A DNA stretch of 64,000 nucleotides from Escherichia phage vB_EcoM_FB. A model generated the notes under the pieces. That model had not been told where the DNA came from. It saw only the letters and a list, made by a program, of their open reading frames with translations, and ran no database searches. The stretch lies in sequence record MT682711.1. The stretch is one strand, 5' to 3'. Position numbers and translations under genes: made by a program. This document shows positions 1 to 64,000 of this stretch, one piece after another (the first letter of the stretch is position 1; each line of letters opens with the position of its first letter).

Positions 1-49
1 TGCTCAGCGGAGGTCAAACACTTAATATTGTACATAATATTTCCTTAGA

Positions 50-2261
50 TTAAGCCGCTTCCACGGCTTTCATGAATTTAACAATTTGAGCTACAGAAGC
101 CTCGGTAATGGATGTTCCACGACGATACATGTAGTCCGAAACTAAATGGTAATCAGATTCAAACTGTACAGTCATTTTATCATTGTTGCTTGAAGCATTA
201 TCAGTCAACTTAAAAAAAGTATTGTTACAAATTTTCTTGATAACGGAAAGCTTATCATCAGTGATATAACCATGGAAATTCATATAACGGAATATATCAT
301 AGAAATTACTCAGACGAGTATATGCTTCAGTTACCGGCTTATCACTGAAATACTTGGTCATGAAATTAAGCTGAGGGAACTTAGCAATGATTTCAAGGTA
401 ATACCGAGCTCGAGTATTGCTACCAAGGTAGTCATCAACATCTACCGCGTCTAAGGCTTCAGCATAAGCTTCTAATGTAGCTTCCATCAAGCATTCGCAT
501 TGGCCTAACTTTTTAATCTTTTTGGCAATCTGAGGGCGAATGATATGGAATTCGGTAGCACCAATCAAATTAGCCATACGACACATGGTAGTGGTATTGA
601 TGTCAAAGATACCATAAGCTTCATCCATTCCCATAATATCAGAACGACTGCCAAACAGAACATAACCTGTAATTTCTTCTGCTTCGGCAGCAGTCAAATA
701 CATGGTCTCTTGTTGCCAGCGCCCGTCTTTAATGAACCAACGATAAGCACTCGGTGTTTTAGGACGCGGTTCTGATGAACGGACAGTAACCGGAATCCAT
801 GGCTTAACAATTTTATTCAGTTCAGAGACTTTATAAAAATGAATTGTGTCACCTTTAAAAAGTTCTTTAACCTTTTCAAGTTGTTGCATTTGCAACATTG
901 AATTTGGGTCGACAAAAATAAGGTCAGTTCCGTATTTAGGAATATTGTTCTCTTTAACAATTTTCTTAGCCGAAGCACTGTTGTCCATTGCCAGAGCCCA
1001 AAGACCTCGAACTAATGGCACACGACCTTTTTCATCATCATAAACAACATGGATTTCTTTCTTATTAATGCCTAATAAATTACTAAGTCCTGCTACCGAA
1101 GAAGTATTACCACTTGACTTAATTCGTTTCAAACGTGGGTCTGAAACGACTTCGTAAACCACACCTAAATTAATAAGGTCGTTTTGAAGTGTATAACACT
1201 GGTATAATTTCTCATATGTCAATTTTTCTGTAGTAAACAGGCTAGTTCCACCTTTTTTGGTAAGATAGTCACGAGCACTGTAACCAAGGTTAGAAAGGTC
1301 ACGATAAACATGGCGTGGATTATCAGATTCAACCCATTCCTATGTATCGTTTTTAAAGACCACTGCATCCAGTGCTTCGATACGGGTTGCAATATTTTCC
1401 ATCGTACGTTTATCAAGAGACAACACTTCACGAGAAGGAGCAATATCCAGTGAACCCATAGGGAACTTAATATAAACTACATCATGGCGAGTACGCATCC
1501 ACGTGCCTTTATTATAGGCGGAATCCAATGGATAAACAATACCACCATAAACTGCATAAAGTCCTGAACGTTCGAAGCTGCCATAATTTGTAGTGGTTAC
1601 AGGATGGTAATCGTCAAATTCAGGGAAATAATCAACTTCAACACCGTCTACATCACCAAGACCAATGAAAGGCCGCATGATATAACGAACTTCAGTTTCA
1701 AACTTACGGAAATCTTCTTCATCAACAGGAACCGTGATTTCGATACCTGTTTTATCACCTGGTTTCATAGGTTCTACGAAAGTAGGTTTAATCTGTGGTC
1801 CATCACCATCCATATATGCTACATAACCGCGAACTTCACCGTTATGCCATGAGGTAATATTAAACGTTTCGGTATAACTGAACGGAGATTTTGAACCAAG
1901 GCCAAAGCCACCGATGAAATCGTTAGAAGCCGTTTTGGATGACGCGAAATAAGAGTTGTACAAACCTGTTTCGTTTTCATCACCACGAATTTGGAAATCA
2001 CTCATACCCGGACCGAAGTCACGACATACAAAGCGAGGGTCCAGTTTACCAGGGACCTGTACTTTCCAACGTTCTTTATTACCATTCAGAATATGAGCAT
2101 CAATCATGTTAGTAATCAGTTCACGTACTACAGCAACGTACTTTATTACTATAAAGGTCTGATGACAAAATTTTAAAGACCTTAGGCGATGCCTGGATAG
2201 TAAAGCCTGTGGACTTAGCGCCATTACCAATGATTTGTTCTTTTTCGGTTTCAATAATCAT
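50..2261 (-). pseudogene. rIIA: rIIA-like membrane-associated GHKL ATPase, disrupted: +1 frame change near codon ~40 and an in-frame TAG at 1340-1342
   Basis: ATG at 2261 with upstream GAGAAAAAT gives [14 protein letters not shown]..., then the frame shifts into ORF 1340..2254 carrying the GHKL N-box ([11 protein letters not shown]) and G1 box (RDFGPGMS); amber TAG at 1340-1342 separates it from the in-frame ORF 50..1222; first gene of the T4 map by position. Confidence 0.7.
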
Positions 2262-2268
2262 ATTTTTC

Positions 2269-2472
2269 TCAATTCAGGTTACGTTTAAAAATATTTGCCA
2301 CTTCAAGGAGCTCGTCCTTAGTAGCGATGTCGTTGAGTATTTTATATCTGATTTCTTTAAAGCGTTCTTTAAAATCCTCAGCTGCATTGATATCAAAAAA
2401 TCGCTGGATTAACCGGAATTCTTTATGAACAGCTTTATCAAACAAATCAATATTCACTTTAAAGTTTGTCAT
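2269..2472 (-). CDS. hypothetical protein (rIIA.1 position)
   Basis: 67 aa ORF immediately upstream of rIIA, co-oriented. Confidence 0.5.
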
Positions 2473-2782
2473 TTTTAACTACCTCATGTTGAACATATTC
2501 TCTGGTAGAACCTAGTTCAGCCAGAATTCTTCTCATAGAACCCATTGTACTTTTGTGCTCTCTGTGGCGATACATTATCTCTAAAACCTTTTCCTGGACA
2601 ACAGGAGAGAGCGCCTGGTTATCTTTAATCTTTAAGGCAATAGATTTTACAGCCTTAAGGTATTCAAGTCCCTTACCGCTTGTAGTCACTACTCCTTCGT
2701 CCTTACAGTTACGAATGGCTGTTTCCATAAAGGATAGAGCCAGGTTGTCAGTGTTCACTATACTGTTATCTTGCATAATCAT
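2459..2782 (-). CDS. hypothetical protein
   Basis: 107 aa ORF; AGAGGTGAGA Shine-Dalgarno upstream of ATG. Confidence 0.55.
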   Translation of the reverse strand: MIMQDNSIVNTDNLALSFMETAIRNCKDEGVVTTSGKGLEYLKAVKSIALKIKDNQALSPVVQEKVLEIMYRHREHKSTMGSMRRILAELGSTREYVQHEVVKNDKL

Positions 2783-2785
2783 ATT

Positions 2786-2830
2786 CTCACCTCTTAGAGA
2801 ATCGTATCATACTTTTAATCAGTTGTAAAC
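2786..2830 (-). promoter_or_regulatory. early sigma70-type promoter-like element (GTTTAC -35, TACGAT -10)
   Basis: rc of 2825-2830 is GTTTAC, 18 nt spacer, TACGAT; sits just downstream of terminator hairpin. Confidence 0.4.
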
Positions 2831-2858
2831 CCCGAAAAGGGCCCGAAGGCCCTTATTA
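2831..2858 (-). terminator. intrinsic terminator-like hairpin with UUCG loop
   Basis: aagggcc-cgaa-ggccctt palindrome at 2837-2854; short U tract on minus strand. Confidence 0.45.
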
Positions 2859-2860
2859 GT

Positions 2861-3061
2861 TTAGTTACTTGAATCGACCTTATAGACTTGTCCGCGGGTT
2901 TGGTAAACTTCGCCGTCCCATGTCTCGACTGTAATAGTCACGTATTCTGCAAACTGAGGTCTAGTATCAGTCCAGATATAACCGTATTCACCGGTGACGA
3001 GCGTAACCCAGTACTTTCTCATAAAGTCTCCTTTTGTATGGCACCAATTAGTACCATACAT
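2861..3061 (-). CDS. hypothetical protein
   Basis: 66 aa ORF between gene 39 and terminator. Confidence 0.5.
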   Translation of the reverse strand: MYGTNWCHTKGDFMRKYWVTLVTGEYGYIWTDTRPQFAEYVTITVETWDGEVYQTRGQVYKVDSSN

Positions 3062-3066
3062 ATTTA

Positions 3067-4887
3067 TTACGACATCCAGGCCTTACGGAGTTGAGGGTCA
3101 TTACCAAGGAGCATTTCGAACTGTTCTTTCCAATCTTCAGGTAATTGAACAACATCAAATTTAGGGTCTTGAATCATTCGGCGGTATTCAGCTTTCTCAA
3201 GAGAACCTAGTCCTTTGATATACCGAATAGAATGTTTTGGTAGAGAGTCCTTAGCTTTGGTATAACTAGGAACATCATAGAACCATTCCTGTTCTTTACC
3301 AACCTGAGCAATAATCACCGGAGTTTTACAGAACCGTACTCGGCCTTGTTTGAACAATTCAGGCCATTGGCTAAAGAAGGCTAGCAATGATGGATAAATC
3401 GAACCAGTACCATCCACATCGGCATCAGTCATGATAGCAATATTACGATAGTTGGTTTTCTCTGCAGGTTCACCAATAACTAGTCCAGTGATTGCACAGA
3501 TATCAAATAGTTCTTTGTTCTTCATGATATCAACTGCAGGCATACCCCAGGTATTCATAACCTTACCACGTAATGGATAACCACCTTGAAGGTCTTTATT
3601 ACGGACTTCAATGAATGGACCCATAGCTGAATCGCCTTCGGTCAGGAACAATGTGGTATCAGCATCTTTACCATACATATTCGCCTTGATGTGCTTATGA
3701 ACCTTAGCTTTCAAAGCTTTCTTAGCGGCTTTAGTTTCAGCTGCCTTTTCGGCTGCTAATTTACGTGCTAAAGCAGCTTCGATAATGGGCATCAATACTG
3801 CTTCAGAATTAAGAATGCTTTTGGCCAACTTTTTAGTATCTAACTGAATATGACTACGGATTTCGCCATAAGGGCTAGTCAAACGCTCTTTAGTCTGGGA
3901 ATCAAAACGAAGGTTTTTCATTCCACGGACAAACATCAACATAGTTAGACATTCTTTAACTCGAGCCTTAGTTACTTCGATTTTATATTTCTTTTTAATA
4001 GCTGGAATCAATTCATCACACATATCATCCATTACGCATTCAATGTGATGGCCACCATTTTTAGTATGAATATTGTTCACATAAGTTAAATGACGGAATC
4101 CGTCAGGGCTTCGACCGATTGCAATAGAGCATGTTTCTTGTTCTTGAGTTACAACTTCTTCATCAAACTGCTTAGCATATTTTTTAAACTGGCCTTGAAC
4201 CTTTTTACCATTAAATTTAAATTCTATGTCGGGATAAACCACTGACAAGGTTTGCAAACGGTCTAAAGTAACATCTAAATAGATTTGGTCAAAAGCTGAC
4301 ATTTCAAAGTGGGTAAAATCTGGAATAAATTCAACCTTTGTTCCATTGGCTTTAGATGCTTTGGTTTTCCAAGAAACGTTATCAGCATTATTAGAACAAT
4401 TTACTGATAGCTCATTTTTGCCATCTGAAGTTACACCCGTAAACAACGTAGAGAAAATATTTGTTAAGCTCGAGCCTACACCGTTTTGGCCGCCCGTGAC
4501 CCGTTCTTTATCGTCGCCAAAGTTACCACCTGCCATAGTCTTGGTCCAGGCAGCCACAGGTCCTGGGATTTCTTCACCTTCAGGAGTGATAACCATAGCC
4601 TGCGGAATGCCACGACCATTATCTTCTACAGTAACTTTATTAGTTTTTAAATCAATACCAACTGAGATTTTATTTGCAAATTTAAAATTGGTACGAATGG
4701 CTTCATCAACAGAGTTATCAATGATTTCATCTACTAATTTGAGAACACCTGCAACATAACGAATTTTTTTAAATTCACCAAAGAGAAAACGTTCATGGTC
4801 CTCGAATGATACACTTCCTATGTACATTCCAGGGCGTTTAATAACGTGTTCTTTAATACTAAGCATTTCAATTTTATTATCAATCAT
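3067..4887 (-). CDS. 39: DNA topoisomerase II large subunit (GyrB-like ATPase), single fused 39+60-type polypeptide
   Basis: 606 aa; GHKL motifs IIDNSVDEA and EDNGRGIP; TOPRIM-like C-terminal region; T4 map position. Confidence 0.9.
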   Translation of the reverse strand: MIDNKIEMLSIKEHVIKRPGMYIGSVSFEDHERFLFGEFKKIRYVAGVLKLVDEIIDNSVDEAIRTNFKFANKISVGIDLKTNKVTVEDNGRGIPQAMVITPEGEEIPGPVAAWTKTMAGGNFGDDKERVTGGQNGVGSSLTNIFSTLFTGVTSDGKNELSVNCSNNADNVSWKTKASKANGTKVEFIPDFTHFEMSAFDQIYLDVTLDRLQTLSVVYPDIEFKFNGKKVQGQFKKYAKQFDEEVVTQEQETCSIAIGRSPDGFRHLTYVNNIHTKNGGHHIECVMDDMCDELIPAIKKKYKIEVTKARVKECLTMLMFVRGMKNLRFDSQTKERLTSPYGEIRSHIQLDTKKLAKSILNSEAVLMPIIEAALARKLAAEKAAETKAAKKALKAKVHKHIKANMYGKDADTTLFLTEGDSAMGPFIEVRNKDLQGGYPLRGKVMNTWGMPAVDIMKNKELFDICAITGLVIGEPAEKTNYRNIAIMTDADVDGTGSIYPSLLAFFSQWPELFKQGRVRFCKTPVIIAQVGKEQEWFYDVPSYTKAKDSLPKHSIRYIKGLGSLEKAEYRRMIQDPKFDVVQLPEDWKEQFEMLLGNDPQLRKAWMS

Positions 4888-4935
4888 GTTATTTCCTCAT
4901 GTAGTAGGAGAATATTATCCCATTTCACTTAAAGC

Positions 4936-4958
4936 ATAAAAGGGCCGAAGCCCTTAAT
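4936..4958 (-). terminator. UUCG-loop hairpin (terminator-like)
   Basis: aagggc-cgaa-gccctt at 4940-4955; weak U tract. Confidence 0.35.
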
Positions 4959-5214
4959 CAAATCGAATGGTCGTCTTTTTAAAGAATAACCCAGAACAAA
5001 CAGTTCCTTCAACCCTTTTACCTGTCGGACCTACAGCAATAAAGCCCGTACGTTGGAAATCATCTTCAGAGCAGCCAAATAGGTTGTATCCTGTGATTTG
5101 GATTTGTTCGTAGCCATTTGCATCCAATACACGGGTAGCATTATCGGCATCAGTACATCCAACCAAAGAAACTGCTAATACGAGAGCTGCAATAGAACGA
5201 TTAATATATTTCAT
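4954..5214 (-). CDS. putative lipoprotein
   Basis: 86 aa; N-terminal signal peptide with lipobox LVGC. Confidence 0.55.
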   Translation of the reverse strand: MKYINRSIAALVLAVSLVGCTDADNATRVLDANGYEQIQITGYNLFGCSEDDFQRTGFIAVGPTGKRVEGTVCSGLFFKKTTIRFD

Positions 5215-5220
5215 AATTTC

Positions 5221-5397
5221 TCACTTAGTCAGCAGGTCGTAAAAACCGCCATTAACATGTTTAGGAGCCGAGACTAACCGAACAGCCAGCCGATGGCAAT
5301 CAGGACAAACATCATTATCTCTTTCAGAGATTTTCTTGATTTTTTCGTATTCTTTTGCACAGTCTTCAGATTGGCATTTGTAATCATAAAGTGGCAT
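5221..5397 (-). CDS. small zinc-ribbon protein (FmdB-like CxxC...CxxC)
   Basis: 58 aa ORF below track cutoff, translated by hand: MPLYDYKCQSEDC...CPDCH; TAA of upstream gene abuts its ATG. Confidence 0.5.
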   Translation of the reverse strand: MPLYDYKCQSEDCAKEYEKIKKISERDNDVCPDCHRLAVRLVSAPKHVNGGFYDLLTK

Positions 5398-5398
5398 A

Positions 5399-5806
5399 TT
5401 ATTCCTTAAAGTGAGCTTTCAACATCTGGAAAACTGACCAGGCTTCAGAATTATTAGAGATAGTGATTTTAGTTAAAGGAAAATCACTCGGTTCGAATGG
5501 AGCTGCATCTTCAGACCGGTCTTCGTCTTCACTGTCAACTACAACCATTTCTGTAAAGAATTTACGCTCGCTTGGATATAAAACCATATCAGTGTTATCA
5601 CCATAAGCCAAGTCCACGTTCATCACATAACCTGCCGCTAATCTAACAGGGCAAAAACCTTCAGAATTGACAATGATATCTGCTATAGAAGAATTATTAG
5701 GATTCCTAATATTATGGGAATTCAGCTTACGGAATTCAGCTTCTGCCGCATCATCTTTAAAATAGTACCATTTACCTTTTTCAAATTCAAGTTCTTGATT
5801 AAGCAT
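5399..5806 (-). CDS. hypothetical protein
   Basis: Track ORF 5399..5899 trimmed to internal ATG at 5806, which overlaps the upstream stop (ATGCTTAA). Confidence 0.5.
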   Translation of the reverse strand: MLNQELEFEKGKWYYFKDDAAEAEFRKLNSHNIRNPNNSSIADIIVNSEGFCPVRLAAGYVMNVDLAYGDNTDMVLYPSERKFFTEMVVVDSEDEDRSEDAAPFEPSDFPLTKITISNNSEAWSVFQMLKAHFKE

Positions 5807-6017
5807 TATAAGTTTCCTTCCAGAAGTCGGTGCCTTCAGCAGTGATTTCACGGAACACTGCATAGATAGGGTTTTCATCACCTTGGTTTTCGTATACATA
5901 AACCGACGATAAATGAGAAAACGTATCAGAATGTTCCTTTTGAACCACGATTAAATCAGGGTTGAACAGAACATCTTCAAATTCTTCACGAGTCGAGTTC
6001 ACAGTAACTTTAGCCAT
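5799..6017 (-). CDS. hypothetical protein
   Basis: 72 aa ORF; GAGAGGAAAAT Shine-Dalgarno; promoter upstream. Confidence 0.55.
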   Translation of the reverse strand: MAKVTVNSTREEFEDVLFNPDLIVVQKEHSDTFSHLSSVYVYENQGDENPIYAVFREITAEGTDFWKETYNA

Positions 6018-6035
6018 TTTATTTTCCTCTCATTT

Positions 6036-6076
6036 GTTGATAGGGTAATCTTATCACTACCCTACCATATTGTATA
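6036..6076 (-). promoter_or_regulatory. early promoter-like element with TAAGAT -10 flanked by inverted repeat
   Basis: GTATAC ... TAAGAT ... TACCCTATCAAC; ggtagggta / taccctatc inverted repeat around the -10. Confidence 0.4.
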
Positions 6077-6090
6077 CTGTTTTTTAAACT

Positions 6091-6657
6091 TTATGCAAAA
6101 TGAATATCAGCATACTCGACGATAAAGCTCTCAGGAACAACCTTAAAGGTTCCAAGGAATACGATGTTATAGAGCTTAACGCCTTCTTCAACCCACTGGT
6201 CTGTGATGTAACCGGACATACTAGTGGTTTCATAAGTCGGACCATACTTGCAATTGTATTCAAACGGTTTAGGTGAAACGAAAAAGACACCTTTACCTAA
6301 TTTCCATTTAAAATCAACACCGACATGAGATTGGTCAATAGTTTCAACGTCTTGAGCTACTACGCCACGGATATCATTGCTTTCACATACATATCCATCA
6401 TGGGATTCAACTTCTTCAACTACAGGAGCGATGTATCCGGTAAATTCAGTAGATTCCAAGAATTTAGCACGCACATAACCGAATTGAGTTTCGGTCTGGC
6501 CATTTTTAGGAATGATACGCACTTTTACTTCAGAATTTTCTTCACTGACGCCTTCTTTAAGTTGGATGCTAACAACTTCAACTAAACGGCCCGCAGCTTT
6601 TGAACGAGACTTTTTGGATACACGAACAATACCGCCGATATCGGAAATAGTAATCAT
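6091..6657 (-). CDS. hypothetical protein, paralogue of 6730..7281
   Basis: 188 aa; C-terminal YITDQWVEEGVKLYNIVFLGTFKVVPESFIV matches WVTDQWVEDGVELLNVVHAGDFSVVPRSAVV in the neighbour. Confidence 0.6.
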   Translation of the reverse strand: MITISDIGGIVRVSKKSRSKAAGRLVEVVSIQLKEGVSEENSEVKVRIIPKNGQTETQFGYVRAKFLESTEFTGYIAPVVEEVESHDGYVCESNDIRGVVAQDVETIDQSHVGVDFKWKLGKGVFFVSPKPFEYNCKYGPTYETTSMSGYITDQWVEEGVKLYNIVFLGTFKVVPESFIVEYADIHFA

Positions 6658-6691
6658 AATTTTCTCTCTTGGTTAAAGGATTATTCTCCAT

Positions 6692-6728
6692 GAGAGCCAT
6701 TATAACATGGCTCTCGATAAAGTAAACT
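6692..6728 (-). promoter_or_regulatory. early promoter (GTTTAC -35, 17 nt, TATAAT -10) with the -10 inside an inverted repeat
   Basis: rc 6723-6728 GTTTAC; rc 6699-6704 TATAAT; gagagcc (6692-6698) / ggctctc (6709-6715). Confidence 0.55.
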
Positions 6729-6729
6729 A

Positions 6730-7281
6730 TTAATTCAATACATTAACCACTGCACTACGAGGTACTACACTAAAATCACCTGCATGGACAACGTTCAGAA
6801 GCTCAACACCGTCTTCAACCCATTGGTCTGTTACCCATCCACAGATAGGATTATCAAAAGGACGACGGATAGACACAGCAGCACACAGCAGGTCAGTAGG
6901 GTCTTGTTCGACTTCAACTTCTTGGAACAGGATGAACTCTGCTTCATAAACCAAGATTTTCTCTATTTTGTTATTATCTAATCGACGGCCGTGGATGACG
7001 TAAGATTTAGTAAACCAGTCACTTTTGGTAAATTCTTCAACAATAAATTCGCCTTCGCCAAAAACCTCAGTCAGAGTTTTATGGCCAGAAATCAAGGCCT
7101 TAGTTTTAATTTCAGGTTCAACCAGTTTGTAGGTTTTGCCGATTTCGATAGTCTGAGTATTCATAGCAGGTTCCTTAATTTCCAGTGGTTTAACAGGGCA
7201 TACATAAGTGCTTAAAACATCAAAATCAATCAGTTTAGCTGCCGGATTCGGGGTGTATTTAGGGTTGTAATTAAATTTCAT
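6730..7281 (-). CDS. hypothetical protein, paralogue of 6091..6657
   Basis: 183 aa; shared C-terminal domain with the neighbour. Confidence 0.6.
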   Translation of the reverse strand: MKFNYNPKYTPNPAAKLIDFDVLSTYVCPVKPLEIKEPAMNTQTIEIGKTYKLVEPEIKTKALISGHKTLTEVFGEGEFIVEEFTKSDWFTKSYVIHGRRLDNNKIEKILVYEAEFILFQEVEVEQDPTDLLCAAVSIRRPFDNPICGWVTDQWVEDGVELLNVVHAGDFSVVPRSAVVNVLN

Positions 7282-7787
7282 ATTGTTCTCAATTCAATAA
7301 AATCTACGAGTTCAGCATGGGATTTGCGGAACATTACTTGGCGGCCACCAATGACAACCTCATCTTCAGGGATTTCGTAAACGGCAAGATAGAATCCTTT
7401 AGAAGATAATTCTTCACGCTCTTCACGAGTGAACCAGCGCATCATATCATACTCACTGGCAAAAGCAAAATGGTAGAGATTAACAAACCAACCTGGAATA
7501 TAATCATCACAGCCTTCATAATCAGGCTGGTTCCACTTAGTTCGAATGGTTTTATTAGAATTTTCCACCAACAACTTGTCTTGACCTGGTAGTGGAATAT
7601 TTTTATTATTGGTATGGTGGTGTCTAAAATTAGGTTTGTCGAAACCTACTTCTAATAACCAACCTTCGCTCCATTCATCAAACGAGCCTCTATACGGTGT
7701 TAATTGGCGGCACTGTTGGTGAGTGATTGCTATAACATCGCTGTTATCTAAGATACTGAACGATGACTCCACTCGATAAATTTTCAT
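7278..7787 (-). CDS. hypothetical protein
   Basis: 169 aa ORF; GAGGAGAA Shine-Dalgarno; own promoter. Confidence 0.55.
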   Translation of the reverse strand: MKIYRVESSFSILDNSDVIAITHQQCRQLTPYRGSFDEWSEGWLLEVGFDKPNFRHHHTNNKNIPLPGQDKLLVENSNKTIRTKWNQPDYEGCDDYIPGWFVNLYHFAFASEYDMMRWFTREEREELSSKGFYLAVYEIPEDEVVIGGRQVMFRKSHAELVDFIELRTI

Positions 7788-7810
7788 TTTGTTCTCCTCA
7801 TGTTGATAGG

Positions 7811-7843
7811 GTAGATAATATCATGTCATGAGGAGAAGTAAAC
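7811..7843 (-). promoter_or_regulatory. early promoter (GTTTAC, TATTAT -10) with anti-SD in spacer
   Basis: rc 7838-7843 GTTTAC; rc 7815-7820 TATTAT; catgaggagaa (7827-7837) is the exact reverse complement of the SD region ttctcctcatg (7792-7802). Confidence 0.55.
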
Positions 7844-7847
7844 ACTT

Positions 7848-8522
7848 TTATCGATTTTTTATACTTAATGGGTCAGGATTCTCAGGGACATCTTCCAGAC
7901 CCAAGGCGTATCGTTGGGCATATTTAAGCATCAAGATATCCTTAGCACAGTCATGGATGGAGTCATGAGCAACAAAGCCATTCAATGTTCCGTTAGGCAG
8001 AGGACACATGCTCAATCCACGAGTTAGTGAATATGCTTCAATAGCTGTACGGATGTCACGTTGGTTCCAGAATTTAACCGGTTCTAATTTACTGGTATCA
8101 ATTTCATTCTCAGGAACACCTTCAGAACGATAAGCATCACGGATTAGGTCTACTAAGATAGGAAAGTCAAAGGACATTCCACGGCACCACATCTGAGATT
8201 TCCATTGGTCCACTTCGTTTTTACGGCAGTATTCCAGGAAATTACCGAGACCAATAGAAGTGGACACATCAATTTCAGATGGAGCCAGGTTTTTACGCGC
8301 TTCAGGCCCTTGCTCTTTCCACCACTGCAACGTGCTTTTAGAAAACAGTCGTTTATCACGTTGAGAAGCGAGGTCAAATTTAATACGAAGGCCTCGTTGA
8401 GTAAGCTCTTCAAACGTTTCTACAATCTCTGGATTAGGGTCGTAAGCAATTACGGCTAGGTCGATAACCGCTGCATTTTGAGTAGTGGCAAAGGTTTCAA
8501 AGTCAATAATTATATCTTTCAT
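7848..8522 (-). CDS. dexA: exonuclease A (DEDDh 3'-5' exonuclease)
   Basis: 224 aa; IIDFETF exo motif, HDSIHDCAKD C-terminal motif; T4 map position between 39 and dda. Confidence 0.8.
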   Translation of the reverse strand: MKDIIIDFETFATTQNAAVIDLAVIAYDPNPEIVETFEELTQRGLRIKFDLASQRDKRLFSKSTLQWWKEQGPEARKNLAPSEIDVSTSIGLGNFLEYCRKNEVDQWKSQMWCRGMSFDFPILVDLIRDAYRSEGVPENEIDTSKLEPVKFWNQRDIRTAIEAYSLTRGLSMCPLPNGTLNGFVAHDSIHDCAKDILMLKYAQRYALGLEDVPENPDPLSIKNR

Positions 8523-8758
8523 TTAACGTACCTCATAAGGTCTCGGATTTGGCCAACGGTGTAGTCTTCAATATAAACCGAAGAGATATTGTCGTCCATC
8601 AGATTTTGTACTGCAATAAAATCACTTTCAATCTCTTTAAGAGAGTTCAGGACAGTATGGGCCTTTTGCCTAATGCTGATATTATTTTGGTTGACTTTAA
8701 TAATATGTTCGGTTTCGAATTTCAACTTATAAAATTGGTCTTTAGTTACTTTAATCAT
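8519..8758 (-). CDS. hypothetical protein
   Basis: Track ORF trimmed to ATG at 8758 (MIKVTKDQ...) preceded by GAGGAAAAT, 8 nt after dda stop. Confidence 0.5.
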   Translation of the reverse strand: MIKVTKDQFYKLKFETEHIIKVNQNNISIRQKAHTVLNSLKEIESDFIAVQNLMDDNISSVYIEDYTVGQIRDLMRYVK

Positions 8759-8765
8759 ATTTTCC

Positions 8766-10097
8766 TCAAACGTAGTAGGCGTCAGTACGAGCACGAGTAA
8801 TACTAACATAAGCCAGCTGTGAAGCTAAATTCGCATCAGCCATATGCATGCATGGAGTATAGATGAAACTGTTTTGGACTGTAAGTCCTTGGGATTTATG
8901 AACAGTGCTCACAGGAAGAGCTCGAACCTTACTGAACATTCGCTTGGCTTTCCAGAAATCAGCCCACTTAGGTTTCTTACCACTACCACGCATGGCTTTG
9001 TACTCTGTAGCAACCTTAGCCAAGAAATAATGGAACTTCTCAACTGAAGCCTCATCGATAACCTTTAAATGCTCTACATAGTACTCGTCGTCTTCATCAA
9101 CAGATTCTACTTGCAGGTCCCAGTAATTAATCATTTGACGAGTGCCTACATCCTTAGCAGACAAAAACAACGAGGTATGGTTCACATCCAGAATACGAAC
9201 CATTTGTCCATTATTAAAAATGGTTTCAGAGAATTTCTTACCATCGTATTCAAGTTCCTTCATAAAAGGCTCTTGCATCACTAGGATTTCGCCCTTGATA
9301 TAAGGTGCATCGGTTTCATAAAGCTTTTTACGAATAATGCTATTCAGCTTTTCAACCGATTTATTGGTATAAGCAAACATCCTATTCTCAAACAGGGCAT
9401 CAGCATCTTTTACAATGGAAAAATAATTCATCATAAAATCTTTTAATGCTGTTTGGGATTTAAAACCATGGACACCATGTCCTTCGAATACACAATCTCT
9501 AAACCACCCACCATTACGGATTTCAGTAGCCACCTCAATGATAGGAGCATTACTACGCATCACTTCAGTCAAATGTAATTGTTTGATTTTTGGATGTGTA
9601 AAGAATGGAGACAACTGAGGGCTACCATCACTTCCAGGTTCCACTGGCTGTAGCTGAGCTCTGTCGCCAATCCCTAATACAGTACACCATGGTGGCACGG
9701 AGGATTCAATAATCTTAAACAGCTTACCGTCAATCATCGAGCCTTCGTCAACAACTAGAACATTACATTTGCTCAAGTCAGGAGCTTCGCGTTGTTCAAA
9801 GATGTCCTGGTCTTCGTACGTAGTAGGGTTAATTTTTAGAATTCTATGAATTGTTGATGCTTCTTGACCTGCGAGTTTCGACAATACCTTTTTGGCCGCA
9901 TGAGTAGGCGCAGTCAAAATAACTCCGAGTTCACCATTCTTGACTAGATGGTCAAGAATAAATTTGGTAAGGGTTGTTTTACCTGTACCAGCAGGACCGT
10001 TCAATGTAATCCATTCACCCTTACGTCGTTTAATAGCTTCAATGATTTCTTTAAAGGCCGTCCTCTGGCCGTTGTTCAAGTCTTCAAATGTAATCAT
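8766..10097 (-). CDS. dda: Dda DNA helicase (SF1)
   Basis: 443 aa; Walker A LNGPAGTGKTT; N-terminus and size match T4 Dda. Confidence 0.9.
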   Translation of the reverse strand: MITFEDLNNGQRTAFKEIIEAIKRRKGEWITLNGPAGTGKTTLTKFILDHLVKNGELGVILTAPTHAAKKVLSKLAGQEASTIHRILKINPTTYEDQDIFEQREAPDLSKCNVLVVDEGSMIDGKLFKIIESSVPPWCTVLGIGDRAQLQPVEPGSDGSPQLSPFFTHPKIKQLHLTEVMRSNAPIIEVATEIRNGGWFRDCVFEGHGVHGFKSQTALKDFMMNYFSIVKDADALFENRMFAYTNKSVEKLNSIIRKKLYETDAPYIKGEILVMQEPFMKELEYDGKKFSETIFNNGQMVRILDVNHTSLFLSAKDVGTRQMINYWDLQVESVDEDDEYYVEHLKVIDEASVEKFHYFLAKVATEYKAMRGSGKKPKWADFWKAKRMFSKVRALPVSTVHKSQGLTVQNSFIYTPCMHMADANLASQLAYVSITRARTDAYYV

Positions 10098-10393
10098 GCC
10101 AATTTTACTCGCTTAACATATAAAGTGTCTAAAACTAATTTAAGTTCTCGGGCTCGTTCTTCGGTAGGATATACTGTTTTAGTTTCCCACTTATCAAACC
10201 ACCATTTTCTAGGTGTGCACACCGTTTCAAGGCGTCCAAGCCGAAGATATCTTTTTGTTGACATTTCATAAACGGATAGAGCGGTATCGGCTCCAATCTT
10301 TGTCGAATACAAAGTCACTTCACCGGCCTCTTCTAATGGAATTTCGTACCCGTCTTTGTCCTTGTGAACTAATACGTATGCATAGTACATCAC
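10094..10393 (-). CDS. hypothetical protein (dda.1 position)
   Basis: 99 aa ORF overlapping dda start by 4 nt. Confidence 0.55.
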   Translation of the reverse strand: MMYYAYVLVHKDKDGYEIPLEEAGEVTLYSTKIGADTALSVYEMSTKRYLRLGRLETVCTPRKWWFDKWETKTVYPTEERARELKLVLDTLYVKRVKLA

Positions 10394-10394
10394 G

Positions 10395-11144
10395 TTAACC
10401 TCTAATCAGTGAAAAAATTGAAGCATTCAGCGGAAGACCTTTTTTCAACTTCATTTTGTCAATAAAAGAAAGGTGTTCTAAACGCTCCAGACCTTGAATA
10501 ATTTTATCATACATATCGTAACGCGTTTCTGCTTCAGACAATTTAAACTTGACACGCCAATCAGGCCCACCAATTAAAGATTTAAGACCCTTTTCCATAG
10601 TACCTATTGAAGCGTTAGAACCATGGATACGGGCCTTAACCGCGATGACAGAAGGGGTATTATCAGTGGCTCCTGATTTAATAAGGTCCTTAAGACGTTT
10701 TTCACGCTTTTTAAGACCTCTTTGGGTATCTTTAATATTTTTAACTATTTTACGAATTTTATAATAATTATCTGGGGTAACTTTAAAACTATTAGGCATT
10801 TTAGAACCACCTGAAATACGGGACGCTAAACGAGTCTGTGCACGTTTCAATTCATCTAAAGACAAATCAGCTCGCAACCCGTTGTACTTAACTTTAACCG
10901 GGATTACATTACCTTCGATATAACCTATATCGTTGTTAAAGCGTTCAAACGAAATCTTATCTTTATCTGAATTCTCATCAAAGCGCTCGCCTGAATATGC
11001 ACACACTTTTTGTTCAAGAAGTCTACGAACGTACTTACTAGACAGGTTAAAGTCCTTACCACGTTTTTTGGCAGAGGCTTTAGTGTGTTCGCGACGTTTG
11101 TAAACCTTTAACTCAAATTCATCGTTAGTTTTAATAGTAGGCAT
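10395..11144 (-). CDS. hypothetical basic protein at the T4 srd position
   Basis: 249 aa lysine/arginine-rich ORF between dda.1 and the ART pair; no secure motif. Confidence 0.5.
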   Translation of the reverse strand: MPTIKTNDEFELKVYKRREHTKASAKKRGKDFNLSSKYVRRLLEQKVCAYSGERFDENSDKDKISFERFNNDIGYIEGNVIPVKVKYNGLRADLSLDELKRAQTRLASRISGGSKMPNSFKVTPDNYYKIRKIVKNIKDTQRGLKKREKRLKDLIKSGATDNTPSVIAVKARIHGSNASIGTMEKGLKSLIGGPDWRVKFKLSEAETRYDMYDKIIQGLERLEHLSFIDKMKLKKGLPLNASIFSLIRG

Positions 11145-11174
11145 AATATTTTTCTCATCTTACGGACGATTAGC

Positions 11175-11213
11175 TGATAGGTCTATAGTATCATGTTGCT
11201 CGGTAAAGTAAAC
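11175..11213 (-). promoter_or_regulatory. early promoter (GTTTAC, TACTAT, AGACCTATCA leader)
   Basis: gtaaac at 11208-11213 and atagta at 11185-11190 on plus. Confidence 0.55.
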
Positions 11214-11282
11214 ACTTTTTTGCTTTAAATTTTCGACGGTATAATGAATCAAGGACTTTGCCTTTCAATTAAACCGGGTGGT

Positions 11283-11897
11283 TCAGTAAGAAAGAACGGA
11301 AAGATTCCAAATGGTGTAATTATTCCATTTAGGATTTCTCTCAATAGAGTCTACGCGCAGCGTAGTTCCCGCAGGGAACATCATCTCATCTTCATCATTG
11401 ATTAATTGTAAGTTTGCTACACGGGTAGATTCAGGAAATGCACCTGGGAACTCTTCAGGGGGCGCGGCACATAACATTTTAAAGATTTCTTCCTGATAAT
11501 TGTACACAAATGGTGCATCATTAATACAAAAGATATTAAATGTGCCGTAGAAGTTATAAGATGCGAAGTTACGAGCTACATTGAAATCTTTTGAGAAGCT
11601 CATTACTCGGTCGAATTCAATTACGGCACCTACACACATAGTAGATTCAAGATATGCCATAGTCTTCTTAGAAATCCCACGGTACAACTTGTCAGGCACT
11701 ACAGAAGTCAGGTTCTTACGAATAATTTTGTTCAGAGTTTCCTGGATAGTATCCGGTTTATTTTCCATACACTGCCAGAGGGTACTCTGTTCTAAATCAG
11801 AATACACCTCATCAATTTCTATCTGAGTATTCTCACGGAAATCATCGCATTTGGCATTGTTGATAAATTCTGCTAATTTATGGCTTGGATATAACAT
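11283..11897 (-). CDS. ADP-ribosyltransferase, ModA/ModB-like
   Basis: 204 aa; R-S-E type motifs (LYRG, SFS, E-rich); paralogue of the next gene; T4 modA/modB position. Confidence 0.65.
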   Translation of the reverse strand: MLYPSHKLAEFINNAKCDDFRENTQIEIDEVYSDLEQSTLWQCMENKPDTIQETLNKIIRKNLTSVVPDKLYRGISKKTMAYLESTMCVGAVIEFDRVMSFSKDFNVARNFASYNFYGTFNIFCINDAPFVYNYQEEIFKMLCAAPPEEFPGAFPESTRVANLQLINDEDEMMFPAGTTLRVDSIERNPKWNNYTIWNLSVLSY

Positions 11898-11910
11898 ATT
11901 ATTCTCCTCA

Positions 11911-11952
11911 GTTGATAGAAAGATAGTACCACAAGCTTCCTTGCCTGTAAAC
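11911..11952 (-). promoter_or_regulatory. early promoter (GTTTACA, TACTAT)
   Basis: gtaaac 11947-11952, atagta 11923-11928; leader CTTTCTATCAAC plus GAGGAGA SD. Confidence 0.5.
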
Positions 11953-12521
11953 TAAAAATCCAACATTTTTAAATGAATTGTTTTGTACTCGATTTCGTAC
12001 GGGTCCCTTTTGACGGTTTCGATTTCAACAATCTCAAATCTTGATAGGCTGGAGACCATGAACTCACATTCAGTTTCAACCATATCATAGAGGTCAATAC
12101 GGGTTTCATCTATTTCAAGCTCATCCACATTCCCTGCAAGAACAAGGTCGATAGCATGATTGTAGTAGTCGAAAATGAACGGTGCATTCCTGAGACTTAA
12201 AATGGTTTTGGTTCCATATTCCCATGCCCCTGCGAATTGACGAGCCTGAGAGTATTGTGTACTAAAAGAAGTAACTCGACCAGGAGACCATTGACAACCT
12301 ACTGAAAGGAGCTCTAATTGCTCAAGTTCTCTGGTGGTAATCCCACGATACAACTCTACTGGAACCGCTGAAGTAACATGCTTGCGAACCAGTTTGTCAA
12401 GGTCGTAATGGAAGTTAGGGTCTTTTTTAGCATCCAGACATTTTTCTAAAAGATTCTGTTCGTGTTTTGAGAATTTGGAATTGATTCGGTCTTGATAAAG
12501 ACATTTTTGTTCGATGTTCAT
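11952..12521 (-). CDS. ADP-ribosyltransferase, ModA/ModB-like
   Basis: 189 aa; LYRG...SFST...E motifs; tandem paralogue. Confidence 0.65.
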   Translation of the reverse strand: MNIEQKCLYQDRINSKFSKHEQNLLEKCLDAKKDPNFHYDLDKLVRKHVTSAVPVELYRGITTRELEQLELLSVGCQWSPGRVTSFSTQYSQARQFAGAWEYGTKTILSLRNAPFIFDYYNHAIDLVLAGNVDELEIDETRIDLYDMVETECEFMVSSLSRFEIVEIETVKRDPYEIEYKTIHLKMLDF

Positions 12522-12545
12522 ATGACCTCCAGTGATTTAGAGGTC

Positions 12546-12574
12546 ATTATAACATGAAGGGAGGAGGTGTAAAA
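12546..12574 (-). promoter_or_regulatory. early promoter with extended -10 (TGTTATAAT) abutting a hairpin that covers SD and start codon
   Basis: rc 12546-12551 TATAAT, GTTTTAC at 12568-12574; arms atgacctc (12522-12529) / gaggtcat (12540-12547). Confidence 0.5.
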
Positions 12575-12576
12575 CT

Positions 12577-12765
12577 TTATTTTACCCAAGGAGCCCAGGG
12601 TGGAGGGTCTAAGTAATAAGAAGCTAGGTCACTAAGAACATCTTTAGGCAACTTAAAACCATGCTTCTGTATAATCATATCAAGTTCGTTGACAAGGTCA
12701 ACAGGCGGCTCCTGAGTTGTTTCAGGCTCAGGGTCCGGAATGACAAACATATCAAATAAGTCCAT
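12577..12765 (-). CDS. hypothetical protein
   Basis: 62 aa acidic ORF. Confidence 0.45.
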   Translation of the reverse strand: MDLFDMFVIPDPEPETTQEPPVDLVNELDMIIQKHGFKLPKDVLSDLASYYLDPPPWAPWVK

Positions 12766-13256
12766 TAGTAACCACCGATAGGACCGTAGCCATACATACG
12801 AGCTCGCGCCTTAGCATCGCAAATAGCGTCTTCAGTCATGGTAAAGAGCAATCCAATATCAAAGTGTTTCCAAATCTGACGTTCGACTTCAGTAAGGTCT
12901 TCGGTAGCGGAAATCAAATATGTACGACCTTTAAGACGCTCATTTGCCATTTTATCTCTATCCTTATAGAAAATATCCATGGTTCCTTCGGCGTATGGGT
13001 CCGCCGGATAACGATAACCCTTGATATGTAATGCTTCAGCCAGGCTAAAAGGACAACCCTCAGCAACATCAACATTTTTATTATGATATGCCTTCATTAG
13101 AATATTTTCTGGTGGCTTAATATCTTTTAATCGTGTTTCTAGCTGGGTTATAGAATTCGTACCATTATCGACAAGGATAAGACACGCCGTAGCATCATAA
13201 GGACGCGTTTGTCCGGCAGAATCACGAACAAAGAATTCGAGTTCATAGACTTTCAT
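12765..13256 (-). CDS. hypothetical protein
   Basis: 163 aa ORF; AAGAGGAAAA SD. Confidence 0.6.
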
Positions 13257-13410
13257 TATGTTTTCCTCTTTTTAGTTTACCTACTAAAGGACCCTCCGGA
13301 ATTTTATTTTCTTGGATGTATTTCTCGTTTTCTTCCATCATTTTACTACCAATTTTAAGAAGCAAATCCAGTGCCTCTTTAGCTTGTTTTTCGGCCTCTT
13401 CAGTAGTCAT
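13243..13410 (-). CDS. hypothetical small protein
   Basis: 55 aa ORF translated by hand ([15 protein letters not shown]...); ATGA overlap with upstream stop. Confidence 0.4.
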
Positions 13411-13607
13411 GATTTATCCCCATAGATGTCACGCATAATTCTAAGAGCTTCGCGTTCTAATTTCTTTTCACGTTCCTCACGAACGCCTTTAAGAATCCAT
13501 TCTTCGGATTCACGTTTCATTTCTGCATTGGCTTGGTCTAACCATCCATCATCAAGATAATCGCCAGGACGGTCTAGCCAATCTTTAAGCCACGATAAAG
13601 GTTTCAT
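13407..13607 (-). CDS. hypothetical protein
   Basis: 66 aa ORF. Confidence 0.5.
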
Positions 13608-13930
13608 TAATCACACGAGCCGGACGATGAGTCGCAGCTTCCTGAGTCATAAGATGAATAAGACGAATCACCGGTCCATGAACTAACAGCAGCCGCAACC
13701 ATAATAGGAGTGGTATCAATATGGCTTGTGCGACGAGCTTCTAAATGTTCTTTAAACTTTTTAGAATTCAAAGGAAGGGCACCCAGGCCCACATTACCTG
13801 CTTTTTCAGGTTGCCGTATAACTTCTTCCATCATACCATCGCCCACATAAACATATTCCTTCAGACCTGAGATAGGAACCACCCCTTCACCAGGTTTGGT
13901 CTTGAAAAAATTCTTAAGCCAACGAATCAT
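13607..13930 (-). CDS. hypothetical protein
   Basis: 107 aa ORF with Ser/Cys-rich C-terminus. Confidence 0.5.
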   Translation of the reverse strand: MIRWLKNFFKTKPGEGVVPISGLKEYVYVGDGMMEEVIRQPEKAGNVGLGALPLNSKKFKEHLEARRTSHIDTTPIMVAAAVSSWTGDSSYSSYDSGSCDSSSGSCD

Positions 13931-14172
13931 AGGAAACCTCGTTTAAATTCAACTTTATCAATATCATCAGTCTCGTGACGGATTTCGGCATTAAATTCGA
14001 TAGAACCGTCTTCATGCATCATAAATGAATGGACAATAACTTCGGTATACCAAGGCGTATAGAAGTACTTTTTCAATACATGATTAGCGATAATTTCATC
14101 TAAAGTTTTATTTGGTTTAATCCAACGATTTAACATAGCATTCTCCTCTATAAGATAAGACCATCTTAACAT
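13927..14172 (-). CDS. hypothetical protein
   Basis: 81 aa ORF. Confidence 0.5.
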   Translation of the reverse strand: MLRWSYLIEENAMLNRWIKPNKTLDEIIANHVLKKYFYTPWYTEVIVHSFMMHEDGSIEFNAEIRHETDDIDKVEFKRGFL

Positions 14173-14198
14173 AACCTTCTTAGAAAGTAAACCCTTAA

Positions 14199-14226
14199 AA
14201 CCAAAAAAGGAACCCGAAGGTTCCTT
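14199..14226 (-). terminator. intrinsic terminator (UUCG hairpin plus U6)
   Basis: aaggaacc-cgaa-ggttcctt with rc TTTTTT tract at 14201-14208. Confidence 0.7.
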
Positions 14227-14230
14227 ATAA

Positions 14231-14464
14231 TTAAACTACTGGGGTAGGCGTAAACATCGCCGCGTTCTTAGTTCGCCAATCGGCTGCATCAGTTACTACA
14301 GTAGTGTATGCCGCCTTTTCAGAAGGAAATGTCTGATAGTGTGCATTCGCAATACGATGCTCGTTTGAATAGATTTCAAACGGGACAGATACTTCAACAC
14401 CTTTAACTTCTTTACCTTCACCAGCCGGATGCGTAAAGGTTTTAATATTAACGAAACCACCCAT
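14231..14464 (-). CDS. soc: small outer capsid protein Soc
   Basis: 77 aa; VNIKTF...HYQTFPSEKAAY matches T4 Soc as recalled; late promoter upstream. Confidence 0.85.
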   Translation of the reverse strand: MGGFVNIKTFTHPAGEGKEVKGVEVSVPFEIYSNEHRIANAHYQTFPSEKAAYTTVVTDAADWRTKNAAMFTPTPVV

Positions 14465-14495
14465 AATTAACTCCTTTGTTGTTTAATTACAGGTG

Positions 14496-14503
14496 TATTT
14501 ATA
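14496..14503 (-). promoter_or_regulatory. late promoter TATAAATA
   Basis: rc of tatttata at 14496-14503, about 30 nt upstream of soc ATG. Confidence 0.65.
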
Positions 14504-14505
14504 AC

Positions 14506-15027
14506 TTAATAACCTCGGTCCTGGCGAGCAAAGTTCTCGGCATTTTTCAGGTAATACAGTTTAAAGATTTCTTCAGCAGTCAGTCCAAGACCTTGGAACA
14601 TATTCAGAACAAAGTGCAGAATATCAATCATTTCGAATTTAATTTCGAGCTGGTCTTCAGGAGACAAATCGTTAATCAGGGTTTCACGACGTTCAGCATG
14701 TTGAGCTTTCCAAGGCTTCCATACAGCGCTCGCATCTTTTTCGCCATTGCTCATGCCACCAAGAGAAGTCAGAAGTTCGCGGAATTCATCATCAATATAA
14801 TCTTTCTGATTGCGCAACCAATCAACAACTTCACCTGCAGTAGCCAAGTCATCAGGATGACGGTTATATTCAGGTTTATCTTTAGCCAAACGGACTTGTA
14901 ATGATTTCTGCATATCAAGCATAACCTGCAGAGGGTCTTTATCTTCGTGAATCAGAGCATTAAAATAAGCTTCCTCAGCTTTATCAACACCAGCAATAAG
15001 TTGTGAGCATTCGTTAAAGTGTGCCAT
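14506..15027 (-). CDS. 56: dCTP pyrophosphatase (MazG-like)
   Basis: 173 aa; N-terminus MAHFNECSQLIAGVDKA resembles T4 gp56 as recalled; map position. Confidence 0.8.
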   Translation of the reverse strand: MAHFNECSQLIAGVDKAEEAYFNALIHEDKDPLQVMLDMQKSLQVRLAKDKPEYNRHPDDLATAGEVVDWLRNQKDYIDDEFRELLTSLGGMSNGEKDASAVWKPWKAQHAERRETLINDLSPEDQLEIKFEMIDILHFVLNMFQGLGLTAEEIFKLYYLKNAENFARQDRGY

Positions 15028-15118
15028 TATATTTTTTCCTTTTCAATTCATTAGTAAGTTAGATAATTATAAACTGTTAGATTAAAGCGAATAAATATTA
15101 TTTTAACAGGAGGATAAC

Positions 15119-15319
15119 ATGGGCAGTATTTTTTACCAAATCTGGAAATTGGCCGAAAAGAAAGACAAGAAAATGATGTTAGGTTTTCTTGCGCTAGACG
15201 TATTCCTTTGGAATCTTCTAGTAGTCCCTGTAGCCGCTAGCCAAGGGATAATTTTACCAGCGGTTACAATGGAACACGTATTAAGCATAATTGGATTCTT
15301 TAGCGGAGTTCCTGCCTAA
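15119..15319 (+). CDS. hypothetical small hydrophobic protein (plus strand)
   Basis: 66 aa; strong AGGAGG SD 7 nt upstream of ATG; fills the gap between convergent 56 and 61. Confidence 0.4.
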   Translation: MGSIFYQIWKLAEKKDKKMMLGFLALDVFLWNLLVVPVAASQGIILPAVTMEHVLSIIGFFSGVPA

Positions 15320-16344
15320 ATTTTAGAATATTTTGAAAGTCTCATTTTTGCCATTAAACCTTGGGCTATATTAGCTTTCATATATGCCAGTACATCATTT
15401 ATATCAGCTTTATCTTTCATAATCATATCATTTATATCTTTAGAAGGCCATGGAGCCTTGTCCCAGAATAGAACCCTTTCGCCAGCATCAACTAATCGTT
15501 GCATACGCTTAATTGTGTCAGGATGGCGGGGTTCATTGTCCATTACCCAGGCACGAGTTTCTTTACATGGAACCATAGCCAAGTCCAACGACCCGCCAGT
15601 AATTGCTATTGCATTCGGAACAAACAAAGAGTCAATAGGGCCTTCCATTACCCACACCAACTGACGTTCGTCAACTGTATCCATTCCATATATTTTTGTA
15701 GCTTGGTCATGAGCTTTTATTGTAATATATTTTTGTGGAGCATCTTTACGTAAGGCTCGACCCTGAAAACTTTCAATTTGTTTATTCTTATTGAAAATTG
15801 GAATAACCAAACGAGGCTCAGGCATTTCTTTAGAATAGGTCCCTGGATTGACAGAGTTCACCAATGCCGGCCATTCTTTAGTAAACCATAAGCGATTCCA
15901 TTTGTTTTCAGGAATGCAACGTAGTGTTACATATTTGATAATAGGATGGTCCTTTGGCATTCTATCCAGACGTTCACAGAAATTAAGCTTTTCGATGACA
16001 GGCATCTTGGCTTTAATCTTTTCTGATATCTCCACCTTAGGTGCAGCTTGTCTCCCGAACGATTGCTCTTTATGTTTCTCAAGAATATATTCTCGATATA
16101 AATCAGGCTCATATTCGTATAGATACTTCTTAATTCCTGCTGAATAGTCGCAGTTAAAACAGTGCAGCATTACAGAGCCGTCATTGGCTGGATAGGCCCA
16201 AAAACGAGCTTTGTTTTCATCTTTTAGGGAGTCGCCACATACACGACAACGGCAGTTTAATTTAAAATCACTACCGGTTACTTGTCTGAATTTAGGTTGG
16301 TAATTCAAGGCACGTACAGCAAATTCTCTATCGACATATGACAT
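15316..16344 (-). CDS. 61: DNA primase
   Basis: 342 aa (same as T4 gp61); N-terminal Cys-rich zinc-binding region; TOPRIM-like core. Confidence 0.85.
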   Translation of the reverse strand: MSYVDREFAVRALNYQPKFRQVTGSDFKLNCRCRVCGDSLKDENKARFWAYPANDGSVMLHCFNCDYSAGIKKYLYEYEPDLYREYILEKHKEQSFGRQAAPKVEISEKIKAKMPVIEKLNFCERLDRMPKDHPIIKYVTLRCIPENKWNRLWFTKEWPALVNSVNPGTYSKEMPEPRLVIPIFNKNKQIESFQGRALRKDAPQKYITIKAHDQATKIYGMDTVDERQLVWVMEGPIDSLFVPNAIAITGGSLDLAMVPCKETRAWVMDNEPRHPDTIKRMQRLVDAGERVLFWDKAPWPSKDINDMIMKDKADINDVLAYMKANIAQGLMAKMRLSKYSKI

Positions 16345-16382
16345 TATTTTTCCTTGGGCTCTAAATTAATAGAGCCATTATA

Positions 16383-16544
16383 TCATTCGTTTTCGGATTT
16401 TTCTTTACGCTTTTTAGATGGGATTTGTTCAGGCCCTTTGTTGACGACCGCGCCTGAGGTAGTTCCGGAGGCAATATTAGATGGGTTACCACCTGCATCG
16501 CCTGCGACCATATCTTCGTTCATAACTTCTTTAAAAGATTTCAT
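16383..16544 (-). CDS. hypothetical small protein
   Basis: 53 aa ORF translated by hand (MKSFKEVMNEDMVAGD...); CAGGAG SD. Confidence 0.4.
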   Translation of the reverse strand: MKSFKEVMNEDMVAGDAGGNPSNIASGTTSGAVVNKGPEQIPSKKRKEKSENE

Positions 16545-16557
16545 AGGCTCCTGGCCT

Positions 16558-16565
16558 TATTTATA
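16558..16565 (-). promoter_or_regulatory. late promoter-like TATAAATA
   Basis: rc of tatttata at 16558-16565. Confidence 0.4.
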
Positions 16566-16770
16566 TTACGAAAATAGCTTTATCACCATTCGCATCAGTG
16601 ACTTCATAGGTATCTTCATGATACAGTGGGATAATCCAAGTCACACCATCACCGGCAATAATATGGATAGCTTCTTGGTCCTTTGATACGATTTCATACT
16701 CTTCGAATAATTCGAATACAGAAATCTTAGAGCCCGTACACATTGCACTCATATTGTTCCCTTCTCTCAA
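16561..16770 (-). CDS. hypothetical protein
   Basis: 69 aa ORF. Confidence 0.45.
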   Translation of the reverse strand: MREGNNMSAMCTGSKISVFELFEEYEIVSKDQEAIHIIAGDGVTWIIPLYHEDTYEVTDANGDKAIFVI

Positions 16771-16948
16771 TCAGTTGGCGATGGGCCTTTTTAAGTTTAC
16801 GAAGCTGGCGCTTAGTCGGCCGTGCGACATAAGCTTGAGTAGTTACTCGTCCAAAAACACCATACTTAGGTGAAGGAGAATCGATAAAGACTTCCCACTG
16901 ACAAGAGTAACTATACACGGCTTTAGAGAATTGAGTTAAGACAAACAT
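16727..16948 (-). CDS. hypothetical protein
   Basis: 73 aa basic ORF. Confidence 0.45.
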   Translation of the reverse strand: MFVLTQFSKAVYSYSCQWEVFIDSPSPKYGVFGRVTTQAYVARPTKRQLRKLKKAHRQLIERREQYECNVYGL

Positions 16949-16949
16949 A

Positions 16950-17390
16950 TTAACCTCGATTCATAAAGGCATTAAAAATCTGGTCATCTATTGAATAAAC
17001 CGGAGCTTCCAGAATTTTCAACAGACTGTTTTTGATATACTTGCTAGGGATGTCCATATTAACGCGGTCGTTCAATTCGTTGTCTGGGAGGATGTCTTTA
17101 AATTCGAATCCATCAAACTCAACCTTGTCAGGAATACCTTCGGCGAAAAAATAAACCAATTGGTGCATTGTATTGCGAGAAAATAATTTAGACCTCACCG
17201 CAATAAGTTCTTGCCAATGGTTTAATTCTCTGTTAAGAAGTTTATGAGCCATTGTAATTCGATCATCGCTATCAACAAGAAAATAACCTAGGTATTGGTG
17301 GTCGTCGCTCCAAAACATCCTGTATGCTTGTGCATTTGGATTTTTACAACAAAGTTTTTTGATAACTAAATTTCTGTTAATCTTATTCAC
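16950..17390 (-). CDS. hypothetical protein
   Basis: 146 aa ORF. Confidence 0.55.
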   Translation of the reverse strand: MNKINRNLVIKKLCCKNPNAQAYRMFWSDDHQYLGYFLVDSDDRITMAHKLLNRELNHWQELIAVRSKLFSRNTMHQLVYFFAEGIPDKVEFDGFEFKDILPDNELNDRVNMDIPSKYIKNSLLKILEAPVYSIDDQIFNAFMNRG

Positions 17391-17676
17391 CTGTCACCTC
17401 TTTAACGATATTTTTGTTATCGAAATTGGCATCACAATACAAAACATAGTTATATTGCATAACACCACCTGAAGCTAATTGGTCTGACACTTCTTTAGCC
17501 ATATCAGGGCGGGCACGTTTAGTGATGTTCATGATATCAGCATAAATCTGATGTTCGACTGATTCTTGGTCTGCAGTCATAGACCATTCACAAAGGTCTT
17601 TATCCAATCCGGCAGTTACTGGAGCCGTGCCACATGATGCTACTGTAAGGATTGCTGCGATTAATAACTTTTTCAT
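17383..17676 (-). CDS. sp: Spackle-like periplasmic protein
   Basis: 97 aa with signal peptide (MKKLLIAAILTVASC); size and 61-41 interval position match T4 Sp. Confidence 0.55.
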   Translation of the reverse strand: MKKLLIAAILTVASCGTAPVTAGLDKDLCEWSMTADQESVEHQIYADIMNITKRARPDMAKEVSDQLASGGVMQYNYVLYCDANFDNKNIVKEVTGE

Positions 17677-17695
17677 TTTTAACTCCTCGTTAGTT

Positions 17696-17734
17696 GATAG
17701 GTCTATAGTATCACTACCATAGACCGTTGTAAAC
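17696..17734 (-). promoter_or_regulatory. early promoter (GTTTAC, TACTAT, AGACCTATCAAC)
   Basis: gtaaac 17729-17734, atagta 17705-17710. Confidence 0.55.
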
Positions 17735-17735
17735 T

Positions 17736-17975
17736 TTATTTTAACGAATCTTCCAAATAAATTTTACGGAATTTACGTTTTGTCTGACGAATCTGACGCT
17801 TAGTAGGCTTCACAGGAAAATCGAAGAACTCTACGTATTCTTGTTCATAATCGTTGTGGCCCACTGAAAGAACTAGTTCCCAGTTGTTTACGGTACGTTG
17901 GATAAACATATTATGCTTACCGAAAGATTTATTCCAAAAAGAGCTAGGAGTTGGTTTCATTAAGGTAATATTCAT
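17736..17975 (-). CDS. hypothetical protein
   Basis: 79 aa ORF. Confidence 0.5.
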   Translation of the reverse strand: MNITLMKPTPSSFWNKSFGKHNMFIQRTVNNWELVLSVGHNDYEQEYVEFFDFPVKPTKRQIRQTKRKFRKIYLEDSLK

Positions 17976-18116
17976 TTATTCCTCGCCTTCATGTTTATGA
18001 GCAATTTCTTCGAATTCGCTGTCACAGTCTAAACAGGTTGCGTTGTCCCAAGCATCAAATACTGCCTGGTCTTCACAGACCGAACAACCACATACTACAC
18101 ATTCAAATTCTTCCAT
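17976..18116 (-). CDS. small zinc-ribbon protein
   Basis: 46 aa ORF translated by hand (MEEFECVVCGCSVCED...CLDCD); butt-joined to both neighbours. Confidence 0.45.
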   Translation of the reverse strand: MEEFECVVCGCSVCEDQAVFDAWDNATCLDCDSEFEEIAHKHEGEE

Positions 18117-18311
18117 TTAGATTTCCTCAATACGGGCATCATGTTCATAAACTTCTACGTCGTCGACATACGCCTTAACCAAAATATTATTGACTTCAGC
18201 GAATTGGGTAGTCACCCACACGATATCGTTTTCACGCACTGAAGCTTCTTTGGTAGCGGTATCACCGTTGGCGAAATGGCCGACAAATTTTACTTTAATT
18301 GATTCAGACAT
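18117..18311 (-). CDS. dmd: Dmd antitoxin-like protein (anti-RnlA/LsoA)
   Basis: 64 aa; WVTTQFAEVNNILVKAYVDD resembles T4 Dmd as recalled; sits just downstream of 41 as in T4. Confidence 0.65.
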   Translation of the reverse strand: MSESIKVKFVGHFANGDTATKEASVRENDIVWVTTQFAEVNNILVKAYVDDVEVYEHDARIEEI

Positions 18312-18641
18312 TTAGATTTCCTCACAGAAGGCCCATTCAGCATGATAAACCGTAGCGCCTTTAGTATCATTTAAACAAACCACATCTACCGGAGCAATTA
18401 CACGATAAAGACGAGGTTCTCCTCCCACTGAACGAGCTGCACGTCCAGCATAAATCTTAGCCAAACCGATATCTTCAGTAAAGAACACACGATTTAGGTT
18501 TTTCTTACGACCGGTTTCAGACAGAACTCCTGTTTCCTCAGGAGGACAAAGCATATTACCGATATTAGCGACACTACAACTTCCATGGTAATACACTTTA
18601 TATTCTGCTTTACAGTCGATGGTTTTCATTTTGTTCTCCAA
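18312..18641 (-). CDS. hypothetical protein
   Basis: 109 aa ORF. Confidence 0.55.
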   Translation of the reverse strand: MENKMKTIDCKAEYKVYYHGSCSVANIGNMLCPPEETGVLSETGRKKNLNRVFFTEDIGLAKIYAGRAARSVGGEPRLYRVIAPVDVVCLNDTKGATVYHAEWAFCEEI

Positions 18642-18649
18642 GTTGATAG

Positions 18650-18682
18650 GTCTATAGTATCACGCCTACAGGAGATGTAAAC
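18650..18682 (-). promoter_or_regulatory. early promoter (GTTTAC, TACTAT)
   Basis: gtaaac 18677-18682, atagta 18654-18659. Confidence 0.55.
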
Positions 18683-18690
18683 CCTTAAAA

Positions 18691-18714
18691 ACAAAAAAGG
18701 AGCCGAAGCTCCTT
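18691..18714 (-). terminator. intrinsic terminator (UUCG hairpin plus U tract)
   Basis: aaggagc-cgaa-gctcctt at 18697-18714, A6 on plus at 18693-18698. Confidence 0.7.
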
Positions 18715-20152
18715 AAAATTTGATAGATGCTGCTAAATCGTCCAAATCACTTCTATTAACACGCGTCTGTCGATTGACCTCGGCCTGGCGATTCATCTCA
18801 CCTGTAGCCTCACGAACAGTGTTCACTGGGCCTGGGTTGGAATCATCTTCAACTTCGTACCAACGTTGATTTCCTTTCTTAACGCCAATCTTAAATTTGT
18901 TGTAGTAGCTCTTATCGCCATAACGAGATTTAAGCTGCTTAACCATCTGCATACCCATCTGAGCGAACTCTTCTGTCTCGACCACACCCAACATGAAGTC
19001 TGCAGTATGTGCAATACCAAAGGATTCAGCAATATCGGCCATATCGATTTCGGCTGCAACGTTCGCACCACGAGTAGTCTGGGCTGCAGTCCACAACAGT
19101 AATTTCTTCTCTACTGCAAGTCCACGTAGTTCTTCAGCAACCATCTTAATCAATCCGTAACTGTTTTCAGAGAAAACTTTCGTACGAGACGATGCACAGA
19201 TAGCCAAGTAGTCAACGATAACGACCTGTGGGACAAAGTTTTGTTTGAGCTTGTATTCGTTTAATAATGCACGGAATGTATCGGCATTAGCACCGCCAGT
19301 AGGATACTGTTTAATCTTTAAACGACCTAAAGTAGCAGTTGAACGCCATTTATCCATCTTAGCTTTATATTCAGGCCACGAGACGTGACCATCATCGATA
19401 TCATCCAGCGACACGTCCAGAAGGTTGGCATCGATACGCTTAGCACATACTTCCTCTGCCATCTCCATGGAGATATAAAGAACATCGTAACCAGATTGAA
19501 GATAATCAGCAGCCAATGAACAAAGACCAAGAGACTTACCTACGTTTGTTCCTGCCAACAATACGTTTTCAGTACCAAACTCAGCACCACCCTTGGTAAT
19601 CTTATTCAGAATATTAAGACGGAATGGAACCTTACGTGCTTTATCGGAATAACTTTTGAATCGTTCTTCATAGTCATCCATCCAGTCATGACCTAATTCA
19701 GAATCGAAACAAATCGATAATGCATCACGCATGATATCCGGAATAGCACCAATACCTGGAAGTTTTCTATTTTGTTGCTCAACCGGAAGGTCGGCATTAG
19801 TTTGGATTTCAATGATTTTTGAAGTTGCATTATACATCGCTGCTTTCTGAACGTATTTCTCCGTCTCTTTAACCAACCATTCTTGGTCTTCAGGTCCGGC
19901 ATTCAGTGAACTTAAAAGCTCTTTAGCGCCTTGGTGTTCAACTTCTGAAAGCGTACTGTTATCTAATGCAATGCTCAATGCGTTCTTAGAAGGCACTGCA
20001 TTATATTCATTGACATGTTTTTTAATTTCTTTGAAAAGGGTCTTTGCAGGACCCTGGTCAAAATAAGAATCATTCATATAAGGCCAGACCTTAGTGAAAT
20101 AATCACTATTGCCTAGCAGTTGAGCCAAAATAGTTTCTACCACTTCCACCAC
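18713..20152 (-). CDS. 41: replicative DNA helicase (DnaB family)
   Basis: 479 aa; Walker A GTNVGKS; RecA-like C-terminal domain; T4 position. Confidence 0.85.
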   Translation of the reverse strand: MVEVVETILAQLLGNSDYFTKVWPYMNDSYFDQGPAKTLFKEIKKHVNEYNAVPSKNALSIALDNSTLSEVEHQGAKELLSSLNAGPEDQEWLVKETEKYVQKAAMYNATSKIIEIQTNADLPVEQQNRKLPGIGAIPDIMRDALSICFDSELGHDWMDDYEERFKSYSDKARKVPFRLNILNKITKGGAEFGTENVLLAGTNVGKSLGLCSLAADYLQSGYDVLYISMEMAEEVCAKRIDANLLDVSLDDIDDGHVSWPEYKAKMDKWRSTATLGRLKIKQYPTGGANADTFRALLNEYKLKQNFVPQVVIVDYLAICASSRTKVFSENSYGLIKMVAEELRGLAVEKKLLLWTAAQTTRGANVAAEIDMADIAESFGIAHTADFMLGVVETEEFAQMGMQMVKQLKSRYGDKSYYNKFKIGVKKGNQRWYEVEDDSNPGPVNTVREATGEMNRQAEVNRQTRVNRSDLDDLAASIKF

Positions 20153-20466
20153 CTCTTAGATTTAATTTTATCCAGTTCTTCTTGTATTTGCATTGTAACA
20201 CATTTTTCTACATGAAGCGCCAGCTCTTCTTTTCGGTCTTCGGAAGGTGTTCCGAAATCAACCGACACTTTTCCATCTTTCTCAATAACAATATTCATCA
20301 CATAAACGATGTGAGCAGTGCCATCGGGTAAAGTAAGCATAATTTCCTGCTTAACCGAACCCATTGACTTACGGATTATATCTAACGATTTCTCATAATA
20401 ACGAGGGTCACTAGGACCCTCTTCGGTATCTTTAACAAAATTATCTAAATCAGATAAATCAGTCAT
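20137..20466 (-). CDS. hypothetical protein at the T4 gene 40 position
   Basis: 109 aa ORF between uvsX and 41. Confidence 0.5.
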   Translation of the reverse strand: MTDLSDLDNFVKDTEEGPSDPRYYEKSLDIIRKSMGSVKQEIMLTLPDGTAHIVYVMNIVIEKDGKVSVDFGTPSEDRKEELALHVEKCVTMQIQEELDKIKSKRWWKW

Positions 20467-21631
20467 CTAAATCCATCTCTTCTAAATCGTTTTCGATATC
20501 AGCGGCACTTTGGGTATTGCCACCTAATTTAACAGCAACGTTCTTAGAGACACGAGAGTTAATAAGGTCGTTAACCGCATCGTCCACTTCTTTAATAGAA
20601 TTAATTGCACCAAGCTTATACTTATTCTCGATTGCTTCACGGAACGGGGCATGTTTAAACAGCGGTCCCCAGAACTCAACACAATCAGTAGCTTTAGCAC
20701 GCCATGCTTTTTCTTCTTGAACCATTTCACCCGTGGTTTCGTCAAGGAATGCACGATTATACCAGCCAGCTTTAGGTTTCACGACAAAGCCAATATCAGT
20801 AGCCATTTCAAGCAATCCACTGAATGGATCAATACCACCTTCAAAGTTAACGGTGATAGGGAACGTTGATTTCTCTTTAACCGTACGAGATTTCTCAGCC
20901 TTCAGTGTGAAGTCATAACCAGTGAGCTCAGTACCATCTTTAACCTGACGTTTAGAGATAAAGAACACGGTAGAAGCAGAGTACAGAATACCAGTACCAC
21001 CACCCATAATCTCTTTAGGGTACATTCCACCAATTTCCATAGCAGTGTGGTTAATTGCTACACAAGGGATATCCTTGATGGTCAGATAAGGTGTTACGAT
21101 ACGGAACAGAGATTTCAGTGACTTAGCACGAGTCATATCACCTACAACTTTCTCGTTCAAAGCATCTTCGGTTTCTTTCTTAGAAGCAGTGTTACCAATG
21201 GAGTCGATAAAGATAATAACCTTTTCGCCACGAGTAATTTCTTCTAACTGGTTGGTCATATCAACTTTAAGCTGTTCGACTGACTGGATTGGTGTATGAA
21301 CCACACGTTCCAAATCAACACCCATCGAACGGAAATAAGATTCTGAAGCACCGAACTCAGAGTCATAGAACAAACAAATTGCGTCTGGATATTTCTTCAT
21401 ATATGCCGCAACCATGGTAAGTCCAAACAACGTTTTAAAGTGTTTAGATGGAGCAGCAAAGATTGTCAAACCTGATTGTAAGCCTGCATTCAACGCACCG
21501 CCTAATGCAATATTCAGCATAGGGATACGAGTAGGAACTTCGTCACGACCATTAAACAATTTAGATTTGGTCAGGTCGGCAGTCATTTTAGAAGTAGAAG
21601 CTTTAATCAAACGGGATTTTAAATCAGACAT
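20459..21631 (-). CDS. uvsX: UvsX recombinase (RecA-like)
   Basis: 390 aa; MSDLKSRLIKASTSK N-terminus and overall similarity to T4 UvsX. Confidence 0.9.
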   Translation of the reverse strand: MSDLKSRLIKASTSKMTADLTKSKLFNGRDEVPTRIPMLNIALGGALNAGLQSGLTIFAAPSKHFKTLFGLTMVAAYMKKYPDAICLFYDSEFGASESYFRSMGVDLERVVHTPIQSVEQLKVDMTNQLEEITRGEKVIIFIDSIGNTASKKETEDALNEKVVGDMTRAKSLKSLFRIVTPYLTIKDIPCVAINHTAMEIGGMYPKEIMGGGTGILYSASTVFFISKRQVKDGTELTGYDFTLKAEKSRTVKEKSTFPITVNFEGGIDPFSGLLEMATDIGFVVKPKAGWYNRAFLDETTGEMVQEEKAWRAKATDCVEFWGPLFKHAPFREAIENKYKLGAINSIKEVDDAVNDLINSRVSKNVAVKLGGNTQSAADIENDLEEMDLDD

Positions 21632-21644
21632 TATATTTTTCCAT

Positions 21645-21700
21645 AGGCATCATTATATTTTACTCACGTTTTAAGATAGGGTAATTATATCACTTCACAT
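21645..21700 (-). promoter_or_regulatory. promoter-like region (TATAAT, TACCCTATC leader)
   Basis: gtgaTATAATtaccctatc on minus; -35 imperfect. Confidence 0.3.
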
Positions 21701-21708
21701 TTACAGCG

Positions 21709-22602
21709 TTAAAGGACCACGTCCTCATAACTTGGCATTTCGTGCTCAGAATGGATATGGGCACCGAAATAAATGAATTCAGCCAGACCAGGATGGAATA
21801 CTAAACCGGGATTCTCATGATAAATGATATGTGGTCTTGATTTCAGAATCTGATAATATTCAACCTTACTCGGTTTGAATTTAATAATCTCTACATCAGG
21901 ACGATAGTCTTCGCGCTTAAATGAATCGTTCGGGTCGGTGATGTAAAGACGAGCACCTTCAGCCGCAGCTTGGTCTACAACTCTTTCGAATTGATAGCAT
22001 TTATCTGAGATACGGAACGGATGGAAAATACCATCAATTTTAATAGGCGCTAGACCTTCAGAGTAACGCTCAATTACTGCAGGATTAATTACCTTTTGGT
22101 CTACAAAAATCTTATCAGAGGACGCACCTCGTGACACCAGGACGTCTTTCTGGCATTGATTCAGGACTGTAGTATAAATCGAACGTTCAACTGAAGACAC
22201 GTCGATATCAATGAACTCATCGATATAATAACGAGGAACTTCAGGGTCCATTGTAATGTTAAAGTTGAATTGTACAGTCTGGGTACCATCATAACCTGTG
22301 ATATCGGTTATTAATCCTGAGCAGTCATAGTATTCGATTAACGAATCAACAACGAACTCATTTTCAGACCAAAAATGTTTACGGGTTTCATAAGCATTTT
22401 CTTTATACCAAAGCGGTACAAAATTCAGTTCAGGAAACAATTCAATACATTCTTTGATATCGCTCGAATTTCTAGGATAAGCCAGATAATCACCTGGGCG
22501 AGCACGGTTTAAATGGGGTTGAAAATTACCGTCCTTAAGGACGGCATATTCACCTGTTTCGTAACTACGCATACTGAAAATAGGAACGATAAACAGACTC
22601 AT
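21709..22602 (-). CDS. hypothetical protein at the beta-gt position; candidate DNA sugar transferase
   Basis: 297 aa with no resemblance to T4 beta-glucosyltransferase as recalled; function assigned by position only. Confidence 0.4.
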   Translation of the reverse strand: MSLFIVPIFSMRSYETGEYAVLKDGNFQPHLNRARPGDYLAYPRNSSDIKECIELFPELNFVPLWYKENAYETRKHFWSENEFVVDSLIEYYDCSGLITDITGYDGTQTVQFNFNITMDPEVPRYYIDEFIDIDVSSVERSIYTTVLNQCQKDVLVSRGASSDKIFVDQKVINPAVIERYSEGLAPIKIDGIFHPFRISDKCYQFERVVDQAAAEGARLYITDPNDSFKREDYRPDVEIIKFKPSKVEYYQILKSRPHIIYHENPGLVFHPGLAEFIYFGAHIHSEHEMPSYEDVVL

Positions 22603-23297
22603 TTCAGGAATCCTCGAACGTAGTCAAAATCACGTTCAAACACGTGTGCACTAACCATAGTATGGGAATACGTACCCAGACCAACACCACACTGTTCAGC
22701 AATAAAGGCCATCAGTTTACCCTGCAGATAGAAATCCAGCTGCATAACGATAGCACAGTTCTGTGAACGCATATGAGTGTGTGCATACAGACGTCCATCA
22801 CGAATATAATATGTTACCGAATCGGTACATGGATATTCTAGGGATTCGTCAGAATCAAGGAGGGCTTGGTCTTGTTCTTGGAGAATCTGGAACACAACTC
22901 TTCGCGAGTTAGGCTTTTCTTTAAGCTCTTTAAGTAGGGCTGGGAGTTGGGCCACAATTCGAGGTCCATAGAAAGTGTTGAAGTTTGCAGGCAATACGTC
23001 ACTTTTCGGCTTATCAATGAACTTAGCAACATTAGGGTATTCCTTAAATGCTTCGGCGGCGTCAGTACCACCAGAAATCATAAATTTCCAAAAGGATTCG
23101 GCATAATCATAGTTGATACGATTAATACGAGGGTCGGTGAATTTATAGGTGCTTGCATCCAGTACTTCTACCGAAGCAGAACCAATTTCATAACAACGGC
23201 CGATACGGGAATCAACTGCAAACTGTGGAGCTTCCAGGATTTCTTCGTTCATTTGCTTAAACGCATTTTCAAAACTAACAGCGGTAATGTGTTTCAT
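22599..23297 (-). CDS. 42: dCMP hydroxymethylase (thymidylate synthase family)
   Basis: 232 aa; catalytic-Cys region PCTDSVTYYIRDGRL...HMRSQN resembles the T4 gp42 active-site region as recalled. Confidence 0.7.
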   Translation of the reverse strand: MKHITAVSFENAFKQMNEEILEAPQFAVDSRIGRCYEIGSASVEVLDASTYKFTDPRINRINYDYAESFWKFMISGGTDAAEAFKEYPNVAKFIDKPKSDVLPANFNTFYGPRIVAQLPALLKELKEKPNSRRVVFQILQEQDQALLDSDESLEYPCTDSVTYYIRDGRLYAHTHMRSQNCAIVMQLDFYLQGKLMAFIAEQCGVGLGTYSHTMVSAHVFERDFDYVRGFLK

Positions 23298-23830
23298 TTA
23301 TTCACCTTATTTTCAATATATTCATTCAGTCGTTTTAATTCTACCATATCAACATTAAGCAAATTATTATGGCCGTCGTGATTTAAGATTTTAAACACGT
23401 TTTCAAAACATGTTTCATACTGCCGGATAGTTAGGTTGAACTCATCTTTGGTTAATTTAATAAGGTCATCTTCGAAGTCTTCATCTAATGGATTACGGGT
23501 TAAAATAACCTCAATAATACTGAATTCAGATTTAAACCCTTTCCAATCTTCCAGTTCTACATAAGGGTCCATTTCACCACGAAGGAATCCCGAGTAAACA
23601 ATATTACTTGGATAACCACGGTCAAGGATGTAAACGAAATTAGGGTCTAAAAACTTATATAAGGTTTCGACTAAAGCCTTATCATTATCAGTCCCTATTG
23701 AAATGCACTTACCATTAATCTTTTTAGGAAAATCAATAAGACGATATTTCTTATCAGACAAAAGTGATTCAATTAAAGTAGACTTCCCGGAATTATCCGG
23801 GCCGTCGATAACAATGATTTTTGGTTTCAC
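23294..23830 (-). CDS. P-loop nucleotide kinase-like protein
   Basis: 178 aa; Walker A IDGPDNSGKST near N-terminus. Confidence 0.5.
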   Translation of the reverse strand: MKPKIIVIDGPDNSGKSTLIESLLSDKKYRLIDFPKKINGKCISIGTDNDKALVETLYKFLDPNFVYILDRGYPSNIVYSGFLRGEMDPYVELEDWKGFKSEFSIIEVILTRNPLDEDFEDDLIKLTKDEFNLTIRQYETCFENVFKILNHDGHNNLLNVDMVELKRLNEYIENKVNK

Positions 23831-24201
23831 GGATGATATGCCTTATAGGTTTCAAGAGTTCCTTCACGAACCATTTCTTTAAAGTGGTCAGGACGGATTG
23901 CTCGGTCATCGATGATAAAAGTATAACTCGGCTTATGTGTAAGCAGATTGTGATATTTCAATCCAATCTTTTCAAGGTTCTTAACTAATGCAGGAACTAC
24001 TTCAACCAAGATTCGACCTGGGCCGCATGAAGTCATACCACGGGCAGTGAACAAGGTAATCTCGTACCCTTCATCATAAAGCTTATTAATCATGGACACC
24101 ATTTCGGTGTCCGGTTTAAAGTTTTCGTAATCACGGTCATCTTGCCAGTGAGTAATGGTATTATCGATATCAAAACACAGATGCATTAAATTTTCTTCCA
24201 T
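23827..24201 (-). CDS. HAD-superfamily phosphatase
   Basis: 124 aa; motif I FDIDNT (DxDxT), Thr in FTAR, Lys in HKP, DD in FIIDDRA. Confidence 0.6.
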   Translation of the reverse strand: MEENLMHLCFDIDNTITHWQDDRDYENFKPDTEMVSMINKLYDEGYEITLFTARGMTSCGPGRILVEVVPALVKNLEKIGLKYHNLLTHKPSYTFIIDDRAIRPDHFKEMVREGTLETYKAYHP

Positions 24202-25859
24202 TGTTTGTGGAGTTCGGTAGAACCTGTAGGTTTATATTTTACACCAGTTTCCTGGTCAAGCAAAACCCACTTATCAGGACAACGAGTGATAATTTGAGCC
24301 GTGATAGGGTCACGAACTTCATCGACAAATTCACCTGTAATAAGCTTACGCTTACGAGGATGCCGCTTCAGCAGCACACTCAGTTGGTATAGACCGTTGT
24401 AATAAGCACCTAGAGCTTTCAGAGGATTATTCTTAAAGTAACCTGCCAGTGCCATCCAAATAACGGCAATCCAGAGCTTGTGCTTAAATGTACACATCGG
24501 AATATCATCTAAAGGCATAACCTTTTCAATATCAACGAATACACGAGTTCCGTTACGAGTTAAGCCACCCCATAGAGGGTCAGAGTTAAATTTGTCATAA
24601 CCATCGATAGAATAAAGCACCTTAGCTTCATCATAAATCGCAGGGCCTTTAGAACTATTACCAAAATAACCACGTGGGTCGATGATTTTAATATTACCTT
24701 CGTCCGACAACATAATATTACTGTAGTGCGGGTCGCCATGAATAAGTTGGTACGGTTCTTTATGTTCAGACAGAATTTCTAAGGCGTGACGAAGAAGTTT
24801 TTCTGGGTCGCCTACCTTGAAGTCGTTAACATGGGTAATACCCTGTGGAGCAAAGCCTTCAATCAATCCGGCAATAGAAGCATTACGAATAAGGACCTTG
24901 TCCAATACTTCTTTCTTAACATCAGAATACCATTGCTCATCGGACGGATTATCGATAGTTCCACCGAATGAACGTAATGCACTAATGACCTTATAAACCA
25001 TGAGTACTTTAGTTTCTTTAGACATAAACCGATAGGCATCTGCCATAGTACGACCAAAGATACGTTCCATTTTAATGAATTCACCTGGAGCAAAGTCTAC
25101 AATGCTCGGAACGAATTCAGAATCAATAGAATTATACCAATTGATTTCTTTAGATTGGATTTCTTTACCTAATTCGTTGGTAGGTACTTTAATAGCCAGA
25201 TTCTCAGTGAACTCTAATTTATTAAATTCACGGTTAATTTCGGATTCTTCATGGGCCTTAGCCAGTTTCAATTTGTCACCGACATCAACTACAAAGTCCA
25301 GCTTACGTTCAGTCAAATAGACCATTGAATCCAGGTTATCAGCAAGGTCTTCACCATAATTAGAACGGTCGAAACCTGTCCAATTAGCCACCTGATACAA
25401 GCCAACTACGCCACCACCGGTACCAATTTCACGCAAGTACGGTTCTTCAAATGTAAAACGACAGTCAGTCCCATAGGTATAACAGTAGTCGTTATCCCAC
25501 TCAACTTTATGACCTTCAGGAATAATATCACACCAGTTAAACAAGACATTGTGCCCAATGATATCTTCGGCAATGCAATCGATAGCATGAGCCGAACCAT
25601 TGGCAACATCAACGTTACGAATAGTGAATTTAGGCTTATCACTATTAATCATGTTAATGGATTTAATATAGCCTTTAACGAGGTCGTTAAATTTGCTGTG
25701 AATAACCAGAATAATTTCATCTGATTGATTACTATACAAATCATACAAATGTTTTAATACAGTATGTTGTTTGTAGTTAACCAGTACCTTCGGGATTTCG
25801 TTGGTAATTGGATACAACCGTGAGCCAAGACCCGCGCCTAAAATAACAACCTTTTTCAT
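24186..25859 (-). CDS. bifunctional sugar kinase / sugar-1-phosphate nucleotidyltransferase
   Basis: N-terminal ILGAGLGSRL...PK.L nucleotidyltransferase signature; C-terminal HGDPHYSNIM and IIDPRGY kinase motifs (APH/choline-kinase type); start moved to ATG at 25859 (MKKVVILGAG) with GAGGAA SD. Confidence 0.6.
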   Translation of the reverse strand: MKKVVILGAGLGSRLYPITNEIPKVLVNYKQHTVLKHLYDLYSNQSDEIILVIHSKFNDLVKGYIKSINMINSDKPKFTIRNVDVANGSAHAIDCIAEDIIGHNVLFNWCDIIPEGHKVEWDNDYCYTYGTDCRFTFEEPYLREIGTGGGVVGLYQVANWTGFDRSNYGEDLADNLDSMVYLTERKLDFVVDVGDKLKLAKAHEESEINREFNKLEFTENLAIKVPTNELGKEIQSKEINWYNSIDSEFVPSIVDFAPGEFIKMERIFGRTMADAYRFMSKETKVLMVYKVISALRSFGGTIDNPSDEQWYSDVKKEVLDKVLIRNASIAGLIEGFAPQGITHVNDFKVGDPEKLLRHALEILSEHKEPYQLIHGDPHYSNIMLSDEGNIKIIDPRGYFGNSSKGPAIYDEAKVLYSIDGYDKFNSDPLWGGLTRNGTRVFVDIEKVMPLDDIPMCTFKHKLWIAVIWMALAGYFKNNPLKALGAYYNGLYQLSVLLKRHPRKRKLITGEFVDEVRDPITAQIITRCPDKWVLLDQETGVKYKPTGSTELHKQWKKI

Positions 25860-25919
25860 TATCTGTTCCTCAAGTGAATGTAGGTACATTATACACTATT
25901 TTTAATAAATTGGTATTGC

Positions 25920-26420
25920 TTAAATCTTATCTTTACCGATTTCAATACACTGTTCTATTGCCGCTGGTGCTTTGGTCTTGAGCTTATCGATTTGTTTCTT
26001 ATAATCACGAGCTTTACCGAAGCTCTCGGTTTCGAGCATTTCGTAATAACGAGCCTCGTGGATGGAAATCTGTAGATTGATATGGTTTACGCACATCGCA
26101 TACAGTTTCTGCTTTTTGTACAAATCATCTTGACGCTTCATTTCTGCCTGGTGTTTGGCTAGTACCGCTTCACGCTTGGACTCTTGTTCACGTTGGAATT
26201 CGATTTCTTGTTGAGCATATTTTGCACAGTTATTACCGCATTGATTATTAGCTCGGGTGTACACAAGTCCAGAACCTGCACGGAATTTCATTTCGCCATC
26301 GAATTGTTTCTGTTCAGCTGCGATACGAGCTTTACCAACTTCATCGGCCGAAACTGTATCACCATATTGGACCGCGCAACCTGATAGGAGCATACTCATT
26401 GCGATAATTAACTTTTTCAT
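25920..26420 (-). CDS. putative lipoprotein
   Basis: 166 aa; signal peptide with lipobox LSGC. Confidence 0.55.
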   Translation of the reverse strand: MKKLIIAMSMLLSGCAVQYGDTVSADEVGKARIAAEQKQFDGEMKFRAGSGLVYTRANNQCGNNCAKYAQQEIEFQREQESKREAVLAKHQAEMKRQDDLYKKQKLYAMCVNHINLQISIHEARYYEMLETESFGKARDYKKQIDKLKTKAPAAIEQCIEIGKDKI

Positions 26421-26427
26421 AATATCC

Positions 26428-26565
26428 TCAATTAAAACAGTTATACTTAATTTGTGCTATAAGAATAATCCATCCAATGATGAGTGTCGGAATCATTGGC
26501 GGAATTGCCACTGCCCAATAAATGGTAAAGGCAGTCATTATAAGAAATAAAATAATTATTTTCAT
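26428..26565 (-). CDS. small membrane protein
   Basis: 45 aa hydrophobic ORF translated by hand; ATGA overlap with imm stop. Confidence 0.4.
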   Translation of the reverse strand: MKIIILFLIMTAFTIYWAVAIPPMIPTLIIGWIILIAQIKYNCFN

Positions 26566-26798
26566 TGCTTAACAATAATGATTTGTGCGTTTGATTTACG
26601 TTCAGCGACGATAGCCCAGATTAAAGCCACTACCCAACCAATCATCGTCCAGCCTAACAGGAGATTAAGGAAGAAAATTCCGACATTACTACGAGTGCCT
26701 CGCAGAAGAGCCAGAATCCATGGTAAAAAGTAACCGATGAACATAATAACCAGAGAACCGAATCCTAAAACACCAGCACTAACGATTAAAGCTTCCAT
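26562..26798 (-). CDS. imm: superinfection immunity membrane protein (Imm-like)
   Basis: 78 aa, two TM segments, NLLLGWTMIGWVVALIWA motif; directly downstream of gene 43 as in T4. Confidence 0.55.
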   Translation of the reverse strand: MEALIVSAGVLGFGSLVIMFIGYFLPWILALLRGTRSNVGIFFLNLLLGWTMIGWVVALIWAIVAERKSNAQIIIVKQ

Positions 26799-26824
26799 TG
26801 TAATTTCCTCATGTAGTTGATAGG

Positions 26825-26858
26825 AAGGATACTACCACGTTCCTTGTGGTATGTAAAC
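26825..26858 (-). promoter_or_regulatory. early promoter (GTTTAC, TAGTAT)
   Basis: gtaaac 26853-26858; atacta 26829-26834; CCTATCAAC leader. Confidence 0.5.
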
Positions 26859-26860
26859 AC

Positions 26861-29572
26861 TTAAAAGTCGAACATATCAAATAATGTTGCTTTTTTCTCG
26901 TAGTCGATTTTAGCAGACTCAGTAAAACCGGTCAGAGGTTTGATAAAGGTCTTTTGGAACAGTACGTTGTAGTCCATCCAACGGAGGACTTGGTCACGAA
27001 TCTGAACCGGAAGTTCAATACCTGACGGCCATGCCATACAAGCTTCACCAAACGGGTTGCCTTCTTTAAGTGGCAGTACATATACCTTTTCACCATCAAC
27101 GATACGAGGCATAGTCAAATCACCTGCAGAAGCACGCATGTAAGCTAAGCAACCTTTGATGTGGTATGGACATTTAGAACCCGGGAATCCACCTTCATTA
27201 TATTTCTCGATGTTGTTAGCACTGGATACTGCTGCAATGCTTACATAGTTGAGTTCGTTAAATTCCTTATTAAACTGTTTGAAATATTCTTGCAAAGATG
27301 CCTCGCCTTCCTGAAGCATACGACGGATACATTCCTTCAGAGCTTTCTGAACTGCTTTAGGTGTACTTGATTTCTGAGTTTCAAGGCCCATGATTTTCAA
27401 GTGCGGTTCGGCATAACGAGTACCTTCCATGTCCCAAACGTTCAGTGCATAACGTTTCTTGCCTGTCCAGAATCCACCAAGACCTTTAGAACCAAGTGGA
27501 GGACCTGCGATAGCTTCTCGGTCCATGAACATCAAGTGTTGTTTGTTGTTCATGTATTCGCACATCTCACGGAAGCCTGCATCAATAGCTGGTTCCATAC
27601 GTTCACGTGCAAATTTATCTAAGAAGTCTACCCAGTGGTTAGTATCACGGAATTTATCTTCGCCTACTTTATTGATGATTGCATCTGCCTTAACATAAAT
27701 GGAGTCAGTATCACCGTAGAGCACGAACTTCTGGTTTTCAGTCTTACACACGCTATTCAGATATTCGTTAACCTTACGTTCAATCCATTGGAGGGCCATT
27801 TGACCAAACAATGTGATTGCAGTTGCGTTCCTGAGGTCATAGTAACGGAACCATACGTTACCAAGTGCACCATAAAGGGAGTTGATAAGCAACTTACGGT
27901 TAATCTGAGCCGTGTTACCTGCAACTTCAGTGAGCTCGGCTTTCTTCAACATTTCTCTTAAAGAAGGCGCTGACAGTGCTTTAATCTGGGCTTTGATTTC
28001 GTCAGAGAAGTCAAAACGATAATCGATATCCAGTGGACTATCAACCGAGAGATTAGGATTTTCCAATGCTTCTTTAATTAACTCACCATTACGCTGAGCT
28101 GCAAGCATGTAACCTTTATGTTCTTTACGCTGCAAGAATACCTTGGTGATTTCTGTCGGAATCACACCTTCACGGTCTTTATAATACATCATGCCGTTAG
28201 GAGAGCAACTGTAGGTGTCGCTAGGACGCGGAGCTGTTCCGGCAATATATTCATGTATCGGTGCGTTAGCGAATGTCCCTGCGATGGTCTCTGGGCTTAT
28301 ATTCACTTGTCGAATGATACTCGGGTACAGAGATGTAAGGTCGAAACTCATTACATATTTGTAAGCGTTAGGAATCGGTTCCTTAACGAAAGCACCAGGA
28401 TAAGGTTGGACCACGTGCGAACGAGCTTGTGGAATTACCTTGCCTTGTTCTTTAAGGCTATTAAAGATAATAGCGTCCCAAGTCTTAATTGGACTAAACA
28501 CCGACTGAATCTGCATCTTGGCATAATAACCCATGTCCAAACTCAGAAGAATGAACTGACGCTTCATATCAATCTGCACTACACGATATACGTCGATAAT
28601 GTTATAGGAAATATATCGTTGGTGGTTCGTCTCACGTAACTTGGAGATTGGGCCATCATATTTCAACTTACCTACTTTCAATTCATATTCAGAAACATAA
28701 TCCAGAGAATAAGAAGGCTGGTTGGTAAAGCTGAATTTTTTATACAGGTCGATATAATCCAGAACAGAGATACCGAACAATGTAATGATTTCACGAGCAC
28801 CGTACATGTTCTCGATAACTTTAACACGAGTTTTACGATGTGGGCTTAATCGCTTAGCAGTGTTCTCACCGAACAGATTTTTCAGACGGTTATAAACGTA
28901 TGGTACGTCAAACGACTCAACGTTCCATCCAGTCAAAATCACAGGAGTTTTCTGTTGCCAGAAATTCAAGTACTCAAGCATCATTTCTTCTTCAGAATTA
29001 AACGGAAGATAAACGATTTTGTCAATGATTTCTTGTGGAACTTCGTCACCGCCTTCGTCTTGGAGTTTCTCAGCGATTTTAATCGACCACTCTTCGACAG
29101 TACCATAAGGCGAAACTAAAAGGTCGAATACATAGAATTTATCGTCAATCGAGTCGTAGTGGGTAATGGCATCGATAGGATGTTTAGCCTGAGCTGGTTC
29201 AGGGAATCCATCAGGAGATGTTACCTCGATGTCGAAGTTAGCAATACGAATCTTAGAAGAATCATATTTGATTTCTTTACGATAGGTATCAGACAAATAG
29301 GCTAATTTATAGTCGTCCATACCCAGGGCTTCGAGACCCATATCATCCATACGTTTCATCCATTGGGATGCATCACGCATAGAATCGAATTCTTTCTTAA
29401 CACAACCCTTACCATAGATATCAATGTATTTTACGGCTTGCTCTGGATTAGCATGCATAAACATTGTAGGCTTGTATGGAACTTCACGACTACGTTCGTT
29501 ACCATTTTTATCGATGTAACGTTCGAGAATATTATCACCGATTTGTTCGACTGTCAAATAGAATTCTTGCAT
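26861..29572 (-). CDS. 43: DNA polymerase (family B)
   Basis: N-terminus MQEFYLTVEQIGDNILERYID resembles T4 gp43 as recalled; exo motifs FDIEV and YNIIDV; YGDTDS polymerase motif; start trimmed from the TTG-extended track ORF. Confidence 0.9.
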   Translation of the reverse strand: MQEFYLTVEQIGDNILERYIDKNGNERSREVPYKPTMFMHANPEQAVKYIDIYGKGCVKKEFDSMRDASQWMKRMDDMGLEALGMDDYKLAYLSDTYRKEIKYDSSKIRIANFDIEVTSPDGFPEPAQAKHPIDAITHYDSIDDKFYVFDLLVSPYGTVEEWSIKIAEKLQDEGGDEVPQEIIDKIVYLPFNSEEEMMLEYLNFWQQKTPVILTGWNVESFDVPYVYNRLKNLFGENTAKRLSPHRKTRVKVIENMYGAREIITLFGISVLDYIDLYKKFSFTNQPSYSLDYVSEYELKVGKLKYDGPISKLRETNHQRYISYNIIDVYRVVQIDMKRQFILLSLDMGYYAKMQIQSVFSPIKTWDAIIFNSLKEQGKVIPQARSHVVQPYPGAFVKEPIPNAYKYVMSFDLTSLYPSIIRQVNISPETIAGTFANAPIHEYIAGTAPRPSDTYSCSPNGMMYYKDREGVIPTEITKVFLQRKEHKGYMLAAQRNGELIKEALENPNLSVDSPLDIDYRFDFSDEIKAQIKALSAPSLREMLKKAELTEVAGNTAQINRKLLINSLYGALGNVWFRYYDLRNATAITLFGQMALQWIERKVNEYLNSVCKTENQKFVLYGDTDSIYVKADAIINKVGEDKFRDTNHWVDFLDKFARERMEPAIDAGFREMCEYMNNKQHLMFMDREAIAGPPLGSKGLGGFWTGKKRYALNVWDMEGTRYAEPHLKIMGLETQKSSTPKAVQKALKECIRRMLQEGEASLQEYFKQFNKEFNELNYVSIAAVSSANNIEKYNEGGFPGSKCPYHIKGCLAYMRASAGDLTMPRIVDGEKVYVLPLKEGNPFGEACMAWPSGIELPVQIRDQVLRWMDYNVLFQKTFIKPLTGFTESAKIDYEKKATLFDMFDF

Positions 29573-29628
29573 TTCATTTCCTTTATAGACGAGTGATTGT
29601 CTTTTGTTTGTTGATGAATCATTATACT

Positions 29629-29650
29629 CCAAAAGGGACCGAAGTCCCTT
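29629..29650 (-). terminator. intrinsic terminator (UUCG hairpin) upstream of gene 43 leader
   Basis: aagggac-cgaa-gtccctt at 29633-29650 with A-rich plus flank. Confidence 0.55.
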
Positions 29651-29653
29651 TGC

Positions 29654-29869
29654 TTAAATTTCTATTGTAAAACGTTTAATGGATGGATTGCCATATTCGT
29701 CTTTAGTTCTAATCATAGCCTGGAAGACTTGCTGTCCGGGATGTAATAACTTATGGAGGTCCTTTTGAAATTCTATTTGGAGCTCTTCGGAAAGGTCAAA
29801 AACAGTTTGAGTTGGAGAAAGTCCGTATACCTCTTTAAGACGTTCACACGTTTCAATTTCAAGAATCAT
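29654..29869 (-). CDS. hypothetical protein
   Basis: Track ORF trimmed to ATG at 29869 directly after regA stop (TAATATG). Confidence 0.4.
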   Translation of the reverse strand: MILEIETCERLKEVYGLSPTQTVFDLSEELQIEFQKDLHKLLHPGQQVFQAMIRTKDEYGNPSIKRFTIEI

Positions 29870-29870
29870 A

Positions 29871-30233
29871 TTAATTACCAATGGTGTACTTAGACAGTAG
29901 TTCCCAGTCATTTTTCTGCTTAAAGGAAATGACACGGAAGTTATTGGTGATTTCGAACAGTTCAGAGTCGTCTACGATATCAATCAGTCCCCACTCCTTA
30001 AGAAGCTGGGCAATTGAATCACGACGTTGGTAGTCTTCACCATCGATATCAACTTGGCGGCCATCCATACGCAACATCTCTTTAAAGTGGACGATATAGT
30101 ATAGCCCTTGCTTTTGCAGAATGTGGCAGGATTGATATAGTTTCTTTTCTTTATTATTAGCGATACCCATACGAGTTAGGGTCTCTTTCACTTTCAAGAA
30201 GTCTTCAGGTTGTTTCAGAGTAATTTCAATCAT
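29871..30233 (-). CDS. regA: translational repressor RegA
   Basis: 120 aa; MIEITLKQPEDF N-terminus; T4 position between 62 and 43. Confidence 0.85.
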   Translation of the reverse strand: MIEITLKQPEDFLKVKETLTRMGIANNKEKKLYQSCHILQKQGLYYIVHFKEMLRMDGRQVDIDGEDYQRRDSIAQLLKEWGLIDIVDDSELFEITNNFRVISFKQKNDWELLSKYTIGN

Positions 30234-30239
30234 TTTAAT

Positions 30240-30812
30240 TTACCATTCCAATGCTTTCTTTTTCAAGTCTTTTTGTTCTTTAACATTTTTAGTTACGGAT
30301 TTCAGGAATTCGTCCGTAACCAACCCTTTCATCTTCTTAAGCACTGCCGGAAGATGGCCTTTAATTTTATAAGTCTCGAGATAACGATAAGCGTCATCAT
30401 TATTAATTGAATGGTATTTCATCAATAAACGAGTAATAAAAACTACACTAACTTCATCATCATGGGCCTTAGCCCATTTACCAAACCTCTTACCCTTAGG
30501 AACAGCGTGTAAAAGATAGTTGAAATGACTTTGGTCATCAAGTTTCAGACAGTTAACCATTGCAGCCTGCATAATACAATCCACATGTTGGCTCAAACTA
30601 TTATCGAGCCAAAATTGATTGTAGTTTTCCGACTGAGCCAAGTTACGTTGGTTCTTACCATATGTGATATCGTTCATAATGGCAAACAATTCGTTTTCAG
30701 CCTTTTCTTTAAATGAATCGGCCAAGGCTTGAATAGCGGCATCGTTACGTTGTTTCCAAGCAACTTCATGTTCGTTCAGTTCAACGTCATCATCAAAAAG
30801 ACTTATAGCCAT
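30240..30812 (-). CDS. 62: clamp loader small subunit
   Basis: 190 aa; T4 position; overlaps gp44 stop. Confidence 0.8.
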   Translation of the reverse strand: MAISLFDDDVELNEHEVAWKQRNDAAIQALADSFKEKAENELFAIMNDITYGKNQRNLAQSENYNQFWLDNSLSQHVDCIMQAAMVNCLKLDDQSHFNYLLHAVPKGKRFGKWAKAHDDEVSVVFITRLLMKYHSINNDDAYRYLETYKIKGHLPAVLKKMKGLVTDEFLKSVTKNVKEQKDLKKKALEW

Positions 30813-31762
30813 TGGAGCTCCAGAGCAAGTTGGATGAACAGATAAGTCATGTGAATTTCTGGGTTAGCCGCAATACCGTGGTATTGGTTATTTTCACCGA
30901 CAATTTCATACATTCTAACAATGCTTGGCCCAGGCAATTTACCATAGAGTTCGTTAGCCAGCGCCATAATAAAGTTGGAATAGTCATTGACATGGCGTGG
31001 AGCTAATGCACGGAGTTCTTTAAAGTTTTTATCTTTAAGTGCAGCCACTACTTCATCAATAGGCGAATTGGTATTCATTACAATACTCAAAATGCCTGTA
31101 TCGATTTTACCACTGGATGAGTAACGGTCTAGTTGGTTAACTGTTTTACGGAAGTCAGGAAAGTTTTGTTTAACTAAGGCAGCAATAACTTTAAGGTCTT
31201 CGACTTCGATATTTTCGTTTTTACAGATTGCTACAGCACGATGAATCATTTCTTTCATCATGGATGTTTGGTCGGCCGGAGTGGCTTCACCAAATTTAAT
31301 AACACGACAACGGGATTGAAGTGGACCGATAATACCATCAATATTGTTTGCTGTAATAATTACAGAACAGTTTGAGGAATAGGCTTCTAAGAACGAACGA
31401 AGGTGACGTTGAGCTTCAGCAACACCGGCGCGGTCGAATTCGTCGATAACAATTACCTTACGCTTACCTTCGATAGATTTGGAAGATGCAAAACGAGTAA
31501 GTTCATTACGAACGAAATCAATACGGCAGTCAGAACCGTTAACAAACAACATGTCTGAATTTGTATCAGCACACAATGCTTTAGCTACGGTAGTTTTACC
31601 TGTGCCTGGTGAAGCAGAGACTAGGATAATGTTAGGGATTAGGCCCTTATTAACAATGGCTTGGAGGGTTTCTTTATCATGCGCAGGCAGAATACACTCA
31701 GATAAAGTACCTGGACGATATTTCTGTTCCCACATGAATTCATTATTGTTTACTGTAAGCAT
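30803..31762 (-). CDS. 44: clamp loader ATPase subunit (AAA+)
   Basis: 319 aa (same as T4 gp44); Walker A SPGTGKTT, Walker B VIVIDEFD. Confidence 0.9.
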   Translation of the reverse strand: MLTVNNNEFMWEQKYRPGTLSECILPAHDKETLQAIVNKGLIPNIILVSASPGTGKTTVAKALCADTNSDMLFVNGSDCRIDFVRNELTRFASSKSIEGKRKVIVIDEFDRAGVAEAQRHLRSFLEAYSSNCSVIITANNIDGIIGPLQSRCRVIKFGEATPADQTSMMKEMIHRAVAICKNENIEVEDLKVIAALVKQNFPDFRKTVNQLDRYSSSGKIDTGILSIVMNTNSPIDEVVAALKDKNFKELRALAPRHVNDYSNFIMALANELYGKLPGPSIVRMYEIVGENNQYHGIAANPEIHMTYLFIQLALELQWL

Positions 31763-31799
31763 ATTAATTCCCTCAGGTTTGTTTTACATTATACTCCAA

Positions 31800-31816
31800 G
31801 GGAGGAATTTCCTCCC
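31800..31816 (-). promoter_or_regulatory. perfect palindromic hairpin in the 45-44 intergenic region
   Basis: gggaggaatttcctccc at 31800-31816, between gp45 stop and gp44 SD; no U tract. Confidence 0.45.
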
Positions 31817-31822
31817 TATGCT

Positions 31823-32521
31823 TTAGAACGAGTGGCTTGAGCCTGCTTCCATAGCCAATACATAAGAAGCTTGTGAACCTTCAAACTTGGCTGCGAAACG
31901 AGCGTCCTGGCCTTCACCACGGGCCCATAACAATACATGGTAATCGGCAGGCATCATTTTCATATTAGTTTTGTTGATAATGAATTTGAATTCAGGGCCA
32001 TCATGGTCTGCAACCACTAAGGAATACAATGGACGGGCCAGGTCCTTATCATCAACTTGTTTGTAGCCATTGATTACAATTTTACCATTGTCTACAGTAA
32101 TAGCAAATGTATCAATACTCAGTCCAGAGGACACACGCATCAACTGCTGGTAATCTTCGGCTTTAAGGTCAAAAATAACTTCAGCCACCGGGAACGGAAT
32201 AGCTTTGCTTGGGAATGCAATTGTGCTTGGGTCGGCAATAGGCCACTTAATAGTTGAACGTTGGTCTTTAATAATTAAAGTGGTTTGGTCTTCACTTACC
32301 GAAACTTCAGCACTTTCAGATACCAATGACAGAATACTTAAGAAGCCGTTCAGGTCGTAGATTGCGGCTTCGATATCAAAGGTGTCATTTACAGTAGCTT
32401 CACCATAACTTGCACCCGTTACTGAACGAGTTAGAATAGTGTTACCAGGTTTAAGCATGATACCTGGGTTAATACCGGAGAAGTTTTTCAGAATGTTCAG
32501 AGTTTCTTTAGAGAATTTCAT
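31823..32521 (-). CDS. 45: sliding clamp
   Basis: 232 aa; clear similarity along its length to T4 gp45 as recalled (e.g. LLWA.G...AKFEG). Confidence 0.9.
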   Translation of the reverse strand: MKFSKETLNILKNFSGINPGIMLKPGNTILTRSVTGASYGEATVNDTFDIEAAIYDLNGFLSILSLVSESAEVSVSEDQTTLIIKDQRSTIKWPIADPSTIAFPSKAIPFPVAEVIFDLKAEDYQQLMRVSSGLSIDTFAITVDNGKIVINGYKQVDDKDLARPLYSLVVADHDGPEFKFIINKTNMKMMPADYHVLLWARGEGQDARFAAKFEGSQASYVLAMEAGSSHSF

Positions 32522-32549
32522 AATGTTTCCTTATCAAGTCAAAAATTAA

Positions 32550-33005
32550 TTAAGCAATAACGATCATTTGTTTACGAATGGATTCAGGCAGAGATTCAAT
32601 ATACTCTGGAATCTGGGAAGCAACAATAGCACCAGCTTCAAGCAGTTGTTCGTCAAAATCTACACAATAATCATCTTCGAGACGTTCAGAACCATCACGG
32701 TCGATAACCAGTTTAGCACCTGCGGCCAGTGAATCATTATAGTGGCGACGCATAATTTCTACCCACTTATCGGATACGTCGTTATCAATGATACCGTAGA
32801 GCATGAACTTAGTTTCTTGTGGAAGAGACTGCAGACGACGTGCAGAGTCGGTATCAATATTCAGTACCCATGATTTACGGATACGGTTTTGATTATGTGG
32901 GTTGGAATCAGTACGAATGGTTTTAACTTGGATATCTTTAACAGTAATAGCGTTAGCAAACATAATATTTTCTCTCATTTGGTTGGTAGATGTATTATAA
33001 ATCAA
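32550..33005 (-). CDS. hypothetical protein (rpbA position; true start probably an internal ATG near 32963-32978)
   Basis: Track ORF begins with TTG; internal ATGs follow. Confidence 0.5.
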   Translation of the reverse strand: MIYNTSTNQMRENIMFANAITVKDIQVKTIRTDSNPHNQNRIRKSWVLNIDTDSARRLQSLPQETKFMLYGIIDNDVSDKWVEIMRRHYNDSLAAGAKLVIDRDGSERLEDDYCVDFDEQLLEAGAIVASQIPEYIESLPESIRKQMIVIA

Positions 33006-33023
33006 TATTTTAAAGCACTTAAT

Positions 33024-33218
33024 TTAATCAAAGTATTCATAAACGAACCAGGCAGGATTCCTGTTCGACATGATTCTATCATACTCTGACTTAAAAGCAT
33101 TTCGGAGATAATCTTCAGTAACAAGATGTTCGTCTCCAGAGAAGTTATTAACTAAAACATACCGCTTTAGTTCAGGAACGGCCAACAAATGCTGGCCTGT
33201 TATAAAATTAGAAGCCAT
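33024..33218 (-). CDS. hypothetical protein
   Basis: 64 aa ORF. Confidence 0.45.
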   Translation of the reverse strand: MASNFITGQHLLAVPELKRYVLVNNFSGDEHLVTEDYLRNAFKSEYDRIMSNRNPAWFVYEYFD

Positions 33219-33225
33219 ATAAATA
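33218..33225 (+). promoter_or_regulatory. late promoter TATAAATA on plus strand
   Basis: tataaata at 33218-33225, 37 nt upstream of the HNH gene ATG. Confidence 0.55.
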
Positions 33226-33261
33226 TCTTTATCGGTCGCTGTATCAAATAAGGATTTGATA

Positions 33262-33978
33262 ATGAATTATAAATCAATATACGAAAAGCTTATTCAACGA
33301 GCAGTTAATAGAAATTTAACTACCTATAAAGAACGTCATCACATTATACCACAATGTATGGGTGGAACGGATGACGCTTTAAACTTGGTAGACTTAACAC
33401 CTGAAGAACATTACTTGGCTCATCAGTTGTTAGTTAAAATCCATCCAGATAATGTATCACTAGTCTATGCGGCAAGAATGATGACAATTAGCTCACCAAA
33501 TGCTGATAGGTCTAAAAATAAATTATTTGGATGGCTTCGTCGTAAGAATTCAGAAGTCCAAAAGGATAAAGAATTCTCGGAAGAAACCAGAAAGAAAATG
33601 TCGATTTCTGCTTTAAAAAAGCCTAGAGTTACCTGTCCACACTGTGGTAAAACCGGTTTGGTAGGCAATATGAACAGATGGCATTTTGATAATTGTCCTA
33701 AAGGCCCTAATAAAGTGGTTCATACTATACCAAAAGAACAAAAAGATAAAATATCAAACACTTTTAAGAATAAAGTATTTGAATTGGTTAATTGCCAGTT
33801 TTGTGGTATAGAAGGTAAGAAGAGCGTTATAGTAACCCATCAATATTTTTGCAAATTAAACCCTAACCGTAAAAAGAAAGAGGACCCTAAAATAAAGTGT
33901 CCTCATTGCGATAAAGTAGGAATACCTGCCAATATGAAACGTTGGCATTTTGATAATTGCAAATTAAAGCCTCAATAA
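33262..33978 (+). mobile_element. free-standing HNH homing endonuclease gene with C-terminal zinc-ribbon repeats
   Basis: ERHHIIPQCMGG...NLV.L...EHYLAH HNH motif; three repeats of CPHC.K.G...NM.RWHFDNC; only plus-strand gene in the replication cluster, inserted between 46 and the rpbA-position gene. Confidence 0.7.
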
Positions 33979-33983
33979 GAGGC

Positions 33984-35666
33984 TTATTCCAATACAGTAA
34001 ATCTACCGACCTTCTTCATTTGAAGGTGTTGTCCATACGATTGAGGGTCATGGTCCTTATGAGAAATTATAAAGATATTAGAATCTTCCAAAGAATTTAT
34101 AATATTAGATACACCTTTAATACCCTCTGCATCAAAACTTCCATCAAAAACTTCATCTAAAATTAAAGTGCTTATATGTATTCCCGAGACTCGAGAAGCA
34201 ATATCACGCCATGTAAACAATAAAGCCACATCTATTCTAGACTTTTCACCTTCACTAAATGAAGCATAACTAAAGTCTTCACGTCCACGTGATTTAATCG
34301 TCTCGTTGAATTCTTCGTCTAGGGTAAAGACGTAGTCAGCTTCCATAATCTTCAAATAAGAATTTATCTGCTTATTAAAGATAGGAATGTATTTCTTAAT
34401 AATGGAACCTTTAATACCAGTATCCTTCAACATTTCTGTCAGAATTCCACGATGATATTTTTCCATTACTAAGGACGATTTGGTAGAGACGATTTTATCA
34501 AGCTCTGCTTGAAGCGCGGCAATCTCTTCGGCATTACTTACGAACTCAGCAGCTGCTTGGTCGATTAATACTTTAACTTTTTTAGCTTTCTCTACGGCAG
34601 TAATGGCTTGTTGCTTATGAGTAGCTATCTGAGATTTAATAGCCAGCGCTTTATTACGTTGTTCGGTTACTTGGTCCTTAATGAGCTTGAGTTCTTGGTA
34701 CTGCTCATTAATCTTATCCAAAGATTTTTGAAGTTCAAAGTTCTTATCCTTAATTTTAGTAAGGATGTTTCCATGCTCTTCCAATCCTTGCATACACGTA
34801 GGGCAGTGGCCGCCTGTTTCGTATAATTTCACAACCTTAGTAAAGGTTGCCATATCATTCTTGATTGCAAATCCTTTATTGCTCAGGTCACTCATAGAGT
34901 CGCTAGGGTCATCACCAACGATGACATTGAGTAATTCATCAGTCAGGTTTTCTATATTGCCCTTCGCAGTCCTGGCTTCTTTAACTAGCTCGTCATACAT
35001 TACTTGTAGACGTGCTGCGTTCTCACCGGATAATTTACGCTGACGTTCTTCGTTGTCATTATAAATTTTAATCTGTTGGGTAATAGAATCCTGTTTAACG
35101 TCGATTACTTGGATTTGGCTATTAGTCTCACGAATCAAAGATTTGTTCAACTTATCCATATCCGCTAATACAGAAACCTCTAAGAGGTCTTCCACAAGCT
35201 TTCGGCGCGCAGGGGTCGACAAACCCATGAAAGGGGTATACCCTGCTGTACCAAGTACGACAATCTGTTTGAAACTGGTATATGACATTCCGATAAGCTG
35301 TTCAAATTCTGCTTGGAAGTCTTTACTGCTGGCAGATTCATCAAGACGTTCACCGCCACAAGAGATTTCAAAAATATTGGGTTTTTGCCCGCGCTTGATA
35401 TAGTATTCTTTGCCATCATATTCCATCCACAGTTCGACCAAAAGGTCTTTCTTATTACTTGAGTTAATCAACTGCCCTTTCTTAACATCACGAAAAGGCT
35501 TACCGAACAGAGCAAATGTAACGGCTTCAAGGAACGTAGATTTCCCAGCGCCATTTTTACCGGTGACTAAGGTCTTTTGGACCTTATCAAGTTGGATTGT
35601 AATAGATTGCTGACCTACCGACATAATATTTTTATACGTTACTTTCTTTAACTTAAACGTTTTCAT
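33984..35666 (-). CDS. 46: recombination ATPase (Rad50/SbcC-like)
   Basis: 560 aa (same as T4 gp46); Walker A GKNGAGKST; coiled-coil middle with CPTC zinc hook; C-terminal ILDEVFD. Confidence 0.9.
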   Translation of the reverse strand: MKTFKLKKVTYKNIMSVGQQSITIQLDKVQKTLVTGKNGAGKSTFLEAVTFALFGKPFRDVKKGQLINSSNKKDLLVELWMEYDGKEYYIKRGQKPNIFEISCGGERLDESASSKDFQAEFEQLIGMSYTSFKQIVVLGTAGYTPFMGLSTPARRKLVEDLLEVSVLADMDKLNKSLIRETNSQIQVIDVKQDSITQQIKIYNDNEERQRKLSGENAARLQVMYDELVKEARTAKGNIENLTDELLNVIVGDDPSDSMSDLSNKGFAIKNDMATFTKVVKLYETGGHCPTCMQGLEEHGNILTKIKDKNFELQKSLDKINEQYQELKLIKDQVTEQRNKALAIKSQIATHKQQAITAVEKAKKVKVLIDQAAAEFVSNAEEIAALQAELDKIVSTKSSLVMEKYHRGILTEMLKDTGIKGSIIKKYIPIFNKQINSYLKIMEADYVFTLDEEFNETIKSRGREDFSYASFSEGEKSRIDVALLFTWRDIASRVSGIHISTLILDEVFDGSFDAEGIKGVSNIINSLEDSNIFIISHKDHDPQSYGQHLQMKKVGRFTVLE

Positions 35667-35887
35667 GTATTGTTCTCACGAATTGTTTGTTCAGCATATT
35701 CTAGCATTTCTTCGGAAGAAGCAAACACGTCGTCAAGTTCCATGGCCCATGAAACACCTTCAGAATATTCAGAAGTGACATACATAGTTCCGGTATACCA
35801 AGAACCATCCACGTCCCATTCTACATTACCGAACCAGCCATCGCCAATATGAAAATCATGTTTATACATTTTCATCATTATAAGCAT
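35663..35887 (-). CDS. hypothetical protein
   Basis: 74 aa ORF between 47 and 46. Confidence 0.5.
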   Translation of the reverse strand: MLIMMKMYKHDFHIGDGWFGNVEWDVDGSWYTGTMYVTSEYSEGVSWAMELDDVFASSEEMLEYAEQTIRENNT

Positions 35888-36125
35888 CCTTGATGCATGA
35901 TTCAGCCATATGAATTAATGTTTCTGGAGTATCATCTACCATTACATTAAAGCTAAATTCCACAGCCCAATCAGTAGCAACATAAACTTTAATAAGCTCG
36001 TTGGTATCGCGAGTGCTCACGGCTTCAAACCAGAACTTAATGATATTCGTTTGGTTATCGTCATCAATAACGATGCAGTCGTGTTCTAGTTCAAGGCCTG
36101 ATTTTTTGAATTCATCTAAAGTCAT
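35862..36125 (-). CDS. hypothetical protein
   Basis: 87 aa ORF between 47 and 46. Confidence 0.5.
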   Translation of the reverse strand: MTLDEFKKSGLELEHDCIVIDDDNQTNIIKFWFEAVSTRDTNELIKVYVATDWAVEFSFNVMVDDTPETLIHMAESCIKDAYNDENV

Positions 36126-37144
36126 CGTGTAACCTCATTATAAAGTTGTGCGGCCATAGTCTTAAGGGCTTTAACATCGTCTTCAGTGTGGCCATCAGGA
36201 AGGGCATCGATATAATCATACATCATATCCAAGAGGGACTTAACTTCATCTTCCTCTTCAGAATCATCGATATCAACACTGTTATCTACCTTAGACACAA
36301 TACGTAAAGAGTGAACAACCTTTTCAAGTTCAGATTCGAACTTGGTAAGCCCGTCATCAATTTTATCGACTATAACACGAACCGCAATATTTGTAAAATC
36401 TTTGTAATCGATAGTCGCATTCGGATAATGAATCTTACGATGCCAACAAGTTTCATTGATGATGAAATCCATTTTATGGGTTTCTGTATCGAAAATCCAG
36501 AAGCCACGAGGGTCGTTCTCATCACCTGCAGTCAGGGTCCATGGCGTACCAATATACTTGACGTTTGCTGCATCAGAAATGGTGTGGAAGTGACCAGACC
36601 ATACTTGCTTATACTTCTTAAGGAAATCAGGTTCTAAACCATGTGATTTCATTCCTTTATAGAAATAGAAACCATTTAATTCCCAGTGGCCAATACAGAA
36701 ATCGGCAGTAGTATTTTTGATATGGTCCATGATATCGGTCGTGTTTTCTTCACACATCCATGGAATCAAATCAATTTCTGTACCATCAAAATTAACCGTA
36801 GTAGGTTTCTCAATAACCTTGATATGGTCGTATTTACCCAGAACTTCAGAAGCAGCGTTCGGAGTCAATGTGTTTTTGTAGTGCATATCATGGTTACCAA
36901 CGACCGTATACATGGTAATGCCGTTGGCTTTAAGCAAATCGGAGATTTCGCGAGCGAATTCCATACACTTATGGGTAATTGCTTTACGAACGTCAAAGAT
37001 ATCACCGTATTGAATCCATACAGTAATGCCATTTGCTTTAGAATAATTAATAGCGTCTTGGATACCTTGACGTTGGATATTTTGTACCCACACATCATCG
37101 GCCTTCACTCCAAGGTGCCAGTCACCTGTGTTTAATATTTTCAT
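36122..37144 (-). CDS. 47: recombination nuclease (Mre11/SbcD-like)
   Basis: Phosphoesterase motifs GDWHLG, GDIFD, GNHD; start set to ATG at 37144 (MKILNTGDW), giving 340 aa versus 339 in T4. Confidence 0.9.
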   Translation of the reverse strand: MKILNTGDWHLGVKADDVWVQNIQRQGIQDAINYSKANGITVWIQYGDIFDVRKAITHKCMEFAREISDLLKANGITMYTVVGNHDMHYKNTLTPNAASEVLGKYDHIKVIEKPTTVNFDGTEIDLIPWMCEENTTDIMDHIKNTTADFCIGHWELNGFYFYKGMKSHGLEPDFLKKYKQVWSGHFHTISDAANVKYIGTPWTLTAGDENDPRGFWIFDTETHKMDFIINETCWHRKIHYPNATIDYKDFTNIAVRVIVDKIDDGLTKFESELEKVVHSLRIVSKVDNSVDIDDSEEEDEVKSLLDMMYDYIDALPDGHTEDDVKALKTMAAQLYNEVTR

Positions 37145-37284
37145 AAGCCAAGCGCCGTTATTGCAATGCAAAATAAAATTATTGAAATGAACCCGTCAGG
37201 AGTGGAAAAGAATCCTATCCAACAAGCTCGTGTGAATGTGTAGAATGCCATGAATAACACGACATATCCTAAAAGTAGTTCCAT
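37141..37284 (-). CDS. small membrane protein
   Basis: 47 aa hydrophobic ORF translated by hand; TGAGGAGAA SD; ATGA overlap with gp47 start. Confidence 0.45.
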   Translation of the reverse strand: MELLLGYVVLFMAFYTFTRACWIGFFSTPDGFISIILFCIAITALGL

Positions 37285-37325
37285 ATGTTCTCCTCAGTTG
37301 GTTCATTTTATCATCCAAATATAAA

Positions 37326-37350
37326 GCAAAAAAGGAGCCTAAGCTCCTTT
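37326..37350 (-). terminator. intrinsic terminator (hairpin plus U tract)
   Basis: aaaggagc-ctaa-gctccttt at 37331-37350, A5 on plus flank. Confidence 0.6.
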
Positions 37351-37512
37351 ACCAACTAATACACCGTACAGAGGTTCGTGATTAGACCTGAACTTGATAG
37401 GCTTATAGGTAATAGTACCTTCATTTTCTGCTTTAATACGAGCGGCTTCAAATTGAAGTATCATCTCATTTTTGTCAGATTTAATCTTATCAAAATCCAT
37501 CGAATTCGTCAT
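37339..37512 (-). CDS. hypothetical small protein
   Basis: 57 aa ORF translated by hand; AAGAGG SD; stop lies in terminator hairpin. Confidence 0.4.
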   Translation of the reverse strand: MTNSMDFDKIKSDKNEMILQFEAARIKAENEGTITYKPIKFRSNHEPLYGVLVGKGA

Positions 37513-37570
37513 TCATACAACCTCTTAAACTTTTTCGTATTCGTCTTTCATTAGCCGCCTGTCCACGTTA

Positions 37571-37771
37571 TCATCGTTGCCACCATTTCTTAAGTTGATG
37601 AGAATCTACCCAAACCTTGGCTACGGGCTCAATCCGAAAAATTCCATCGGAATACTGGCCGACCATTTTATATTCGGTTTCGGACTGCTTAATACAGATA
37701 TTACCGTATGAGCGAAGTCTAAAGGCGGCTCCAATAAGAAGCCGTTTAAAGGGTTTATTTACTAGGGCCAT
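37571..37771 (-). CDS. hypothetical protein
   Basis: 66 aa ORF. Confidence 0.45.
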   Translation of the reverse strand: MALVNKPFKRLLIGAAFRLRSYGNICIKQSETEYKMVGQYSDGIFRIEPVAKVWVDSHQLKKWWQR

Positions 37772-38066
37772 TGACGATTTCCCAAATTTGTTTGCGGGTA
37801 GATTCCCACATCAATTGAACAAGTTCATCAGTAACAGGTTGACGGTAAATACCACGTAATTTAATTAAAGCGTACTTATATGCTTCAAAGTTGTTTTCAA
37901 GTACAGCGCCTTGGGCATGGAGATTTAAACGACGGATTTCACGAGCATTCTTCTTAAGAATCTTAGCCGCTTGAGAATTAGCTTCTTTAATATTGTGCTC
38001 TTCTAAACGTTGCTGGGCTTCTTCAATTTGCTCATCAGTCAATTGAGAAATGTCATGGCTTTGCAT
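37755..38066 (-). CDS. hypothetical protein
   Basis: 103 aa ORF. Confidence 0.5.
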   Translation of the reverse strand: MQSHDISQLTDEQIEEAQQRLEEHNIKEANSQAAKILKKNAREIRRLNLHAQGAVLENNFEAYKYALIKLRGIYRQPVTDELVQLMWESTRKQIWEIVNGPSK

Positions 38067-38067
38067 A

Positions 38068-38334
38068 TTAATCCTTTGGAGTCAATTCAATAGTGAAGTA
38101 GAAATTAGCGTTCTCAACATGATAACGATAATCTACGTTATTGTCAGGAGAAGTGAATTCAATATTCCTGACGTTAAGTGGGTCAATATCAATAGGAAGG
38201 CCTTTAACATCCCGTAATATCAATTTAATAAAATAAGGGAGTGCTTCGAAGTCTTCCATTCCATCTAAAAGTGGAGTGATATTAATCTGATGTTCCATAT
38301 AAAAAATCCAGTTCACCAACTTTAGGTTCGGCAC
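38068..38334 (-). CDS. hypothetical protein
   Basis: 88 aa ORF. Confidence 0.5.
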
Positions 38335-38839
38335 TCTTATCAGACCCTGGTGCTTTAGTTAAAGAGGTTTCATACTGAGTCATTTTGTCGTAGATATCTT
38401 GGATAAAGGTTTCATCTGCAATACCTACCATGTCGTCATCATTACTGTCATAGACATTATGGACGAAGTAGCTATATTTCTTTGCCATTTCTTTACGTTC
38501 TTTTTTGATACGCTGAACGAAGGCATTAAAACAAGCCATAGTGATATATGCATGTGGGTTGTCGTATTTTGTTTCGTCGAAATTGTGAAGACCTTTAATC
38601 GAAGCTTCGATTCCATCAGCTATCATTTCCTGCCGCCAAGATTGGGTATATCCTGAGAAGTTGAAACGCTTGCTGAGGCCTTCTGCTATAAGCATAATAG
38701 CCAATCCTATAGTATCATTTTGTCTAATGATTTTATTAGGGTCGGTGTTAGCATATAATTCCTGCTTCCAACTTGTAATAGCTTTAAGAAGCTCCTTGTT
38801 ATTTACATAATTATTTTTTGTTAACTTCACCTGATTCAT
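38282..38839 (-). CDS. 55: late-transcription sigma factor
   Basis: NYVNNKELL...[28 protein letters not shown]...[22 protein letters not shown] matches T4 gp55 as recalled; start set to ATG at 38839. Confidence 0.9.
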
Positions 38840-39506
38840 AAGCCCTCTTAAACCTATCAACTAGTGGTCTAAAATTATTTATCGTATATGGATAACCTAG
38901 TTCACAGCATTTGCGCCAGAATTTAGAATAACTAGGGCGTCCTTCCTTAATCCAAAGTTCATGGAACTCATCATATAATACATATGTTGGATTTTTAGCA
39001 AACTTGGAATAATTCTCTATAGAGTAATATTCTTTGTTCTTTTTACTTTTGGCCTCTCTAACTTCAGGATTAGCATTATACTCTTTATGGATTCGACGCA
39101 TCATTTCTCGATGCTCTTCATTTTCCCAAGACTTTTTAATAGAGTTGGAAACCCGCTCTTTATATTCAGGGTCCTGCCAGCGTTCGGTAACTTCTTTAGA
39201 CTGTTCTTCAAGTCTTTCCGGTGTCGGAGGAGCATAACCACCTATACCACCAGGTTTCATATTGACGCAGTTAGTTATTTCGGACATGGCATTTTCTACC
39301 AAAAGCTCTTCAAATTCAAAAGCAAGCTCACTTGTCTCAAAATAACATAAGGCCTCTATATTAAAAGAGCATTTCCCTGAGGCCTTAGCATCTTCTACGA
39401 ATTTGCCACTACCGACATACCCGTCATCTATAAATCCGGTGTGTTTACCGAAATAGTAATAAGTATCATTTTCGGATTTTATAGTGGTCATATAACAATA
39501 GTGCAT
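38811..39506 (-). mobile_element. GIY-YIG homing endonuclease gene (Seg-like)
   Basis: 231 aa; N-terminal YYYFGKH...GYVGSG GIY-YIG motif; basic C-terminal tail; stop overlaps gp55 start. Confidence 0.6.
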
Positions 39507-39563
39507 AATGATTAATCTTTAATTTAAATAATGAATCTATTATATACCAATTGGCTTAAAGCA

Positions 39564-39827
39564 TCAACGGAGTAAGCAATAAGCCTGAAATACGGTTTCA
39601 AGGATTTGTGTGAACTCGGAATAAGAAATTGTATCAGTACATCCATGTTCAGACATATATCCACAAAATTCTTTAAAAAGACCTGGATATTCGCGATGGT
39701 TGTATTTGGAAATATGAGACTTCCATACTAAAGAAGTCTCACCACAAACAAACTCAACATCCATACAGTTATCTATTAAGAAAAATCCGAGACCTTCGTA
39801 GGCGAGGGTGGTGGATATGGGTTTCAT
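39564..39827 (-). CDS. hypothetical protein
   Basis: 87 aa ORF. Confidence 0.5.
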   Translation of the reverse strand: MKPISTTLAYEGLGFFLIDNCMDVEFVCGETSLVWKSHISKYNHREYPGLFKEFCGYMSEHGCTDTISYSEFTQILETVFQAYCLLR

Positions 39828-40090
39828 TGTAGGAATCGAGCTCCTTCCAAGGCATCATCTAGGTTATCGAACTCGTCGACGTAATCAACACCGCCAACCT
39901 CATCTTTTGCATACAGCCAATACTGTTTAAACTCGTATTCAATAATAAAGTGGTCGCCTTCAATTTGAAGAACCCCATCACCATTAAATTGAACTGCATA
40001 ACCTGTAAAGCGGACATCATTCAAGAGTTCTTCTTTCATAGCAATCATTTCCAAGTTTTTATCGTAATTAGAGAGTTTTATTTTAATCAT
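39824..40090 (-). CDS. hypothetical protein
   Basis: 88 aa ORF. Confidence 0.5.
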   Translation of the reverse strand: MIKIKLSNYDKNLEMIAMKEELLNDVRFTGYAVQFNGDGVLQIEGDHFIIEYEFKQYWLYAKDEVGGVDYVDEFDNLDDALEGARFLQ

Positions 40091-40416
40091 TTCGCTGCCT
40101 TAACAATTTTCAGGTCAACAAATTTTTTCTTACGTTGGTTTTTCATACGACGGATAGTTTTATCAGAGATTTCACCAGGGGCCCAAGCTTTAGATTCTAC
40201 ACCAAAGGCAGCGACATCGAATTCATCGAGGATATATTGAACCAGAATTTCACGAATACCGTTCTTACCAATTTTCTGGTCTTTAGAGTGCATGATAGGT
40301 AACAGTTCAGCAACCCATTGGTCAAGAACCTGAGGAGTTACAAAACCAGTTTTCATCAGTTCGTTTACTTTATCGAAAGCGAAAGAGTTCAGTACGTTTT
40401 TAATAGCTTGTGACAT
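40087..40416 (-). CDS. hypothetical protein
   Basis: Track ORF trimmed to ATG at 40416 (MSQAIKNV...) preceded by TGAGGAAATTATT. Confidence 0.5.
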   Translation of the reverse strand: MSQAIKNVLNSFAFDKVNELMKTGFVTPQVLDQWVAELLPIMHSKDQKIGKNGIREILVQYILDEFDVAAFGVESKAWAPGEISDKTIRRMKNQRKKKFVDLKIVKAAK

Positions 40417-40484
40417 AATAATTTCCTCAGTTTTAAAGTTATAATCCGTAGGACCATTATACTCTGGTCCCAAGAGTTTGTAAA

Positions 40485-40685
40485 CTATTTTTGACTCATT
40501 GCACCTTTCCAGCCTTCGTACATCATTGCGGCGGAAATTAACAAAGCGCCTGAACAACTTGAATATTTGTGATTCCAAAACCAGTTCAGAAAAACTTCGT
40601 CATCAATACCTTGGGCTATCATATTTTCAAAGAACTGACGACGAGCTTCAGCAATTCGCTGTGATAATTTAGATTCAGGATTCAT
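40485..40685 (-). CDS. hypothetical protein
   Basis: 66 aa ORF. Confidence 0.4.
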   Translation of the reverse strand: MNPESKLSQRIAEARRQFFENMIAQGIDDEVFLNWFWNHKYSSCSGALLISAAMMYEGWKGAMSQK

Positions 40686-40813
40686 ATTTTCCAGTTACCG
40701 TTTTCATCAATAAATTTAATCCAGTCATTTACTGACCACTTAGTTGTATCGCCTTTTGGAGCAGAATTTAAAGTGTATAATCCTTGTTTAAAAAGCATTC
40801 GTTTGATATTCAT
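40682..40813 (-). CDS. hypothetical small protein
   Basis: Track ORF trimmed to ATG at 40813 with GAGGAAAAC SD. Confidence 0.35.
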   Translation of the reverse strand: MNIKRMLFKQGLYTLNSAPKGDTTKWSVNDWIKFIDENGNWKI

Positions 40814-40820
40814 GTTTTCC

Positions 40821-41114
40821 TCAGCTGTAACGATAACACTCGTTTGATTTACGTTTTGCAACACGATGAGAAGTATTATAATCCAAATCATCCTCAACGT
40901 ATACATCTTTTTTCAACTGACGAACTTCTTTACGCAGTTGACGATTCATCTCATTCTTGACTTCTGAATCAACGCCACGCATACGCTTCCATTTGTCTGA
41001 ACGGAAGATATTTTCTTCAACTTGTTCCTGACTTACGCCGTCCGGTGCTTTACGACGTCCGGAATAATAAAAATCTTTTACAGACAATTCTTTACGACGA
41101 ATAGTTTTACCCAT
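40821..41114 (-). CDS. hypothetical basic protein
   Basis: 97 aa ORF. Confidence 0.5.
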   Translation of the reverse strand: MGKTIRRKELSVKDFYYSGRRKAPDGVSQEQVEENIFRSDKWKRMRGVDSEVKNEMNRQLRKEVRQLKKDVYVEDDLDYNTSHRVAKRKSNECYRYS

Positions 41115-41116
41115 AG

Positions 41117-41371
41117 TTACCTCAGCAGTTTGTATCCAATAAGATTTTTAATGTATTGGACATCTTTGACATCCAAATCTAACTTAATATCTTTCAGGCG
41201 TTCGGCCAGAGTAAGAAATGATACACGTTTCCAATTCTTAACAGGACAGCAATAAGTTTTCGGGCCATTGGCGATTTCAATATTCTTATCAGTGACGGTG
41301 AGAAAAATCAGGCGCTCATCATCCAGATTAAGGGTGACGACATTTTTCATTGAATGTAATTTCAGGCTCAT
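41117..41371 (-). CDS. hypothetical protein
   Basis: 84 aa ORF. Confidence 0.5.
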   Translation of the reverse strand: MSLKLHSMKNVVTLNLDDERLIFLTVTDKNIEIANGPKTYCCPVKNWKRVSFLTLAERLKDIKLDLDVKDVQYIKNLIGYKLLR

Positions 41372-41550
41372 AATTTGATTTCCTTAGCTATTGAACAAAA
41401 CACGCTACGGTCACATACCATCATTGGAATATTTCTATGGTCCAGTACACGATACCATACGTCTGAATCGCTAGCAGCAATTACACGAACCGCACGCCCA
41501 TTCACCAAATAATACTGGTCGGCTTTAATTTCTTTATCTTGGATAGTCAT
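41368..41550 (-). CDS. hypothetical protein
   Basis: 60 aa ORF with GAGGAGAA SD and own promoter. Confidence 0.5.
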   Translation of the reverse strand: MTIQDKEIKADQYYLVNGRAVRVIAASDSDVWYRVLDHRNIPMMVCDRSVFCSIAKEIKL

Positions 41551-41561
41551 AATGTTCTCCT

Positions 41562-41608
41562 CATGTGTTGATAGGATAGACTATAACACGTGAGGAGAGG
41601 AAGTAAAC
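41562..41608 (-). promoter_or_regulatory. early promoter (GTTTAC, TTATAG) with anti-SD in spacer
   Basis: gtaaac 41603-41608; cacgtgaggaga (41587-41598) complementary to SD region ttctcctcatgtg (41555-41567). Confidence 0.5.
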
Positions 41609-41609
41609 A

Positions 41610-41927
41610 CTAATCTTCAATTAAATCTTGGTCATAACCAAGTTCAATCAAAAGCGATTTGAAGGCAGGAATATTTTCTATTTTCTTATTATCGACAAAT
41701 ATGACAGGATAGCGTATCGCTAAGCTCTTGAAGCCTGCACGTTTGGCCAATGATACTATAAGAGGCTTGTCGTATACTGCGCCTGACGGCGTCTGGTTAA
41801 TCACAGGATAGAAAGTATGTAGGATAGAAAGGGAATTTAGGAGCGATAGAACAGCAATGCACCCTGGACAGCGCATGACTGTCTCAGGGATACCGTAAAT
41901 CTCAATTTTAGTTAACTTTTGGTCCAC
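41610..41927 (-). CDS. glutaredoxin-like protein (NrdH-like)
   Basis: 105 aa; CPGC redox motif. Confidence 0.5.
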   Translation of the reverse strand: MDQKLTKIEIYGIPETVMRCPGCIAVLSLLNSLSILHTFYPVINQTPSGAVYDKPLIVSLAKRAGFKSLAIRYPVIFVDNKKIENIPAFKSLLIELGYDQDLIED

Positions 41928-42204
41928 AGGAAATAACTCCTTGGTAGTCCCAAGTTTTTAGAACTTCGTCTTCATTAGTTCCGTATGGGACGTAAATCTG
42001 GATAAGGAACCCGGTATCATCAAAAGAGAAATAGACAGTAGGTTTAATACCATGAATCTCTGACAGAGCATAGATGTCCTTGAGGTCGTCTTCCTTACCT
42101 TTAAAGAATTCAGGGTTCAGGTCACAGTCATGGAAGTACCAATCATCACCAAACTTGTCCCAAGCGGTCCAATTCAAAGCTACATATTCTTCAAAACGTT
42201 TCAT
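41908..42204 (-). CDS. hypothetical protein
   Basis: 98 aa ORF. Confidence 0.5.
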   Translation of the reverse strand: MKRFEEYVALNWTAWDKFGDDWYFHDCDLNPEFFKGKEDDLKDIYALSEIHGIKPTVYFSFDDTGFLIQIYVPYGTNEDEVLKTWDYQGVISCGPKVN

Positions 42205-42428
42205 TCTTTCACCTTCATCATTTTTGCAATAACACTATGAACAGCCTGGATTCGTTTGTCGAACTCGGACCCTTCAAGACCTTTTTCAGTACTCAGAGCA
42301 CCAATAATCATGAACAGCAATCCAAACGGAATAGCCAGGATTAAAAGGCATACGATAAACAGAACTAATGTAATATTGGCCAAGATATCAGAAACAGCAT
42401 TACGAAATTTGTTCATTAAAGAACCCAC
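42201..42428 (-). CDS. small membrane protein
   Basis: 75 aa with hydrophobic TM segment. Confidence 0.5.
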   Translation of the reverse strand: MGSLMNKFRNAVSDILANITLVLFIVCLLILAIPFGLLFMIIGALSTEKGLEGSEFDKRIQAVHSVIAKMMKVKE

Positions 42429-42557
42429 ATGTTAGTTACAACAAATAACCATTGAGCAGGATACTCAACACCCATACGGCGGATAATATCATTCATAGAT
42501 TCAGCTAGAGCATAGAATGTATAGCCATAAAAATTAATCATTTAAGCGATTTCCTCA

Positions 42558-43631
42558 TTAAGATTTCAAATAAGTTATATAACTTTCCAACCATTCAATC
42601 ATTTCTGATTTTTCGGTGGCAGTCATAGGATTAACTATATCCTTAAAACTGTTAAGCATTACTTGGGACGTAACTTTTGTTTTTTCGGATTTTACCAATT
42701 CAATAGAGCTAAGTTTTTTAATATGCTCTTCTTTGCTTTCGACTACTAATTTAATAGCTCTTCCGTCTTTAATAGCTTTATTAGCCTGTCCACGGGTCAT
42801 ACCATAAAACTCTTCTAACTCAGAATTGGATAAAAATTTTGTGCCTGAAGAAACATCTTGGAATTTATAACGTTGACGAGAAATATCAGGCGGAAGGCCC
42901 CAGCGGCCTTTAATAAGGTCGAGGGTTCCTTGAAGAAGCCTGGTTAGATGGTTGCTACTTAAATCATTATTACGAGCAAACTCGTTTTGATTTAGAACTT
43001 CCACTGCTTTATTTTCTTCATAGTCCCATATAGTAAATTTAGAGCAATTATAGGTAACAGAATGTTTTTCTGTTCTAGAACGGCCTAATTGCCACCCAGA
43101 TTTAATATACTCAGCAACTTCATCGGGTTTAACATACTTAGTTTTCTGGCCGATTTTGTACATCATGGGCCAGGAAACGTGTTCGTTTCCTTTATCAAAT
43201 TCCATCCATCTTGCAATATCATCTTCGGATAAATCGTCAAAGCAGTTAGGGTTGAAATGACCGCCAATTTGTTTGTTGAGCCACATAGGGTCTCGTAAAA
43301 CATCATTGGCTAATTGCATTTCCATTTCGGCCATAAGGGTTTTACCCCAAGTAGGATACCACCCTACAATAAGGTACTCTTTAGGGCTTATACCCTTTTC
43401 TATCATTGCGTTTACTTCATTAGATGATGATGTATAGGTTTTCCAATCAGATTCCTCAAATCCTTTTTTAGGACCACGCTTAAATGTGCATGGCGCGGCT
43501 TTGATTCGTTTCCAAATCTTTTTAGCGCCAACATATTTTTTACCGTCTTCAAAAGTGATTACGTAGACAAACCCGATATGGTTTTTAATATCGGTTTCTT
43601 CAAATACCGCCCAATGACCAAAATCTTGCAT
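42558..43631 (-). mobile_element. GIY-YIG homing endonuclease gene (Seg-like)
   Basis: 357 aa; N-terminal GFVYVITFEDGKKYVGAKK GIY-YIG motif; long basic C-terminal region. Confidence 0.55.
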
Positions 43632-43669
43632 GACCTATACCTTTAATAATAATTAGATATAGGTATTTA

Positions 43670-43855
43670 TTATTTTTCAAATGTGCTATAGAACGAGCGA
43701 TGCAACCGTTTAAATTGGCGAATCATCTTTTTGGTAGGACGAGTATACAATCCTACGCAGGTGGCCATAAACTGGTCAGTAGGACTTCCTTTGATAAGAA
43801 GTTTCCAGACCTTACCACCATTTAACTTTTCGGTATAGACTAATTTAGTTTTCAT
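43670..43855 (-). CDS. hypothetical protein
   Basis: 61 aa ORF. Confidence 0.45.
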   Translation of the reverse strand: MKTKLVYTEKLNGGKVWKLLIKGSPTDQFMATCVGLYTRPTKKMIRQFKRLHRSFYSTFEK

Positions 43856-44028
43856 CAGAACGCCCTATCAGAAAAGCGAAGTTGAGCTTCAAGCCAATGG
43901 ATATAATCTGCCGCGGCAAAAATTAAATCAGATTCTTCATCAGATAACTTACGAGAATCTGAAAGCTCGTAAAGCGAATGTTCAATTAGACGGCCTTTAT
44001 GCCGACCTACTTCAATTTTTGTACTCAT
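43855..44028 (-). CDS. hypothetical small protein
   Basis: 57 aa ORF translated by hand (MSTKIEVGRHKGR...); TGATG overlap with the downstream gene. Confidence 0.4.
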   Translation of the reverse strand: MSTKIEVGRHKGRLIEHSLYELSDSRKLSDEESDLIFAAADYIHWLEAQLRFSDRAF

Positions 44029-44068
44029 ACCCAAACTCTATATCGATTAATTCATTGTTTGAAGGTTC

Positions 44069-44098
44069 ATTATACTCTATTTCGGAATCGTTGTAAAC
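44069..44098 (-). promoter_or_regulatory. early promoter (GTTTAC, 18 nt, TATAAT)
   Basis: gtaaac 44093-44098; rc 44069-44074 TATAAT. Confidence 0.5.
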
Positions 44099-44153
44099 GG
44101 GTTCCTCTGGCTCGGTAGGTTCTATCGTATCCCACCGAGCGACATACCATGGC

Positions 44154-44462
44154 TTAACGGTCACACCACCAACTACTTACTTCAAAATCAGGTTCACCGT
44201 GTTCCCAGTACCAAGGACCGACTGGATGCCAATCACCGTGTTCATCTTCTTCAAATTCTTCAGATTCAAGGCCAACGTATTGCCATTGGACTTCATAAGC
44301 AGTGCCACCGATTACAACGGTGTTCTCGCCATATGGATGAGCTACAGCAAAGTCTACACCTTCTGCTTTAGCCAGCCAAACCATATATTCGTATAGTTTA
44401 TATTCTAGGTCATCTTCGGTACCATCACCTAGAAAAATGGTTTGTTCGTTTAATTCAATCAT
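44154..44462 (-). CDS. hypothetical acidic protein
   Basis: Track ORF trimmed to ATG at 44462 (MIELNEQ...), ATGA overlap with upstream small ORF. Confidence 0.5.
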   Translation of the reverse strand: MIELNEQTIFLGDGTEDDLEYKLYEYMVWLAKAEGVDFAVAHPYGENTVVIGGTAYEVQWQYVGLESEEFEEDEHGDWHPVGPWYWEHGEPDFEVSSWWCDR

Positions 44463-44620
44463 TTGAAGTTCCAGAATGAAGCACCAACCAGAAATAAAGG
44501 CCAACAAATCATAGACGTCAGCCATGAACAAAAGTCACCTGAATCATCTAATTTAGCTAGGGTCTTAGCATAACCAATACCGATGATAAGATACAAAACA
44601 ACCAACATTAATTCAATCAT
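44459..44620 (-). CDS. small membrane protein
   Basis: 53 aa hydrophobic ORF translated by hand; ATGA overlap with nrdC stop. Confidence 0.4.
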   Translation of the reverse strand: MIELMLVVLYLIIGIGYAKTLAKLDDSGDFCSWLTSMICWPLFLVGASFWNFK

Positions 44621-44880
44621 TTGAAATACGCTCGCAGTTGGTCAAAGCCACCAATATGACTTCCATCAGGGGCAAATACTTGCGGCATGGTCAAACCGAT
44701 TTGAGATTCGTGACCAAGCGCAGCCAGGAGTTGAGCAATCTTCTCATCATCAAATACGCCTTTTTCCGGCATCACGTTAATGAATTCGTAAGGTTGTTTC
44801 TTAACATCAAGCAGACGTTTGGCATTATCGCAGAAAACACAACGGTGAATATTTGAATCATAACCATAAACTTTAAACAT
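44617..44880 (-). CDS. nrdC: thioredoxin/glutaredoxin NrdC
   Basis: 87 aa; MFKVYGYDSNIHRCVFCDNAKRLL... closely matches T4 NrdC as recalled, including the CVFC motif. Confidence 0.85.
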   Translation of the reverse strand: MFKVYGYDSNIHRCVFCDNAKRLLDVKKQPYEFINVMPEKGVFDDEKIAQLLAALGHESQIGLTMPQVFAPDGSHIGGFDQLRAYFK

Positions 44881-44881
44881 T

Positions 44882-45118
44882 TTAAATTCCTAATATTTGT
44901 TTGAATGCTTCAGAACGGTCAAGTTCTGTTCCATATTTTTCCATGTGCTCATATTTTAAATTATACACATCAGATAGTATATTATTATACGAGCGAGTTA
45001 AAGCAGATTTCAATACTGAATAACTGTCCGGAAATTTACCATGCTCTTTATAATAAGCTAGAGTAAGTTCTCGGACTGCCTTATCGGCAGCCTCTACATA
45101 TTCTTTACGCTTTGCCAT
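44882..45118 (-). CDS. hypothetical protein
   Basis: Track ORF trimmed to internal ATG (MAKRKEY...). Confidence 0.45.
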
Positions 45119-45416
45119 TTTCGTCTCGCTCAAATCGGTGTTTACAATGGCGGCATTTGTAACGAAGATTACTAGTCCGCCAATGGACCAATTGAACCTG
45201 TTCTGTGCCGCACTTAAGACAGTTAGGAACATTCTTAGAAGCTTGTTCTCGTCGTGCGACCATAGCCATTACAGCATCCCAATTAACGGCATCACCATAA
45301 TCATCACAACCATGAATTTTACCAACCAATTCAACTTCAACATCCTCGGCTTTAATAAATTTCAATAAACCAGTATTAGATGCTGAAGCAATATCTTCAG
45401 CTAAACGTTGTTTCAT
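45105..45416 (-). CDS. zinc-finger protein
   Basis: 103 aa; C-terminal CLKCG...CRHCKH. Confidence 0.5.
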
Positions 45417-46423
45417 TTCAGCAGCTCCAGAGCCTGTTCAAGACGGTCTAAACGATTGGTAGACTCTTCCAAAAGTTTTTTGGCAGCAGTATATTGTCCG
45501 GCCAGTTTTTTGTTGATAGCAAGGGCATCTTTATACGCTTTTTCTAAGGCAACGACTTCTGGTAACTTGGATTTAGTAATTGGTGTAGGGGCCATGATAG
45601 GGCCGTTCAAGTCGTTAATCAAATCTTCTAATGTAGCAGGCTCTTTATCAGTGTTCACAATTTCCTCACATTTTTCTTGGTAAATTTCAGCGTCAGTTTT
45701 TGGAACGGTACATTTGATTTCACGGACTGTTACTAAGACTTCATATCCTTTCCAGCCTAAGTGGTGTTTAACTTCTTGGGTCTCATATTTCTCTACGGTA
45801 TCCATCAGAGCTAAAGCCTGTTCGATAGTATTCAAGGTATCGTAAGCAATATCTTGATACTTTACAACTTCCACATCATCTTTAGGTTTCCTATTAGGTG
45901 ACCAAATAACAGAAATAATAGCTTTTCCTTTATAACTATTTGTTTTAATCATGCAATTAGCCATCGGGTGAATAGTACGACAATCACCGGAAACTATAGT
46001 TTTAGAGGCCGCTTTGAGAATTAATGCAGAGTTAGCCTTGAATTCGCTAACCCAACGTTGCGGAAATAAACTATTAGGGTCCATACCTTTAATTTTGATA
46101 TAACCTTTTATGGTATCACCAAACCATTTGTAGCTAACAACACGGTTGGAACCTGGATATTTCTCTTTGCCAAACTCTGAAAGGATGTCCTTATTGACCA
46201 GTCGCGAAAGCAGTCGAGAACCTTTAAATGTTTTAATGATATCATGAACGCACAAACGGCCTGCAATCTTTTCGATTTCGGCTTTGAAACAGCGCGATAA
46301 TGCATCATCAATTTGGTCGACCCATTTATTGATATTAGAAACTATTACCACATATGGGGTTAATGGAGGGGTATTGGCAGTGATATACGTAGTAAAGGCA
46401 TTAATGTATTCAGTACGAGTCAT
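45413..46423 (-). CDS. hypothetical protein
   Basis: Start moved to ATG at 46423 (GAGGAGAA SD) because the promoter -10 lies between the two candidate ATGs. Confidence 0.55.
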   Translation of the reverse strand: MTRTEYINAFTTYITANTPPLTPYVVIVSNINKWVDQIDDALSRCFKAEIEKIAGRLCVHDIIKTFKGSRLLSRLVNKDILSEFGKEKYPGSNRVVSYKWFGDTIKGYIKIKGMDPNSLFPQRWVSEFKANSALILKAASKTIVSGDCRTIHPMANCMIKTNSYKGKAIISVIWSPNRKPKDDVEVVKYQDIAYDTLNTIEQALALMDTVEKYETQEVKHHLGWKGYEVLVTVREIKCTVPKTDAEIYQEKCEEIVNTDKEPATLEDLINDLNGPIMAPTPITKSKLPEVVALEKAYKDALAINKKLAGQYTAAKKLLEESTNRLDRLEQALELLK

Positions 46424-46450
46424 GATATTCTCCTCAGTAGATTTAAAAAG

Positions 46451-46480
46451 ATTATACTCCATCCATCCTTGGATGTAAAC
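46451..46480 (-). promoter_or_regulatory. early promoter (GTTTAC, TATAAT)
   Basis: gtaaac 46475-46480; rc 46451-46456 TATAAT. Confidence 0.55.
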
Positions 46481-46481
46481 A

Positions 46482-47384
46482 TTATTTTAGAGCTAATACT
46501 GCCGCGCGGAGCTTGTCACGCTGGAGTTCCATGTTCTTGATGCGAATCAATACGTCTTGGATACTCTTTTTCTCATCTTCGATCTGGCCGTTTAAACGGT
46601 GGATTGATTCCTGGAGGTGGTCCTCATGATACTTCTCGATAGGTTTCATCGTAGGGTTAGTAACAACCAAAGAATTATCAGGTTTAATTTTCCAATGATA
46701 CGGTTCAGAATTGAATGGACTCGGTACAGCCGTGGTTTTGAATCTGTCATAGGCTGCATACTGGCCTACGCTGTCACATGATACTGCAGAGATACGACGT
46801 TCCATTTGTGGTTCCTTTTGTTGGGATTGATAAGGGGCATAAGACAAAAGATATTCACGAGTTAGTTTAATATTAAAATAAACTGCATCAGCCCGCTCAA
46901 AACAATCAGCATATTCATCGGTTGTAACTTTATATGATTCTACTGCCTTAATACGGGTCATTGCCTCTCTGAATAAGGTTTCGAATGCTTCACGAAGGGC
47001 CTTATTACCTTTTGAGGTAGGACGGAAACGAACTTGAATACCGTCAGGCAGAATATTAATGACTAGGTTACGAGCCGTAAAATTAATATTCTTGATATTG
47101 ACAGGAACCGTAGAAATACGTCCTGCAGTAGCCAAGAGGTCTTTGATATTAGCTCGTAGTGTTGCACCAAACAGGTGGGCTGGGCTTCGGCAATAATCAT
47201 TTAAAGAACTAATATAAGTCCCTTTACGACCTACACCATAAGTATAATTACCATTACAAATATGGCCAAAGTCTGCCAGCCGATCGATAGCGATGCATTT
47301 AGTTATCTTAGAGTAAAGGAACGGCGAGCAAGAATATTCTTTACGTGTTTTAATGTTCATATCAAAGTCCAAATAATTTTTCAT
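46482..47384 (-). CDS. hypothetical protein
   Basis: 300 aa ORF. Confidence 0.6.
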   Translation of the reverse strand: MKNYLDFDMNIKTRKEYSCSPFLYSKITKCIAIDRLADFGHICNGNYTYGVGRKGTYISSLNDYCRSPAHLFGATLRANIKDLLATAGRISTVPVNIKNINFTARNLVINILPDGIQVRFRPTSKGNKALREAFETLFREAMTRIKAVESYKVTTDEYADCFERADAVYFNIKLTREYLLSYAPYQSQQKEPQMERRISAVSCDSVGQYAAYDRFKTTAVPSPFNSEPYHWKIKPDNSLVVTNPTMKPIEKYHEDHLQESIHRLNGQIEDEKKSIQDVLIRIKNMELQRDKLRAAVLALK

Positions 47385-47562
47385 AGAGTTTAGCTAAAGG
47401 CCAAGTCACAATAGAAACTATTCCAAATAAAGCAAGCACCGGCCAAATAAAGGTAGCGAATACTGCTTCGCCACCTGAGCTAATTTCCATATGTTTGCGG
47501 CCAATCAGAACAGTAATGAATCCTAATGCAAGGTACAGAAGAATAAAACCTGCGATTTCCAT
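47362..47562 (-). CDS. small membrane protein
   Basis: 66 aa, two hydrophobic segments. Confidence 0.5.
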   Translation of the reverse strand: MEIAGFILLYLALGFITVLIGRKHMEISSGGEAVFATFIWPVLALFGIVSIVTWPLAKLYEKLFGL

Positions 47563-47564
47563 AA

Positions 47565-48404
47565 TTAATCCTTAAGAAGATTTAGGATATCGATATATTT
47601 CTGGCGTTCAGCCTTGGCTTTAGCATTCAGACCAGAGAGTCGGAAAATCTCATCATCTTGTTGCTGAATTGTAACATTCAAGCAAGTAAGCAAATTGCTA
47701 AAATACTCGATTTGAGCTTGATGCTTCTCATTGCTGCGCACTGGTACAGGTTCCGGTTTAGGAGCTTCTGAATGACTCTTAACTTCATTACCTGGCTTAA
47801 CAAGTTTAATACGCCAGCCTGTACTGGTATTAACATTATCGAAGGTAAGAATACCGCTACGTTCGAGTTCAGACAAAGCCAATCGAAGATGGAATTTCCA
47901 GTTGTCGTATTGACAACCACTAAAAGTTGAAGTAAGATACTCGTTTTCGTTACCTGGTTGGTTGACAATATTAAAGATAATCCAATCACCTGAGCCATTA
48001 GTCTTAAATGGCATTTGCTTATCTTTACCTAAAGCTAGACGAGCACCTAGTGCTAGTAGACGTCGTTGGTTGGCATGAAGGTCTTGAACCACTTCGTCAA
48101 ATGACATCGCCGGGATTAAACGACCATAGAGGTCGTAGCCTTTGTTATAATTTTTAAGAATAATTTTGGCATTAGCACGAGACAACATACCTGTTTTACG
48201 AAGAGTTTTCATGACCCGGTCTTCTAAGGTAAACGACCTGGTCTTGTCAAAGATTTTAGTGAAGTCATCTTTAACAGTACAAACGTTGAACTTGTCCCAC
48301 ATCATATATAGAACCTTTTCAACCACTTCTTTAGAACTCGGAATACGACCAAATTTAATAACTTTTTTAACTTCAGAACGAATTTGATTAATTGCCTGTG
48401 ACAT
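47565..48404 (-). CDS. hypothetical protein
   Basis: 279 aa ORF; TGAGGAAATTATT SD. Confidence 0.6.
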   Translation of the reverse strand: MSQAINQIRSEVKKVIKFGRIPSSKEVVEKVLYMMWDKFNVCTVKDDFTKIFDKTRSFTLEDRVMKTLRKTGMLSRANAKIILKNYNKGYDLYGRLIPAMSFDEVVQDLHANQRRLLALGARLALGKDKQMPFKTNGSGDWIIFNIVNQPGNENEYLTSTFSGCQYDNWKFHLRLALSELERSGILTFDNVNTSTGWRIKLVKPGNEVKSHSEAPKPEPVPVRSNEKHQAQIEYFSNLLTCLNVTIQQQDDEIFRLSGLNAKAKAERQKYIDILNLLKD

Positions 48405-48467
48405 AATAATTTCCTCAGTAAGTAATTAAGAACCTAGAACCATTATACCATCCTTGGTATAAAGCGT

Positions 48468-48992
48468 TTATGCGAGAACCGTCTTTAAACGCTCTTCAAA
48501 TTTCTGAAGCAGAGCTTGGCGTTCAGCTCGTTGTGATTTGTACTGCTCGATACGACCTGAAGTGAGGGCGTACTGTTCGTTTACTGATTCCCGCATAAAT
48601 TCAGGAATTTCTTTACAAGCTTTGATTTCGACAAACTTGTCAATAACAGCTTGTTGTTCAGCAATCAGATTATCGAAATAAGAGATATCTGATTTAACGT
48701 TTGCCAGGTCAGATTCGGTAGGCATTAAACGTTTGTTACGTTCAGCTTGATAAGCTTGGTTGGTTTCACGACTCCAGTGAAGAGTACGTTTTTTGTTAGT
48801 ATTTTTATAGAGCTCTACAATACCTACTGAATCGATGATAACAATCCAGTTCCAACGGCTTTTGTAAATCTCTCCTCCAGATATGGTAATCTCATTTCCA
48901 CAAGCAGCATCGTTAAAGAACTTGCTTTGTTTTTCAGATTTGAAATTACCGTTATTAAAATTAATCAGTGAAAAAATATCTTTAGCGTTCAT
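48468..48992 (-). CDS. hypothetical protein
   Basis: 174 aa ORF; own promoter. Confidence 0.6.
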   Translation of the reverse strand: MNAKDIFSLINFNNGNFKSEKQSKFFNDAACGNEITISGGEIYKSRWNWIVIIDSVGIVELYKNTNKKRTLHWSRETNQAYQAERNKRLMPTESDLANVKSDISYFDNLIAEQQAVIDKFVEIKACKEIPEFMRESVNEQYALTSGRIEQYKSQRAERQALLQKFEERLKTVLA

Positions 48993-49004
48993 GTTAACCT
49001 CCAG

Positions 49005-49047
49005 TAGTTGATAGGTCTATAGTATCATTCCTACTGGAGATGTAAAC
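49005..49047 (-). promoter_or_regulatory. early promoter (GTTTAC, TACTAT) with anti-SD in spacer
   Basis: gtaaac 49042-49047; ctactggaga (49031-49040) complementary to SD region cctccagtag (48998-49007). Confidence 0.55.
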
Positions 49048-49049
49048 AA

Positions 49050-49391
49050 CTAATAGAAACTTTTTTCGCCGGCTTGTCCGCTAAACCAGGCTGATTGGGT
49101 ATTAGGTTTCCGTTGATGTTCAATACGGGTACGATATTCTTTTCTTATGGCACAGAGGTCATCCTGGAAGTCGCCTGCCAACTTTACCTGCTTACGGTCT
49201 AGATTTATTAAGGCCTGAGTCTTAGCTGCCAAGGCCAGTCTCTTGTAGTCTCCTTCTTCACAATCGGTTTTATAAACTCTATTAGCGTATCCTTCGATAA
49301 ATTCTTTATCATAGTCTTTGATAGACTGTTCCATGGCATTAGAGTACTTCAACTCTGCTTTTATAAGGTCATAACTAAATTGTTCAAACAT
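49050..49391 (-). CDS. hypothetical protein
   Basis: 113 aa ORF. Confidence 0.55.
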   Translation of the reverse strand: MFEQFSYDLIKAELKYSNAMEQSIKDYDKEFIEGYANRVYKTDCEEGDYKRLALAAKTQALINLDRKQVKLAGDFQDDLCAIRKEYRTRIEHQRKPNTQSAWFSGQAGEKSFY

Positions 49392-49400
49392 AATTTACCT

Positions 49401-50396
49401 TTATTTCAGAAGTGTAACTTCGGCAATTTCAGACCAATCATTAGAATCGGTAGCAATGAAATCAGCCAAATAGAGGGCGGTACGCAATGAAACATTACGC
49501 AAACGTGATACATTAGCCTTCATCCATGAGAGTGCCTGGTAAGTCTGAGCGTCAGTCAGACCACGTTTCTGCATCATATCTGTAGACAGAATAACATCTT
49601 CAACACGAACCATAATCTCTTCGTTAGAGTGAACGCCTAAGTCAAGATAAACGGAACGAGATACTAAAGCCTGAAGGTGTGGAGCAAGTTTAGTACCACG
49701 TTCTAATTCACGGTCAATATCAACGTTAGTGATGAATACGATGGTGCCTTCATACTCAAATTCTTTATCGATATTTTTATCATCAAGATAAGAACTTGAA
49801 GTGCTCCAGCATACCTTACGTTTCTCACCGGTGTCCAATGCCGCTTTCAGAAGGTTCAGGATATCCATATCAGAGAATACATCAACATCATCAATAAGAA
49901 GAACACTATTAGGGCCGCGGTTATTCCAAAGCTGCTCGTAAAGACCGATTCCACTAATCTTTCCGTTGATTGATTTATATTCGATAGTTTCATTTTCGTG
50001 GGCATTCTGTAATGCTTTATCCAATGAATATGTTTTACCAATACCTGCTGCACCAGAGATGATAAGGGAACGAATTTTACCATCGATGATTCCATTAGTC
50101 ATCATATTCATTACTTTAAAACGTTTGTTGATGCGGTGTTTCATTTCATCCTGGGATTCGGTTACGACTGCAGGGGTTTCAACACCTTCAGTCTCGATAT
50201 CAGATTTGAACACCCATACACCACGCTCTACGCCATCAATCTGAACAAAGACCTTACCATCGCCGAGGTGGGCTTCTGATTCATGAATTTTATTAGGGAA
50301 CCAGGTTTTACCTGAACTCATGAACGTACCAGAGATTTCATTACCGCGGTAGATGCCTTTGTTGATTTTGATAGTTAACATTTTATTATCCTTCAC
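49401..50396 (-). CDS. AAA-type ATPase
   Basis: 331 aa; Walker A GAAGIGKT, Walker B LLIDDVD. Confidence 0.6.
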   Translation of the reverse strand: MKDNKMLTIKINKGIYRGNEISGTFMSSGKTWFPNKIHESEAHLGDGKVFVQIDGVERGVWVFKSDIETEGVETPAVVTESQDEMKHRINKRFKVMNMMTNGIIDGKIRSLIISGAAGIGKTYSLDKALQNAHENETIEYKSINGKISGIGLYEQLWNNRGPNSVLLIDDVDVFSDMDILNLLKAALDTGEKRKVCWSTSSSYLDDKNIDKEFEYEGTIVFITNVDIDRELERGTKLAPHLQALVSRSVYLDLGVHSNEEIMVRVEDVILSTDMMQKRGLTDAQTYQALSWMKANVSRLRNVSLRTALYLADFIATDSNDWSEIAEVTLLK

Positions 50397-50411
50397 TCAT
50401 TTGTTTTGATA

Positions 50412-50445
50412 GGTCTATCTTAACACGTTTAATCAGGTTGTAAAC
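50412..50445 (-). promoter_or_regulatory. early promoter (GTTTAC, TTAAGAT, AGACCTATCAAAAC)
   Basis: gtaaac 50440-50445; rc 50417-50422 TAAGAT. Confidence 0.5.
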
Positions 50446-50463
50446 AATTTTTTGCACTAAACC

Positions 50464-50488
50464 CAAAAAAGGAACCCGAAGGTTCCTA
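50464..50488 (-). terminator. intrinsic terminator (UUCG hairpin plus U6)
   Basis: aggaacc-cgaa-ggttcct at 50470-50487, A6 at 50464-50470. Confidence 0.7.
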
Positions 50489-50681
50489 AATTGCACTCCA
50501 AAAATTATGGAATCTGATATAGTTTATAGCCAAGTTAACACAGCGTCTTATCTGCTTAGACGTGGGCTTACACACATACTTAAAATTGATTCGCCTACCG
50601 GTTTCTCTACAAACTACTTCAAGATACCAACGGCAGGTTTTATGAGGTCTTCCGTATGACAAGAAGACGTTGACTTCTTCT

Positions 50682-51692
50682 TTAGCGGTAATAAGCGTTG
50701 TGGTTGTCAAGGTATACCTCTTCGACAAATTTGTCCCAGAACTTCATATCTACCTTATCAGGCATACCGTTCTTGGCAGCCCAGACGGCATTGGTTTCGA
50801 CTTCATCGACGATTGCTTCAAGTTCAGCTTGTACATCTTTAAAAGCGTGTAGACCTTGTTTGATTTCAAGGATAAATGGAGCCGTACGTAAAGGATATTG
50901 AAGGTCACCGGTCATATAAATTTCCTTCAACTGGTATCCAGCACGATAAGCATGGCTCAGCGCTTTCCAGTCAATACCTTCGTTAGCTTCGGCCTTACGA
51001 GCGCGTTCACCATATTCGGCGTCCAGTTTATTCAGAGATTGCTTAAGCTCGATTAATGACAAAGTAGTTTGGTATTTGCGACCGAGAACAGTATAGAACG
51101 TCTGTGGACCAGTTTTCTCATGGTTATGGAATACCCATTCGCAGAATTCGTTCTCTGGGAGACGATGCTTAATATCTTCAACTTTAGTGCGACGTTGTTT
51201 AGTCGTACCATCTTCTTGGTAGTCAACCCACTGTTCAGGAATCTGGTTAACAATTGCCAGTACACCACGTAATGCAGCTAAACGAGAACCCTTAACACCA
51301 TACTTAGAAGCTTGCTTGCGGACGTACCCCAAATATGCTTTCATGTTAGTTGTATAAAACCGGGAACGGTTATCCTGGATAAACTTCCATACATCTGGTA
51401 AATCGGATTTGACTACCAGGTTAGCCGGAGTGTGAATCATGTCCAGAGCAACAGTTTCACCGTCAGCGGCCAGTTTAAAGAAATATTTCAGACTATAAAG
51501 TTCATGGTCAACATCGTCTTTAGTGTTTTTGGATGCCGTGTTATTCGTGTTCAAGTTGGTATGGTTCATGGCCGTACCTAACAGAATATTACGCGGATGT
51601 GGAACAAAGATTTCCTTAAAATCGACATCAGATTCCGGAGTACTTGTTCCATAAAGATGGCTACCGAAGTAGCCCTTCATAACTGTTCTCAT
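50682..51692 (-). CDS. polymerase-beta-superfamily nucleotidyltransferase-like protein
   Basis: 336 aa; N-terminal GSHLYGTSTPESDVDF (GS...DxD) signature. Confidence 0.5.
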   Translation of the reverse strand: MRTVMKGYFGSHLYGTSTPESDVDFKEIFVPHPRNILLGTAMNHTNLNTNNTASKNTKDDVDHELYSLKYFFKLAADGETVALDMIHTPANLVVKSDLPDVWKFIQDNRSRFYTTNMKAYLGYVRKQASKYGVKGSRLAALRGVLAIVNQIPEQWVDYQEDGTTKQRRTKVEDIKHRLPENEFCEWVFHNHEKTGPQTFYTVLGRKYQTTLSLIELKQSLNKLDAEYGERARKAEANEGIDWKALSHAYRAGYQLKEIYMTGDLQYPLRTAPFILEIKQGLHAFKDVQAELEAIVDEVETNAVWAAKNGMPDKVDMKFWDKFVEEVYLDNHNAYYR

Positions 51693-52141
51693 TTCTTCGC
51701 CTCAAAATGGATTACCGGACACATCTTAGATTTACGAGCTTTGATATATTGAATGAAAACGTTTTCTTTAGTTTCTCGGCCTTCACGCTCAGCTTTAATT
51801 CGTTCCCATTCTTTTTCTTCTTTACGTAAATCGTACCAGGACCAGAAATTCATTAGAGCATACACTAAACCAAATGCTACCGCCAGAATAAGGGCCATTG
51901 TAGCTAGTCCTAAAATAAACCCCAACCCTAAACCAACAGGAATACTTAATACAAAGAACTGGTCTAATACGCCAGCACCTGCAACAGTTAAGGCGAAGAT
52001 TGTACTACCTACAAGCACAGAACAAATAAAGCAGGCCCATACAATTTTCCAGAAGTAAGCACATAAAGAGTGTGGGCGAGAATAATGGCTATAAAAACGG
52101 TCGTGTAATTTAGTGTGCCAAGAGTTCGTATTGATAATCAT
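51689..52141 (-). CDS. membrane protein
   Basis: 150 aa, multiple hydrophobic segments. Confidence 0.55.
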   Translation of the reverse strand: MIINTNSWHTKLHDRFYSHYSRPHSLCAYFWKIVWACFICSVLVGSTIFALTVAGAGVLDQFFVLSIPVGLGLGFILGLATMALILAVAFGLVYALMNFWSWYDLRKEEKEWERIKAEREGRETKENVFIQYIKARKSKMCPVIHFEAKK

Positions 52142-52151
52142 AATATTTTCC

Positions 52152-52706
52152 TTAAGGGTTCATAGTTGGGATAATAGTGTTCAGGTATTTTACCAGAACT
52201 TTTAATTCGTCTTTAGTGAATACTACTTCAGCTTCACCATCGTGGGTCTGGATGATAGATAACATATCGCGACCTTGATATTGGTAGACACTGAATTCGG
52301 TATTATAATCGCCTTCTTCATCACCTTCAAAGGTTTCGCTTGAATGCATAATAGCATCACAACCAGGGATTTTCCACTCGAGCTCAGGTACACACTCTTC
52401 TTGGAAGAGTTTAAAAATTTTCTCTAAAAATTCTGAACGGTTTTTAATAGATAAACAAGCCCATTCGGTTTCCAGATTAAAGCCATTTTCACCTAGATAC
52501 AACCAGGCCACAACTTCATCGTTAATTTTAAAGACACGATTATGAGTTCGAATATACTGCTCTGCATCAATAACAGACAACTCGTACAGGTTCTGAATAT
52601 CTTGAATGGTCAAAACGACTGTATCATCTTCTTGTTTAAGCACGATTGCATTATCAATTACATCGGCAGTCAGGTCACCAAACAACCCAGATTTTTCAAT
52701 AATCAT
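52152..52706 (-). CDS. hypothetical protein
   Basis: 184 aa ORF. Confidence 0.55.
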   Translation of the reverse strand: MIIEKSGLFGDLTADVIDNAIVLKQEDDTVVLTIQDIQNLYELSVIDAEQYIRTHNRVFKINDEVVAWLYLGENGFNLETEWACLSIKNRSEFLEKIFKLFQEECVPELEWKIPGCDAIMHSSETFEGDEEGDYNTEFSVYQYQGRDMLSIIQTHDGEAEVVFTKDELKVLVKYLNTIIPTMNP

Positions 52707-52718
52707 TTTAATTTCCTC

Positions 52719-53009
52719 TTAACGGTTATGTTTTAAAATACTATAAAGAGCTTCTACTTGGCTTGCATCCAGGTAAATAACATCATCATCTTGCTCAATG
52801 GAAATACCACCAGTATTACCTGCAACAAAATTGCATTCGCACACTTCAACGGGACGGTATACGTCACCAACTGGATGCTCAGGCTCCAGAACAATCACAC
52901 CATTTTCAGAATTACCACTTGGGTCGTATAACATTACAGTTTCCTCGCTAACCATGAAAAGAATAAACCAATTAAAACAGGCCCTACAGCCATTATTAAC
53001 CAAGCCCAA
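52719..53009 (-). CDS. hypothetical protein
   Basis: 96 aa ORF. Confidence 0.45.
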   Translation of the reverse strand: MGLVNNGCRACFNWFILFMVSEETVMLYDPSGNSENGVIVLEPEHPVGDVYRPVEVCECNFVAGNTGGISIEQDDDVIYLDASQVEALYSILKHNR

Positions 53010-53025
53010 GGTTCAAGATAGTAAA

Positions 53026-53283
53026 TCATCTCATGCTCCTGTGCCAACAATTACGTGGCTCACGTTTAAAAATTTCATCATGCATTGATTGACAACCAAC
53101 ACAATATATCACACCCTTGATAGCTTTACGTCGTGCTTCAGGAATCTCTTCATCGCAATCAAAGCAATATTCAGCGGATTCACGTTCAATAGCCACTTGC
53201 TTACGAGCGTGTACAATAGCGGCTTGTACAACCGCTTCCATTTCGAGCTGTTCGGCTCCGTCCTTTGCAAAACCGACAGCCAT
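53026..53283 (-). CDS. TraR/DksA-family C4 zinc-finger protein
   Basis: 85 aa; CFDC-x17-CVGC with EIPEARRKAI between the Cys pairs. Confidence 0.6.
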   Translation of the reverse strand: MAVGFAKDGAEQLEMEAVVQAAIVHARKQVAIERESAEYCFDCDEEIPEARRKAIKGVIYCVGCQSMHDEIFKREPRNCWHRSMR

Positions 53284-53465
53284 TATGCTTTCAACTCATT
53301 AAGATACTCAACCAAGGCTGCTTTAGAGTTAGCCAAATCTCGTTTACATTGCTCTATTCCGGAATATGAATAGCCTTCACAATGTTCTACTGCAATATCA
53401 TAAGAATCACGTTCAATAGCAGTAGCGAGTTTAAGGATTTGTTCAATCTGTTCAGTAGTTAACAT
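53283..53465 (-). CDS. hypothetical protein
   Basis: 60 aa ORF. Confidence 0.45.
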   Translation of the reverse strand: MLTTEQIEQILKLATAIERDSYDIAVEHCEGYSYSGIEQCKRDLANSKAALVEYLNELKA

Positions 53466-53469
53466 ATTA

Positions 53470-53706
53470 TCACCAGTATTTGCTAATGGTAGAAATTAAT
53501 TCTTGGACCTGGGCTGTATTCAGTTTACATCCACAACCCTTTAATGTGTCTTTAAGGAGCCACGGTTCCTTGAGCTCGTCCTTTTCTAGACGAATTCTGT
53601 ATCCTCGATAATCGGCGAAGATACTTCGGTCGTCGAATATCTTAATCTCAAGGATACGACCGTTGATTTCATATTCTAACGAAACCGTAGTACTTGTAAG
53701 TTTCAT
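53470..53706 (-). CDS. hypothetical protein
   Basis: 78 aa ORF with own promoter. Confidence 0.5.
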   Translation of the reverse strand: MKLTSTTVSLEYEINGRILEIKIFDDRSIFADYRGYRIRLEKDELKEPWLLKDTLKGCGCKLNTAQVQELISTISKYW

Positions 53707-53725
53707 TCTGTTCTCCTCATTAGTT

Positions 53726-53763
53726 GATAGGTCTATAGTATCATGTTCCTAGAGGATGTAAAC
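53726..53763 (-). promoter_or_regulatory. early promoter (GTTTAC, TACTAT)
   Basis: gtaaac 53758-53763; atagta 53735-53740. Confidence 0.55.
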
Positions 53764-53771
53764 ACCTAAAC

Positions 53772-53801
53772 GAAAAAAGGTCCCACCGAAGTGAGACCTT
53801 T
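53772..53801 (-). terminator. intrinsic terminator (UUCG-type hairpin plus U tract)
   Basis: aaggtcccac-cgaa-gtgagacctt with A6 on plus flank. Confidence 0.6.
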
Positions 53802-53803
53802 GA

Positions 53804-54190
53804 TTATTCTAACGTTAGCAAATACTTGGTCTGGTAAAAGACACCAGTGATATCGTCCAAAGTCGACTGGATGGCCTTAGGAAGATTTTTGTAGATTTTA
53901 TCAGATGCTTTAATAAGTTCATCAAGAAAATCTATAGGGTCTTTAGGCAGTTCTGAAGCAGACGGCAGTGATGCTTTATATTCTTTGCCACTGAATCCAA
54001 GATATTGCTCACTAAATTGGTCCAGTGGTCCTTGAACTTCTACGTAATAGAAGTCATACGCTTTGTGTCTTGCATAGCTTTTGGTTTCTAAATGGGCTGA
54101 CTTAAAATAGGCTAAAGAAACCAACAGCCAGCCAATATAAGAATCTACTTCAGTCCCTCGACTAAGTACGAAATCATTGAATTTCATCAT
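53804..54190 (-). CDS. hypothetical protein
   Basis: 128 aa ORF. Confidence 0.55.
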   Translation of the reverse strand: MMKFNDFVLSRGTEVDSYIGWLLVSLAYFKSAHLETKSYARHKAYDFYYVEVQGPLDQFSEQYLGFSGKEYKASLPSASELPKDPIDFLDELIKASDKIYKNLPKAIQSTLDDITGVFYQTKYLLTLE

Positions 54191-54467
54191 CTACCTTCAT
54201 TAGTTTAACGTATCGTTCTCCGACCTCCCGACCTTCAATCGAGCAAGACACTATTGTATTGCAATTTGAAAGTTTCCAAGAAGCAGTTAAATAAGCCCAG
54301 TAGTCTTTAGAGGCCTTTACGCTAGGTTTACTCATTTGCGCATAAACTGGCATCGCACTACTAGCAAAGGCATCCATCAATTTAGGATCGGATTTGTTTG
54401 CTAGTGAAACTGTTGGGCTTAAACATCCGATCATAAGGATACAAGCCACTGTACGGAAAATACCCAT
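54174..54467 (-). CDS. secreted or periplasmic protein
   Basis: 97 aa with N-terminal signal peptide. Confidence 0.5.
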   Translation of the reverse strand: MGIFRTVACILMIGCLSPTVSLANKSDPKLMDAFASSAMPVYAQMSKPSVKASKDYWAYLTASWKLSNCNTIVSCSIEGREVGERYVKLMKVDDEIQ

Positions 54468-54556
54468 ACAAAAGTCCTTTGTTGTTTTATACTATTTGCC
54501 TTTCGGCCTTAACCGATAGCGATTACCAAAAGCTAAAGCTCTACGGTTAGTATTAT

Positions 54557-54564
54557 TATTTATA
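54557..54564 (-). promoter_or_regulatory. late promoter-like TATAAATA
   Basis: rc of tatttata at 54557-54564; about 90 nt from the next start, so weak. Confidence 0.3.
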
Positions 54565-54838
54565 GCTTTTTAAGCTTACGACAATAAGAATAGAACACGT
54601 CGTTAAAATTATATTCAACCCAATTCCTCTGTATAGGCGAGGTAATGGAAAGCATATAATGCGCTTTAATTAAATCCATCCCATTTTTATTAGGACATTC
54701 TTTATTATTAGCATTATACGTCGCTGCTACAACCTCTATCTCTCTTTTGTAAGCCACATCATCCATGATAGGCGAAAGAACAATATAAGAAATAGCCACA
54801 GCGAACGCTAGAATTAAAATCTTTGAATTTAGGTCCAT
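54560..54838 (-). CDS. membrane protein
   Basis: 92 aa with N-terminal hydrophobic segment. Confidence 0.5.
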   Translation of the reverse strand: MDLNSKILILAFAVAISYIVLSPIMDDVAYKREIEVVAATYNANNKECPNKNGMDLIKAHYMLSITSPIQRNWVEYNFNDVFYSYCRKLKKL

Positions 54839-54845
54839 AATACCC

Positions 54846-55418
54846 TCAACTCGTTATTTCTATCCAGTGCTTCCTGCACAATGACACGTAAGAATCGTTG
54901 CCACCTATAGAAACTTGGTCACCGTCCTTAATTGCGATACCATTTTGGATACGAGCTGTCATAGTAGCCTTACGTCCACAATGGCACACACCTTTGTACT
55001 CAACGAGTTTATCTGCTGTAGCCAATAATTCAGCAGAGCCAGGAAACAGTTTACCCTGAAAATCAGTTCTTAGACCGTAACACATGACCGGTATATTATA
55101 ATTATCTACTATCTTTGCCAATTGTTTTATTTGCAAAGGTTCTAAGAACTGTGCTTCATCCACAAACACGCAGTGGATATCTTTTTGAGATTCAGCCCAA
55201 CGATAGAACTCGTATAGGTCCATATCCGGAGTCACTGCATTAGCCTCTTGACTAATCCCTATACGAGACGAAATGGTATGGCTTGATTCTCTATTGTCTA
55301 TCGCAGGCTTTAAAAGGAGTACGCTCATACCTCGTTCTTTGTAGTTATGAGCGGCCGTTAGCAATGAAGCAGTCTTCCCGGAATTCATTGCCGCATAGTG
55401 AAAATAAAGTTGAGCCAT
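54846..55418 (-). CDS. tk: thymidine kinase
   Basis: 190 aa; P-loop AMNSGKT, Walker B FVDEAQF, zinc ribbon CHCG...C; T4 position. Confidence 0.85.
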   Translation of the reverse strand: MAQLYFHYAAMNSGKTASLLTAAHNYKERGMSVLLLKPAIDNRESSHTISSRIGISQEANAVTPDMDLYEFYRWAESQKDIHCVFVDEAQFLEPLQIKQLAKIVDNYNIPVMCYGLRTDFQGKLFPGSAELLATADKLVEYKGVCHCGRKATMTARIQNGIAIKDGDQVSIGGNDSYVSLCRKHWIEITS

Positions 55419-55427
55419 ATTACCTTC

Positions 55428-55634
55428 TTAAAGACTATTTACATAAGCAATTAATTCGTTTTCTTTCTCATCAAACCGACTGGCGAATTCTTCCTGGTGT
55501 TCGGCATCTATAGGGCCATATTCATCATAAAAAGAATTTGCTTCTGCATGCTCATCCAAAAGCTCATGGATAAGCTCAAATAATTTATCTTTCTGTTCTT
55601 TACTCAGACTCATAACCATTGCACCTTTAAGCAA
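55428..55634 (-). CDS. hypothetical acidic protein
   Basis: 68 aa ORF. Confidence 0.45.
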   Translation of the reverse strand: MLKGAMVMSLSKEQKDKLFELIHELLDEHAEANSFYDEYGPIDAEHQEEFASRFDEKENELIAYVNSL

Positions 55635-55822
55635 TATTCTTCTACATGCTGTTTACGTTTATTTTTATCTATAAAAGTATATTCAACATATTCGCCGATA
55701 TACCATTTATCGGTGTTGTGTTGACTTTTTATAGGGCATTTAGTTACTCGGGTTTCGGTCCAGCGTCGAATAATTTCCGCTTTGTTTTTAGGGTCAAACG
55801 GATGCGGGTAATGGGCTTTCAT
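55610..55822 (-). CDS. hypothetical protein
   Basis: 70 aa ORF. Confidence 0.45.
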   Translation of the reverse strand: MKAHYPHPFDPKNKAEIIRRWTETRVTKCPIKSQHNTDKWYIGEYVEYTFIDKNKRKQHVEEYCLKVQWL

Positions 55823-56261
55823 AATCTACCACCACTAAATTAATATCAGGAGTAAACAAATTAATCAATTGATAAACCTTGTCCCAATCACCACCGGCAA
55901 TACCACAACCGATGCGAGGAATATAAATTCTGGGTTTAAACAAAAGACCCTTTGCGGTACGGTTTAATTCTATCATACAGTTTACTAAAGCACCATAATC
56001 AAGATTAGGGCCTGGTTCGTATTGGGTGTATAAATTATAGCAAATTTGGCCCTTATTACCTGTGGCTTGAGTAAACGTGCCAAGTTTTTCCAAATTGCCT
56101 AAATAAGTGGTTTTATCAATAGCAAGAATAGGTGGATATGCCTTAGCCAATTGACCTGCTACACCTGAACCCATAGTATGAAAACAGTTACACCCATGAG
56201 CAACGTTATTACCCTGAAGAAACAGGGCGACGATATCGCCCTTAATATAATCAATAATCAT
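55794..56261 (-). CDS. possible macro-domain (ADP-ribose binding/hydrolase) protein
   Basis: 155 aa; Gly-rich GCNCFHTMGSGVAGQL and IGCGIAGGDW segments; assignment tentative. Confidence 0.35.
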   Translation of the reverse strand: MIIDYIKGDIVALFLQGNNVAHGCNCFHTMGSGVAGQLAKAYPPILAIDKTTYLGNLEKLGTFTQATGNKGQICYNLYTQYEPGPNLDYGALVNCMIELNRTAKGLLFKPRIYIPRIGCGIAGGDWDKVYQLINLFTPDINLVVVDYESPLPASV

Positions 56262-56614
56262 TTAGAGTTTAGCCCTCGGTTGTAAGAGTCAACGAGTCTG
56301 TCTACCATAGACGCGCATATTTCTTTGTACTTTTTATCAGACGGAACACATTCAGTAACGTTTAGACGTTGCTCGTATCTTTTAGAAAGGGTTTTCTCTT
56401 TCATTCGACGATGCTCGACGTCATTCTGTCCATCTTTAAAAGCAGCCGTTATTTTTGAACTGAATTCAATAACACATTCAGTATTACTTGGATGACAATA
56501 ATCTTTTGCTGTACGGGTAGCATACTCGACAATTGAATTATTGGTATCATCAACCTGTGACGCTAATACTCCCGGAGCAATCAACATAAGCGCTATAGTC
56601 ATCTGTTTAATCAT
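56258..56614 (-). CDS. secreted protein
   Basis: 118 aa with signal peptide. Confidence 0.5.
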   Translation of the reverse strand: MIKQMTIALMLIAPGVLASQVDDTNNSIVEYATRTAKDYCHPSNTECVIEFSSKITAAFKDGQNDVEHRRMKEKTLSKRYEQRLNVTECVPSDKKYKEICASMVDRLVDSYNRGLNSK

Positions 56615-57178
56615 TTAATATACCGCCTCAAACATCTTTTTAGATTTTAGGTAATTGGCCTTTTCTAGAACTTCCGAAGCATATTTACTACCTGCTTTGA
56701 AATTCCAGCCCGCATTATAAGAAGCAATCGCTTTTCTCAGGTCACCTTTGTGAACATTAATCCAATAAGACAGCTCAATGTAGGCCCAAGAGGCACTGTA
56801 CTGTCGGTTTTGGACCATACGAATTATTTCTTTATCTGACATCTTCCAACCTACCTGTTTAACACGACTTCTTAACGTAGGCAAGTAATTTTGGAACATG
56901 CCATAAGCATGGTGCTTATCTTTATTTAAACCTTGATTAATCCCAGCAGATGATTCCTGCCATAATAATCCAGCCATTATATATCCTAATCCTTTTTGAT
57001 TAGGGGTTTCTTTGAACTTTCCCGACTTTTGGTATTGTTCACCGAAAGCATACGCATAATGTAAATTATCTAGCTGGGTTTCTGTAAATACGGGTTCTGC
57101 TGCACTTACAGAAAACGAACCGCACATAATAGCCGCTATTAAAGAATATTTAAGTTTTTTTAGAAAAATCATAATCAA
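56615..57178 (-). CDS. secreted lytic transglycosylase-like protein
   Basis: 187 aa; signal peptide; LWQESS and AYGMFQ...YNAG SLT-type motifs. Confidence 0.5.
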   Translation of the reverse strand: MIMIFLKKLKYSLIAAIMCGSFSVSAAEPVFTETQLDNLHYAYAFGEQYQKSGKFKETPNQKGLGYIMAGLLWQESSAGINQGLNKDKHHAYGMFQNYLPTLRSRVKQVGWKMSDKEIIRMVQNRQYSASWAYIELSYWINVHKGDLRKAIASYNAGWNFKAGSKYASEVLEKANYLKSKKMFEAVY

Positions 57179-57884
57179 TAAGTCCTCGGTAATCTACATT
57201 AGGGAAGCCATTCTTAATTGCGATTTTACTAAATCTTCCACACTTTGGTTTATTATTATCTACCCATAATTTATATAATTGTGAATACATTGGTTCACGC
57301 CATATAGGAGCCTTTCGCAAAGAGGCCTTTTTCCTTTCTATAGTTTCCTTAGAATTTTGTATGGCTTTAAATTTTTGTCTATTTTCAGGATTTTCAAAAT
57401 ACTTAACCCGTTTTTCAGACATTTTAGCTTTTACTTTTGGCGAATTTAAAATTTCTTTGAGCCGTTCTTTAGAGCCTTCCTTTTCAAAATATTTTATTAA
57501 AGCCTTTGAATGGGCCGCCCTATTTTCATTTTTAGAGAAGAATAAAATTTTATTAATAGATTGCAGTTTTGAAAATGATTCTTTAGCCAACTTATAATTT
57601 TCAGCATCTACAAAATAAGACCTTTGCTTTGAATTTGAAGTAGAGCTCATATTTAGCCAAGCAAAATTCAACCCGTAGTGGTTTGGATTAGCTTTGGCTA
57701 AATACATATGGGCTAAATAGTGTTCGTCAGCATAAAGCTCGACTAAATTGTCTTGGGTGTCAGGACCACCAACACAACTCGGTATTATATGGTGCTTTTC
57801 TGTATAGGCATCATTAGGTGTATCCCTAGATAAGGCAGCATTTATTATTTTATAGTAGTCATATGGATATTTTATAGTTTCCAT
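57150..57884 (-). mobile_element. free-standing HNH homing endonuclease gene
   Basis: 244 aa; EKHHIIPSCVGG...NLV.L...EHYLAH closely matches the plus-strand HNH gene at 33262; basic C-terminal region. Confidence 0.65.
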
Positions 57885-57891
57885 ACTATCC

Positions 57892-58350
57892 TCACAAGTA
57901 AATAACTTTCGTGCTGGTTTTACCTTCTAAACGTTTAGAGTTAACAAATGCCATACGACATTTAAGGGAATATCCTTTATCAGGATGTTTACGGTCTACT
58001 GTCATACCTAGCCATAAGGTTTTATCGGTAATTTCGAGACGCAATGGACGATACACTTTACCAGGGACAATTTCGGATTCTACATCAGGTAGAGGTTCCT
58101 GGATTAAAAATTCATGAATTTCTTTAACATGGTTATGGAGTTGCTTGAATAAAGCAAAAACGTATTTTTCGTCGATTTCACGTTGGATAGCACGGTCCAA
58201 CAAGTGATTAGAGTACTTAATAAAGAAGGCTGGGACTCCGCTCTTGATGGCGGCTTTTTTGATGGACGTATTCAGTTCACGGAATTCGGTTTCGAACTGA
58301 CGACGTAATTTATTGCGGCGGATGAATACTTCTGAATTAATTTCTGACAT
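57892..58350 (-). CDS. regB: RegB site-specific endoribonuclease
   Basis: 152 aa; EVFIRRNKLRR...HLLDRAIQREIDE...LEITD resembles T4 RegB as recalled. Confidence 0.85.
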   Translation of the reverse strand: MSEINSEVFIRRNKLRRQFETEFRELNTSIKKAAIKSGVPAFFIKYSNHLLDRAIQREIDEKYVFALFKQLHNHVKEIHEFLIQEPLPDVESEIVPGKVYRPLRLEITDKTLWLGMTVDRKHPDKGYSLKCRMAFVNSKRLEGKTSTKVIYL

Positions 58351-58365
58351 TTTGTAATCTCCTGT

Positions 58366-58407
58366 AGTTGATAGGTCTATAGTACCACGTCTACAGGAGA
58401 TGTAAAC
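58366..58407 (-). promoter_or_regulatory. early promoter (GTTTAC, TACTAT) with perfect 10-nt anti-SD in spacer
   Basis: gtaaac 58402-58407; ctacaggaga (58391-58400) is the reverse complement of tctcctgtag (58358-58367). Confidence 0.6.
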
Positions 58408-58411
58408 TGCT

Positions 58412-58663
58412 TTATTCTTGGAATGGGGTAAGTTTTCCAGCAGCTGAACAAATTTCTACCAGTACAGGGTAAAACTCTTTCACTTGTTCAAGGCGTTGGG
58501 CTGCATACTGTACTTCACCTTCTTCGAGACAAGCCATTTGGTCGTCAAGCAAGTATTTGTGGTAGCCAGTACAGGCTTCACCGATAATACGCTGGAAATC
58601 TTGTAAACTTTCAATTTTCATCAGTATTTTTCCTCGGGTTGGAAAACGGAACGACACGCCCAC
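58412..58663 (-). CDS. hypothetical protein
   Basis: 83 aa ORF. Confidence 0.5.
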   Translation of the reverse strand: MGVSFRFPTRGKILMKIESLQDFQRIIGEACTGYHKYLLDDQMACLEEGEVQYAAQRLEQVKEFYPVLVEICSAAGKLTPFQE

Positions 58664-58899
58664 ATGCTTGCTTCTTTCAGACGGTCAATTGCATTACGAA
58701 TCTGGGTGATGCGTTCATGAGCCTGGTCTAGTTCTTGTTCATAAACCTCTTCGGTATCTAAGTTCATATAATGAGTAACATGTTCTTCTTCCAGAGCTTT
58801 AAACATTAACCCAAGACGAACTTCAGCATCTTTGATAGCTTTTACTTTACCGATTTTATCGTCGGTATGCGGCTTATAACCCTTGATATCTTCAATCAT
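58621..58899 (-). CDS. hypothetical protein
   Basis: 92 aa ORF. Confidence 0.5.
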   Translation of the reverse strand: MIEDIKGYKPHTDDKIGKVKAIKDAEVRLGLMFKALEEEHVTHYMNLDTEEVYEQELDQAHERITQIRNAIDRLKEASMWACRSVFQPEEKY

Positions 58900-59114
58900 T
58901 TCACTTCCTCGCCAGTTGCGATATCATATTCTACCAAACGAAGGCCTTCAGTCCAACCTTGCACGGAGATATAGGTAGTCGGGTAAATCATTTCTTTACC
59001 ATTCCACCGACCGCCATCCCAGACTTCCAGAAAGTCTTGTTCACCTGGTCCATTAAGCCATTCAACAAATCTTTTCAGAGCTTCTTCAGAACCTTCAATT
59101 GTCAATTTAGACAT
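58896..59114 (-). CDS. hypothetical protein
   Basis: 72 aa ORF. Confidence 0.5.
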   Translation of the reverse strand: MSKLTIEGSEEALKRFVEWLNGPGEQDFLEVWDGGRWNGKEMIYPTTYISVQGWTEGLRLVEYDIATGEEVK

Positions 59115-59403
59115 ATTTTTTCCAATCAGAAATCATATGAATCTCTTGGTCATAAGTCAAGAGACTACGAGCAATAATACCCTTACAAGGCCCTGAGATG
59201 AACTCGAGAGTGAAGTAAGGAACCTGTTTCATTAATCGGATACTAGGAGCATGACATCTAAAACGAGAGCCCTTAAAGGGCCCTGTCATGAATACATATT
59301 CCAATGGGTAGAAATAAGCATATTCGAAATTTGCAGTAAGGTCCTCTCTTCGAACCTTACGTGAGAAATAACAGAACTCAAAAAGTTCTTCATCAGTCAT
59401 CAT
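59107..59403 (-). CDS. hypothetical protein
   Basis: Track ORF trimmed to ATG at 59403, ATGA overlap with upstream stop. Confidence 0.45.
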   Translation of the reverse strand: MMTDEELFEFCYFSRKVRREDLTANFEYAYFYPLEYVFMTGPFKGSRFRCHAPSIRLMKQVPYFTLEFISGPCKGIIARSLLTYDQEIHMISDWKKYV

Positions 59404-59927
59404 TGCATTCCTATCACAAAGAACAGAGGCAAAGGCTTGTCGCCTTGGCACATAAATTTATTAATCATTACCTGGTAAGCTTCATAGAACTTATCCATCG
59501 CTGGAAGGCGCATTGGCTCTTCGATAATAATCAATAATCGAGTAACAGATAGTCCACGATACTTATGGAAATTGTCTTCATCAAGGAAACTGCGCACAGT
59601 ATCATAGACAACAAAACCAGGACCTTCGACTTGGAGATGTGGGTGTGCCTTAGAAACCTGTTTTATTACATTACAAATTTCTCGCGAGCGATGCGAAGAA
59701 CTCGACATAACAATCACATCATTACCCTTGGAAACCCAATCAGCGGCGAACTGGGCAAGGGCACTTGTTTTACCTGTTTGGCGTCCGCCATCAAGTCGAA
59801 GAGTACCAAACTCTTGCATTCTTGAAGCAGGTTCATACCATGTGTATTGGTCTGAGTCTAAACGTTCAATGGCGCGTTCAGCGAAGGCGTGCATTAAGGT
59901 TAGATAAATGGGAGTTAAAAATTTCAT
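59400..59927 (-). CDS. P-loop NTPase-like protein
   Basis: 175 aa; GGRQTGKTS Walker A-like, LLIIIEEP Walker B-like. Confidence 0.5.
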   Translation of the reverse strand: MKFLTPIYLTLMHAFAERAIERLDSDQYTWYEPASRMQEFGTLRLDGGRQTGKTSALAQFAADWVSKGNDVIVMSSSSHRSREICNVIKQVSKAHPHLQVEGPGFVVYDTVRSFLDEDNFHKYRGLSVTRLLIIIEEPMRLPAMDKFYEAYQVMINKFMCQGDKPLPLFFVIGMQ

Positions 59928-60087
59928 AGTAGTCTCTTAGTGGTGGGGCCATTCCTTGGCACATAATTCGTCCATGTATCCGTATGTAAACCCTTTACCG
60001 CACTTGGGCTCGACCTTATTACAGGTAGGGAAAGGTCCATCACTCAGAGGACGCGACGTTCATGAGGAGAGGGCCGGCTTGCCTTTA

Positions 60088-60387
60088 TTAGAAAGAACCA
60101 GAACCTCTAATTGTGTTCTGGCGACCTTTATTTTCTAATTCGGAGTGGTCGATTTCATATGCTTGTGCTACGCCAAAGGCCTTTTTAACTTTAGCTAAAG
60201 AACCTTTAGATGTAACAATATTAAAAGTATTACCTTTGGTAAAATCAACAAAATCGACTTGTACGCCCTGTTTACCGAGGCTTGCTACAATAGCATCAAC
60301 ATATTCTTGGTCTAAATTGCCTTGAACTCCAATTTGAAATGCTTTAGGAGCTTTGGCTTCTGTGATAAATTCTTGATAAGTTTTCAT
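60088..60387 (-). CDS. internal protein (IPII-like) with capsid targeting sequence
   Basis: 99 aa; N-terminal MKTYQEFITE|A resembles the T4 internal-protein capsid targeting sequence as recalled. Confidence 0.65.
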   Translation of the reverse strand: MKTYQEFITEAKAPKAFQIGVQGNLDQEYVDAIVASLGKQGVQVDFVDFTKGNTFNIVTSKGSLAKVKKAFGVAQAYEIDHSELENKGRQNTIRGSGSF

Positions 60388-60430
60388 TGTTATTCCTTAA
60401 GTTGATAGAAGTATTCTATCACGGATTTAA

Positions 60431-60847
60431 TTAAGCGTAAATAGCCTTGCCATAATGTTTGTACCAGGTAGGACGCTGTGCAATTTTTTCATCCAAACGG
60501 GTCTGAGATATAGCAATAGAAGCTTCGTGTGGAGTATAGTCACCACGGAATTCCTGAGGAATGTCACTAATGTCCTGGACAGTAGTATCCTTGATATTAA
60601 AACCACGTTTTAAACATTCGGCTATAAGCTCAATTTGTCGCTTACGTAAAAATTCAAGCTTATCGTAAAAGAATGTAACATGGCCTGTGCCAAGGATAAA
60701 AGTAGGACTGATTTTGAAATCACGGACACGTTTACCATTAGCAACATGCTTACGAACTGCACCGAAAACACGTGGTAATTCACGATATTCAGCCATTAAG
60801 TGTTGGTCAGCCAATTCAGATACTAAGGTAAGGTTGATACGAGTCAT
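60431..60847 (-). CDS. denV: endonuclease V (pyrimidine dimer DNA glycosylase)
   Basis: 138 aa; [29 protein letters not shown] resembles T4 DenV as recalled. Confidence 0.85.
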
Positions 60848-60865
60848 TTTTAATCTCCTGTAGTT

Positions 60866-60903
60866 GATAGGTCTATAGTATCATGACTACAGGAGATGTA
60901 AAC
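60866..60903 (-). promoter_or_regulatory. early promoter (GTTTAC, TACTAT) with perfect 10-nt anti-SD in spacer
   Basis: gtaaac 60898-60903; atagta 60875-60880; ctacaggaga (60887-60896) vs tctcctgtag (60854-60863). Confidence 0.6.
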
Positions 60904-60927
60904 AACTTTTATCAAGTATAGGCTTTA

Positions 60928-61524
60928 TTAATTACCACGGGCTGCATTAGCAACGGCGTAAGCGTACTGAATATTAGCGTCTTTAAACGTACCTTTAGAG
61001 GTATCTATCTCTGCCTTAAAGCCGCCTTTAACCATAACATCAGCAAATTCTTTACGGAAAGTCATTGCATCAAGACCTTTCCATGCGGATTTATGCTTGG
61101 CAAATTCAAGACCGGCGAAGTTAACTGCTTTAGCCAATTTATTATCAATAGTCCATTTACCTGCTTTAGGTACAAACACCGGGCCTTTCTGTTTAGAGAA
61201 CAGTTTTAAATTCCAGCGACGAAGGTCACCGTCAGCTTTAACAAAAGCTGCGTCCAAGTTACTAGCAACAACATCTTGGATATGGGCAAATTTAAGTCCA
61301 TCAGCTTCAATATTTAGGTCGTTACGCCAGCGAAGTCCTTCCCAGGCGAAAGCTTTAAAGTCGGAAGCTTTTGTAGCCAAGTACCGTTCAATAGGAGCTG
61401 TTTTAGCGTCAAAACCGTTTCCTGGGTTGTCAACGCCGTTTCCTTTGTAAGTCCACTCATCTTTATTAATGCCTTGGACCTTTCCTACAGAAGCTTCGGC
61501 GATAAATTCTTTATACGTTTTCAT
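60928..61524 (-). CDS. internal protein (IPIII-like) with capsid targeting sequence
   Basis: 198 aa; MKTYKEFIAE|A N-terminus. Confidence 0.65.
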   Translation of the reverse strand: MKTYKEFIAEASVGKVQGINKDEWTYKGNGVDNPGNGFDAKTAPIERYLATKASDFKAFAWEGLRWRNDLNIEADGLKFAHIQDVVASNLDAAFVKADGDLRRWNLKLFSKQKGPVFVPKAGKWTIDNKLAKAVNFAGLEFAKHKSAWKGLDAMTFRKEFADVMVKGGFKAEIDTSKGTFKDANIQYAYAVANAARGN

Positions 61525-61573
61525 ACGGGTTCCTTAAAGGTAAATATTTTAATTGGTCTGTTCAAGTAACTGT

Positions 61574-61606
61574 AGATATACTATCACAATTCTAGGAGAT
61601 GTAAAC
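61574..61606 (-). promoter_or_regulatory. early promoter (GTTTAC, TAGTAT)
   Basis: gtaaac 61601-61606; atacta 61578-61583. Confidence 0.5.
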
Positions 61607-62005
61607 TTATTTATGGGTCTTCATCCAATTCTTGAACAAAGCCGCGACGTCTTTCTCTTTAACGTTCAGTTTAATGTCCAACATTTTACCACCCGCTGCT
61701 CTGGTTTGGCGAATCTTAGCAGTACCGGTTTCGCCATTCCACTCAACATAATACTGTCCAGTGTTCATTGCAATACCATCACCGTAGTCTTCATTTTTAG
61801 AAGTGGTGAATGCTAGCTTCATAGTCTTAGATACACGAGCCTGCATGCCTGTCTGAAGGGCATTACGAACGCGAATAACCTGAGGAGTGGCCTGGGTCAA
61901 GTTCTCATTCAGTTCTTCAGTGAACTCTTCAGATTCAAACATCGCCAAAAGTTCTTTAGATGCAGGAATTACATTCTCTGCGATAAATTCATTATAAGTT
62001 TTCAT
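61607..62005 (-). CDS. internal protein with capsid targeting sequence
   Basis: 132 aa; [10 protein letters not shown]|N N-terminus; butt-joined to lysozyme gene. Confidence 0.6.
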
Positions 62006-62486
62006 ATGCTTTCCAAGTACCTGTTTTAAATGTTGAAATCACGCGCTTAGCACGATTAGGAGTTTGTTTATACCAACGGGATTGAGCCAGGTTAACTGCC
62101 GCATCGTTCCAACGTTTCTGTTGGAGCATACGTAAAGAGTTAGTGAACCCTGCTACGCCTGCTTCACCCATTTGGAAGACCATGTTAATTAAAGCACAAC
62201 GACGAACTTCGTCCAGTACATCATAAACAGGTTTCAATTTAGGATTACGCAGAATAGCTCTACGAGCATTTTCAACCGATCGATTAAAGAGTTGCTCGGC
62301 TTCAGCCATAGTAATACGACCATTACAAACTCGACCCATAAGCTTATCAAGTTCAGCGCGAGCAACGTCTTTAGATGGGTTCTTGGTAATCAACTGACCA
62401 ATGCCAATAGTCCAATAACCTTCGGTGTCTTTATAAAGATTTAAATCAAGACCTTCGTCTTGACGTAACATATCAAAAATATCCAT
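61992..62486 (-). CDS. e: lysozyme (endolysin e)
   Basis: 164 aa; catalytic E and D in [25 protein letters not shown]; similar along its length to T4 lysozyme as recalled. Confidence 0.95.
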
Positions 62487-62507
62487 AATACCTCCGAGTA
62501 TAGGAGG

Positions 62508-62515
62508 TATTTATA
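62508..62515 (-). promoter_or_regulatory. late promoter TATAAATA followed by anti-SD hairpin
   Basis: rc of tatttata at 62508-62515; tacctcc (62489-62495) / ggaggta (62503-62509) inverted repeat covers the SD. Confidence 0.65.
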
Positions 62516-62965
62516 TCAAAAGAGCGAACTCAAAACTTTATACATCGACGGGCCCATGACATATTCCCATTGCGGACGTTTAATCAAAGCGAACGCATCG
62601 AATTCAGGAATCGTACGGCCGTCAGGGAACGTATGGTAAGCTGTACATTTGCAATCCTTGAACTGCTCGTGTTCCACAGGCACTGTATATAAGAACAGAT
62701 GTAGATTCTTATTGCTTGAATATTTGAACTCACCTAGGTCTTTCAGGAATGCAGGATCGTATGCTGTGAATCCAATCTCTTCTTCGGTTTCGCGCATTGC
62801 CGCTTGAATAGGCTCTTCGCCTGGTTCGACATGACCTTTAGGAATGTCCCATTTATGACGCATGTTCTCTGGATTACGAGAGCCTGTTACACGACCCATG
62901 ACCAGTTCTTTATCAACGGTCATGAACAAAATACCTGCCGATAATTCCTTAGCTTTCTTACCCAT
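62516..62965 (-). CDS. nudE: Nudix hydrolase
   Basis: Nudix box GHVEPGEEPIQAAMRETEEEIGF; start set to ATG at 62965 (MGKKAKE), 149 aa versus 151 in T4 NudE. Confidence 0.8.
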   Translation of the reverse strand: MGKKAKELSAGILFMTVDKELVMGRVTGSRNPENMRHKWDIPKGHVEPGEEPIQAAMRETEEEIGFTAYDPAFLKDLGEFKYSSNKNLHLFLYTVPVEHEQFKDCKCTAYHTFPDGRTIPEFDAFALIKRPQWEYVMGPSMYKVLSSLF

Positions 62966-63194
62966 CGTCTCGTTCCCATGATTGTTTAAAAATATCTTGC
63001 ATAATAATTTGAAGTCTATTTTCTGATGATGGACTTTCACTATCAGACACTTGAAGCATATAGTCACCAATAGGACAGAACATATCCATATCGCTTTCTA
63101 AGTCTTCTTTAATTTTCTCTTCTGATGTTCCAGTATCATAGGAATACAGATAAGAATCACATGACTCAGATTTAATATAAATTGCAATGCTCAT
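62958..63194 (-). CDS. hypothetical acidic protein
   Basis: 78 aa ORF. Confidence 0.5.
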   Translation of the reverse strand: MSIAIYIKSESCDSYLYSYDTGTSEEKIKEDLESDMDMFCPIGDYMLQVSDSESPSSENRLQIIMQDIFKQSWERDDG

Positions 63195-63778
63195 TTACGG
63201 CATTCCTTAATAAAAGAGTTTAATGTATTTTTCTTAGTGATATCGTCATATACCTTTTTAACTTTAGAAATACGAAAAGGTACTTCGATAACAGAGGTCC
63301 ATAAAAATGATGCGATAAGACCTAAGATAGCAGCAGACATCGCTGAAGCGAATACACAAATAGGCAGGTCATTATCTGTTGGCAGGAAAAACCCTAGGAG
63401 TGGGAAAAATAATATACCCATCCAAACATAGAATCTAGAACTCACCAATTTGTCGTATTCATCACTCCAGGCACGGAAGCCGTATTTTTTGCTATAACAA
63501 ATCAATGGGTCTGGAGTCTGTTCTTTATGTGGTTCCGCTTGCCAGCCGTTTACGATGTAGCCCATTTTATATTCCTCAATTAAAAGCTGTTTCATTTCGG
63601 CAGTACAACCTGACCAATCTATTGTACTGGCTGAAAGACCTTCATCACCATCATCAAGATTTCGCCAGGACTTTTTAATAACCATATTTTCACCGCTTGG
63701 TACAATGATTCCGGCGTTTTCAGAACGACGGATGAAGTTTACATCGAGGCCCATACATCCGGGTTCATAAAGGGCCAT
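63191..63778 (-). CDS. membrane protein
   Basis: 195 aa with C-terminal hydrophobic segments. Confidence 0.55.
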   Translation of the reverse strand: MALYEPGCMGLDVNFIRRSENAGIIVPSGENMVIKKSWRNLDDGDEGLSASTIDWSGCTAEMKQLLIEEYKMGYIVNGWQAEPHKEQTPDPLICYSKKYGFRAWSDEYDKLVSSRFYVWMGILFFPLLGFFLPTDNDLPICVFASAMSAAILGLIASFLWTSVIEVPFRISKVKKVYDDITKKNTLNSFIKECRK

Positions 63779-63999
63779 TACCAGCCCTCCATAGGGAATT
63801 CAAGATAAACCTGAGCATTAACACGAATTTCATTGGTAATATTTTTAACACGGTCAGTGTTACGAGATACACGACCAAACCATCGCCATCCATTACTTAC
63901 CGTACGAGAACCAGTATGCCAGGTTTGCCAATCAAACTGCAAGAGCGTACGGTCCGGGGCTTCCCACTGCTTCAATTCACCTGATTCAATTTTAGCCAA
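63778..63999 (-). CDS. hypothetical protein, 5' end beyond the window
   Basis: ORF continues past the window edge. Confidence 0.4.
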   Translation of the reverse strand: MAKIESGELKQWEAPDRTLLQFDWQTWHTGSRTVSNGWRWFGRVSRNTDRVKNITNEIRVNAQVYLEFPMEGW

Positions 64000-64000
64000 G

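Follow-up and report, generated by a model that had tools for sequence, protein, structure and literature searches.

The rIIA gene of Escherichia phage vB_EcoM_FB is interrupted twice, by a +1 frameshift after codon 42 and by an amber codon that replaces Gln307. We interpret this as a genuine rIIA null allele, in which two real inactivating mutations have given an rII-type phage with intact rIIB and rI genes, and we assign this reading a probability of roughly 0.8. The lesions themselves were observed, as were their uniqueness and presence in the assembled reads; the inactivity of the gene, the phenotype and the way in which the allele arose are what we infer. The analysis was done on a stretch of 64,000 nucleotides of the phage genome (MT682711.1), which is called the window here.

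The rIIA gene of vB_EcoM_FB is interrupted twice

The window begins at the rIIA end of the genome of a JS98-like T-even phage (Dhakavirus). The gene order rIIA.1 - rIIA - rIIB with the topoisomerase gene 39 close by, which is the arrangement expected for rIIA, was found in the window. The interrupted rIIA occupies positions 50..2261 on the minus strand, and its 2212 nt correspond to the 2211-nt gene of the relatives plus one inserted base. Upstream of it, the intact rIIA.1 (2269..2472, minus strand) encodes 67 aa; the identical product in the Logan assembly of the sequencing run SRR12228472 has a match to the Pfam family T4_RIIA1. On the other side, the rIIB start lies at 1..35 (minus strand, ATG 35-33) and the gene extends past the window edge, so that the window starts 35 nt within rIIB. 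Records of T4 by convention begin at the rIIA/rIIB boundary, and the start of the window fits this. The identical Logan contig has rIIB as an intact ORF of 322 aa (10853..11821; Pfam Phage_T4_rIIB) and, past it, genes with Pfam matches to Sequestin and Phage_T4_End_IV. The rI gene is among 114 genes that were found intact in the window.

The rIIA protein begins with MIIETEKEQ at ATG 2261-2259, in front of which a GAG-type ribosome-binding site is present, and the gene ends at TAA 52-50 on the minus strand. The initial annotation had described two interruptions between these points, and all of its coordinates and translations hold to the base. The first is an additional T at 2135..2136 (minus strand), where TT stands after codon 42 instead of the single T of every relative. 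This changes CGT GCT (Arg42 Ala43) to CGTTGCT, and the native frame then ends at TGA 2121-2123. The product of the native start (2121..2261, minus strand) consists of 42 native residues followed by CCST and TGA 2123-2121, in total 46 codons. Codons 43-306, which encode the GHKL ATPase-like body, extend over 1343..2134 (minus strand) and are readable only in the +1 frame relative to the native ATG, as had been noted from the different frames of N-terminus and body. The second interruption is the amber TAG at 1340..1342 (minus strand), which replaces Gln307 by a C>T change at 1342 on the coding strand. Codons 308-736 and the stop codon follow at 50..1339 (minus strand) in the same frame as the body, and this frame is free of further stops until TAA 52-50, which bears out the earlier description of a TAG in an otherwise continuous reading frame. 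The two lesions are 794 nt apart. The insertion is a change from T to TT without a homopolymer, and the amber is a simple transition; neither site is of a kind prone to sequencing errors. In the window, no ORF of about 736 codons runs from the native ATG without interruption, as it would in a functional rIIA.

For the identification of the gene, the reading frame was repaired by removing one T and reading the TAG as Gln. The repaired RIIA has 736 aa; its identity is 99.7% to the RIIA of phage PSD9 and about 53% to T4-type RIIA (T2, RB10) over residues 5-735. It matches PHROG 612 (phrog_612), annotated as 'RIIA lysis inhibitor', over residues 1-732 of 736 with an E value of 4.9e-232. The match of its N-terminal region to Pfam HATPase_c_3 is weak (E 5e-4; 20.5 bits, under the 25-bit cut-off). 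The GHKL-type motif RELxxNxxD is present, and in the form RAVVRELxxNxxD it is kept in six genera, namely Tequatrovirus, Mosigvirus, Kanagawavirus, Tegunavirus, Jiaodavirus and that of an Acinetobacter phage. The frameshift site is located immediately N-terminal to this conserved motif.

Since the frameshift cuts translation off at TGA 2121-2123, only a 46-residue peptide is expected from the native ATG. Ribosomes starting there would shift frame before they reach the GHKL ATP-binding motif, and even if the frame were restored by any means, translation would still end at codon 307. The first possible restart after the amber is TTG 1222, located 40 codons downstream. Judged by eye, neither TTG 1222 nor the internal ATG 2224 appears to have a usable Shine-Dalgarno sequence.

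The relatives carry an uninterrupted rIIA

A 2.6-kb stretch with rIIA has matches in 66 phage records, in 50 of them over at least 80% of its length. The best matches, with 97-99% identity, are all Dhakavirus phages (LHE83, PSD9, IME540, E33, Bp7, WG01 and QL01). In every relative record examined, rIIA is annotated as one CDS of 2211 nt between rIIA.1 and rIIB, and the topoisomerase gene 39 is close by. The gene was aligned by MAFFT with 5 relatives and then also with 14 Dhakavirus relatives, whose genes are all exactly 2211 nt long. Across the whole 2.6-kb alignment there is one indel, the extra T, and it is private to vB_EcoM_FB. The initial annotation had placed either a 1-nt insertion or a 2-nt deletion within 2105-2140 and had proposed an alignment to locate it; the alignment with the relatives resolves this to the insertion, at 2136/2135, and leaves no place for the deletion.

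At the amber site, 12 of the 14 relatives have a C (CAG or CAA, Gln) and the other 2 an A; in other genera, residue 307 is Q or K. Neither the frameshift nor the amber was found in any of the 14 aligned Dhakavirus relatives. It had been pointed out beforehand that homologues sharing the stop and the frame change would speak for a conserved feature, and the aligned relatives provide no such case. When the repaired RIIA was used as a tblastn query, about 50 Dhakavirus records showed a single-piece match with 100% coverage and hence an intact rIIA of 736 codons. Since the lesions are absent from the relatives and about 50 records are intact, a conserved recoding signal is ruled out. In total, 2,924 phage records have an rIIA homologue. 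The median pairwise dN/dS of the 14 relatives is 0.06, which means strong purifying selection on the gene, and an interrupted rIIA is therefore an exception rather than a tolerated variant.

Four relatives are listed with 'rIIA lysis inhibitor (x2)', which suggested a conserved split of the gene. In these records, the second CDS is a mislabelled rIIA.1 and rIIA has its normal 2211 nt, and the idea of a conserved split was rejected.

Both lesions are present in the assembled reads

According to its genome announcement, vB_EcoM_FB has a genome of 171,555 bp with QL01 as the closest relative. It was sequenced on a MiSeq (2x300) to 134x and assembled with Geneious (SRR12228472 / MT682711). The phage originates from poultry bedding in Spain and was grown on a field E. 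coli isolate. In the announcement rIIA goes unmentioned and no phenotype is given.

The gp39 protein of the window was matched exactly on one contig of a public assembly index, the Logan contig of SRR12228472. This assembly is 100% identical to positions 1-10887 of the window, both lesions included, and its contig is unbroken for 59.6 kb through the rIIA region. The Logan assembly and that of the depositors were built from the same reads by different programs and are independent in software only. In the Logan contig, the gene caller divided rIIA into products of 294 aa (ATG 2224) and 390 aa (TTG 1222), and among the indexed assemblies both fragment proteins occur in SRR12228472 only. The assembly collection has no gene for the 46-codon product of the native start. 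Lesion-specific k-mers were found neither in IMG/VR nor in the JGI metagenome contigs; these negative results carry little weight since the wild-type k-mers themselves occur just once each in IMG/VR.

As an error check, the 133 annotated proteins of QL01 were searched by tblastn against the 64-kb window. Full-length orthologues of 114 of them were found, covering 53,028 nt, with no frame change or internal stop, and rIIA was the sole gene with either defect. The other QL01 genes are absent, lie past the window end or differ at the C-terminus only. Within this coding sequence, two random lesions would both land in rIIA with a probability of about 0.0016. Given the 114 uninterrupted genes, the idea of a generally poor sequence was rejected.

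The two lesions need not be on the same genome. The stock could contain a mixture of rII mutants, most of whose genomes would have either the insertion or the amber, and the consensus would have merged the two. As is established from T4 genetics, rII-type mutants recur and may become enriched in plaques as well as in lysates. At 794 nt, the distance between the lesions is greater than the k-mer length and than any single read, which keeps the assembly from phasing them, and a mixture would account for two lesions without a long neutral period. However, a consensus or a contig normally represents the majority allele at each site, and if both lesions are above 50%, some genomes must have both. 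The unbroken passage of the Logan contig through the region also argues against a mixed stock, as would a triple plaque purification, if it was performed. We consider such a mixture unlikely.

Another explanation is that both interruptions are errors of sequencing or consensus calling and that rIIA is intact in the phage. Poor consensus calling sometimes produces such a pair of lesions in a single gene of a short announcement, and both assemblies rest on one run. Against this, the Illumina coverage is 134x and two assemblers agree; 114 genes over 53 kb have no other frameshift or premature stop; the inserted T is outside a homopolymer, and the amber arose by a plain substitution. From these points a pair of sequencing errors in rIIA appears very unlikely. 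The initial annotation had set an rII-type mutant against two errors in one gene, and the second assembly of the reads, the coverage, the intact genes and the context of the lesions all favour the mutant. We conclude that both lesions are very probably real in the sequenced phage stock.

Age and origin of the inactivation

Compared with the 14 relatives, the rIIA of vB_EcoM_FB has six private changes: two synonymous ones at Gly14 and Gly154, the substitutions Q166K, Q307amber and R355C, and the +T insertion. Apart from the lesions, the DNA of the gene is 98.9% identical to that of intact relatives. From this 98.9% identity on the DNA level and 99.7% on the protein level, the inactivation is recent. 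A long-standing decay of a pseudogene was considered and rejected; the private changes amount to 2 synonymous changes, 3 non-synonymous changes and 1 indel.

Among the private substitutions, 3 of 5 are non-synonymous, compared with a background fraction of 0.1-0.2 (binomial P 0.009-0.058), which hints at a relaxed constraint on the terminal branch. Residues 166, 307 and 355 vary between genera, and since both missense sites (Q166K and R355C) are among these naturally variable positions, the signal is only suggestive.

For the null allele that we favour, the first lesion would have inactivated rIIA and the second would have been neutral thereafter. The first may have been fixed either in nature or in the course of enrichment and purification from single plaques, in which plaques of the r type are readily chosen. 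Two knock-outs together with Q166K and R355C exceed what a few laboratory passages would be expected to produce at T4-like mutation rates, and this counts against our explanation.

The loss of rIIA might also have been selected in the field, if RIIA were sensed by a defence of the poultry E. coli host or were a liability against it, or the fragments or a low-level frameshifting might keep a partial function. We find this most improbable. If it were true, the isolate would mark a host background that counter-selects the otherwise near-universal rIIA.

Recoding at the lesions

The body frame is open from position 2254 and would be regained by a +1 slip at any point within the first 46 codons. 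The amber replaces a Gln, and a supE-type suppressor host would give back the wild-type residue. T-even phages have tRNA genes outside the region covered by the window; in the 64-kb window itself, no tRNA genes were found. By inspection of the sequence, no known slippery motif was recognised near the shift. The RNA of positions 2160-2060 folds with -14.5 kcal/mol, which is no better than shuffled sequences (z 0.21). Of the 117 other genes in the window, 7 end with TAG, as many as in QL01, and the combination of TAG avoidance with a suppressor tRNA, as for amber suppression or TAG reassignment, was not found within the 64 kb. With these observations and with lesions that occur in no relative, it is scarcely credible that +1 frameshifting before TGA 2121-2123 and amber read-through or a suppressor tRNA still give a functional RIIA, despite the open body frame and the replaced Gln.

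Programmed recoding, as in prfB (+1), dnaX (-1) and the bypass of T4 gene 60, has in common with the present case that a frame change is needed for the whole protein, and nothing else. The lesions here are unconserved and come without a slippery site or a stimulatory structure. A gene with a programmed frameshift or read-through was rejected for the same reasons.

Other features of the window

The large subunit of topoisomerase II is encoded at 3067..4887 (minus strand) by a single ORF of 606 aa, equivalent to the T4 genes 39 and 60. It has neither a split nor a translational bypass of the gene-60 type, and the same is the case in QL01.

At 42558..43631 (minus strand), a SegE-like GIY-YIG homing endonuclease of 357 aa (Pfam PF19835, E 5e-34) is found at the position of QL01 gene 49 (endonuclease VII). 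No gp49 homologue was found in the 64-kb window; the sole trace of it is the C-terminus of the 357-aa ORF (IEWLESYITYLKS), which has a 13-residue resemblance to gp49 residues 85-97 at an E value of 0.46. The arrangement with the SegE-like gene is matched at about 92% identity in PSD9, Bp7, E33, ABTNLS3, LQ5, 04086 and vB_EcoM_005, and no endonuclease VII is annotated under the match. A second homing-endonuclease ORF, of 231 aa, is located at 38811..39506 (minus strand; phrog_314, E 6.5e-20; no Pfam match). It is an insertion relative to QL01 and lies upstream of gene 55 (late sigma factor), overlapping its 5' end by about 50 nt. At 37144..37342, the HNH endonuclease gene that QL01 has beside gene 47 (QL01 36409-37026) is missing, which is the third mobile-endonuclease difference between this phage and its close relative QL01.

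The homologues of mrh and mrh.1 (12795..13256 and 13661..13930, minus strand) align to QL01 over residues 1-153 of 162 and 1-94 of 111 only. Since the alignments end early, the C-termini of both proteins differ from those of QL01; the aligned parts have no frame change or stop.

Relation to known rII mutants and expected phenotype

The precedents for the allele are the rIIA/rIIB point, amber and frameshift mutants of T4 from Benzer and the acridine-type frameshifts of Crick and Brenner. In the genetic sense of Benzer, an rII mutant fails on K-12(lambda) or rexAB hosts and forms r-type plaques on E. coli B. The classical T4 mutants and vB_EcoM_FB have RIIA proteins of one family and the arrangement rIIA.1-rIIA-rIIB in common, and their lesions fall into the same classes, +1 frameshift and CAG>TAG amber; the sensitivity to lambda RexAB that was demonstrated for T4 would be expected here as well. 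In contrast to the T4 mutants, vB_EcoM_FB is a Dhakavirus field isolate obtained without deliberate selection, and it has two lesions in one cistron.

Two other environmental isolates have a rIIA that departs from the standard in their records. For the T-even-like vB_EcoM_RZ (NC_070780.1; Gaprivervirus), two overlapping 'RIIA lysis inhibitor' CDS are annotated and the tblastn match falls into two pieces, which implies a mid-gene frameshift. In the Dhakavirus vB_EcoM_005 (NC_055783.1), RIIA has 670 aa and is about 66 residues shorter than in the relatives. Unlike the double interruption in vB_EcoM_FB, these are, judging from the records, single lesions that differ from it in kind and position and have arisen independently.

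Loss of rII without a cost on the propagation host, revealed by whole-genome sequencing only, has also been described for T4. When T4 was evolved on toxIN hosts, deletions spanning rII arose, and a T4 from a culture collection had an r1589-like rIIA-rIIB fusion. These deletion and fusion phages no longer grew on lambda lysogens or rexAB hosts. Their lesions are large and result from genome-size compensation or from historical mutagenesis, whereas vB_EcoM_FB has two point lesions and an intact rIIB.

In T4, rIIA and rIIB are accessory genes, since transposon insertions are tolerated in the absence of RexAB and depleted in its presence. T4 clones without rII have lost the growth on a lambda lysogen, and a mutant with the rIIAB fusion was blocked by plasmid-borne rexAB, whereas wild-type Tevenvirinae were not blocked. 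By analogy with T4, the loss of rIIA would cost nothing on hosts without a Rex-like abortive-infection system. Also from T4, no growth of vB_EcoM_FB is predicted on RexAB-expressing (lambda-lysogenic) hosts, and rapid-lysis plaques may appear on some strains, depending on the host. Taken together, the phage is probably Rex-sensitive and otherwise viable, and such a viability agrees with its successful isolation and propagation.

Implications

The double lesion adds a new allele to the best-known class of phage mutations; it involves no new mechanism and raises no new mechanistic question. For the annotation, rIIA should be marked as a pseudogene instead of being listed as two or three separate products named 'hypothetical' or 'rIIA'. 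The isolation of vB_EcoM_FB was aimed at a candidate agent for use against pathogenic E. coli. By analogy with T4, hosts with RexAB-like prophage defences are predicted to exclude an rIIA-null phage, and its lysis timing may be altered. Since the stock would be rIIA-null, its host-range and burst data may not represent the wild type. The textbook rII-type mutants of T4 thus appear unnoticed among the deposited field isolates of other T-even genera.

Follow-up and report, generated by a model that had tools for sequence, protein, structure and literature searches.

In phage T4, the start regions of genes e, soc, 49 and I-TevI form hairpins that contain an internal promoter, and the principle of this arrangement is established (PMC3014915). 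Fold-back inhibition in IS10/Tn10 is described, in the citing passage of PMC13181058, as protecting from external promoters (Davis, Simons & Kleckner 1985), and in IS200 a stem-loop occludes the ribosome-binding site (PMC3196728). A further arrangement, designated PeSL, combines an early promoter with a stem-loop that may overlap the -10 element or precede the transcription start site (PMC2839356; PMC4122927).

The window analysed here is the whole 64,000-nucleotide stretch of Escherichia phage vB_EcoM_FB (MT682711.1), and the locus described is the start region of the modB gene on its minus strand. As in T4 genes e, soc, 49 and I-TevI, the Shine-Dalgarno sequence (SD) and/or AUG is buried in RNA from upstream promoters, the modB SD being placed by prediction in a 10-bp stem; in the T4 genes a promoter overlaps the helix's 5' strand, so that its own transcripts lack the strand and are translated, as is predicted for modB; and the hairpins are conserved in related phages, as that of modB is. 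The T4 genes differ in that a late gp55 promoter (TATAAATA) delays their translation, whereas the modB promoter is of the early sigma-70 type. Relative to the T4 late hairpins the temporal logic would be reversed, with modB translated from immediate-early initiation and not from later or longer RNAs, and, unlike in the late-promoter class, the arm at modB is formed by the -10 and discriminator themselves. The modB gene is absent from the list of examples (e, soc, 49 and I-TevI) in the review PMC3014915.

As in IS10 and IS200, RNA reading through from outside would fold over the ribosome-binding site (RBS) of a potentially harmful gene. In IS10 the element's own sigma-70 promoter, pIN, starts inside the fold and gives the sole translatable transcript, and the same is predicted for the modB promoter. 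Unlike modB, IS10 and IS200 folds belong to transposon ends, are unrelated in sequence and have a 5' arm that is not a -10 plus discriminator. The likeness to PeSL lies in the order of an early sigma-70-like promoter, an overlapping stem-loop, and then the SD and start codon, and in the insertion or deletion of open reading frames (ORFs) at the cassette border. PeSL stem-loops are compact terminators with arms apart from the SD, for which roles in termination and recombination have been proposed, whereas the 3' arm at modB runs from SD to AUG; an SD serving as a hairpin arm is not described in the PeSL papers (PMC2839356; PMC4122927). In the literature consulted no T4 start-site map or account of the modB hairpin was found, and an earlier mention in older T4 papers is possible. 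What is new here is the early-promoter class, the predicted reversal of timing and the use of the -10/discriminator as an arm; the underlying principle is already known.

Classification and gene content of the locus

Over the region 11200..13300 the window shares 99% identity with Salmonella phage vB_SalD_ABTNLS3 and 92-97% with the group of JS98, IME08, QL01 and Bp7, and on sequence similarity the window is assigned to the genus Dhakavirus within the T4-type Straboviridae. The minus-strand gene order is as in T4, namely soc - mrh.2 - mrh.1 - srh - modA.4 - modA.3 - modA.2 - modB - modA - srd. ModB is a host-takeover enzyme that ADP-ribosylates host translation proteins. The gene at 11952..12521 had been called ModA/B-like in a first-pass annotation of the letters, and the protein comparisons bear this out, as it is a Mod-type ADP-ribosyltransferase (PHROG 832, 'RNA polymerase ADP-ribosylase', 1.4e-37) with R59, S85, E151 and E153, the residues of the R-S-ExE catalytic motif, unchanged in an alignment with T4 ModA and ModB. 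Its identity is 32% to T4 ModB and 25% to T4 ModA, and the protein has no match in Pfam. The gene occupies the map position of T4 modB, of which it is the positional ortholog, and the records of JS98, JS10 and VR5 annotate the orthologous gene as ModB.

The modA.2 stop codon lies 19 nt upstream of the base of the hairpin described below, and translational coupling, in which a terminating modA.2 ribosome would open the hairpin, was set aside as probably too distant at this spacing. Immediately upstream of the -35 hexamer, JS98, CLB_P2 and VR7 carry a 77-aa ORF that the window, JS10 and VR5 lack, and the promoter-hairpin-modB unit is unbroken despite this insertion (JS98, CLB_P2). In this phage the neighbouring modA is served by a separate promoter whose -35 and -10 flank a stem-loop with a T-rich tail; the modA SD is not occluded. 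In T4, modA overlaps modB (ATGA).

Promoter and hairpin of the modB start region

A promoter scan placed the modB promoter, TTTACA (12573..12568) and TATAAT (12551..12546) separated by a 16-nt spacer, with a TG at the extended -10 position, at 12573..12546 of the minus strand; with 11/12 matches and the TG it is the top site in 10000..15000. Its GTTTAC-type/TATAAT class is early sigma-70-like, and the late-promoter motif of gp55 does not occur in 12519..12600. The exact position at which sigma-70 promoters start is variable within a few bases. The modB start was placed at the usual sigma-70 spacing, 7 nt after the -10; in the numbering used for T4-type promoters, -7 is a T and -11 an A (PMC1524935). 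A start at least 8 nt farther upstream would place the arm in the promoter's own RNA. The coordinates of the features are collected in Table 1.

Table 1. Features of the modB start region and its surroundings in the window
Feature	Position	Strand	Remarks
-35 hexamer TTTACA, T4-type GTTTAC class	12568..12573	(-)	GTTTAC/TTTTAC at the same place in 16/16 aligned orthologous leaders
Extended -10, TGT+TATAAT	12546..12554	(-)	Hexamer 12551..12546
Outer-helix 5' arm UUCAUGUU	12551..12558	(-)	Promoter spacer, TG and first -10 base
Inner-stem 5' arm AUGACCUCUA	12538..12547	(-)	Promoter positions -8 to about +2
Predicted transcription start	12536..12539	(-)	7 nt after the -10 is 12539; adjacent A residues 12538..12536
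Hairpin loop AAUCAC	12532..12537	(-)	From folding
Inner-stem 3' arm UGGAGGUCAU	12522..12531	(-)	SD GGAGG (12530..12526) inside; last base directly before AUG
modB start codon	12519..12521	(-)	Lies in the 3x3 internal loop (AUA/AUG) that separates inner and outer helix
Outer-helix 3' arm AACAU(C)GAA	12510..12518	(-)	modB codons 2-4; C12513 bulged
modB ortholog, 189 aa, ADP-ribosyltransferase	11952..12521	(-)	PHROG 832, catalytic residues, synteny
modA.2, 62 aa	12577..12765	(-)	PHROG 1647; named in relatives' annotation; stop codon 12579..12577
Nearest upstream early promoter (P14191), TTTACT-17-TAAGAT	14163..14191	(-)	Likely source of read-through across mrh.2..modA.2 into modB

The first-pass annotation had described a hairpin with two 8-nt arms in the string TGTTATAATGACCTCTAAATCACTGGAGGTCATATG, which was found letter for letter as minus strand 12554..12519. 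The upstream arm, ATGACCTC (12547..12540), spans -8..-1 relative to the predicted start and overlaps the -10 hexamer by two bases (A12547, T12546), and its partner, GAGGTCAT (12529..12522), with which it pairs perfectly, holds the SD and abuts the ATG at 12521, in agreement with that description. By folding, the inner stem comprises 10 pairs, of which 8 are Watson-Crick (12547..12540), followed by U12539·G12530 and A12538-U12531, and an outer helix of 8 bp is formed by UUCAUGUU with AACAU-GAA; the 10-pair inner stem and the outer helix go beyond the arms described earlier.

The minimum free energy (MFE) of the 59-nt hairpin is -19.3 kcal/mol, against -6.7 +/- 2.2 kcal/mol in shuffles (z = -5.75; 0/200 as stable). 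The 8-bp core is a perfect inverted repeat with a loop of 10, and perfect 8-bp hairpins number 22 in the window and 11.6 +/- 2.8 in shuffles. A bare 8-bp stem alone is not significant; it is placement, extension and conservation with covariation that lift the modB hairpin above chance. Rfam 15 gave no match at E <= 1 in 11000..15000 on both strands. A CCTCC tract at 12566..12560, within the promoter spacer, was rejected as the anti-SD strand for modB, as it varies within Dhakavirus (JS10 AACCCTTCCC, VR5 ATCCCTTCTC) and the MFE structure uses the discriminator arm.

Predicted accessibility in long and short transcripts

It had been claimed that RNA from the modB promoter would start inside the upstream arm and leave the SD open, and that read-through RNA would fold it shut. 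The position of the start stood in part: the predicted start falls at the 3' edge of the arm and not strictly inside it, and the promoter's own RNA would lack the 8-nt arm as proposed. A longer arm in VR7 and VIPECLUMC02 does place the predicted start inside it. The two predictions on accessibility agree with the folding: in thermodynamic predictions that leave out ribosomal protein S1, helicases and co-transcriptional effects, the own transcript is unstructured (MFE 0) and opening of the SD..AUG region costs 3.5-4.3 kcal/mol for starts at 12536..12541, and in long RNAs beginning 60-250 nt upstream the cost is 16.8-17.6 kcal/mol. For T4 modB the predicted opening cost is 13.8 kcal/mol in the long RNA vs 2.6 in the short one (ddG 11.2).

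The soc terminator lies at 14226..14207 with P14191 directly after it, and the terminator scan detected no credible intrinsic terminator between P14191 and modB, so that read-through into modB appears plausible. A MotA-dependent middle promoter was considered as a feed for later read-through and dismissed, none being present on the minus strand in 12600..14600. In T4, a promoter lies near 13185 and the modB ATG at 13130; the predicted T4 promoters at 15287, 13185 and 11850 probably correspond, by order and spacing, to the named early promoters Pe15.0, Pe12.8 and Pe11.5 (PMC6024815). Because the nearest promoter upstream of modB in the window is also early, a gain in timing is not obvious, and 'insulation from upstream transcription' may suit the arrangement better than 'timing'.

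Conservation of the pairing in related phages

Leaders of modB were taken from 17 other phages using blastn and tblastn; single-protein scans of viral contigs returned near-identical relatives only, and the diversity was obtained via tblastn against GenBank phages. The design is clear in seven genera, Dhakavirus, Tequatrovirus (T4, pSe_SNUABM_01 and ERS-1), Mosigvirus, Gaprivervirus, Karamvirus, Kanagawavirus and Marfavirus, and also in the unclassified Klebsiella phage Clarke_MM3, each clear case having a GTTTAC-type promoter 24-30 nt upstream of the ATG. Across 16 modB leaders the 5' arm begins in the -10 region and ends near -1, and the 3' arm covers SD to AUG; given the predicted start, the 5' arm in all 16 would be untranscribed promoter DNA.

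The arms are AUGAUAGCUUC / GGAGGCUAUCAU in T4, inside a 19-bp helix of -20.8 kcal/mol; GUUAGUAUCUCUU / AGGAGAUACUAAC in F48, where the entire TAGTAT -10 is covered and the local z is -7.4; AAUGGCCUUUCU / AGAGAGGUCAUU in VR7; and GAUGACCUUC / GGAGGUCAUC in PEi20. Between the Gaprivervirus phages VR7 and UPEC07 a C-G pair has become U-A, by which the SD is weakened and the pair kept; in the UPEC07 SD region, GAGAGACC, the GGAG is lost and pairing is retained by compensatory change. The outer helix is conserved in Dhakavirus, with a U-A to U·G change in VR5 through the synonymous GAA>GAG. Jiaodavirus LilPanda has a shifted, bulged version whose cognate duplex reaches merely -7.0 kcal/mol. In RB49 (Krischvirus), TTGACA-17-TATTAT is followed directly by GCCUCC..GGAGGC and U6, with the arm in the same position; this hairpin looks like a terminator, and the ancestral role could have been termination.

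RNAalifold, applied to a plain MAFFT alignment of the 16 leaders that was not fitted to structure, returned a consensus helix of 14 bp in which 91.7% of cells are paired, vs 35-49% with the partners slid by 1-3 columns. Double compensatory changes occur in six pairs (21 cells), and the covariation score was reached by 0/500 shuffles; position 4 of the -10 (G/A) covaries with the base preceding the AUG (C/U). Duplexes between promoter arm and start region average -17.0 kcal/mol for cognate vs -10.5 kcal/mol for non-cognate combinations (permutation p <= 1e-5). The helix cells include 39 G·U vs 5 A·C, an excess by which the pairing fits sense-strand RNA, and the fit is 91.7% for sense RNA, 76.1% for antisense RNA and 73.9% for DNA. 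The retention of pairing by compensatory change across genera supports selection on the pairing, and these comparisons make the modB hairpin well supported as a conserved RNA structure.

Sequestration of start regions at other early promoters

Among the 22 minus-strand early-promoter cassettes in the window, 7 have a predicted long-versus-short difference in opening cost of at least 5 kcal/mol, modB ranking third with 14.2 kcal/mol. When the 101 gene starts on the window's minus strand, which are heuristic calls, were compared, a ddG of at least 8 kcal/mol was found at 6/21 starts behind an early-type promoter vs 0/80 others (Fisher p = 4e-5). The next gene start after the six strongest is soc, the known T4 case, which serves as a positive control. 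A buried start without an internal promoter would silence its gene, so a link between sequestration and promoters is what transcript-specific gating predicts.

The hairpin was rejected as a general trait of T4-type early promoters, since 15/22 cassettes in the window, including the neighbouring modA, srd and P14191, and 11/12 in the first 50 kb of T4 have little or no sequestration. In those 50 kb of T4, modB is the sole early cassette with a large ddG, and it is at modB that sequestration is conserved between genera.

Proposed function of the modB hairpin

The modB hairpin is probably a transcript-specific translational gate in which the core of the promoter doubles as the anti-ribosome-binding-site arm. 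RNA arriving from upstream, whether initiated at P14191 or read past the soc terminator, would carry the promoter sequence, which would fold over the modB start region, from the SD through the start codon to codon 4, and block 30S binding. A polymerase initiating at the modB promoter would start just past the 5' arm, at about 12539..12536, and yield an RNA with an unstructured 17-18-nt leader and a free GGAGG that would be translated. ModB synthesis would then follow the firing of its own early promoter only, and upstream transcription would be unable to drive ModB or, in T4, ModA, which would share the modB gate through the modA/modB overlap and its translational coupling to modB. The purpose may be a short early pulse or the insulation of a toxic enzyme.

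Alternative explanations

A transcriptional role, in which a PeSL-type insulator or attenuator stops the upstream polymerase directly or via Rho and SD occlusion is secondary, is considered unlikely. It has precedent in the published PeSL cassettes (RB49/phi1, T4/PST and others), which were shown to terminate transcription (PMC2839356; PMC4122927), and it would account for the hairpin and U6 of the RB49 modB ortholog, for the stem-loop with a T-rich tail between -35 and -10 at the neighbouring modA promoter, and for the ORF insertion or deletion at the cassette border in JS98, CLB_P2 and VR7. The hairpins in the window (..GGAGGUCAUAUGAACAUCGAAC), in T4 and in the other Tevenvirinae leaders are however followed by no U-tract, and intrinsic termination at the modB hairpin was judged improbable on this ground and for want of a call by the terminator scan. 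The 3' arm is moreover always SD-AUG, and the compensatory changes track the SD-AUG spacer, for which a terminator would have no need. Polarity caused by Rho on an untranslated modB would follow from the block on translation and is compatible with gating.

A role in RNA processing or stability, either shielding the GGAG of long RNAs from RegB or providing the mrh..modA.2 message with a stabilising 3' end or a site of processing, appears quite improbable. RegB is encoded in the window at 57892..58350 (Pfam PF10715, 6e-69), and the GGAGG of the modB SD resembles the RegB-sensitive T4 sites, where GGAG in early SD regions is cleaved and secondary structure is known to inhibit cleavage and so to protect (PMC3014915). 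The modB helix is far larger than such a protective element would need to be, covering the AUG and codons 2-4 and reaching the -10, and UPEC07, which has no GGAG, still keeps the pairing. The link between promoters and sequestration across the genome is predicted by gating and not by a stability function.

An inverted repeat acting in DNA, as a protein-binding palindrome or a cruciform that modulates the promoter, would fit the overlap with the -10 and discriminator, a possible repressor position, and the perfect palindromic arm pair of the 8-bp core; it is nonetheless very improbable, as the 39 G·U cells would be mismatches in DNA (91.7% sense RNA vs 73.9% DNA-type pairs), and a protein site would not tolerate loops that vary from 6 to 11 nt or more and arms that are wholly different between genera. 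Chance complementarity between an AT-rich -10 with a pyrimidine-rich discriminator and a purine-rich SD has a negligible probability, for although about 12 perfect 8-bp hairpins are expected in 64 kb and the motifs are partly self-complementary (the reverse complement of TATGAT, ATCATA, resembles the ATCATG at the start codon), it is opposed by the advantage of cognate over non-cognate arms, the six pairs with double compensatory changes, the local z values in the window and F48, and the lack of such pairing at most other early promoters.

Implications

More tentatively, the modB hairpin may be the conserved centre of a broader, as yet undescribed rule for phages of the T4 type, by which early cassettes insulate themselves with an anti-RBS strand encoded in promoter DNA of their own that is not transcribed. 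Under this proposal the anti-RBS strand would be the -10 and discriminator in cassettes of the modB type, and the -35/-10 spacer in five or more further cassettes of this Dhakavirus, denV and regB among them; each protein concerned would then be made solely from RNA initiated at its own promoter.

ModA is reported to be highly toxic to E. coli (PMC2988021), and according to a 2023 paper (PMC10468400) a T4 ADP-ribosyltransferase can also link RNA chains to proteins of the host. If the proposed function is correct, a conserved gate would explain how the dose of ModB and ModA is confined to the first minutes of infection, and the modB hairpin would be an 'early-only' counterpart to the 'late-only' hairpins of T4 e, soc, 49 and I-TevI. 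The presence of the same structure in T4 itself makes it directly testable in the model phage. A practical consequence for annotation and engineering is that a T4-type early gene could be transcribed without being expressed, and that its translation would change if it were moved with additional upstream sequence or with its promoter core left behind. If the wider rule also holds, part of the PeSL stem-loops would be translational and not transcriptional insulators, and synthesis of ModB, and in T4 also of ModA, as enzymes that modify RNA polymerase and the ribosome would be tied to the firing and shut-off of early promoters, giving a self-limiting pulse.

Promoter and leader pairing in the window

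The design seen at modB, in which the promoter -10 and discriminator pair with the SD and AUG of the ADP-ribosyltransferase gene as a proposed gate on read-through RNA, has a second and commoner form in five minus-strand early cassettes. In these the leader and SD of the driven gene are complementary to the promoter spacer directly 3' of the -35 (arm pairs include ATCTCCTGTAGT/ACTACAGGAGAT and TTCTCCTCATG/CATGAGGAGAA), and a loop of ~30 nt holds the -10 and the start site. The predicted cost of opening the SD and AUG differs by 8-17 kcal/mol between read-through RNA and RNA begun at the promoter, and the arms covary between paralogous cassettes of the window. The first-pass annotation called the modB hairpin a variant of another design, which was probably this spacer-arm form. 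A near-identical -10 and leader module, (GATAC)TATAGACCTATCAAC, is common to eight early promoters, and resembles the promoter-early stem-loop (PeSL) cassettes of T4-type phages, as if one regulatory unit had been repeated.

Features of the window and of extracted modB loci of relatives (JS98, L001; CLB_P2, L004; VR7, L006; coordinates within extracts)
Feature	Position	Strand	Remarks
Early promoter	60902	minus	spacer-arm form, gene start 60847 (denV); module
Early promoter	58406	minus	spacer-arm form, gene start 58350 (regB); module
Early promoter	53762	minus	module
Early promoter	50444	minus	module
Early promoter	49046	minus	spacer-arm form, gene start 48992; module
Early promoter	41607	minus	spacer-arm form, gene start 41550
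Early promoter	18681	minus	module
Early promoter	17733	minus	module
Early promoter	11212	minus	module
Early promoter	7842	minus	spacer-arm form, gene start 7787
soc late-promoter motif	14503..14496	minus	TATAAATA, upstream of soc; within the stretch 14464..14503
Strong terminator	14207..14226	minus	downstream of soc
Promoter-like site	12674..12701	minus	TTGACC-16-TATGAT with TG, 10/12; inside modA.2
modA promoter	11951..11946 (TTTACA); TACTAT ending 11923	minus	
Stem-loop	11929..11950	minus	between -35 and -10 of modA promoter
77-aa ORF, JS98	L001 1724..1957		
77-aa ORF, CLB_P2	L004 1724..1957		
77-aa ORF, VR7	L006 2212..2445		

The modB leader in related phages

Some Dhakavirus and Gaprivervirus genomes carry a 77-aa ORF between the modB promoter, on its -35 side, and modA.2, the gene upstream of modB, and in them the promoter-hairpin-modB unit is unaltered; the ORF is missing at this junction in the window, JS10 and VR5. 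The UPEC07 leader has GAGAGACC (L029 173..238) where VR7 has GAGAGGTC (L006 2454..2519), a weaker SD core whose helix is kept by a matching discriminator change from GGCC to GGTC. The RB49 leader (L028 828..915) reads TTGACA-17-TATTAT, then GCCUCC-12 nt-GGAGGC-U6AUU-AUG, a terminator-like hairpin with the SD as its 3' arm and a 5' arm beginning immediately after the -10. The T4-type modB promoter and hairpin are also intact in the T4-like record ERS-1 (L031, about 1123..1420), where the modB frame ends after about 100 codons; the gene is a pseudogene there, or the sequence, which carries the label UNVERIFIED_ORG, is in error.

Transcription around modB and soc

The soc start region has the largest predicted long-versus-short opening difference among genes lacking an early promoter (7.3 kcal/mol), which agrees with the hairpin already described for soc of T4. 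A scan of the whole window for the MotA-box middle-promoter pattern TGCTTNA-N10-14-TANNNT gave 20 matches where shuffled sequence gives 5.3 +/- 2.5; most are on the minus strand, and none falls in 12600..14600.

The stem-loop in the modA promoter (UUACAGGC..GCUUGUGG) is followed by a T-rich stretch, was called by the terminator scan and could be an end point of modB transcripts; it does not occlude the modA SD. The promoter-like site inside modA.2, if active, would yield modB RNA with a long leader that includes the hairpin.

Follow-up and report, generated by a model that had tools for sequence, protein, structure and literature searches.

What is the sequence that follows the -10 element at positions 17,696-17,734 of the DNA analysed here (64,000 nucleotides of Escherichia phage vB_EcoM_FB, MT682711.1; the whole stretch is called the window), and why does it recur together with a promoter-like element along the minus strand? 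The original prediction regarded the copies as early promoter cassettes and the sequence behind the -10 element as a common transcribed leader. The explanation that we favour, and hold to be reasonably probable, combines early promoters whose consensus continues past the -10 element, homogenisation of cassettes with exchange of modules, and hairpin gating in about 40% of the cassettes.

Identification of the promoter cassettes

Judging from its sequence, the window is that of a JS98/QL01-like phage of the T4 type, genus Dhakavirus; its identity to Escherichia phage QL01 (Dhakavirus) is 98%, and all genes of the window are carried by the minus strand. The scan of the window with GTTTAC-N17/18-TAnnnT gave 20 matches, of which all but one (19) belong to the minus strand, with an expectation from shuffled sequences of 1.69 +/- 1.3 on both strands together. 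All 19 sites of the original prediction proved to be true elements (19 minus-strand matches as against 1.7 expected). The total number of cassettes in the window is 22, consisting of the 19 exact minus-strand matches and three elements with one mismatch in the -35 element (Table 1); the full 42-nt cassette string is matched by only six copies. Three cassettes, with the -35 element at 14192, 40485 and 60442 (ATTTAC in the last), had been absent from the earlier list.

The cassettes share with the T4 early promoters (the Pe class of Wilkens & Rueger and Miller et al. 2003, as cited in Hinton 2010, PMC2988021) the GTTTAC -35 element, a spacer of 17-18 nt, the sequence TG(A/G)TA(C/T)(A/T)AT, an A-rich block upstream, C-rich positions -3 to -1, an A at +1 and the same early genes downstream. 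The TG of the extended -10 element (TGn) is present in 19/22 cassettes, and the A-rich, UP-like block upstream of the -35 element has the consensus aaaaA and lies 27-31 nt before the -10 element. A spacer of 17 nt is common in the window, whereas that of T4 is almost always 18 nt. The label "early promoter cassette" is thus upheld by GTTTAC, TGn, TAnnnT and the A-rich block, all of which match the T4 class. The cassettes also precede, in sense orientation, orthologues of T4 early genes (including motB, motB.2, srd, modA, modB, mrh.2, sp, imm, regB, denV and ipIII) and have direct T4 counterparts, with 14 orthologous positions in T4 also bearing promoters. The mrh.2 cassette is orthologous to T4 15288 (77% identity), and the counterpart of the element at 44098 is T4 47452, within 49.1 and upstream of pin. 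Early-promoter logos exist for five T4 relatives (Nolan et al. 2006, PMC1524935), and about 500 public genomes of Dhakavirus, Mosigvirus and Tequatrovirus match the cassette. No promoter features are annotated in the T4 records NC_000866 and AF158101; T4 start sites detected by dRNA-seq have been reported in bioRxiv 10.1101/2024.04.04.588121.

The repeats belong to an already known type of element, the phage early promoters of the "Pe" class of T4, and would be read by the unmodified host sigma70 RNA polymerase immediately after infection. Their activity is predicted, as is the exact start site, which was placed by rule alone, 7 nt after the -10 element; this corresponds to the second A-containing part of CCT-A-TCAAC, at its isolated A, with predicted starts for example at 60868 (denV), 58372 (regB), 49012 (nrdC.8) and 17698 (sp), and near 65378 (PdenV), 62760 (PregB) and 53907 (PnrdC.8) in T4. 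Table 1 can serve as a map of 22 putative early transcription units in a JS98-type early region, ready for annotation.

Table 1. Putative early promoter cassettes of the window. Cassettes are denoted in the text by gene or by their upper coordinate. SD, Shine-Dalgarno site; motif, CCTATCAAC with at most one mismatch; fold, predicted energy (kcal/mol) and z; SD unpaired, predicted probability in own / read-through transcript.
Downstream gene or site	Coordinates	Strand	Motif or leader	Pairing and other features	Fold; z	SD unpaired
denV	60848..60903	minus	CCTATCAAC	spacer ATCTCCTGTAGT with SD-containing ACTACAGGAGAT; 5' arm segment ATCTCCTGTAG	-20.7; -6.2	0.34 / 0.00
regB	58351..58407	minus	CCTATCAAC	arms as in denV cassette	-18.3; -3.8	
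nrdC.8 orthologue	48993..49047	minus	motif present	ATCTCCAGTAG/CTACTGGAGGT	-19.3; -4.3	
60-aa ORF	41551..41608	minus	CCTATCAAC	spacer (C)TCTCCTCACGTGT with ACACATGAGGAGA	-21.1; -6.1	0.67 / 0.00
motB.2	7788..7843	minus	CCTATCAAC	TTCTCCTCATG/CATGAGGAGAA	-19.4; -5.4	0.34 / 0.00
motB	6658..6727	minus	without CTATCAAC	hairpin GAGAGCCAT/ATGGCTCTC, stem 9 bp, loop 6 nt, most of -10 in loop	-20.4; -5.6	
cef (-35 GTATAC)	6018..6077	minus	CCTATCAAC	hairpin TGGTAGGGTA/TACCCTATCA straddling -10	-16.9; -4.4	
55.2 orthologue	40417..40485	minus	without CTATCAAC	hairpin GGGACC/GGTCC straddling -10; without TG	-13.7; -2.5	
sp (spackle), copy at 17,696-17,734	17677..17734	minus	CCTATCAAC	spacer GGTCTATGGTA with TACTATAGACC (-10 and discriminator)	-17.5; -3.7	
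ORF upstream of dmd	18630..18682	minus	CCTATCAAC	weak TCTCC/GGAGA only; UUCG terminator directly upstream	z -0.8	
78-aa ORF (orf78)	53707..53763	minus	CCTATCAAC	weak TCCTC/GAGGA; intrinsic terminator 53776-53801 directly upstream	z -0.6	
imm	26799..26858	minus	CCTATCAAC	no significant inverted repeat	z -1.3	
modA	11898..11952	minus	motif present; TCTATCAAC	no inverted repeat		
srd	11145..11213	minus	motif present; CCTATCAGC	no inverted repeat; 5'UTR 34 nt		
nrdC.10 orthologue	50382..50445	minus	motif present; CCTATCAAA	terminator 50470-50487 upstream		
small internal-head-protein gene (-35 ATTTAC)	60388..60442	minus	motif present; TCTATCAAC			
ipIII	61525..61606	minus	without CTATCAAC; leader 47 nt	left end of module 60914-61606		
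modB (-35 TTTTAC)	12522..12574	minus	without CTATCAAC	discriminator GACCTC with SD (GGAGGTC)		0.48 / 0.00
mrh.2	14137..14192	minus	without CTATCAAC	UUCG terminator directly upstream		
nrdC.3/4-like gene	46424..46480	minus	without CTATCAAC	TATAAT -10 without TG		0.62 / 0.02
GTTTAC-N18-TATAAT within coding sequence	44063..44098	minus	without CTATCAAC			
107-aa ORF upstream of rIIA.1	2783..2830	minus	without CTATCAAC	UUCG terminator ends 5 nt before -35		

Sequence conservation downstream of the -10 element

The motif (C)CTATCAAC is present in only 14/22 cassettes, so that the proposal of a leader conserved in all of about 20 copies holds for these 14 and fails at 2786, 6692, 12546, 44069, 46451 and 61574 among the sites originally listed. 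Exact CCTATCAAC occurs ten times on the minus strand, each time inside a cassette, with 0.53 copies expected on both strands; 12 of the 13 minus-strand copies of CTATCAAC also lie inside cassettes, and the sequence is nearly absent elsewhere and does not occur ahead of internal genes. In every motif-bearing cassette the motif is found 3-5 nt past the -10 element and covers about -2 to +6. Its phase is fixed to the -10 element and its distance to the SD or ATG is variable. In most cassettes the 5'UTR is 18-24 nt long and runs directly into a GGAG Shine-Dalgarno site.

The same theme can be observed in T4, where TACTAT-ACAACTATCAAC is found at five promoters and AGACCTATCAAC at PdenV, and in four other T-even lineages: no G from -4 to -1, T/A/T at -1/+1/+2, and then an A/C-rich stretch. 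Among 80 promoters pooled from six lineages, G accounts for 0-1% at -4 to -1, and the frequencies of the preferred bases are 0.6 for C at -3/-2, 0.65 for T at -1, 0.75 for A at +1 and 0.61 for T at +2. A preference for C at -3 to -1 has been noted for early promoters (Nolan 2006, PMC1524935), and "additional regions of consensus" have been mentioned for those of T4 (PMC2988021).

The most plausible reading of the motif is that it belongs to the known early-promoter class of T4, in which it would form the discriminator, the start site and the beginning of the transcribed sequence. Promoters of this class would have a G-free, C/T-rich segment from -4 to -1, with T at -1, A at +1 and T at +2 followed by A/C-rich sequence, and the conserved bases would comprise the discriminator, the start and the first ~6 transcribed bases instead of a separate leader. 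We suggest that annotations should not show the "leader" as an RNA element of its own. The initial transcribed bases probably take part in promoter function. Effects of the initial transcribed sequence were reportedly described by Kammerer et al. in 1986 and in later promoter-escape work, for T5 N25, T7 A1 and lambda PL. Transcripts start with AUCAGC at lambda PL and with AUCGAG at T7 A1, which are very strong phage promoters for the host polymerase with information downstream of +1, and the predicted start in the window, AUCAAC, seems to resemble both, the A-U start being common to all. For positions +3 to +6 (CAAC) we know of no documented polymerase contact, and their conservation could equally result from cassette copying or from serving the RNA.

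The function beyond polymerase binding that had been deduced from the leader need not be invoked for the motif itself, which fits the family-wide promoter consensus at a fixed 3-5 nt from the -10 element. Features beyond polymerase binding are nevertheless suggested by the pairing of the spacer with the leader or SD and by a role in recombination and at module boundaries, which are not the ones proposed; for a processing site or protein-binding site no evidence was found. We give a small chance to the idea that the conserved bases act in the RNA, the common 5' end (AUCAAC, then A/C-rich) being a standby site, a translation enhancer or a determinant of stability or processing. The leader is indeed G-poor and A/C-rich up to the SD in six lineages, the 5'UTR is of uniform length in most cassettes, and the SDs match the RegB/S1 target type (GGAG with an A-rich tail, PMC1702504), so that signals acting at the RNA level are known from early leaders. 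However, the leader was rejected as part of a RegB target, because RegB needs the sequence 3' and not 5' of GGAG (PMC1702504). Moreover, the phase of the motif follows the -10 element and neither the SD nor the ATG, roughly half of the motif precedes the predicted start, it is absent ahead of internal genes with equally good SDs, and a Rfam scan of the whole window matched no family.

NAD-capping favours purines at -2/-1, and the motif was discarded as a capping signal since its C-T at these positions does not fit. A sigma-dependent pause signal, in the form of a second hexamer resembling the -10 element (AACTAT/ACCTAT), was likewise discarded, since known pause elements are found further downstream than its position of about -4 to +2. 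That a phage protein binds to the motif, such as a factor shutting off the early promoters a few minutes after infection, seems hardly probable at all. The shut-off mechanism of T4 early promoters is not completely understood (PMC3014915; PMC2988021), and a repressor would be in a good position at -2 to +6, but the motif is missing from 8/22 early promoters in the window and from most in T4, other lineages differ at its position (e.g. CTTACACAAAC and CCTCATCAAAAC), and no candidate protein was found.

Inverted repeats embedded in the promoters

Twelve cassettes were folded and nine of them reach z <= -2.5, which corresponds to 9/22 (~40%) of all cassettes, the remaining 13 having no significant hairpin. 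In these nine the 5' arm precedes the predicted start, whereas the leader or the SD falls within the 3' arm; the promoter would be embedded in an inverted repeat, with the -35/-10 spacer or the -10 element plus discriminator as 5' arm and the leader and/or the SD as 3' arm. Inverted repeats around the -10 element had been pointed out at 6692-6715 and 6036-6076, and both are borne out by the folds of the motB and cef cassettes (Table 1). A third one, at 16345-16383, was not: TATAAT is located there 5' of the hairpin GGCTCTA/TAGAGCC and not in its loop, and no GTTTAC cassette is present.

The repeats are not confined to the window. Complementarity of the spacer to downstream sequence with z < -3 was observed in 33/107 promoters across lineages and in 10/540 control positions (Fisher 8e-20), and the arm sequences covary between genes and between genera. 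T4 PmotB has GGGACC/GGTCCC where the motB cassette of the window has GAGAGCCAT/ATGGCTCTC, which represents covariation; the -35 element, spacer and -10 element of the 55.2 cassette are identical to those of T4 PmotB. The arms of the nrdC.8 cassette show a compensatory T:A to A:T change, and T4 PnrdC.8 differs in its pairing (GTTCCTCTGT with ACGGAGGAAC). At the regB and denV promoters of six lineages the helix is kept with different arm sequences in three architectures, and the 5' arm always precedes the predicted start, falling within either the spacer or the -10/discriminator. Double changes were found in 7/12 helix pairs, with 93.5% of cells paired as compared to 74% in shuffles, in rows hand-picked because they are hairpin-bearing.

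We then consider what such a repeat may do. The transcript made from the cassette itself would lack the 5' arm, which would leave the ribosome site open, whereas a read-through transcript would hold both arms and its ribosome site would be folded away. Predicted SD accessibility is 0.46 in own and 0.23 in read-through RNA (p=7e-4), and in each of three separate sets the drop (0.17-0.21) is larger than that of control genes (0.06-0.09; p 0.017-0.033). The modelled effect of read-through on accessibility is moderate. The predicted SD-unpaired probability in read-through RNA is at most 0.02 in cassettes 60903, 58407, 49047, 46480, 41608, 12574 and 7843. An effect of the hairpins on translation can be expected from these models. 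Tentatively, and as a possibility rather than a probability, we propose that about a third of T-even early promoters, those of T4 included, may act as "origin-of-transcript gates", the cassettes serving also as portable homology. An untranscribed spacer or discriminator would then be complementary to the leader or SD of the gene driven, which would be translated, and exposed to RegB, only on RNA from its own early promoter, and would stay silent when the RNA reads through from a promoter further upstream, whether early, middle or late. Since 13/22 cassettes lack a significant hairpin, such a gate is not a general requirement.

Ribosome-site-occluding hairpins with an internal promoter have been described for T4 e, soc, 49 and I-TevI (Uzan & Miller 2010, PMC3014915). 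As there, the SD or AUG in the window is predicted to be part of a helix, the 5' strand of which precedes the start of the proximal promoter, and only transcripts from the nearby promoter are predicted to be translatable. The internal promoters of the T4 genes are late (or middle) and the genes late-only, whereas that of the window is early, so translation of the gene would follow early-promoter activity. If true, gates of this kind would explain the early-only use of regB and denV downstream of heavily transcribed units and would be the early-gene mirror image of the late-only e/soc gate. Promoter spacers, usually treated as free sequence, appear here to be selected to pair with the ribosome site downstream. 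Protein output could depend on transcript origin, which bears on the switch-off of early genes, incompletely understood according to reviews. T4 PdenV, PregB, PnrdC.8 and PdexA share the design, so these ideas are cheap to test in T4. No earlier description of a JS98 early-promoter consensus or of early-promoter SD pairing was found in the openly readable literature, although a prior description is possible.

The stem-loops could also be attenuators or terminators of upstream transcripts, as proposed for PeSLs, and together with the promoter form a stop-and-restart signal; we consider this unlikely but not negligible. According to Arbiol et al. 2010 (PMC2839356), one PeSL stem-loop was as effective as rrnB T1 in lowering the expression of lacZ, and the A/U-only stretch (UUAAAAAUG) after the SD-type hairpins would give a weak RNA:DNA hybrid. 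However, no U-run follows any of the nine promoter-embedded hairpins, whose tails are A-rich and unlike those of intrinsic terminators, while separate terminators of the canonical type, with a UUCG loop and a T-run, stand just upstream of five other cassettes (2830, 14192, 18682, 50445 and 53763). In addition, denV and regB keep the pairing of the SD with a pre-start segment across architectures, and not a hairpin-plus-tail geometry. Hairpins occur in 3/19 terminator-preceded cassettes and in 29/88 others, which is the expected direction but not significant (p=0.17). The hairpins straddling the -10 element (motB, cef) fit an attenuator as well as a gate, and each idea may apply to a subset.

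We regard it as very improbable that the inverted repeats act in the DNA, as a hairpin or cruciform exposing a single-stranded -10 element, and so helping or blocking the open complex, or marking a recombination site. Phage N4 early promoters work as DNA hairpins, and the repeats of T4 PipII (stem 14 bp, loop 8 nt) and of the motB cassette have long, perfect stems and small loops centred on the -10 element. The SD-type repeats, however, have loops of 20-25 nt, so extrusion from duplex DNA would be very costly, their arms are not centred on a fixed promoter position, and the host sigma70 polymerase requires the spacer as duplex DNA. The internal mismatches are all transitions (9/9), and on the sense strand 7/9 take the form G.T, as an RNA structure would lead one to expect. 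The corresponding wobble test (7 G.T vs 2 A.C, p=0.18, some rows not independent) was not significant and is compatible also with structure at the DNA level, so an RNA-level over a DNA-level structure is not proven.

The hairpins suggest a further reading of the motif itself, to which we assign a slight chance: that it is kept because it forms a hairpin with the extended -10 element, the latter being the 5' strand, constrained by the polymerase, and the motif the 3' strand. TG(A/G)TA can pair with TATCA and GTGATA with TATCAAC, and an extended -10 element that cannot change would leave a leader that cannot change. The folds of cassettes 60903, 49047, 7843 and 53763 stack an inner helix UGAUA:UAUCA on the outer spacer-SD helix, and CTATCAAC mostly accompanies TG(A/G)-TACTAT promoters in the window and in T4. 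On the other hand, six or seven cassettes with CTATCAAC have no stable outer helix (26858, 11952, 60442, 11213 and 50445, with 18682 and 53763 as weak cases), and a helix of 5 bp closing a loop of 9 nt is unstable on its own. Where the spacer pairs with the leader (6077 and T4 73939), the spacer varies between copies and the leader is fixed, so the leader must be constrained for some other reason.

Uniformity of the cassettes and module boundaries

The cassettes of regB, denV, the ORF upstream of dmd, nrdC.8, sp and orf78 share 71-91% mutual identity, with a best partner at 82-91% for each. Their identity to the T4 orthologues is 54-68%, with the exception of denV (89% to T4 PdenV); the regB cassette, for example, is 91% identical to the denV cassette and only 68% identical to T4 PregB. 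One cassette type, found also at T4 PdenV, would have spread to several further promoter sites by copying or conversion, which would account for the unusual uniformity (AGACCTATCAAC) in the window.

The cassettes could also serve as short homologies for the exchange of gene modules in the manner of PeSLs. The block consisting of cassette 61606 and ipIII is arranged in three different ways among Dhakavirus genomes, the junctions lying at GTTTAC(A/T)TCTCCT, and the position of module 60914-61606 differs between these genomes; in two of them a replacement, which breaks at the ATG, affects the denV cassette. The module signal appeared only after comparing five more Dhakavirus genomes, and none of the about 10 indels between the window and QL01 has its end inside a cassette. 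Of the break-point clusters, 6/38 are located in cassette windows, with 4.2% expected (p=0.005 against random positions; p=0.065 against the gene-junction null). Most break points between related genomes lie outside cassettes, and in one of the five added Dhakavirus genomes the moved ip gene has no cassette in front. Some cassettes thus appear, from genome comparison, to mark module boundaries between related phages as PeSL cassettes do. Near-identical promoter cassettes would then act as module-exchange homologies outside the RB49 group, for which such a role was first described.

The PeSLs of RB49/phi1 (Arbiol et al. 2010, PMC2839356) share with the window cassettes a repeated intergenic AT-rich stretch with a sigma70 promoter, a stem-loop, an SD and an ATG, the stem-loop overlapping the spacer or the -10 element, and PeSL-like sequences in JS98 were already mentioned in the same work. 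The combination of promoter and stable stem-loop is found in 9/22 window cassettes and not in the other 13. PeSLs are located at insertion, deletion or replacement junctions of close relatives, and mini-circles formed by recombination between cassettes count as a further PeSL trait; for the window cassettes there are clear cases at such junctions, which make up only a minority of the genome differences. The stems of PeSLs are commonly GGGG...CCCC, whereas G/C-tract stems are absent from the window cassettes, and in the commonest type in the window, unlike in PeSLs, the SD itself acts as 3' arm, with the -10 element and the leader in the loop.

Early promoter cassettes in the window

On the basis of sequence identity to Escherichia phages QL01 (98.4% over the 8 kb at 15000-23000), WG01, IME08 and JS98 (94-98% over the same 8 kb), the window belongs, as they do, to the genus Dhakavirus, family Straboviridae. 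Positions 18-63993 were aligned to the first 61 kb of QL01, with 76-99% identity by block. The window represents the early region, from rIIA through the e/ipIII area, and all annotated genes except one lie on the minus strand. The cassettes are coding-strand elements placed before genes.

The pattern GTTTAC-N17/18-TAnnnT has 20 matches in the window (19 minus-strand), as compared with 1.69 +/- 1.32 in dinucleotide shuffles. Each of the 19 sites listed in the original prediction was found to be a GTTTAC-type promoter element, and the addition of three cassettes, with -35 elements at 14192, 40485 and 60442 (ATTTAC), brought the total to 22. These elements are T4-type early promoters with properties of promoter-early stem-loops (PeSLs), and are thus of a known kind. 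The exact leader sequence CCTATCAAC occurs in 10 minus-strand copies, every one within cassettes (0.53 expected on both strands); if one mismatch is tolerated, 14 of the 22 cassettes have the motif, and the full 42-nt pattern is matched by six copies only.

The original prediction had identified the early promoters correctly and over-read the leader, which is missing from the promoters at 2786, 6692, 12546, 44069, 46451 and 61574. It had also placed the -10 element within the loop of three inverted repeats. Two of them, at 6692-6715 and 6036-6076, were confirmed and straddle the -10 element, whereas at 16345-16383, a site that is not a GTTTAC cassette, TATAAT adjoins a hairpin and is outside the loop. 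On these checks, the earlier observation is partly confirmed. The minus-strand element at 16345-16383, before gene 61 (primase), consists of TATAAT (16382-16377), then the hairpin GGCTCTA/TAGAGCC and then a Shine-Dalgarno (SD) site; since it lacks GTTTAC, this could be a promoter of the middle type whose 5' end is structured.

Promoter-like elements (GTTTAC/GTATAC/TTTTAC-N18-TATAAT/TATAGT) can also be observed inside coding sequence on the minus strand, at 44063-44098, 40875-40904 and 36369-36398, and T4 has matching elements at the orthologous positions 47452, 41261 and 35698. Their sharing with T4 could reflect either internal promoters or protein-coding conservation.

The leader motif and its conservation

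Aligned at the -10 element, the consensus comprises an A-rich block, GTTTAC, a 17/18-nt spacer ending in cgTGa, TAcTAT and then agaCCTATCAAC. With +1 assumed to be the seventh base after the -10 element (the A of CCT-A-TCAAC), the motif covers -2 to +6, and the 5'UTR from this predicted start is 18-24 nt in 16 of the 22 cassettes, leading directly to a GGAG-type SD site. The gap between the -10 element and CTATCAAC is 3-5 nt in all cassettes, mostly 4, the distance from motif to ATG is more variable, and 12 of the 13 minus-strand copies of CTATCAAC lie within cassettes; this phasing and distribution indicate that the motif belongs with the promoter, not with ribosome sites generally. Positions +1 to +6 may have a role at the RNA level, to which the phasing of the motif and its absence at internal genes are poorly suited. 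That the motif is a protein-binding site is highly improbable, no support for it having been found. We also considered whether the motif is a mere complement of a constrained extended -10 (TGATA:TATCA); this fails because 6-7 of the cassettes that bear the motif have no stable helix, and because it is the spacer that varies among copies, not the leader.

The leader had been expected to be conserved among related phages, and the comparison favours conservation. When the 59-nt denV cassette was used as the query, Dhakavirus genomes showed about 14 matching places each, those of the next-ranked coliphage group (HX01, JS09, p000v) 4-6 and those of Tequatrovirus 1-2; a few more were found in phages of Yersinia, Enterobacter and Citrobacter. 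T4 has TACTAT-ACAACTATCAAC at five promoters, AGACCTATCAAC at PdenV and TACCCTATCAAC before trna.4. In the 20-kb regB-region loci of Klebsiella Potts1-like, Enterobacter CC31, Salmonella STML-198 and Klebsiella KPV15 phages, the leader position is occupied by lineage-specific variants, e.g. CTTACACAAAC and CCTCATCAAAAC. When 80 predicted promoters from six lineages were pooled, G was found at 0-1% at -4 to -1 and at no more than 12% through +8, with C at 0.6 at -3/-2, T at 0.65 at -1, A at 0.75 at +1 and T at 0.61 at +2. A C at -3 to -1 in RB69, RB49 and 44RR was noted by Nolan et al. 2006 (PMC1524935), and 'additional regions of consensus' in T4 early promoters by Hinton 2010 (PMC2988021). 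Taken together, these variants and consensus data indicate that the conserved 'leader' is a sharper, lineage-specific form of a family-wide promoter consensus.

Inverted repeats and predicted pairing of promoter and ribosome site

Inverted repeats proved to be a feature beyond the original account. In cassettes 60903 (denV), 58407 (regB), 49047 (nrdC.8), 41608 (60-aa ORF) and 7843 (motB.2), the spacer begins with 11-13 nt that are reverse-complementary to the SD region (e.g. ATCTCCTGTAG/CTACAGGAGAT), with the -10 element and the motif in the loop; a shorter helix spans the -10 element in 6727 (motB), 6077 (cef), 40485 (55.2) and 17734 (sp). Among 12 cassettes folded, nine gave -13.7 to -21.1 kcal/mol (z -2.5 to -6.2). 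Spacer-to-downstream complementarity was assessed over six other loci in addition to the window and T4: z < -3 was reached by 33 of 107 predicted promoters, compared with 10 of 540 positions chosen at random (Fisher 8e-20).

The arms covary (TGTAG/CTACA, AGTAG/CTACT, TCATG/CATGA, GTTTG/CAAAC, TCTTTATG/CATAAAGA) beside a constant TCTCC/GGAGA core. Nine hand-extracted arm pairs showed two-sided change in 7 of 12 pairs and 93.5% paired cells versus 74% when shuffled, a count biased by the selection of rows for hairpins. At regB and denV the helix is kept in every lineage compared while its sequence differs, and in all variants the SD pairs with a segment upstream of the predicted start; the denV 5' arm has three architectures (spacer, -10 plus discriminator, or discriminator alone). 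The motB promoter arms are GAGAGCC/GGCTCTC in the window versus GGGACC/GGTCCC in T4. In the minus-strand cassettes at 12522-12574 (modB) and 46424-46480, the SD is predicted to pair with the discriminator, either by itself or together with the -10 element (GACCTC...GGAGGTC), the architecture seen at denV of Klebsiella and CC31-like phages.

In the window, the predicted unpaired probability of the SD core is 0.46 in cassette-started RNA versus 0.23 with 90 nt upstream included (p=7e-4), and in seven cassettes the predicted read-through value is 0.00-0.02. For promoterless genes under identical treatment the decrease is smaller, 0.44 to 0.36, and the extra drop recurs in the window, T4 and other lineages (0.17-0.21 vs 0.06-0.09, p 0.017-0.033). 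Read-through RNA would thus hide the SD by pairing, and RNA started at its own early promoter would leave it more open; 13 of the 22 cassettes are without structure of this SD-hiding type. The logic is that of T4 e, soc, 49 and I-TevI, in which a late promoter lies within a hairpin hiding the ribosome site on longer transcripts (PMC3014915), but here the internal promoter is early rather than late and the effect is predicted. No description of SD pairing embedded in early promoters was found in the literature searched, and it is the sole part deserving experiment. T4 PdenV, PregB, PnrdC.8 and PdexA have the same design, so it is easily tested.

Attenuation of transcription, a role claimed for PeSLs, is a doubtful function for the hairpins, which are not followed by a U-run, while five other cassettes have their own UUCG-loop terminator immediately upstream. 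A function as DNA structure is improbable for the hairpins with loops of 20-25 nt.

The distance from the end of these upstream intrinsic terminators (GGnnCC-TTCG-GGnnCC, then a T-run) to the -35 element is 5-20 nt, and terminator and cassette together appear to form stop-then-restart units. A strong hairpin embedded in the promoter is absent from all five window cassettes preceded by a terminator; with all lineages considered, terminator and hairpin were not significantly associated.

Terminators located immediately upstream of early promoter cassettes
Cassette	Gene	Terminator position	Strand	Features
2830	107-aa ORF upstream of rIIA.1		minus	UUCG loop + T-run
14192	mrh.2		minus	UUCG loop + T-run
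18682	ORF upstream of dmd		minus	UUCG loop + T-run
50445	nrdC.10	50470-50487	minus	UUCG loop + T-run
53763	78-aa ORF (orf78)	53776-53801	minus	UUCG loop + T-run

Cassette homogenisation and module boundaries

The cassettes of regB, denV, nrdC.8, sp and orf78 and the dmd-upstream cassette share 71-91% mutual identity over a stretch of 56 nt (spacer to about +25), each with a partner at 82-91%. Five of the six have T4 orthologues, four being 54-68% identical and denV 89%. This higher identity within the genome indicates that one cassette type has spread or been converted within the lineage. On the minus strand of T4 (NC_000866), the early promoters with -35 elements at 27080, 55384 and 70696 lie within a common block of ~75 nt (TTTCACAAAAC(T/G), then GTTTAC, TGGTACTATACAACTATCAAC, up to CTGATAC(G/A)G), and at 27080 and 55384 identity extends further, to ATTTGGAGAAT. 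T4 thus possesses a homogenised family of cassettes of its own, in which the leader is longer.

Module boundaries were compared in five further Dhakavirus contigs. The block consisting of cassette 61606 and ipIII (window 60914-61606) is flanked by an upstream ORF and by denV both in the window and in QL01, and is found on the other side of that ORF in contig L009; contig L008 is without it, and there the upstream ORF meets the cassette of denV precisely at GTTTAC(T)TCTCCT. Contigs L007 and L018 have a different cassette in place of the denV cassette, the break falling on the denV ATG. Six of the 38 break-point clusters fall inside cassette windows versus 4.2% expected (p=0.005); against a gene-junction null the figures are 6/14 vs 7/32 (p=0.065). 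Among the indels between the window and QL01, none has an end in a cassette. Where they lie at module breaks, the Dhakavirus cassettes behave as described for the PeSL cassettes of RB49/phi1 (PMC2839356), but account here for a minority of genome differences only.

More replacements or insertions relative to QL01, with ends outside cassettes, can be observed at window 33208-34144, 38818-39556, 42557-43649 and 63214-63539. QL01 36409-37026 is an HNH endonuclease gene, at the place of which the window has 158 bp only. Immediately after regB, a 244-aa minus-strand ORF (57150-57884) with an HNH-like motif matches PHROG 655, 'homing endonuclease' (E 3e-36). The block 57070-57896 is missing in QL01 and the five other Dhakavirus contigs, and looks like a window-specific insertion of a free-standing homing endonuclease.
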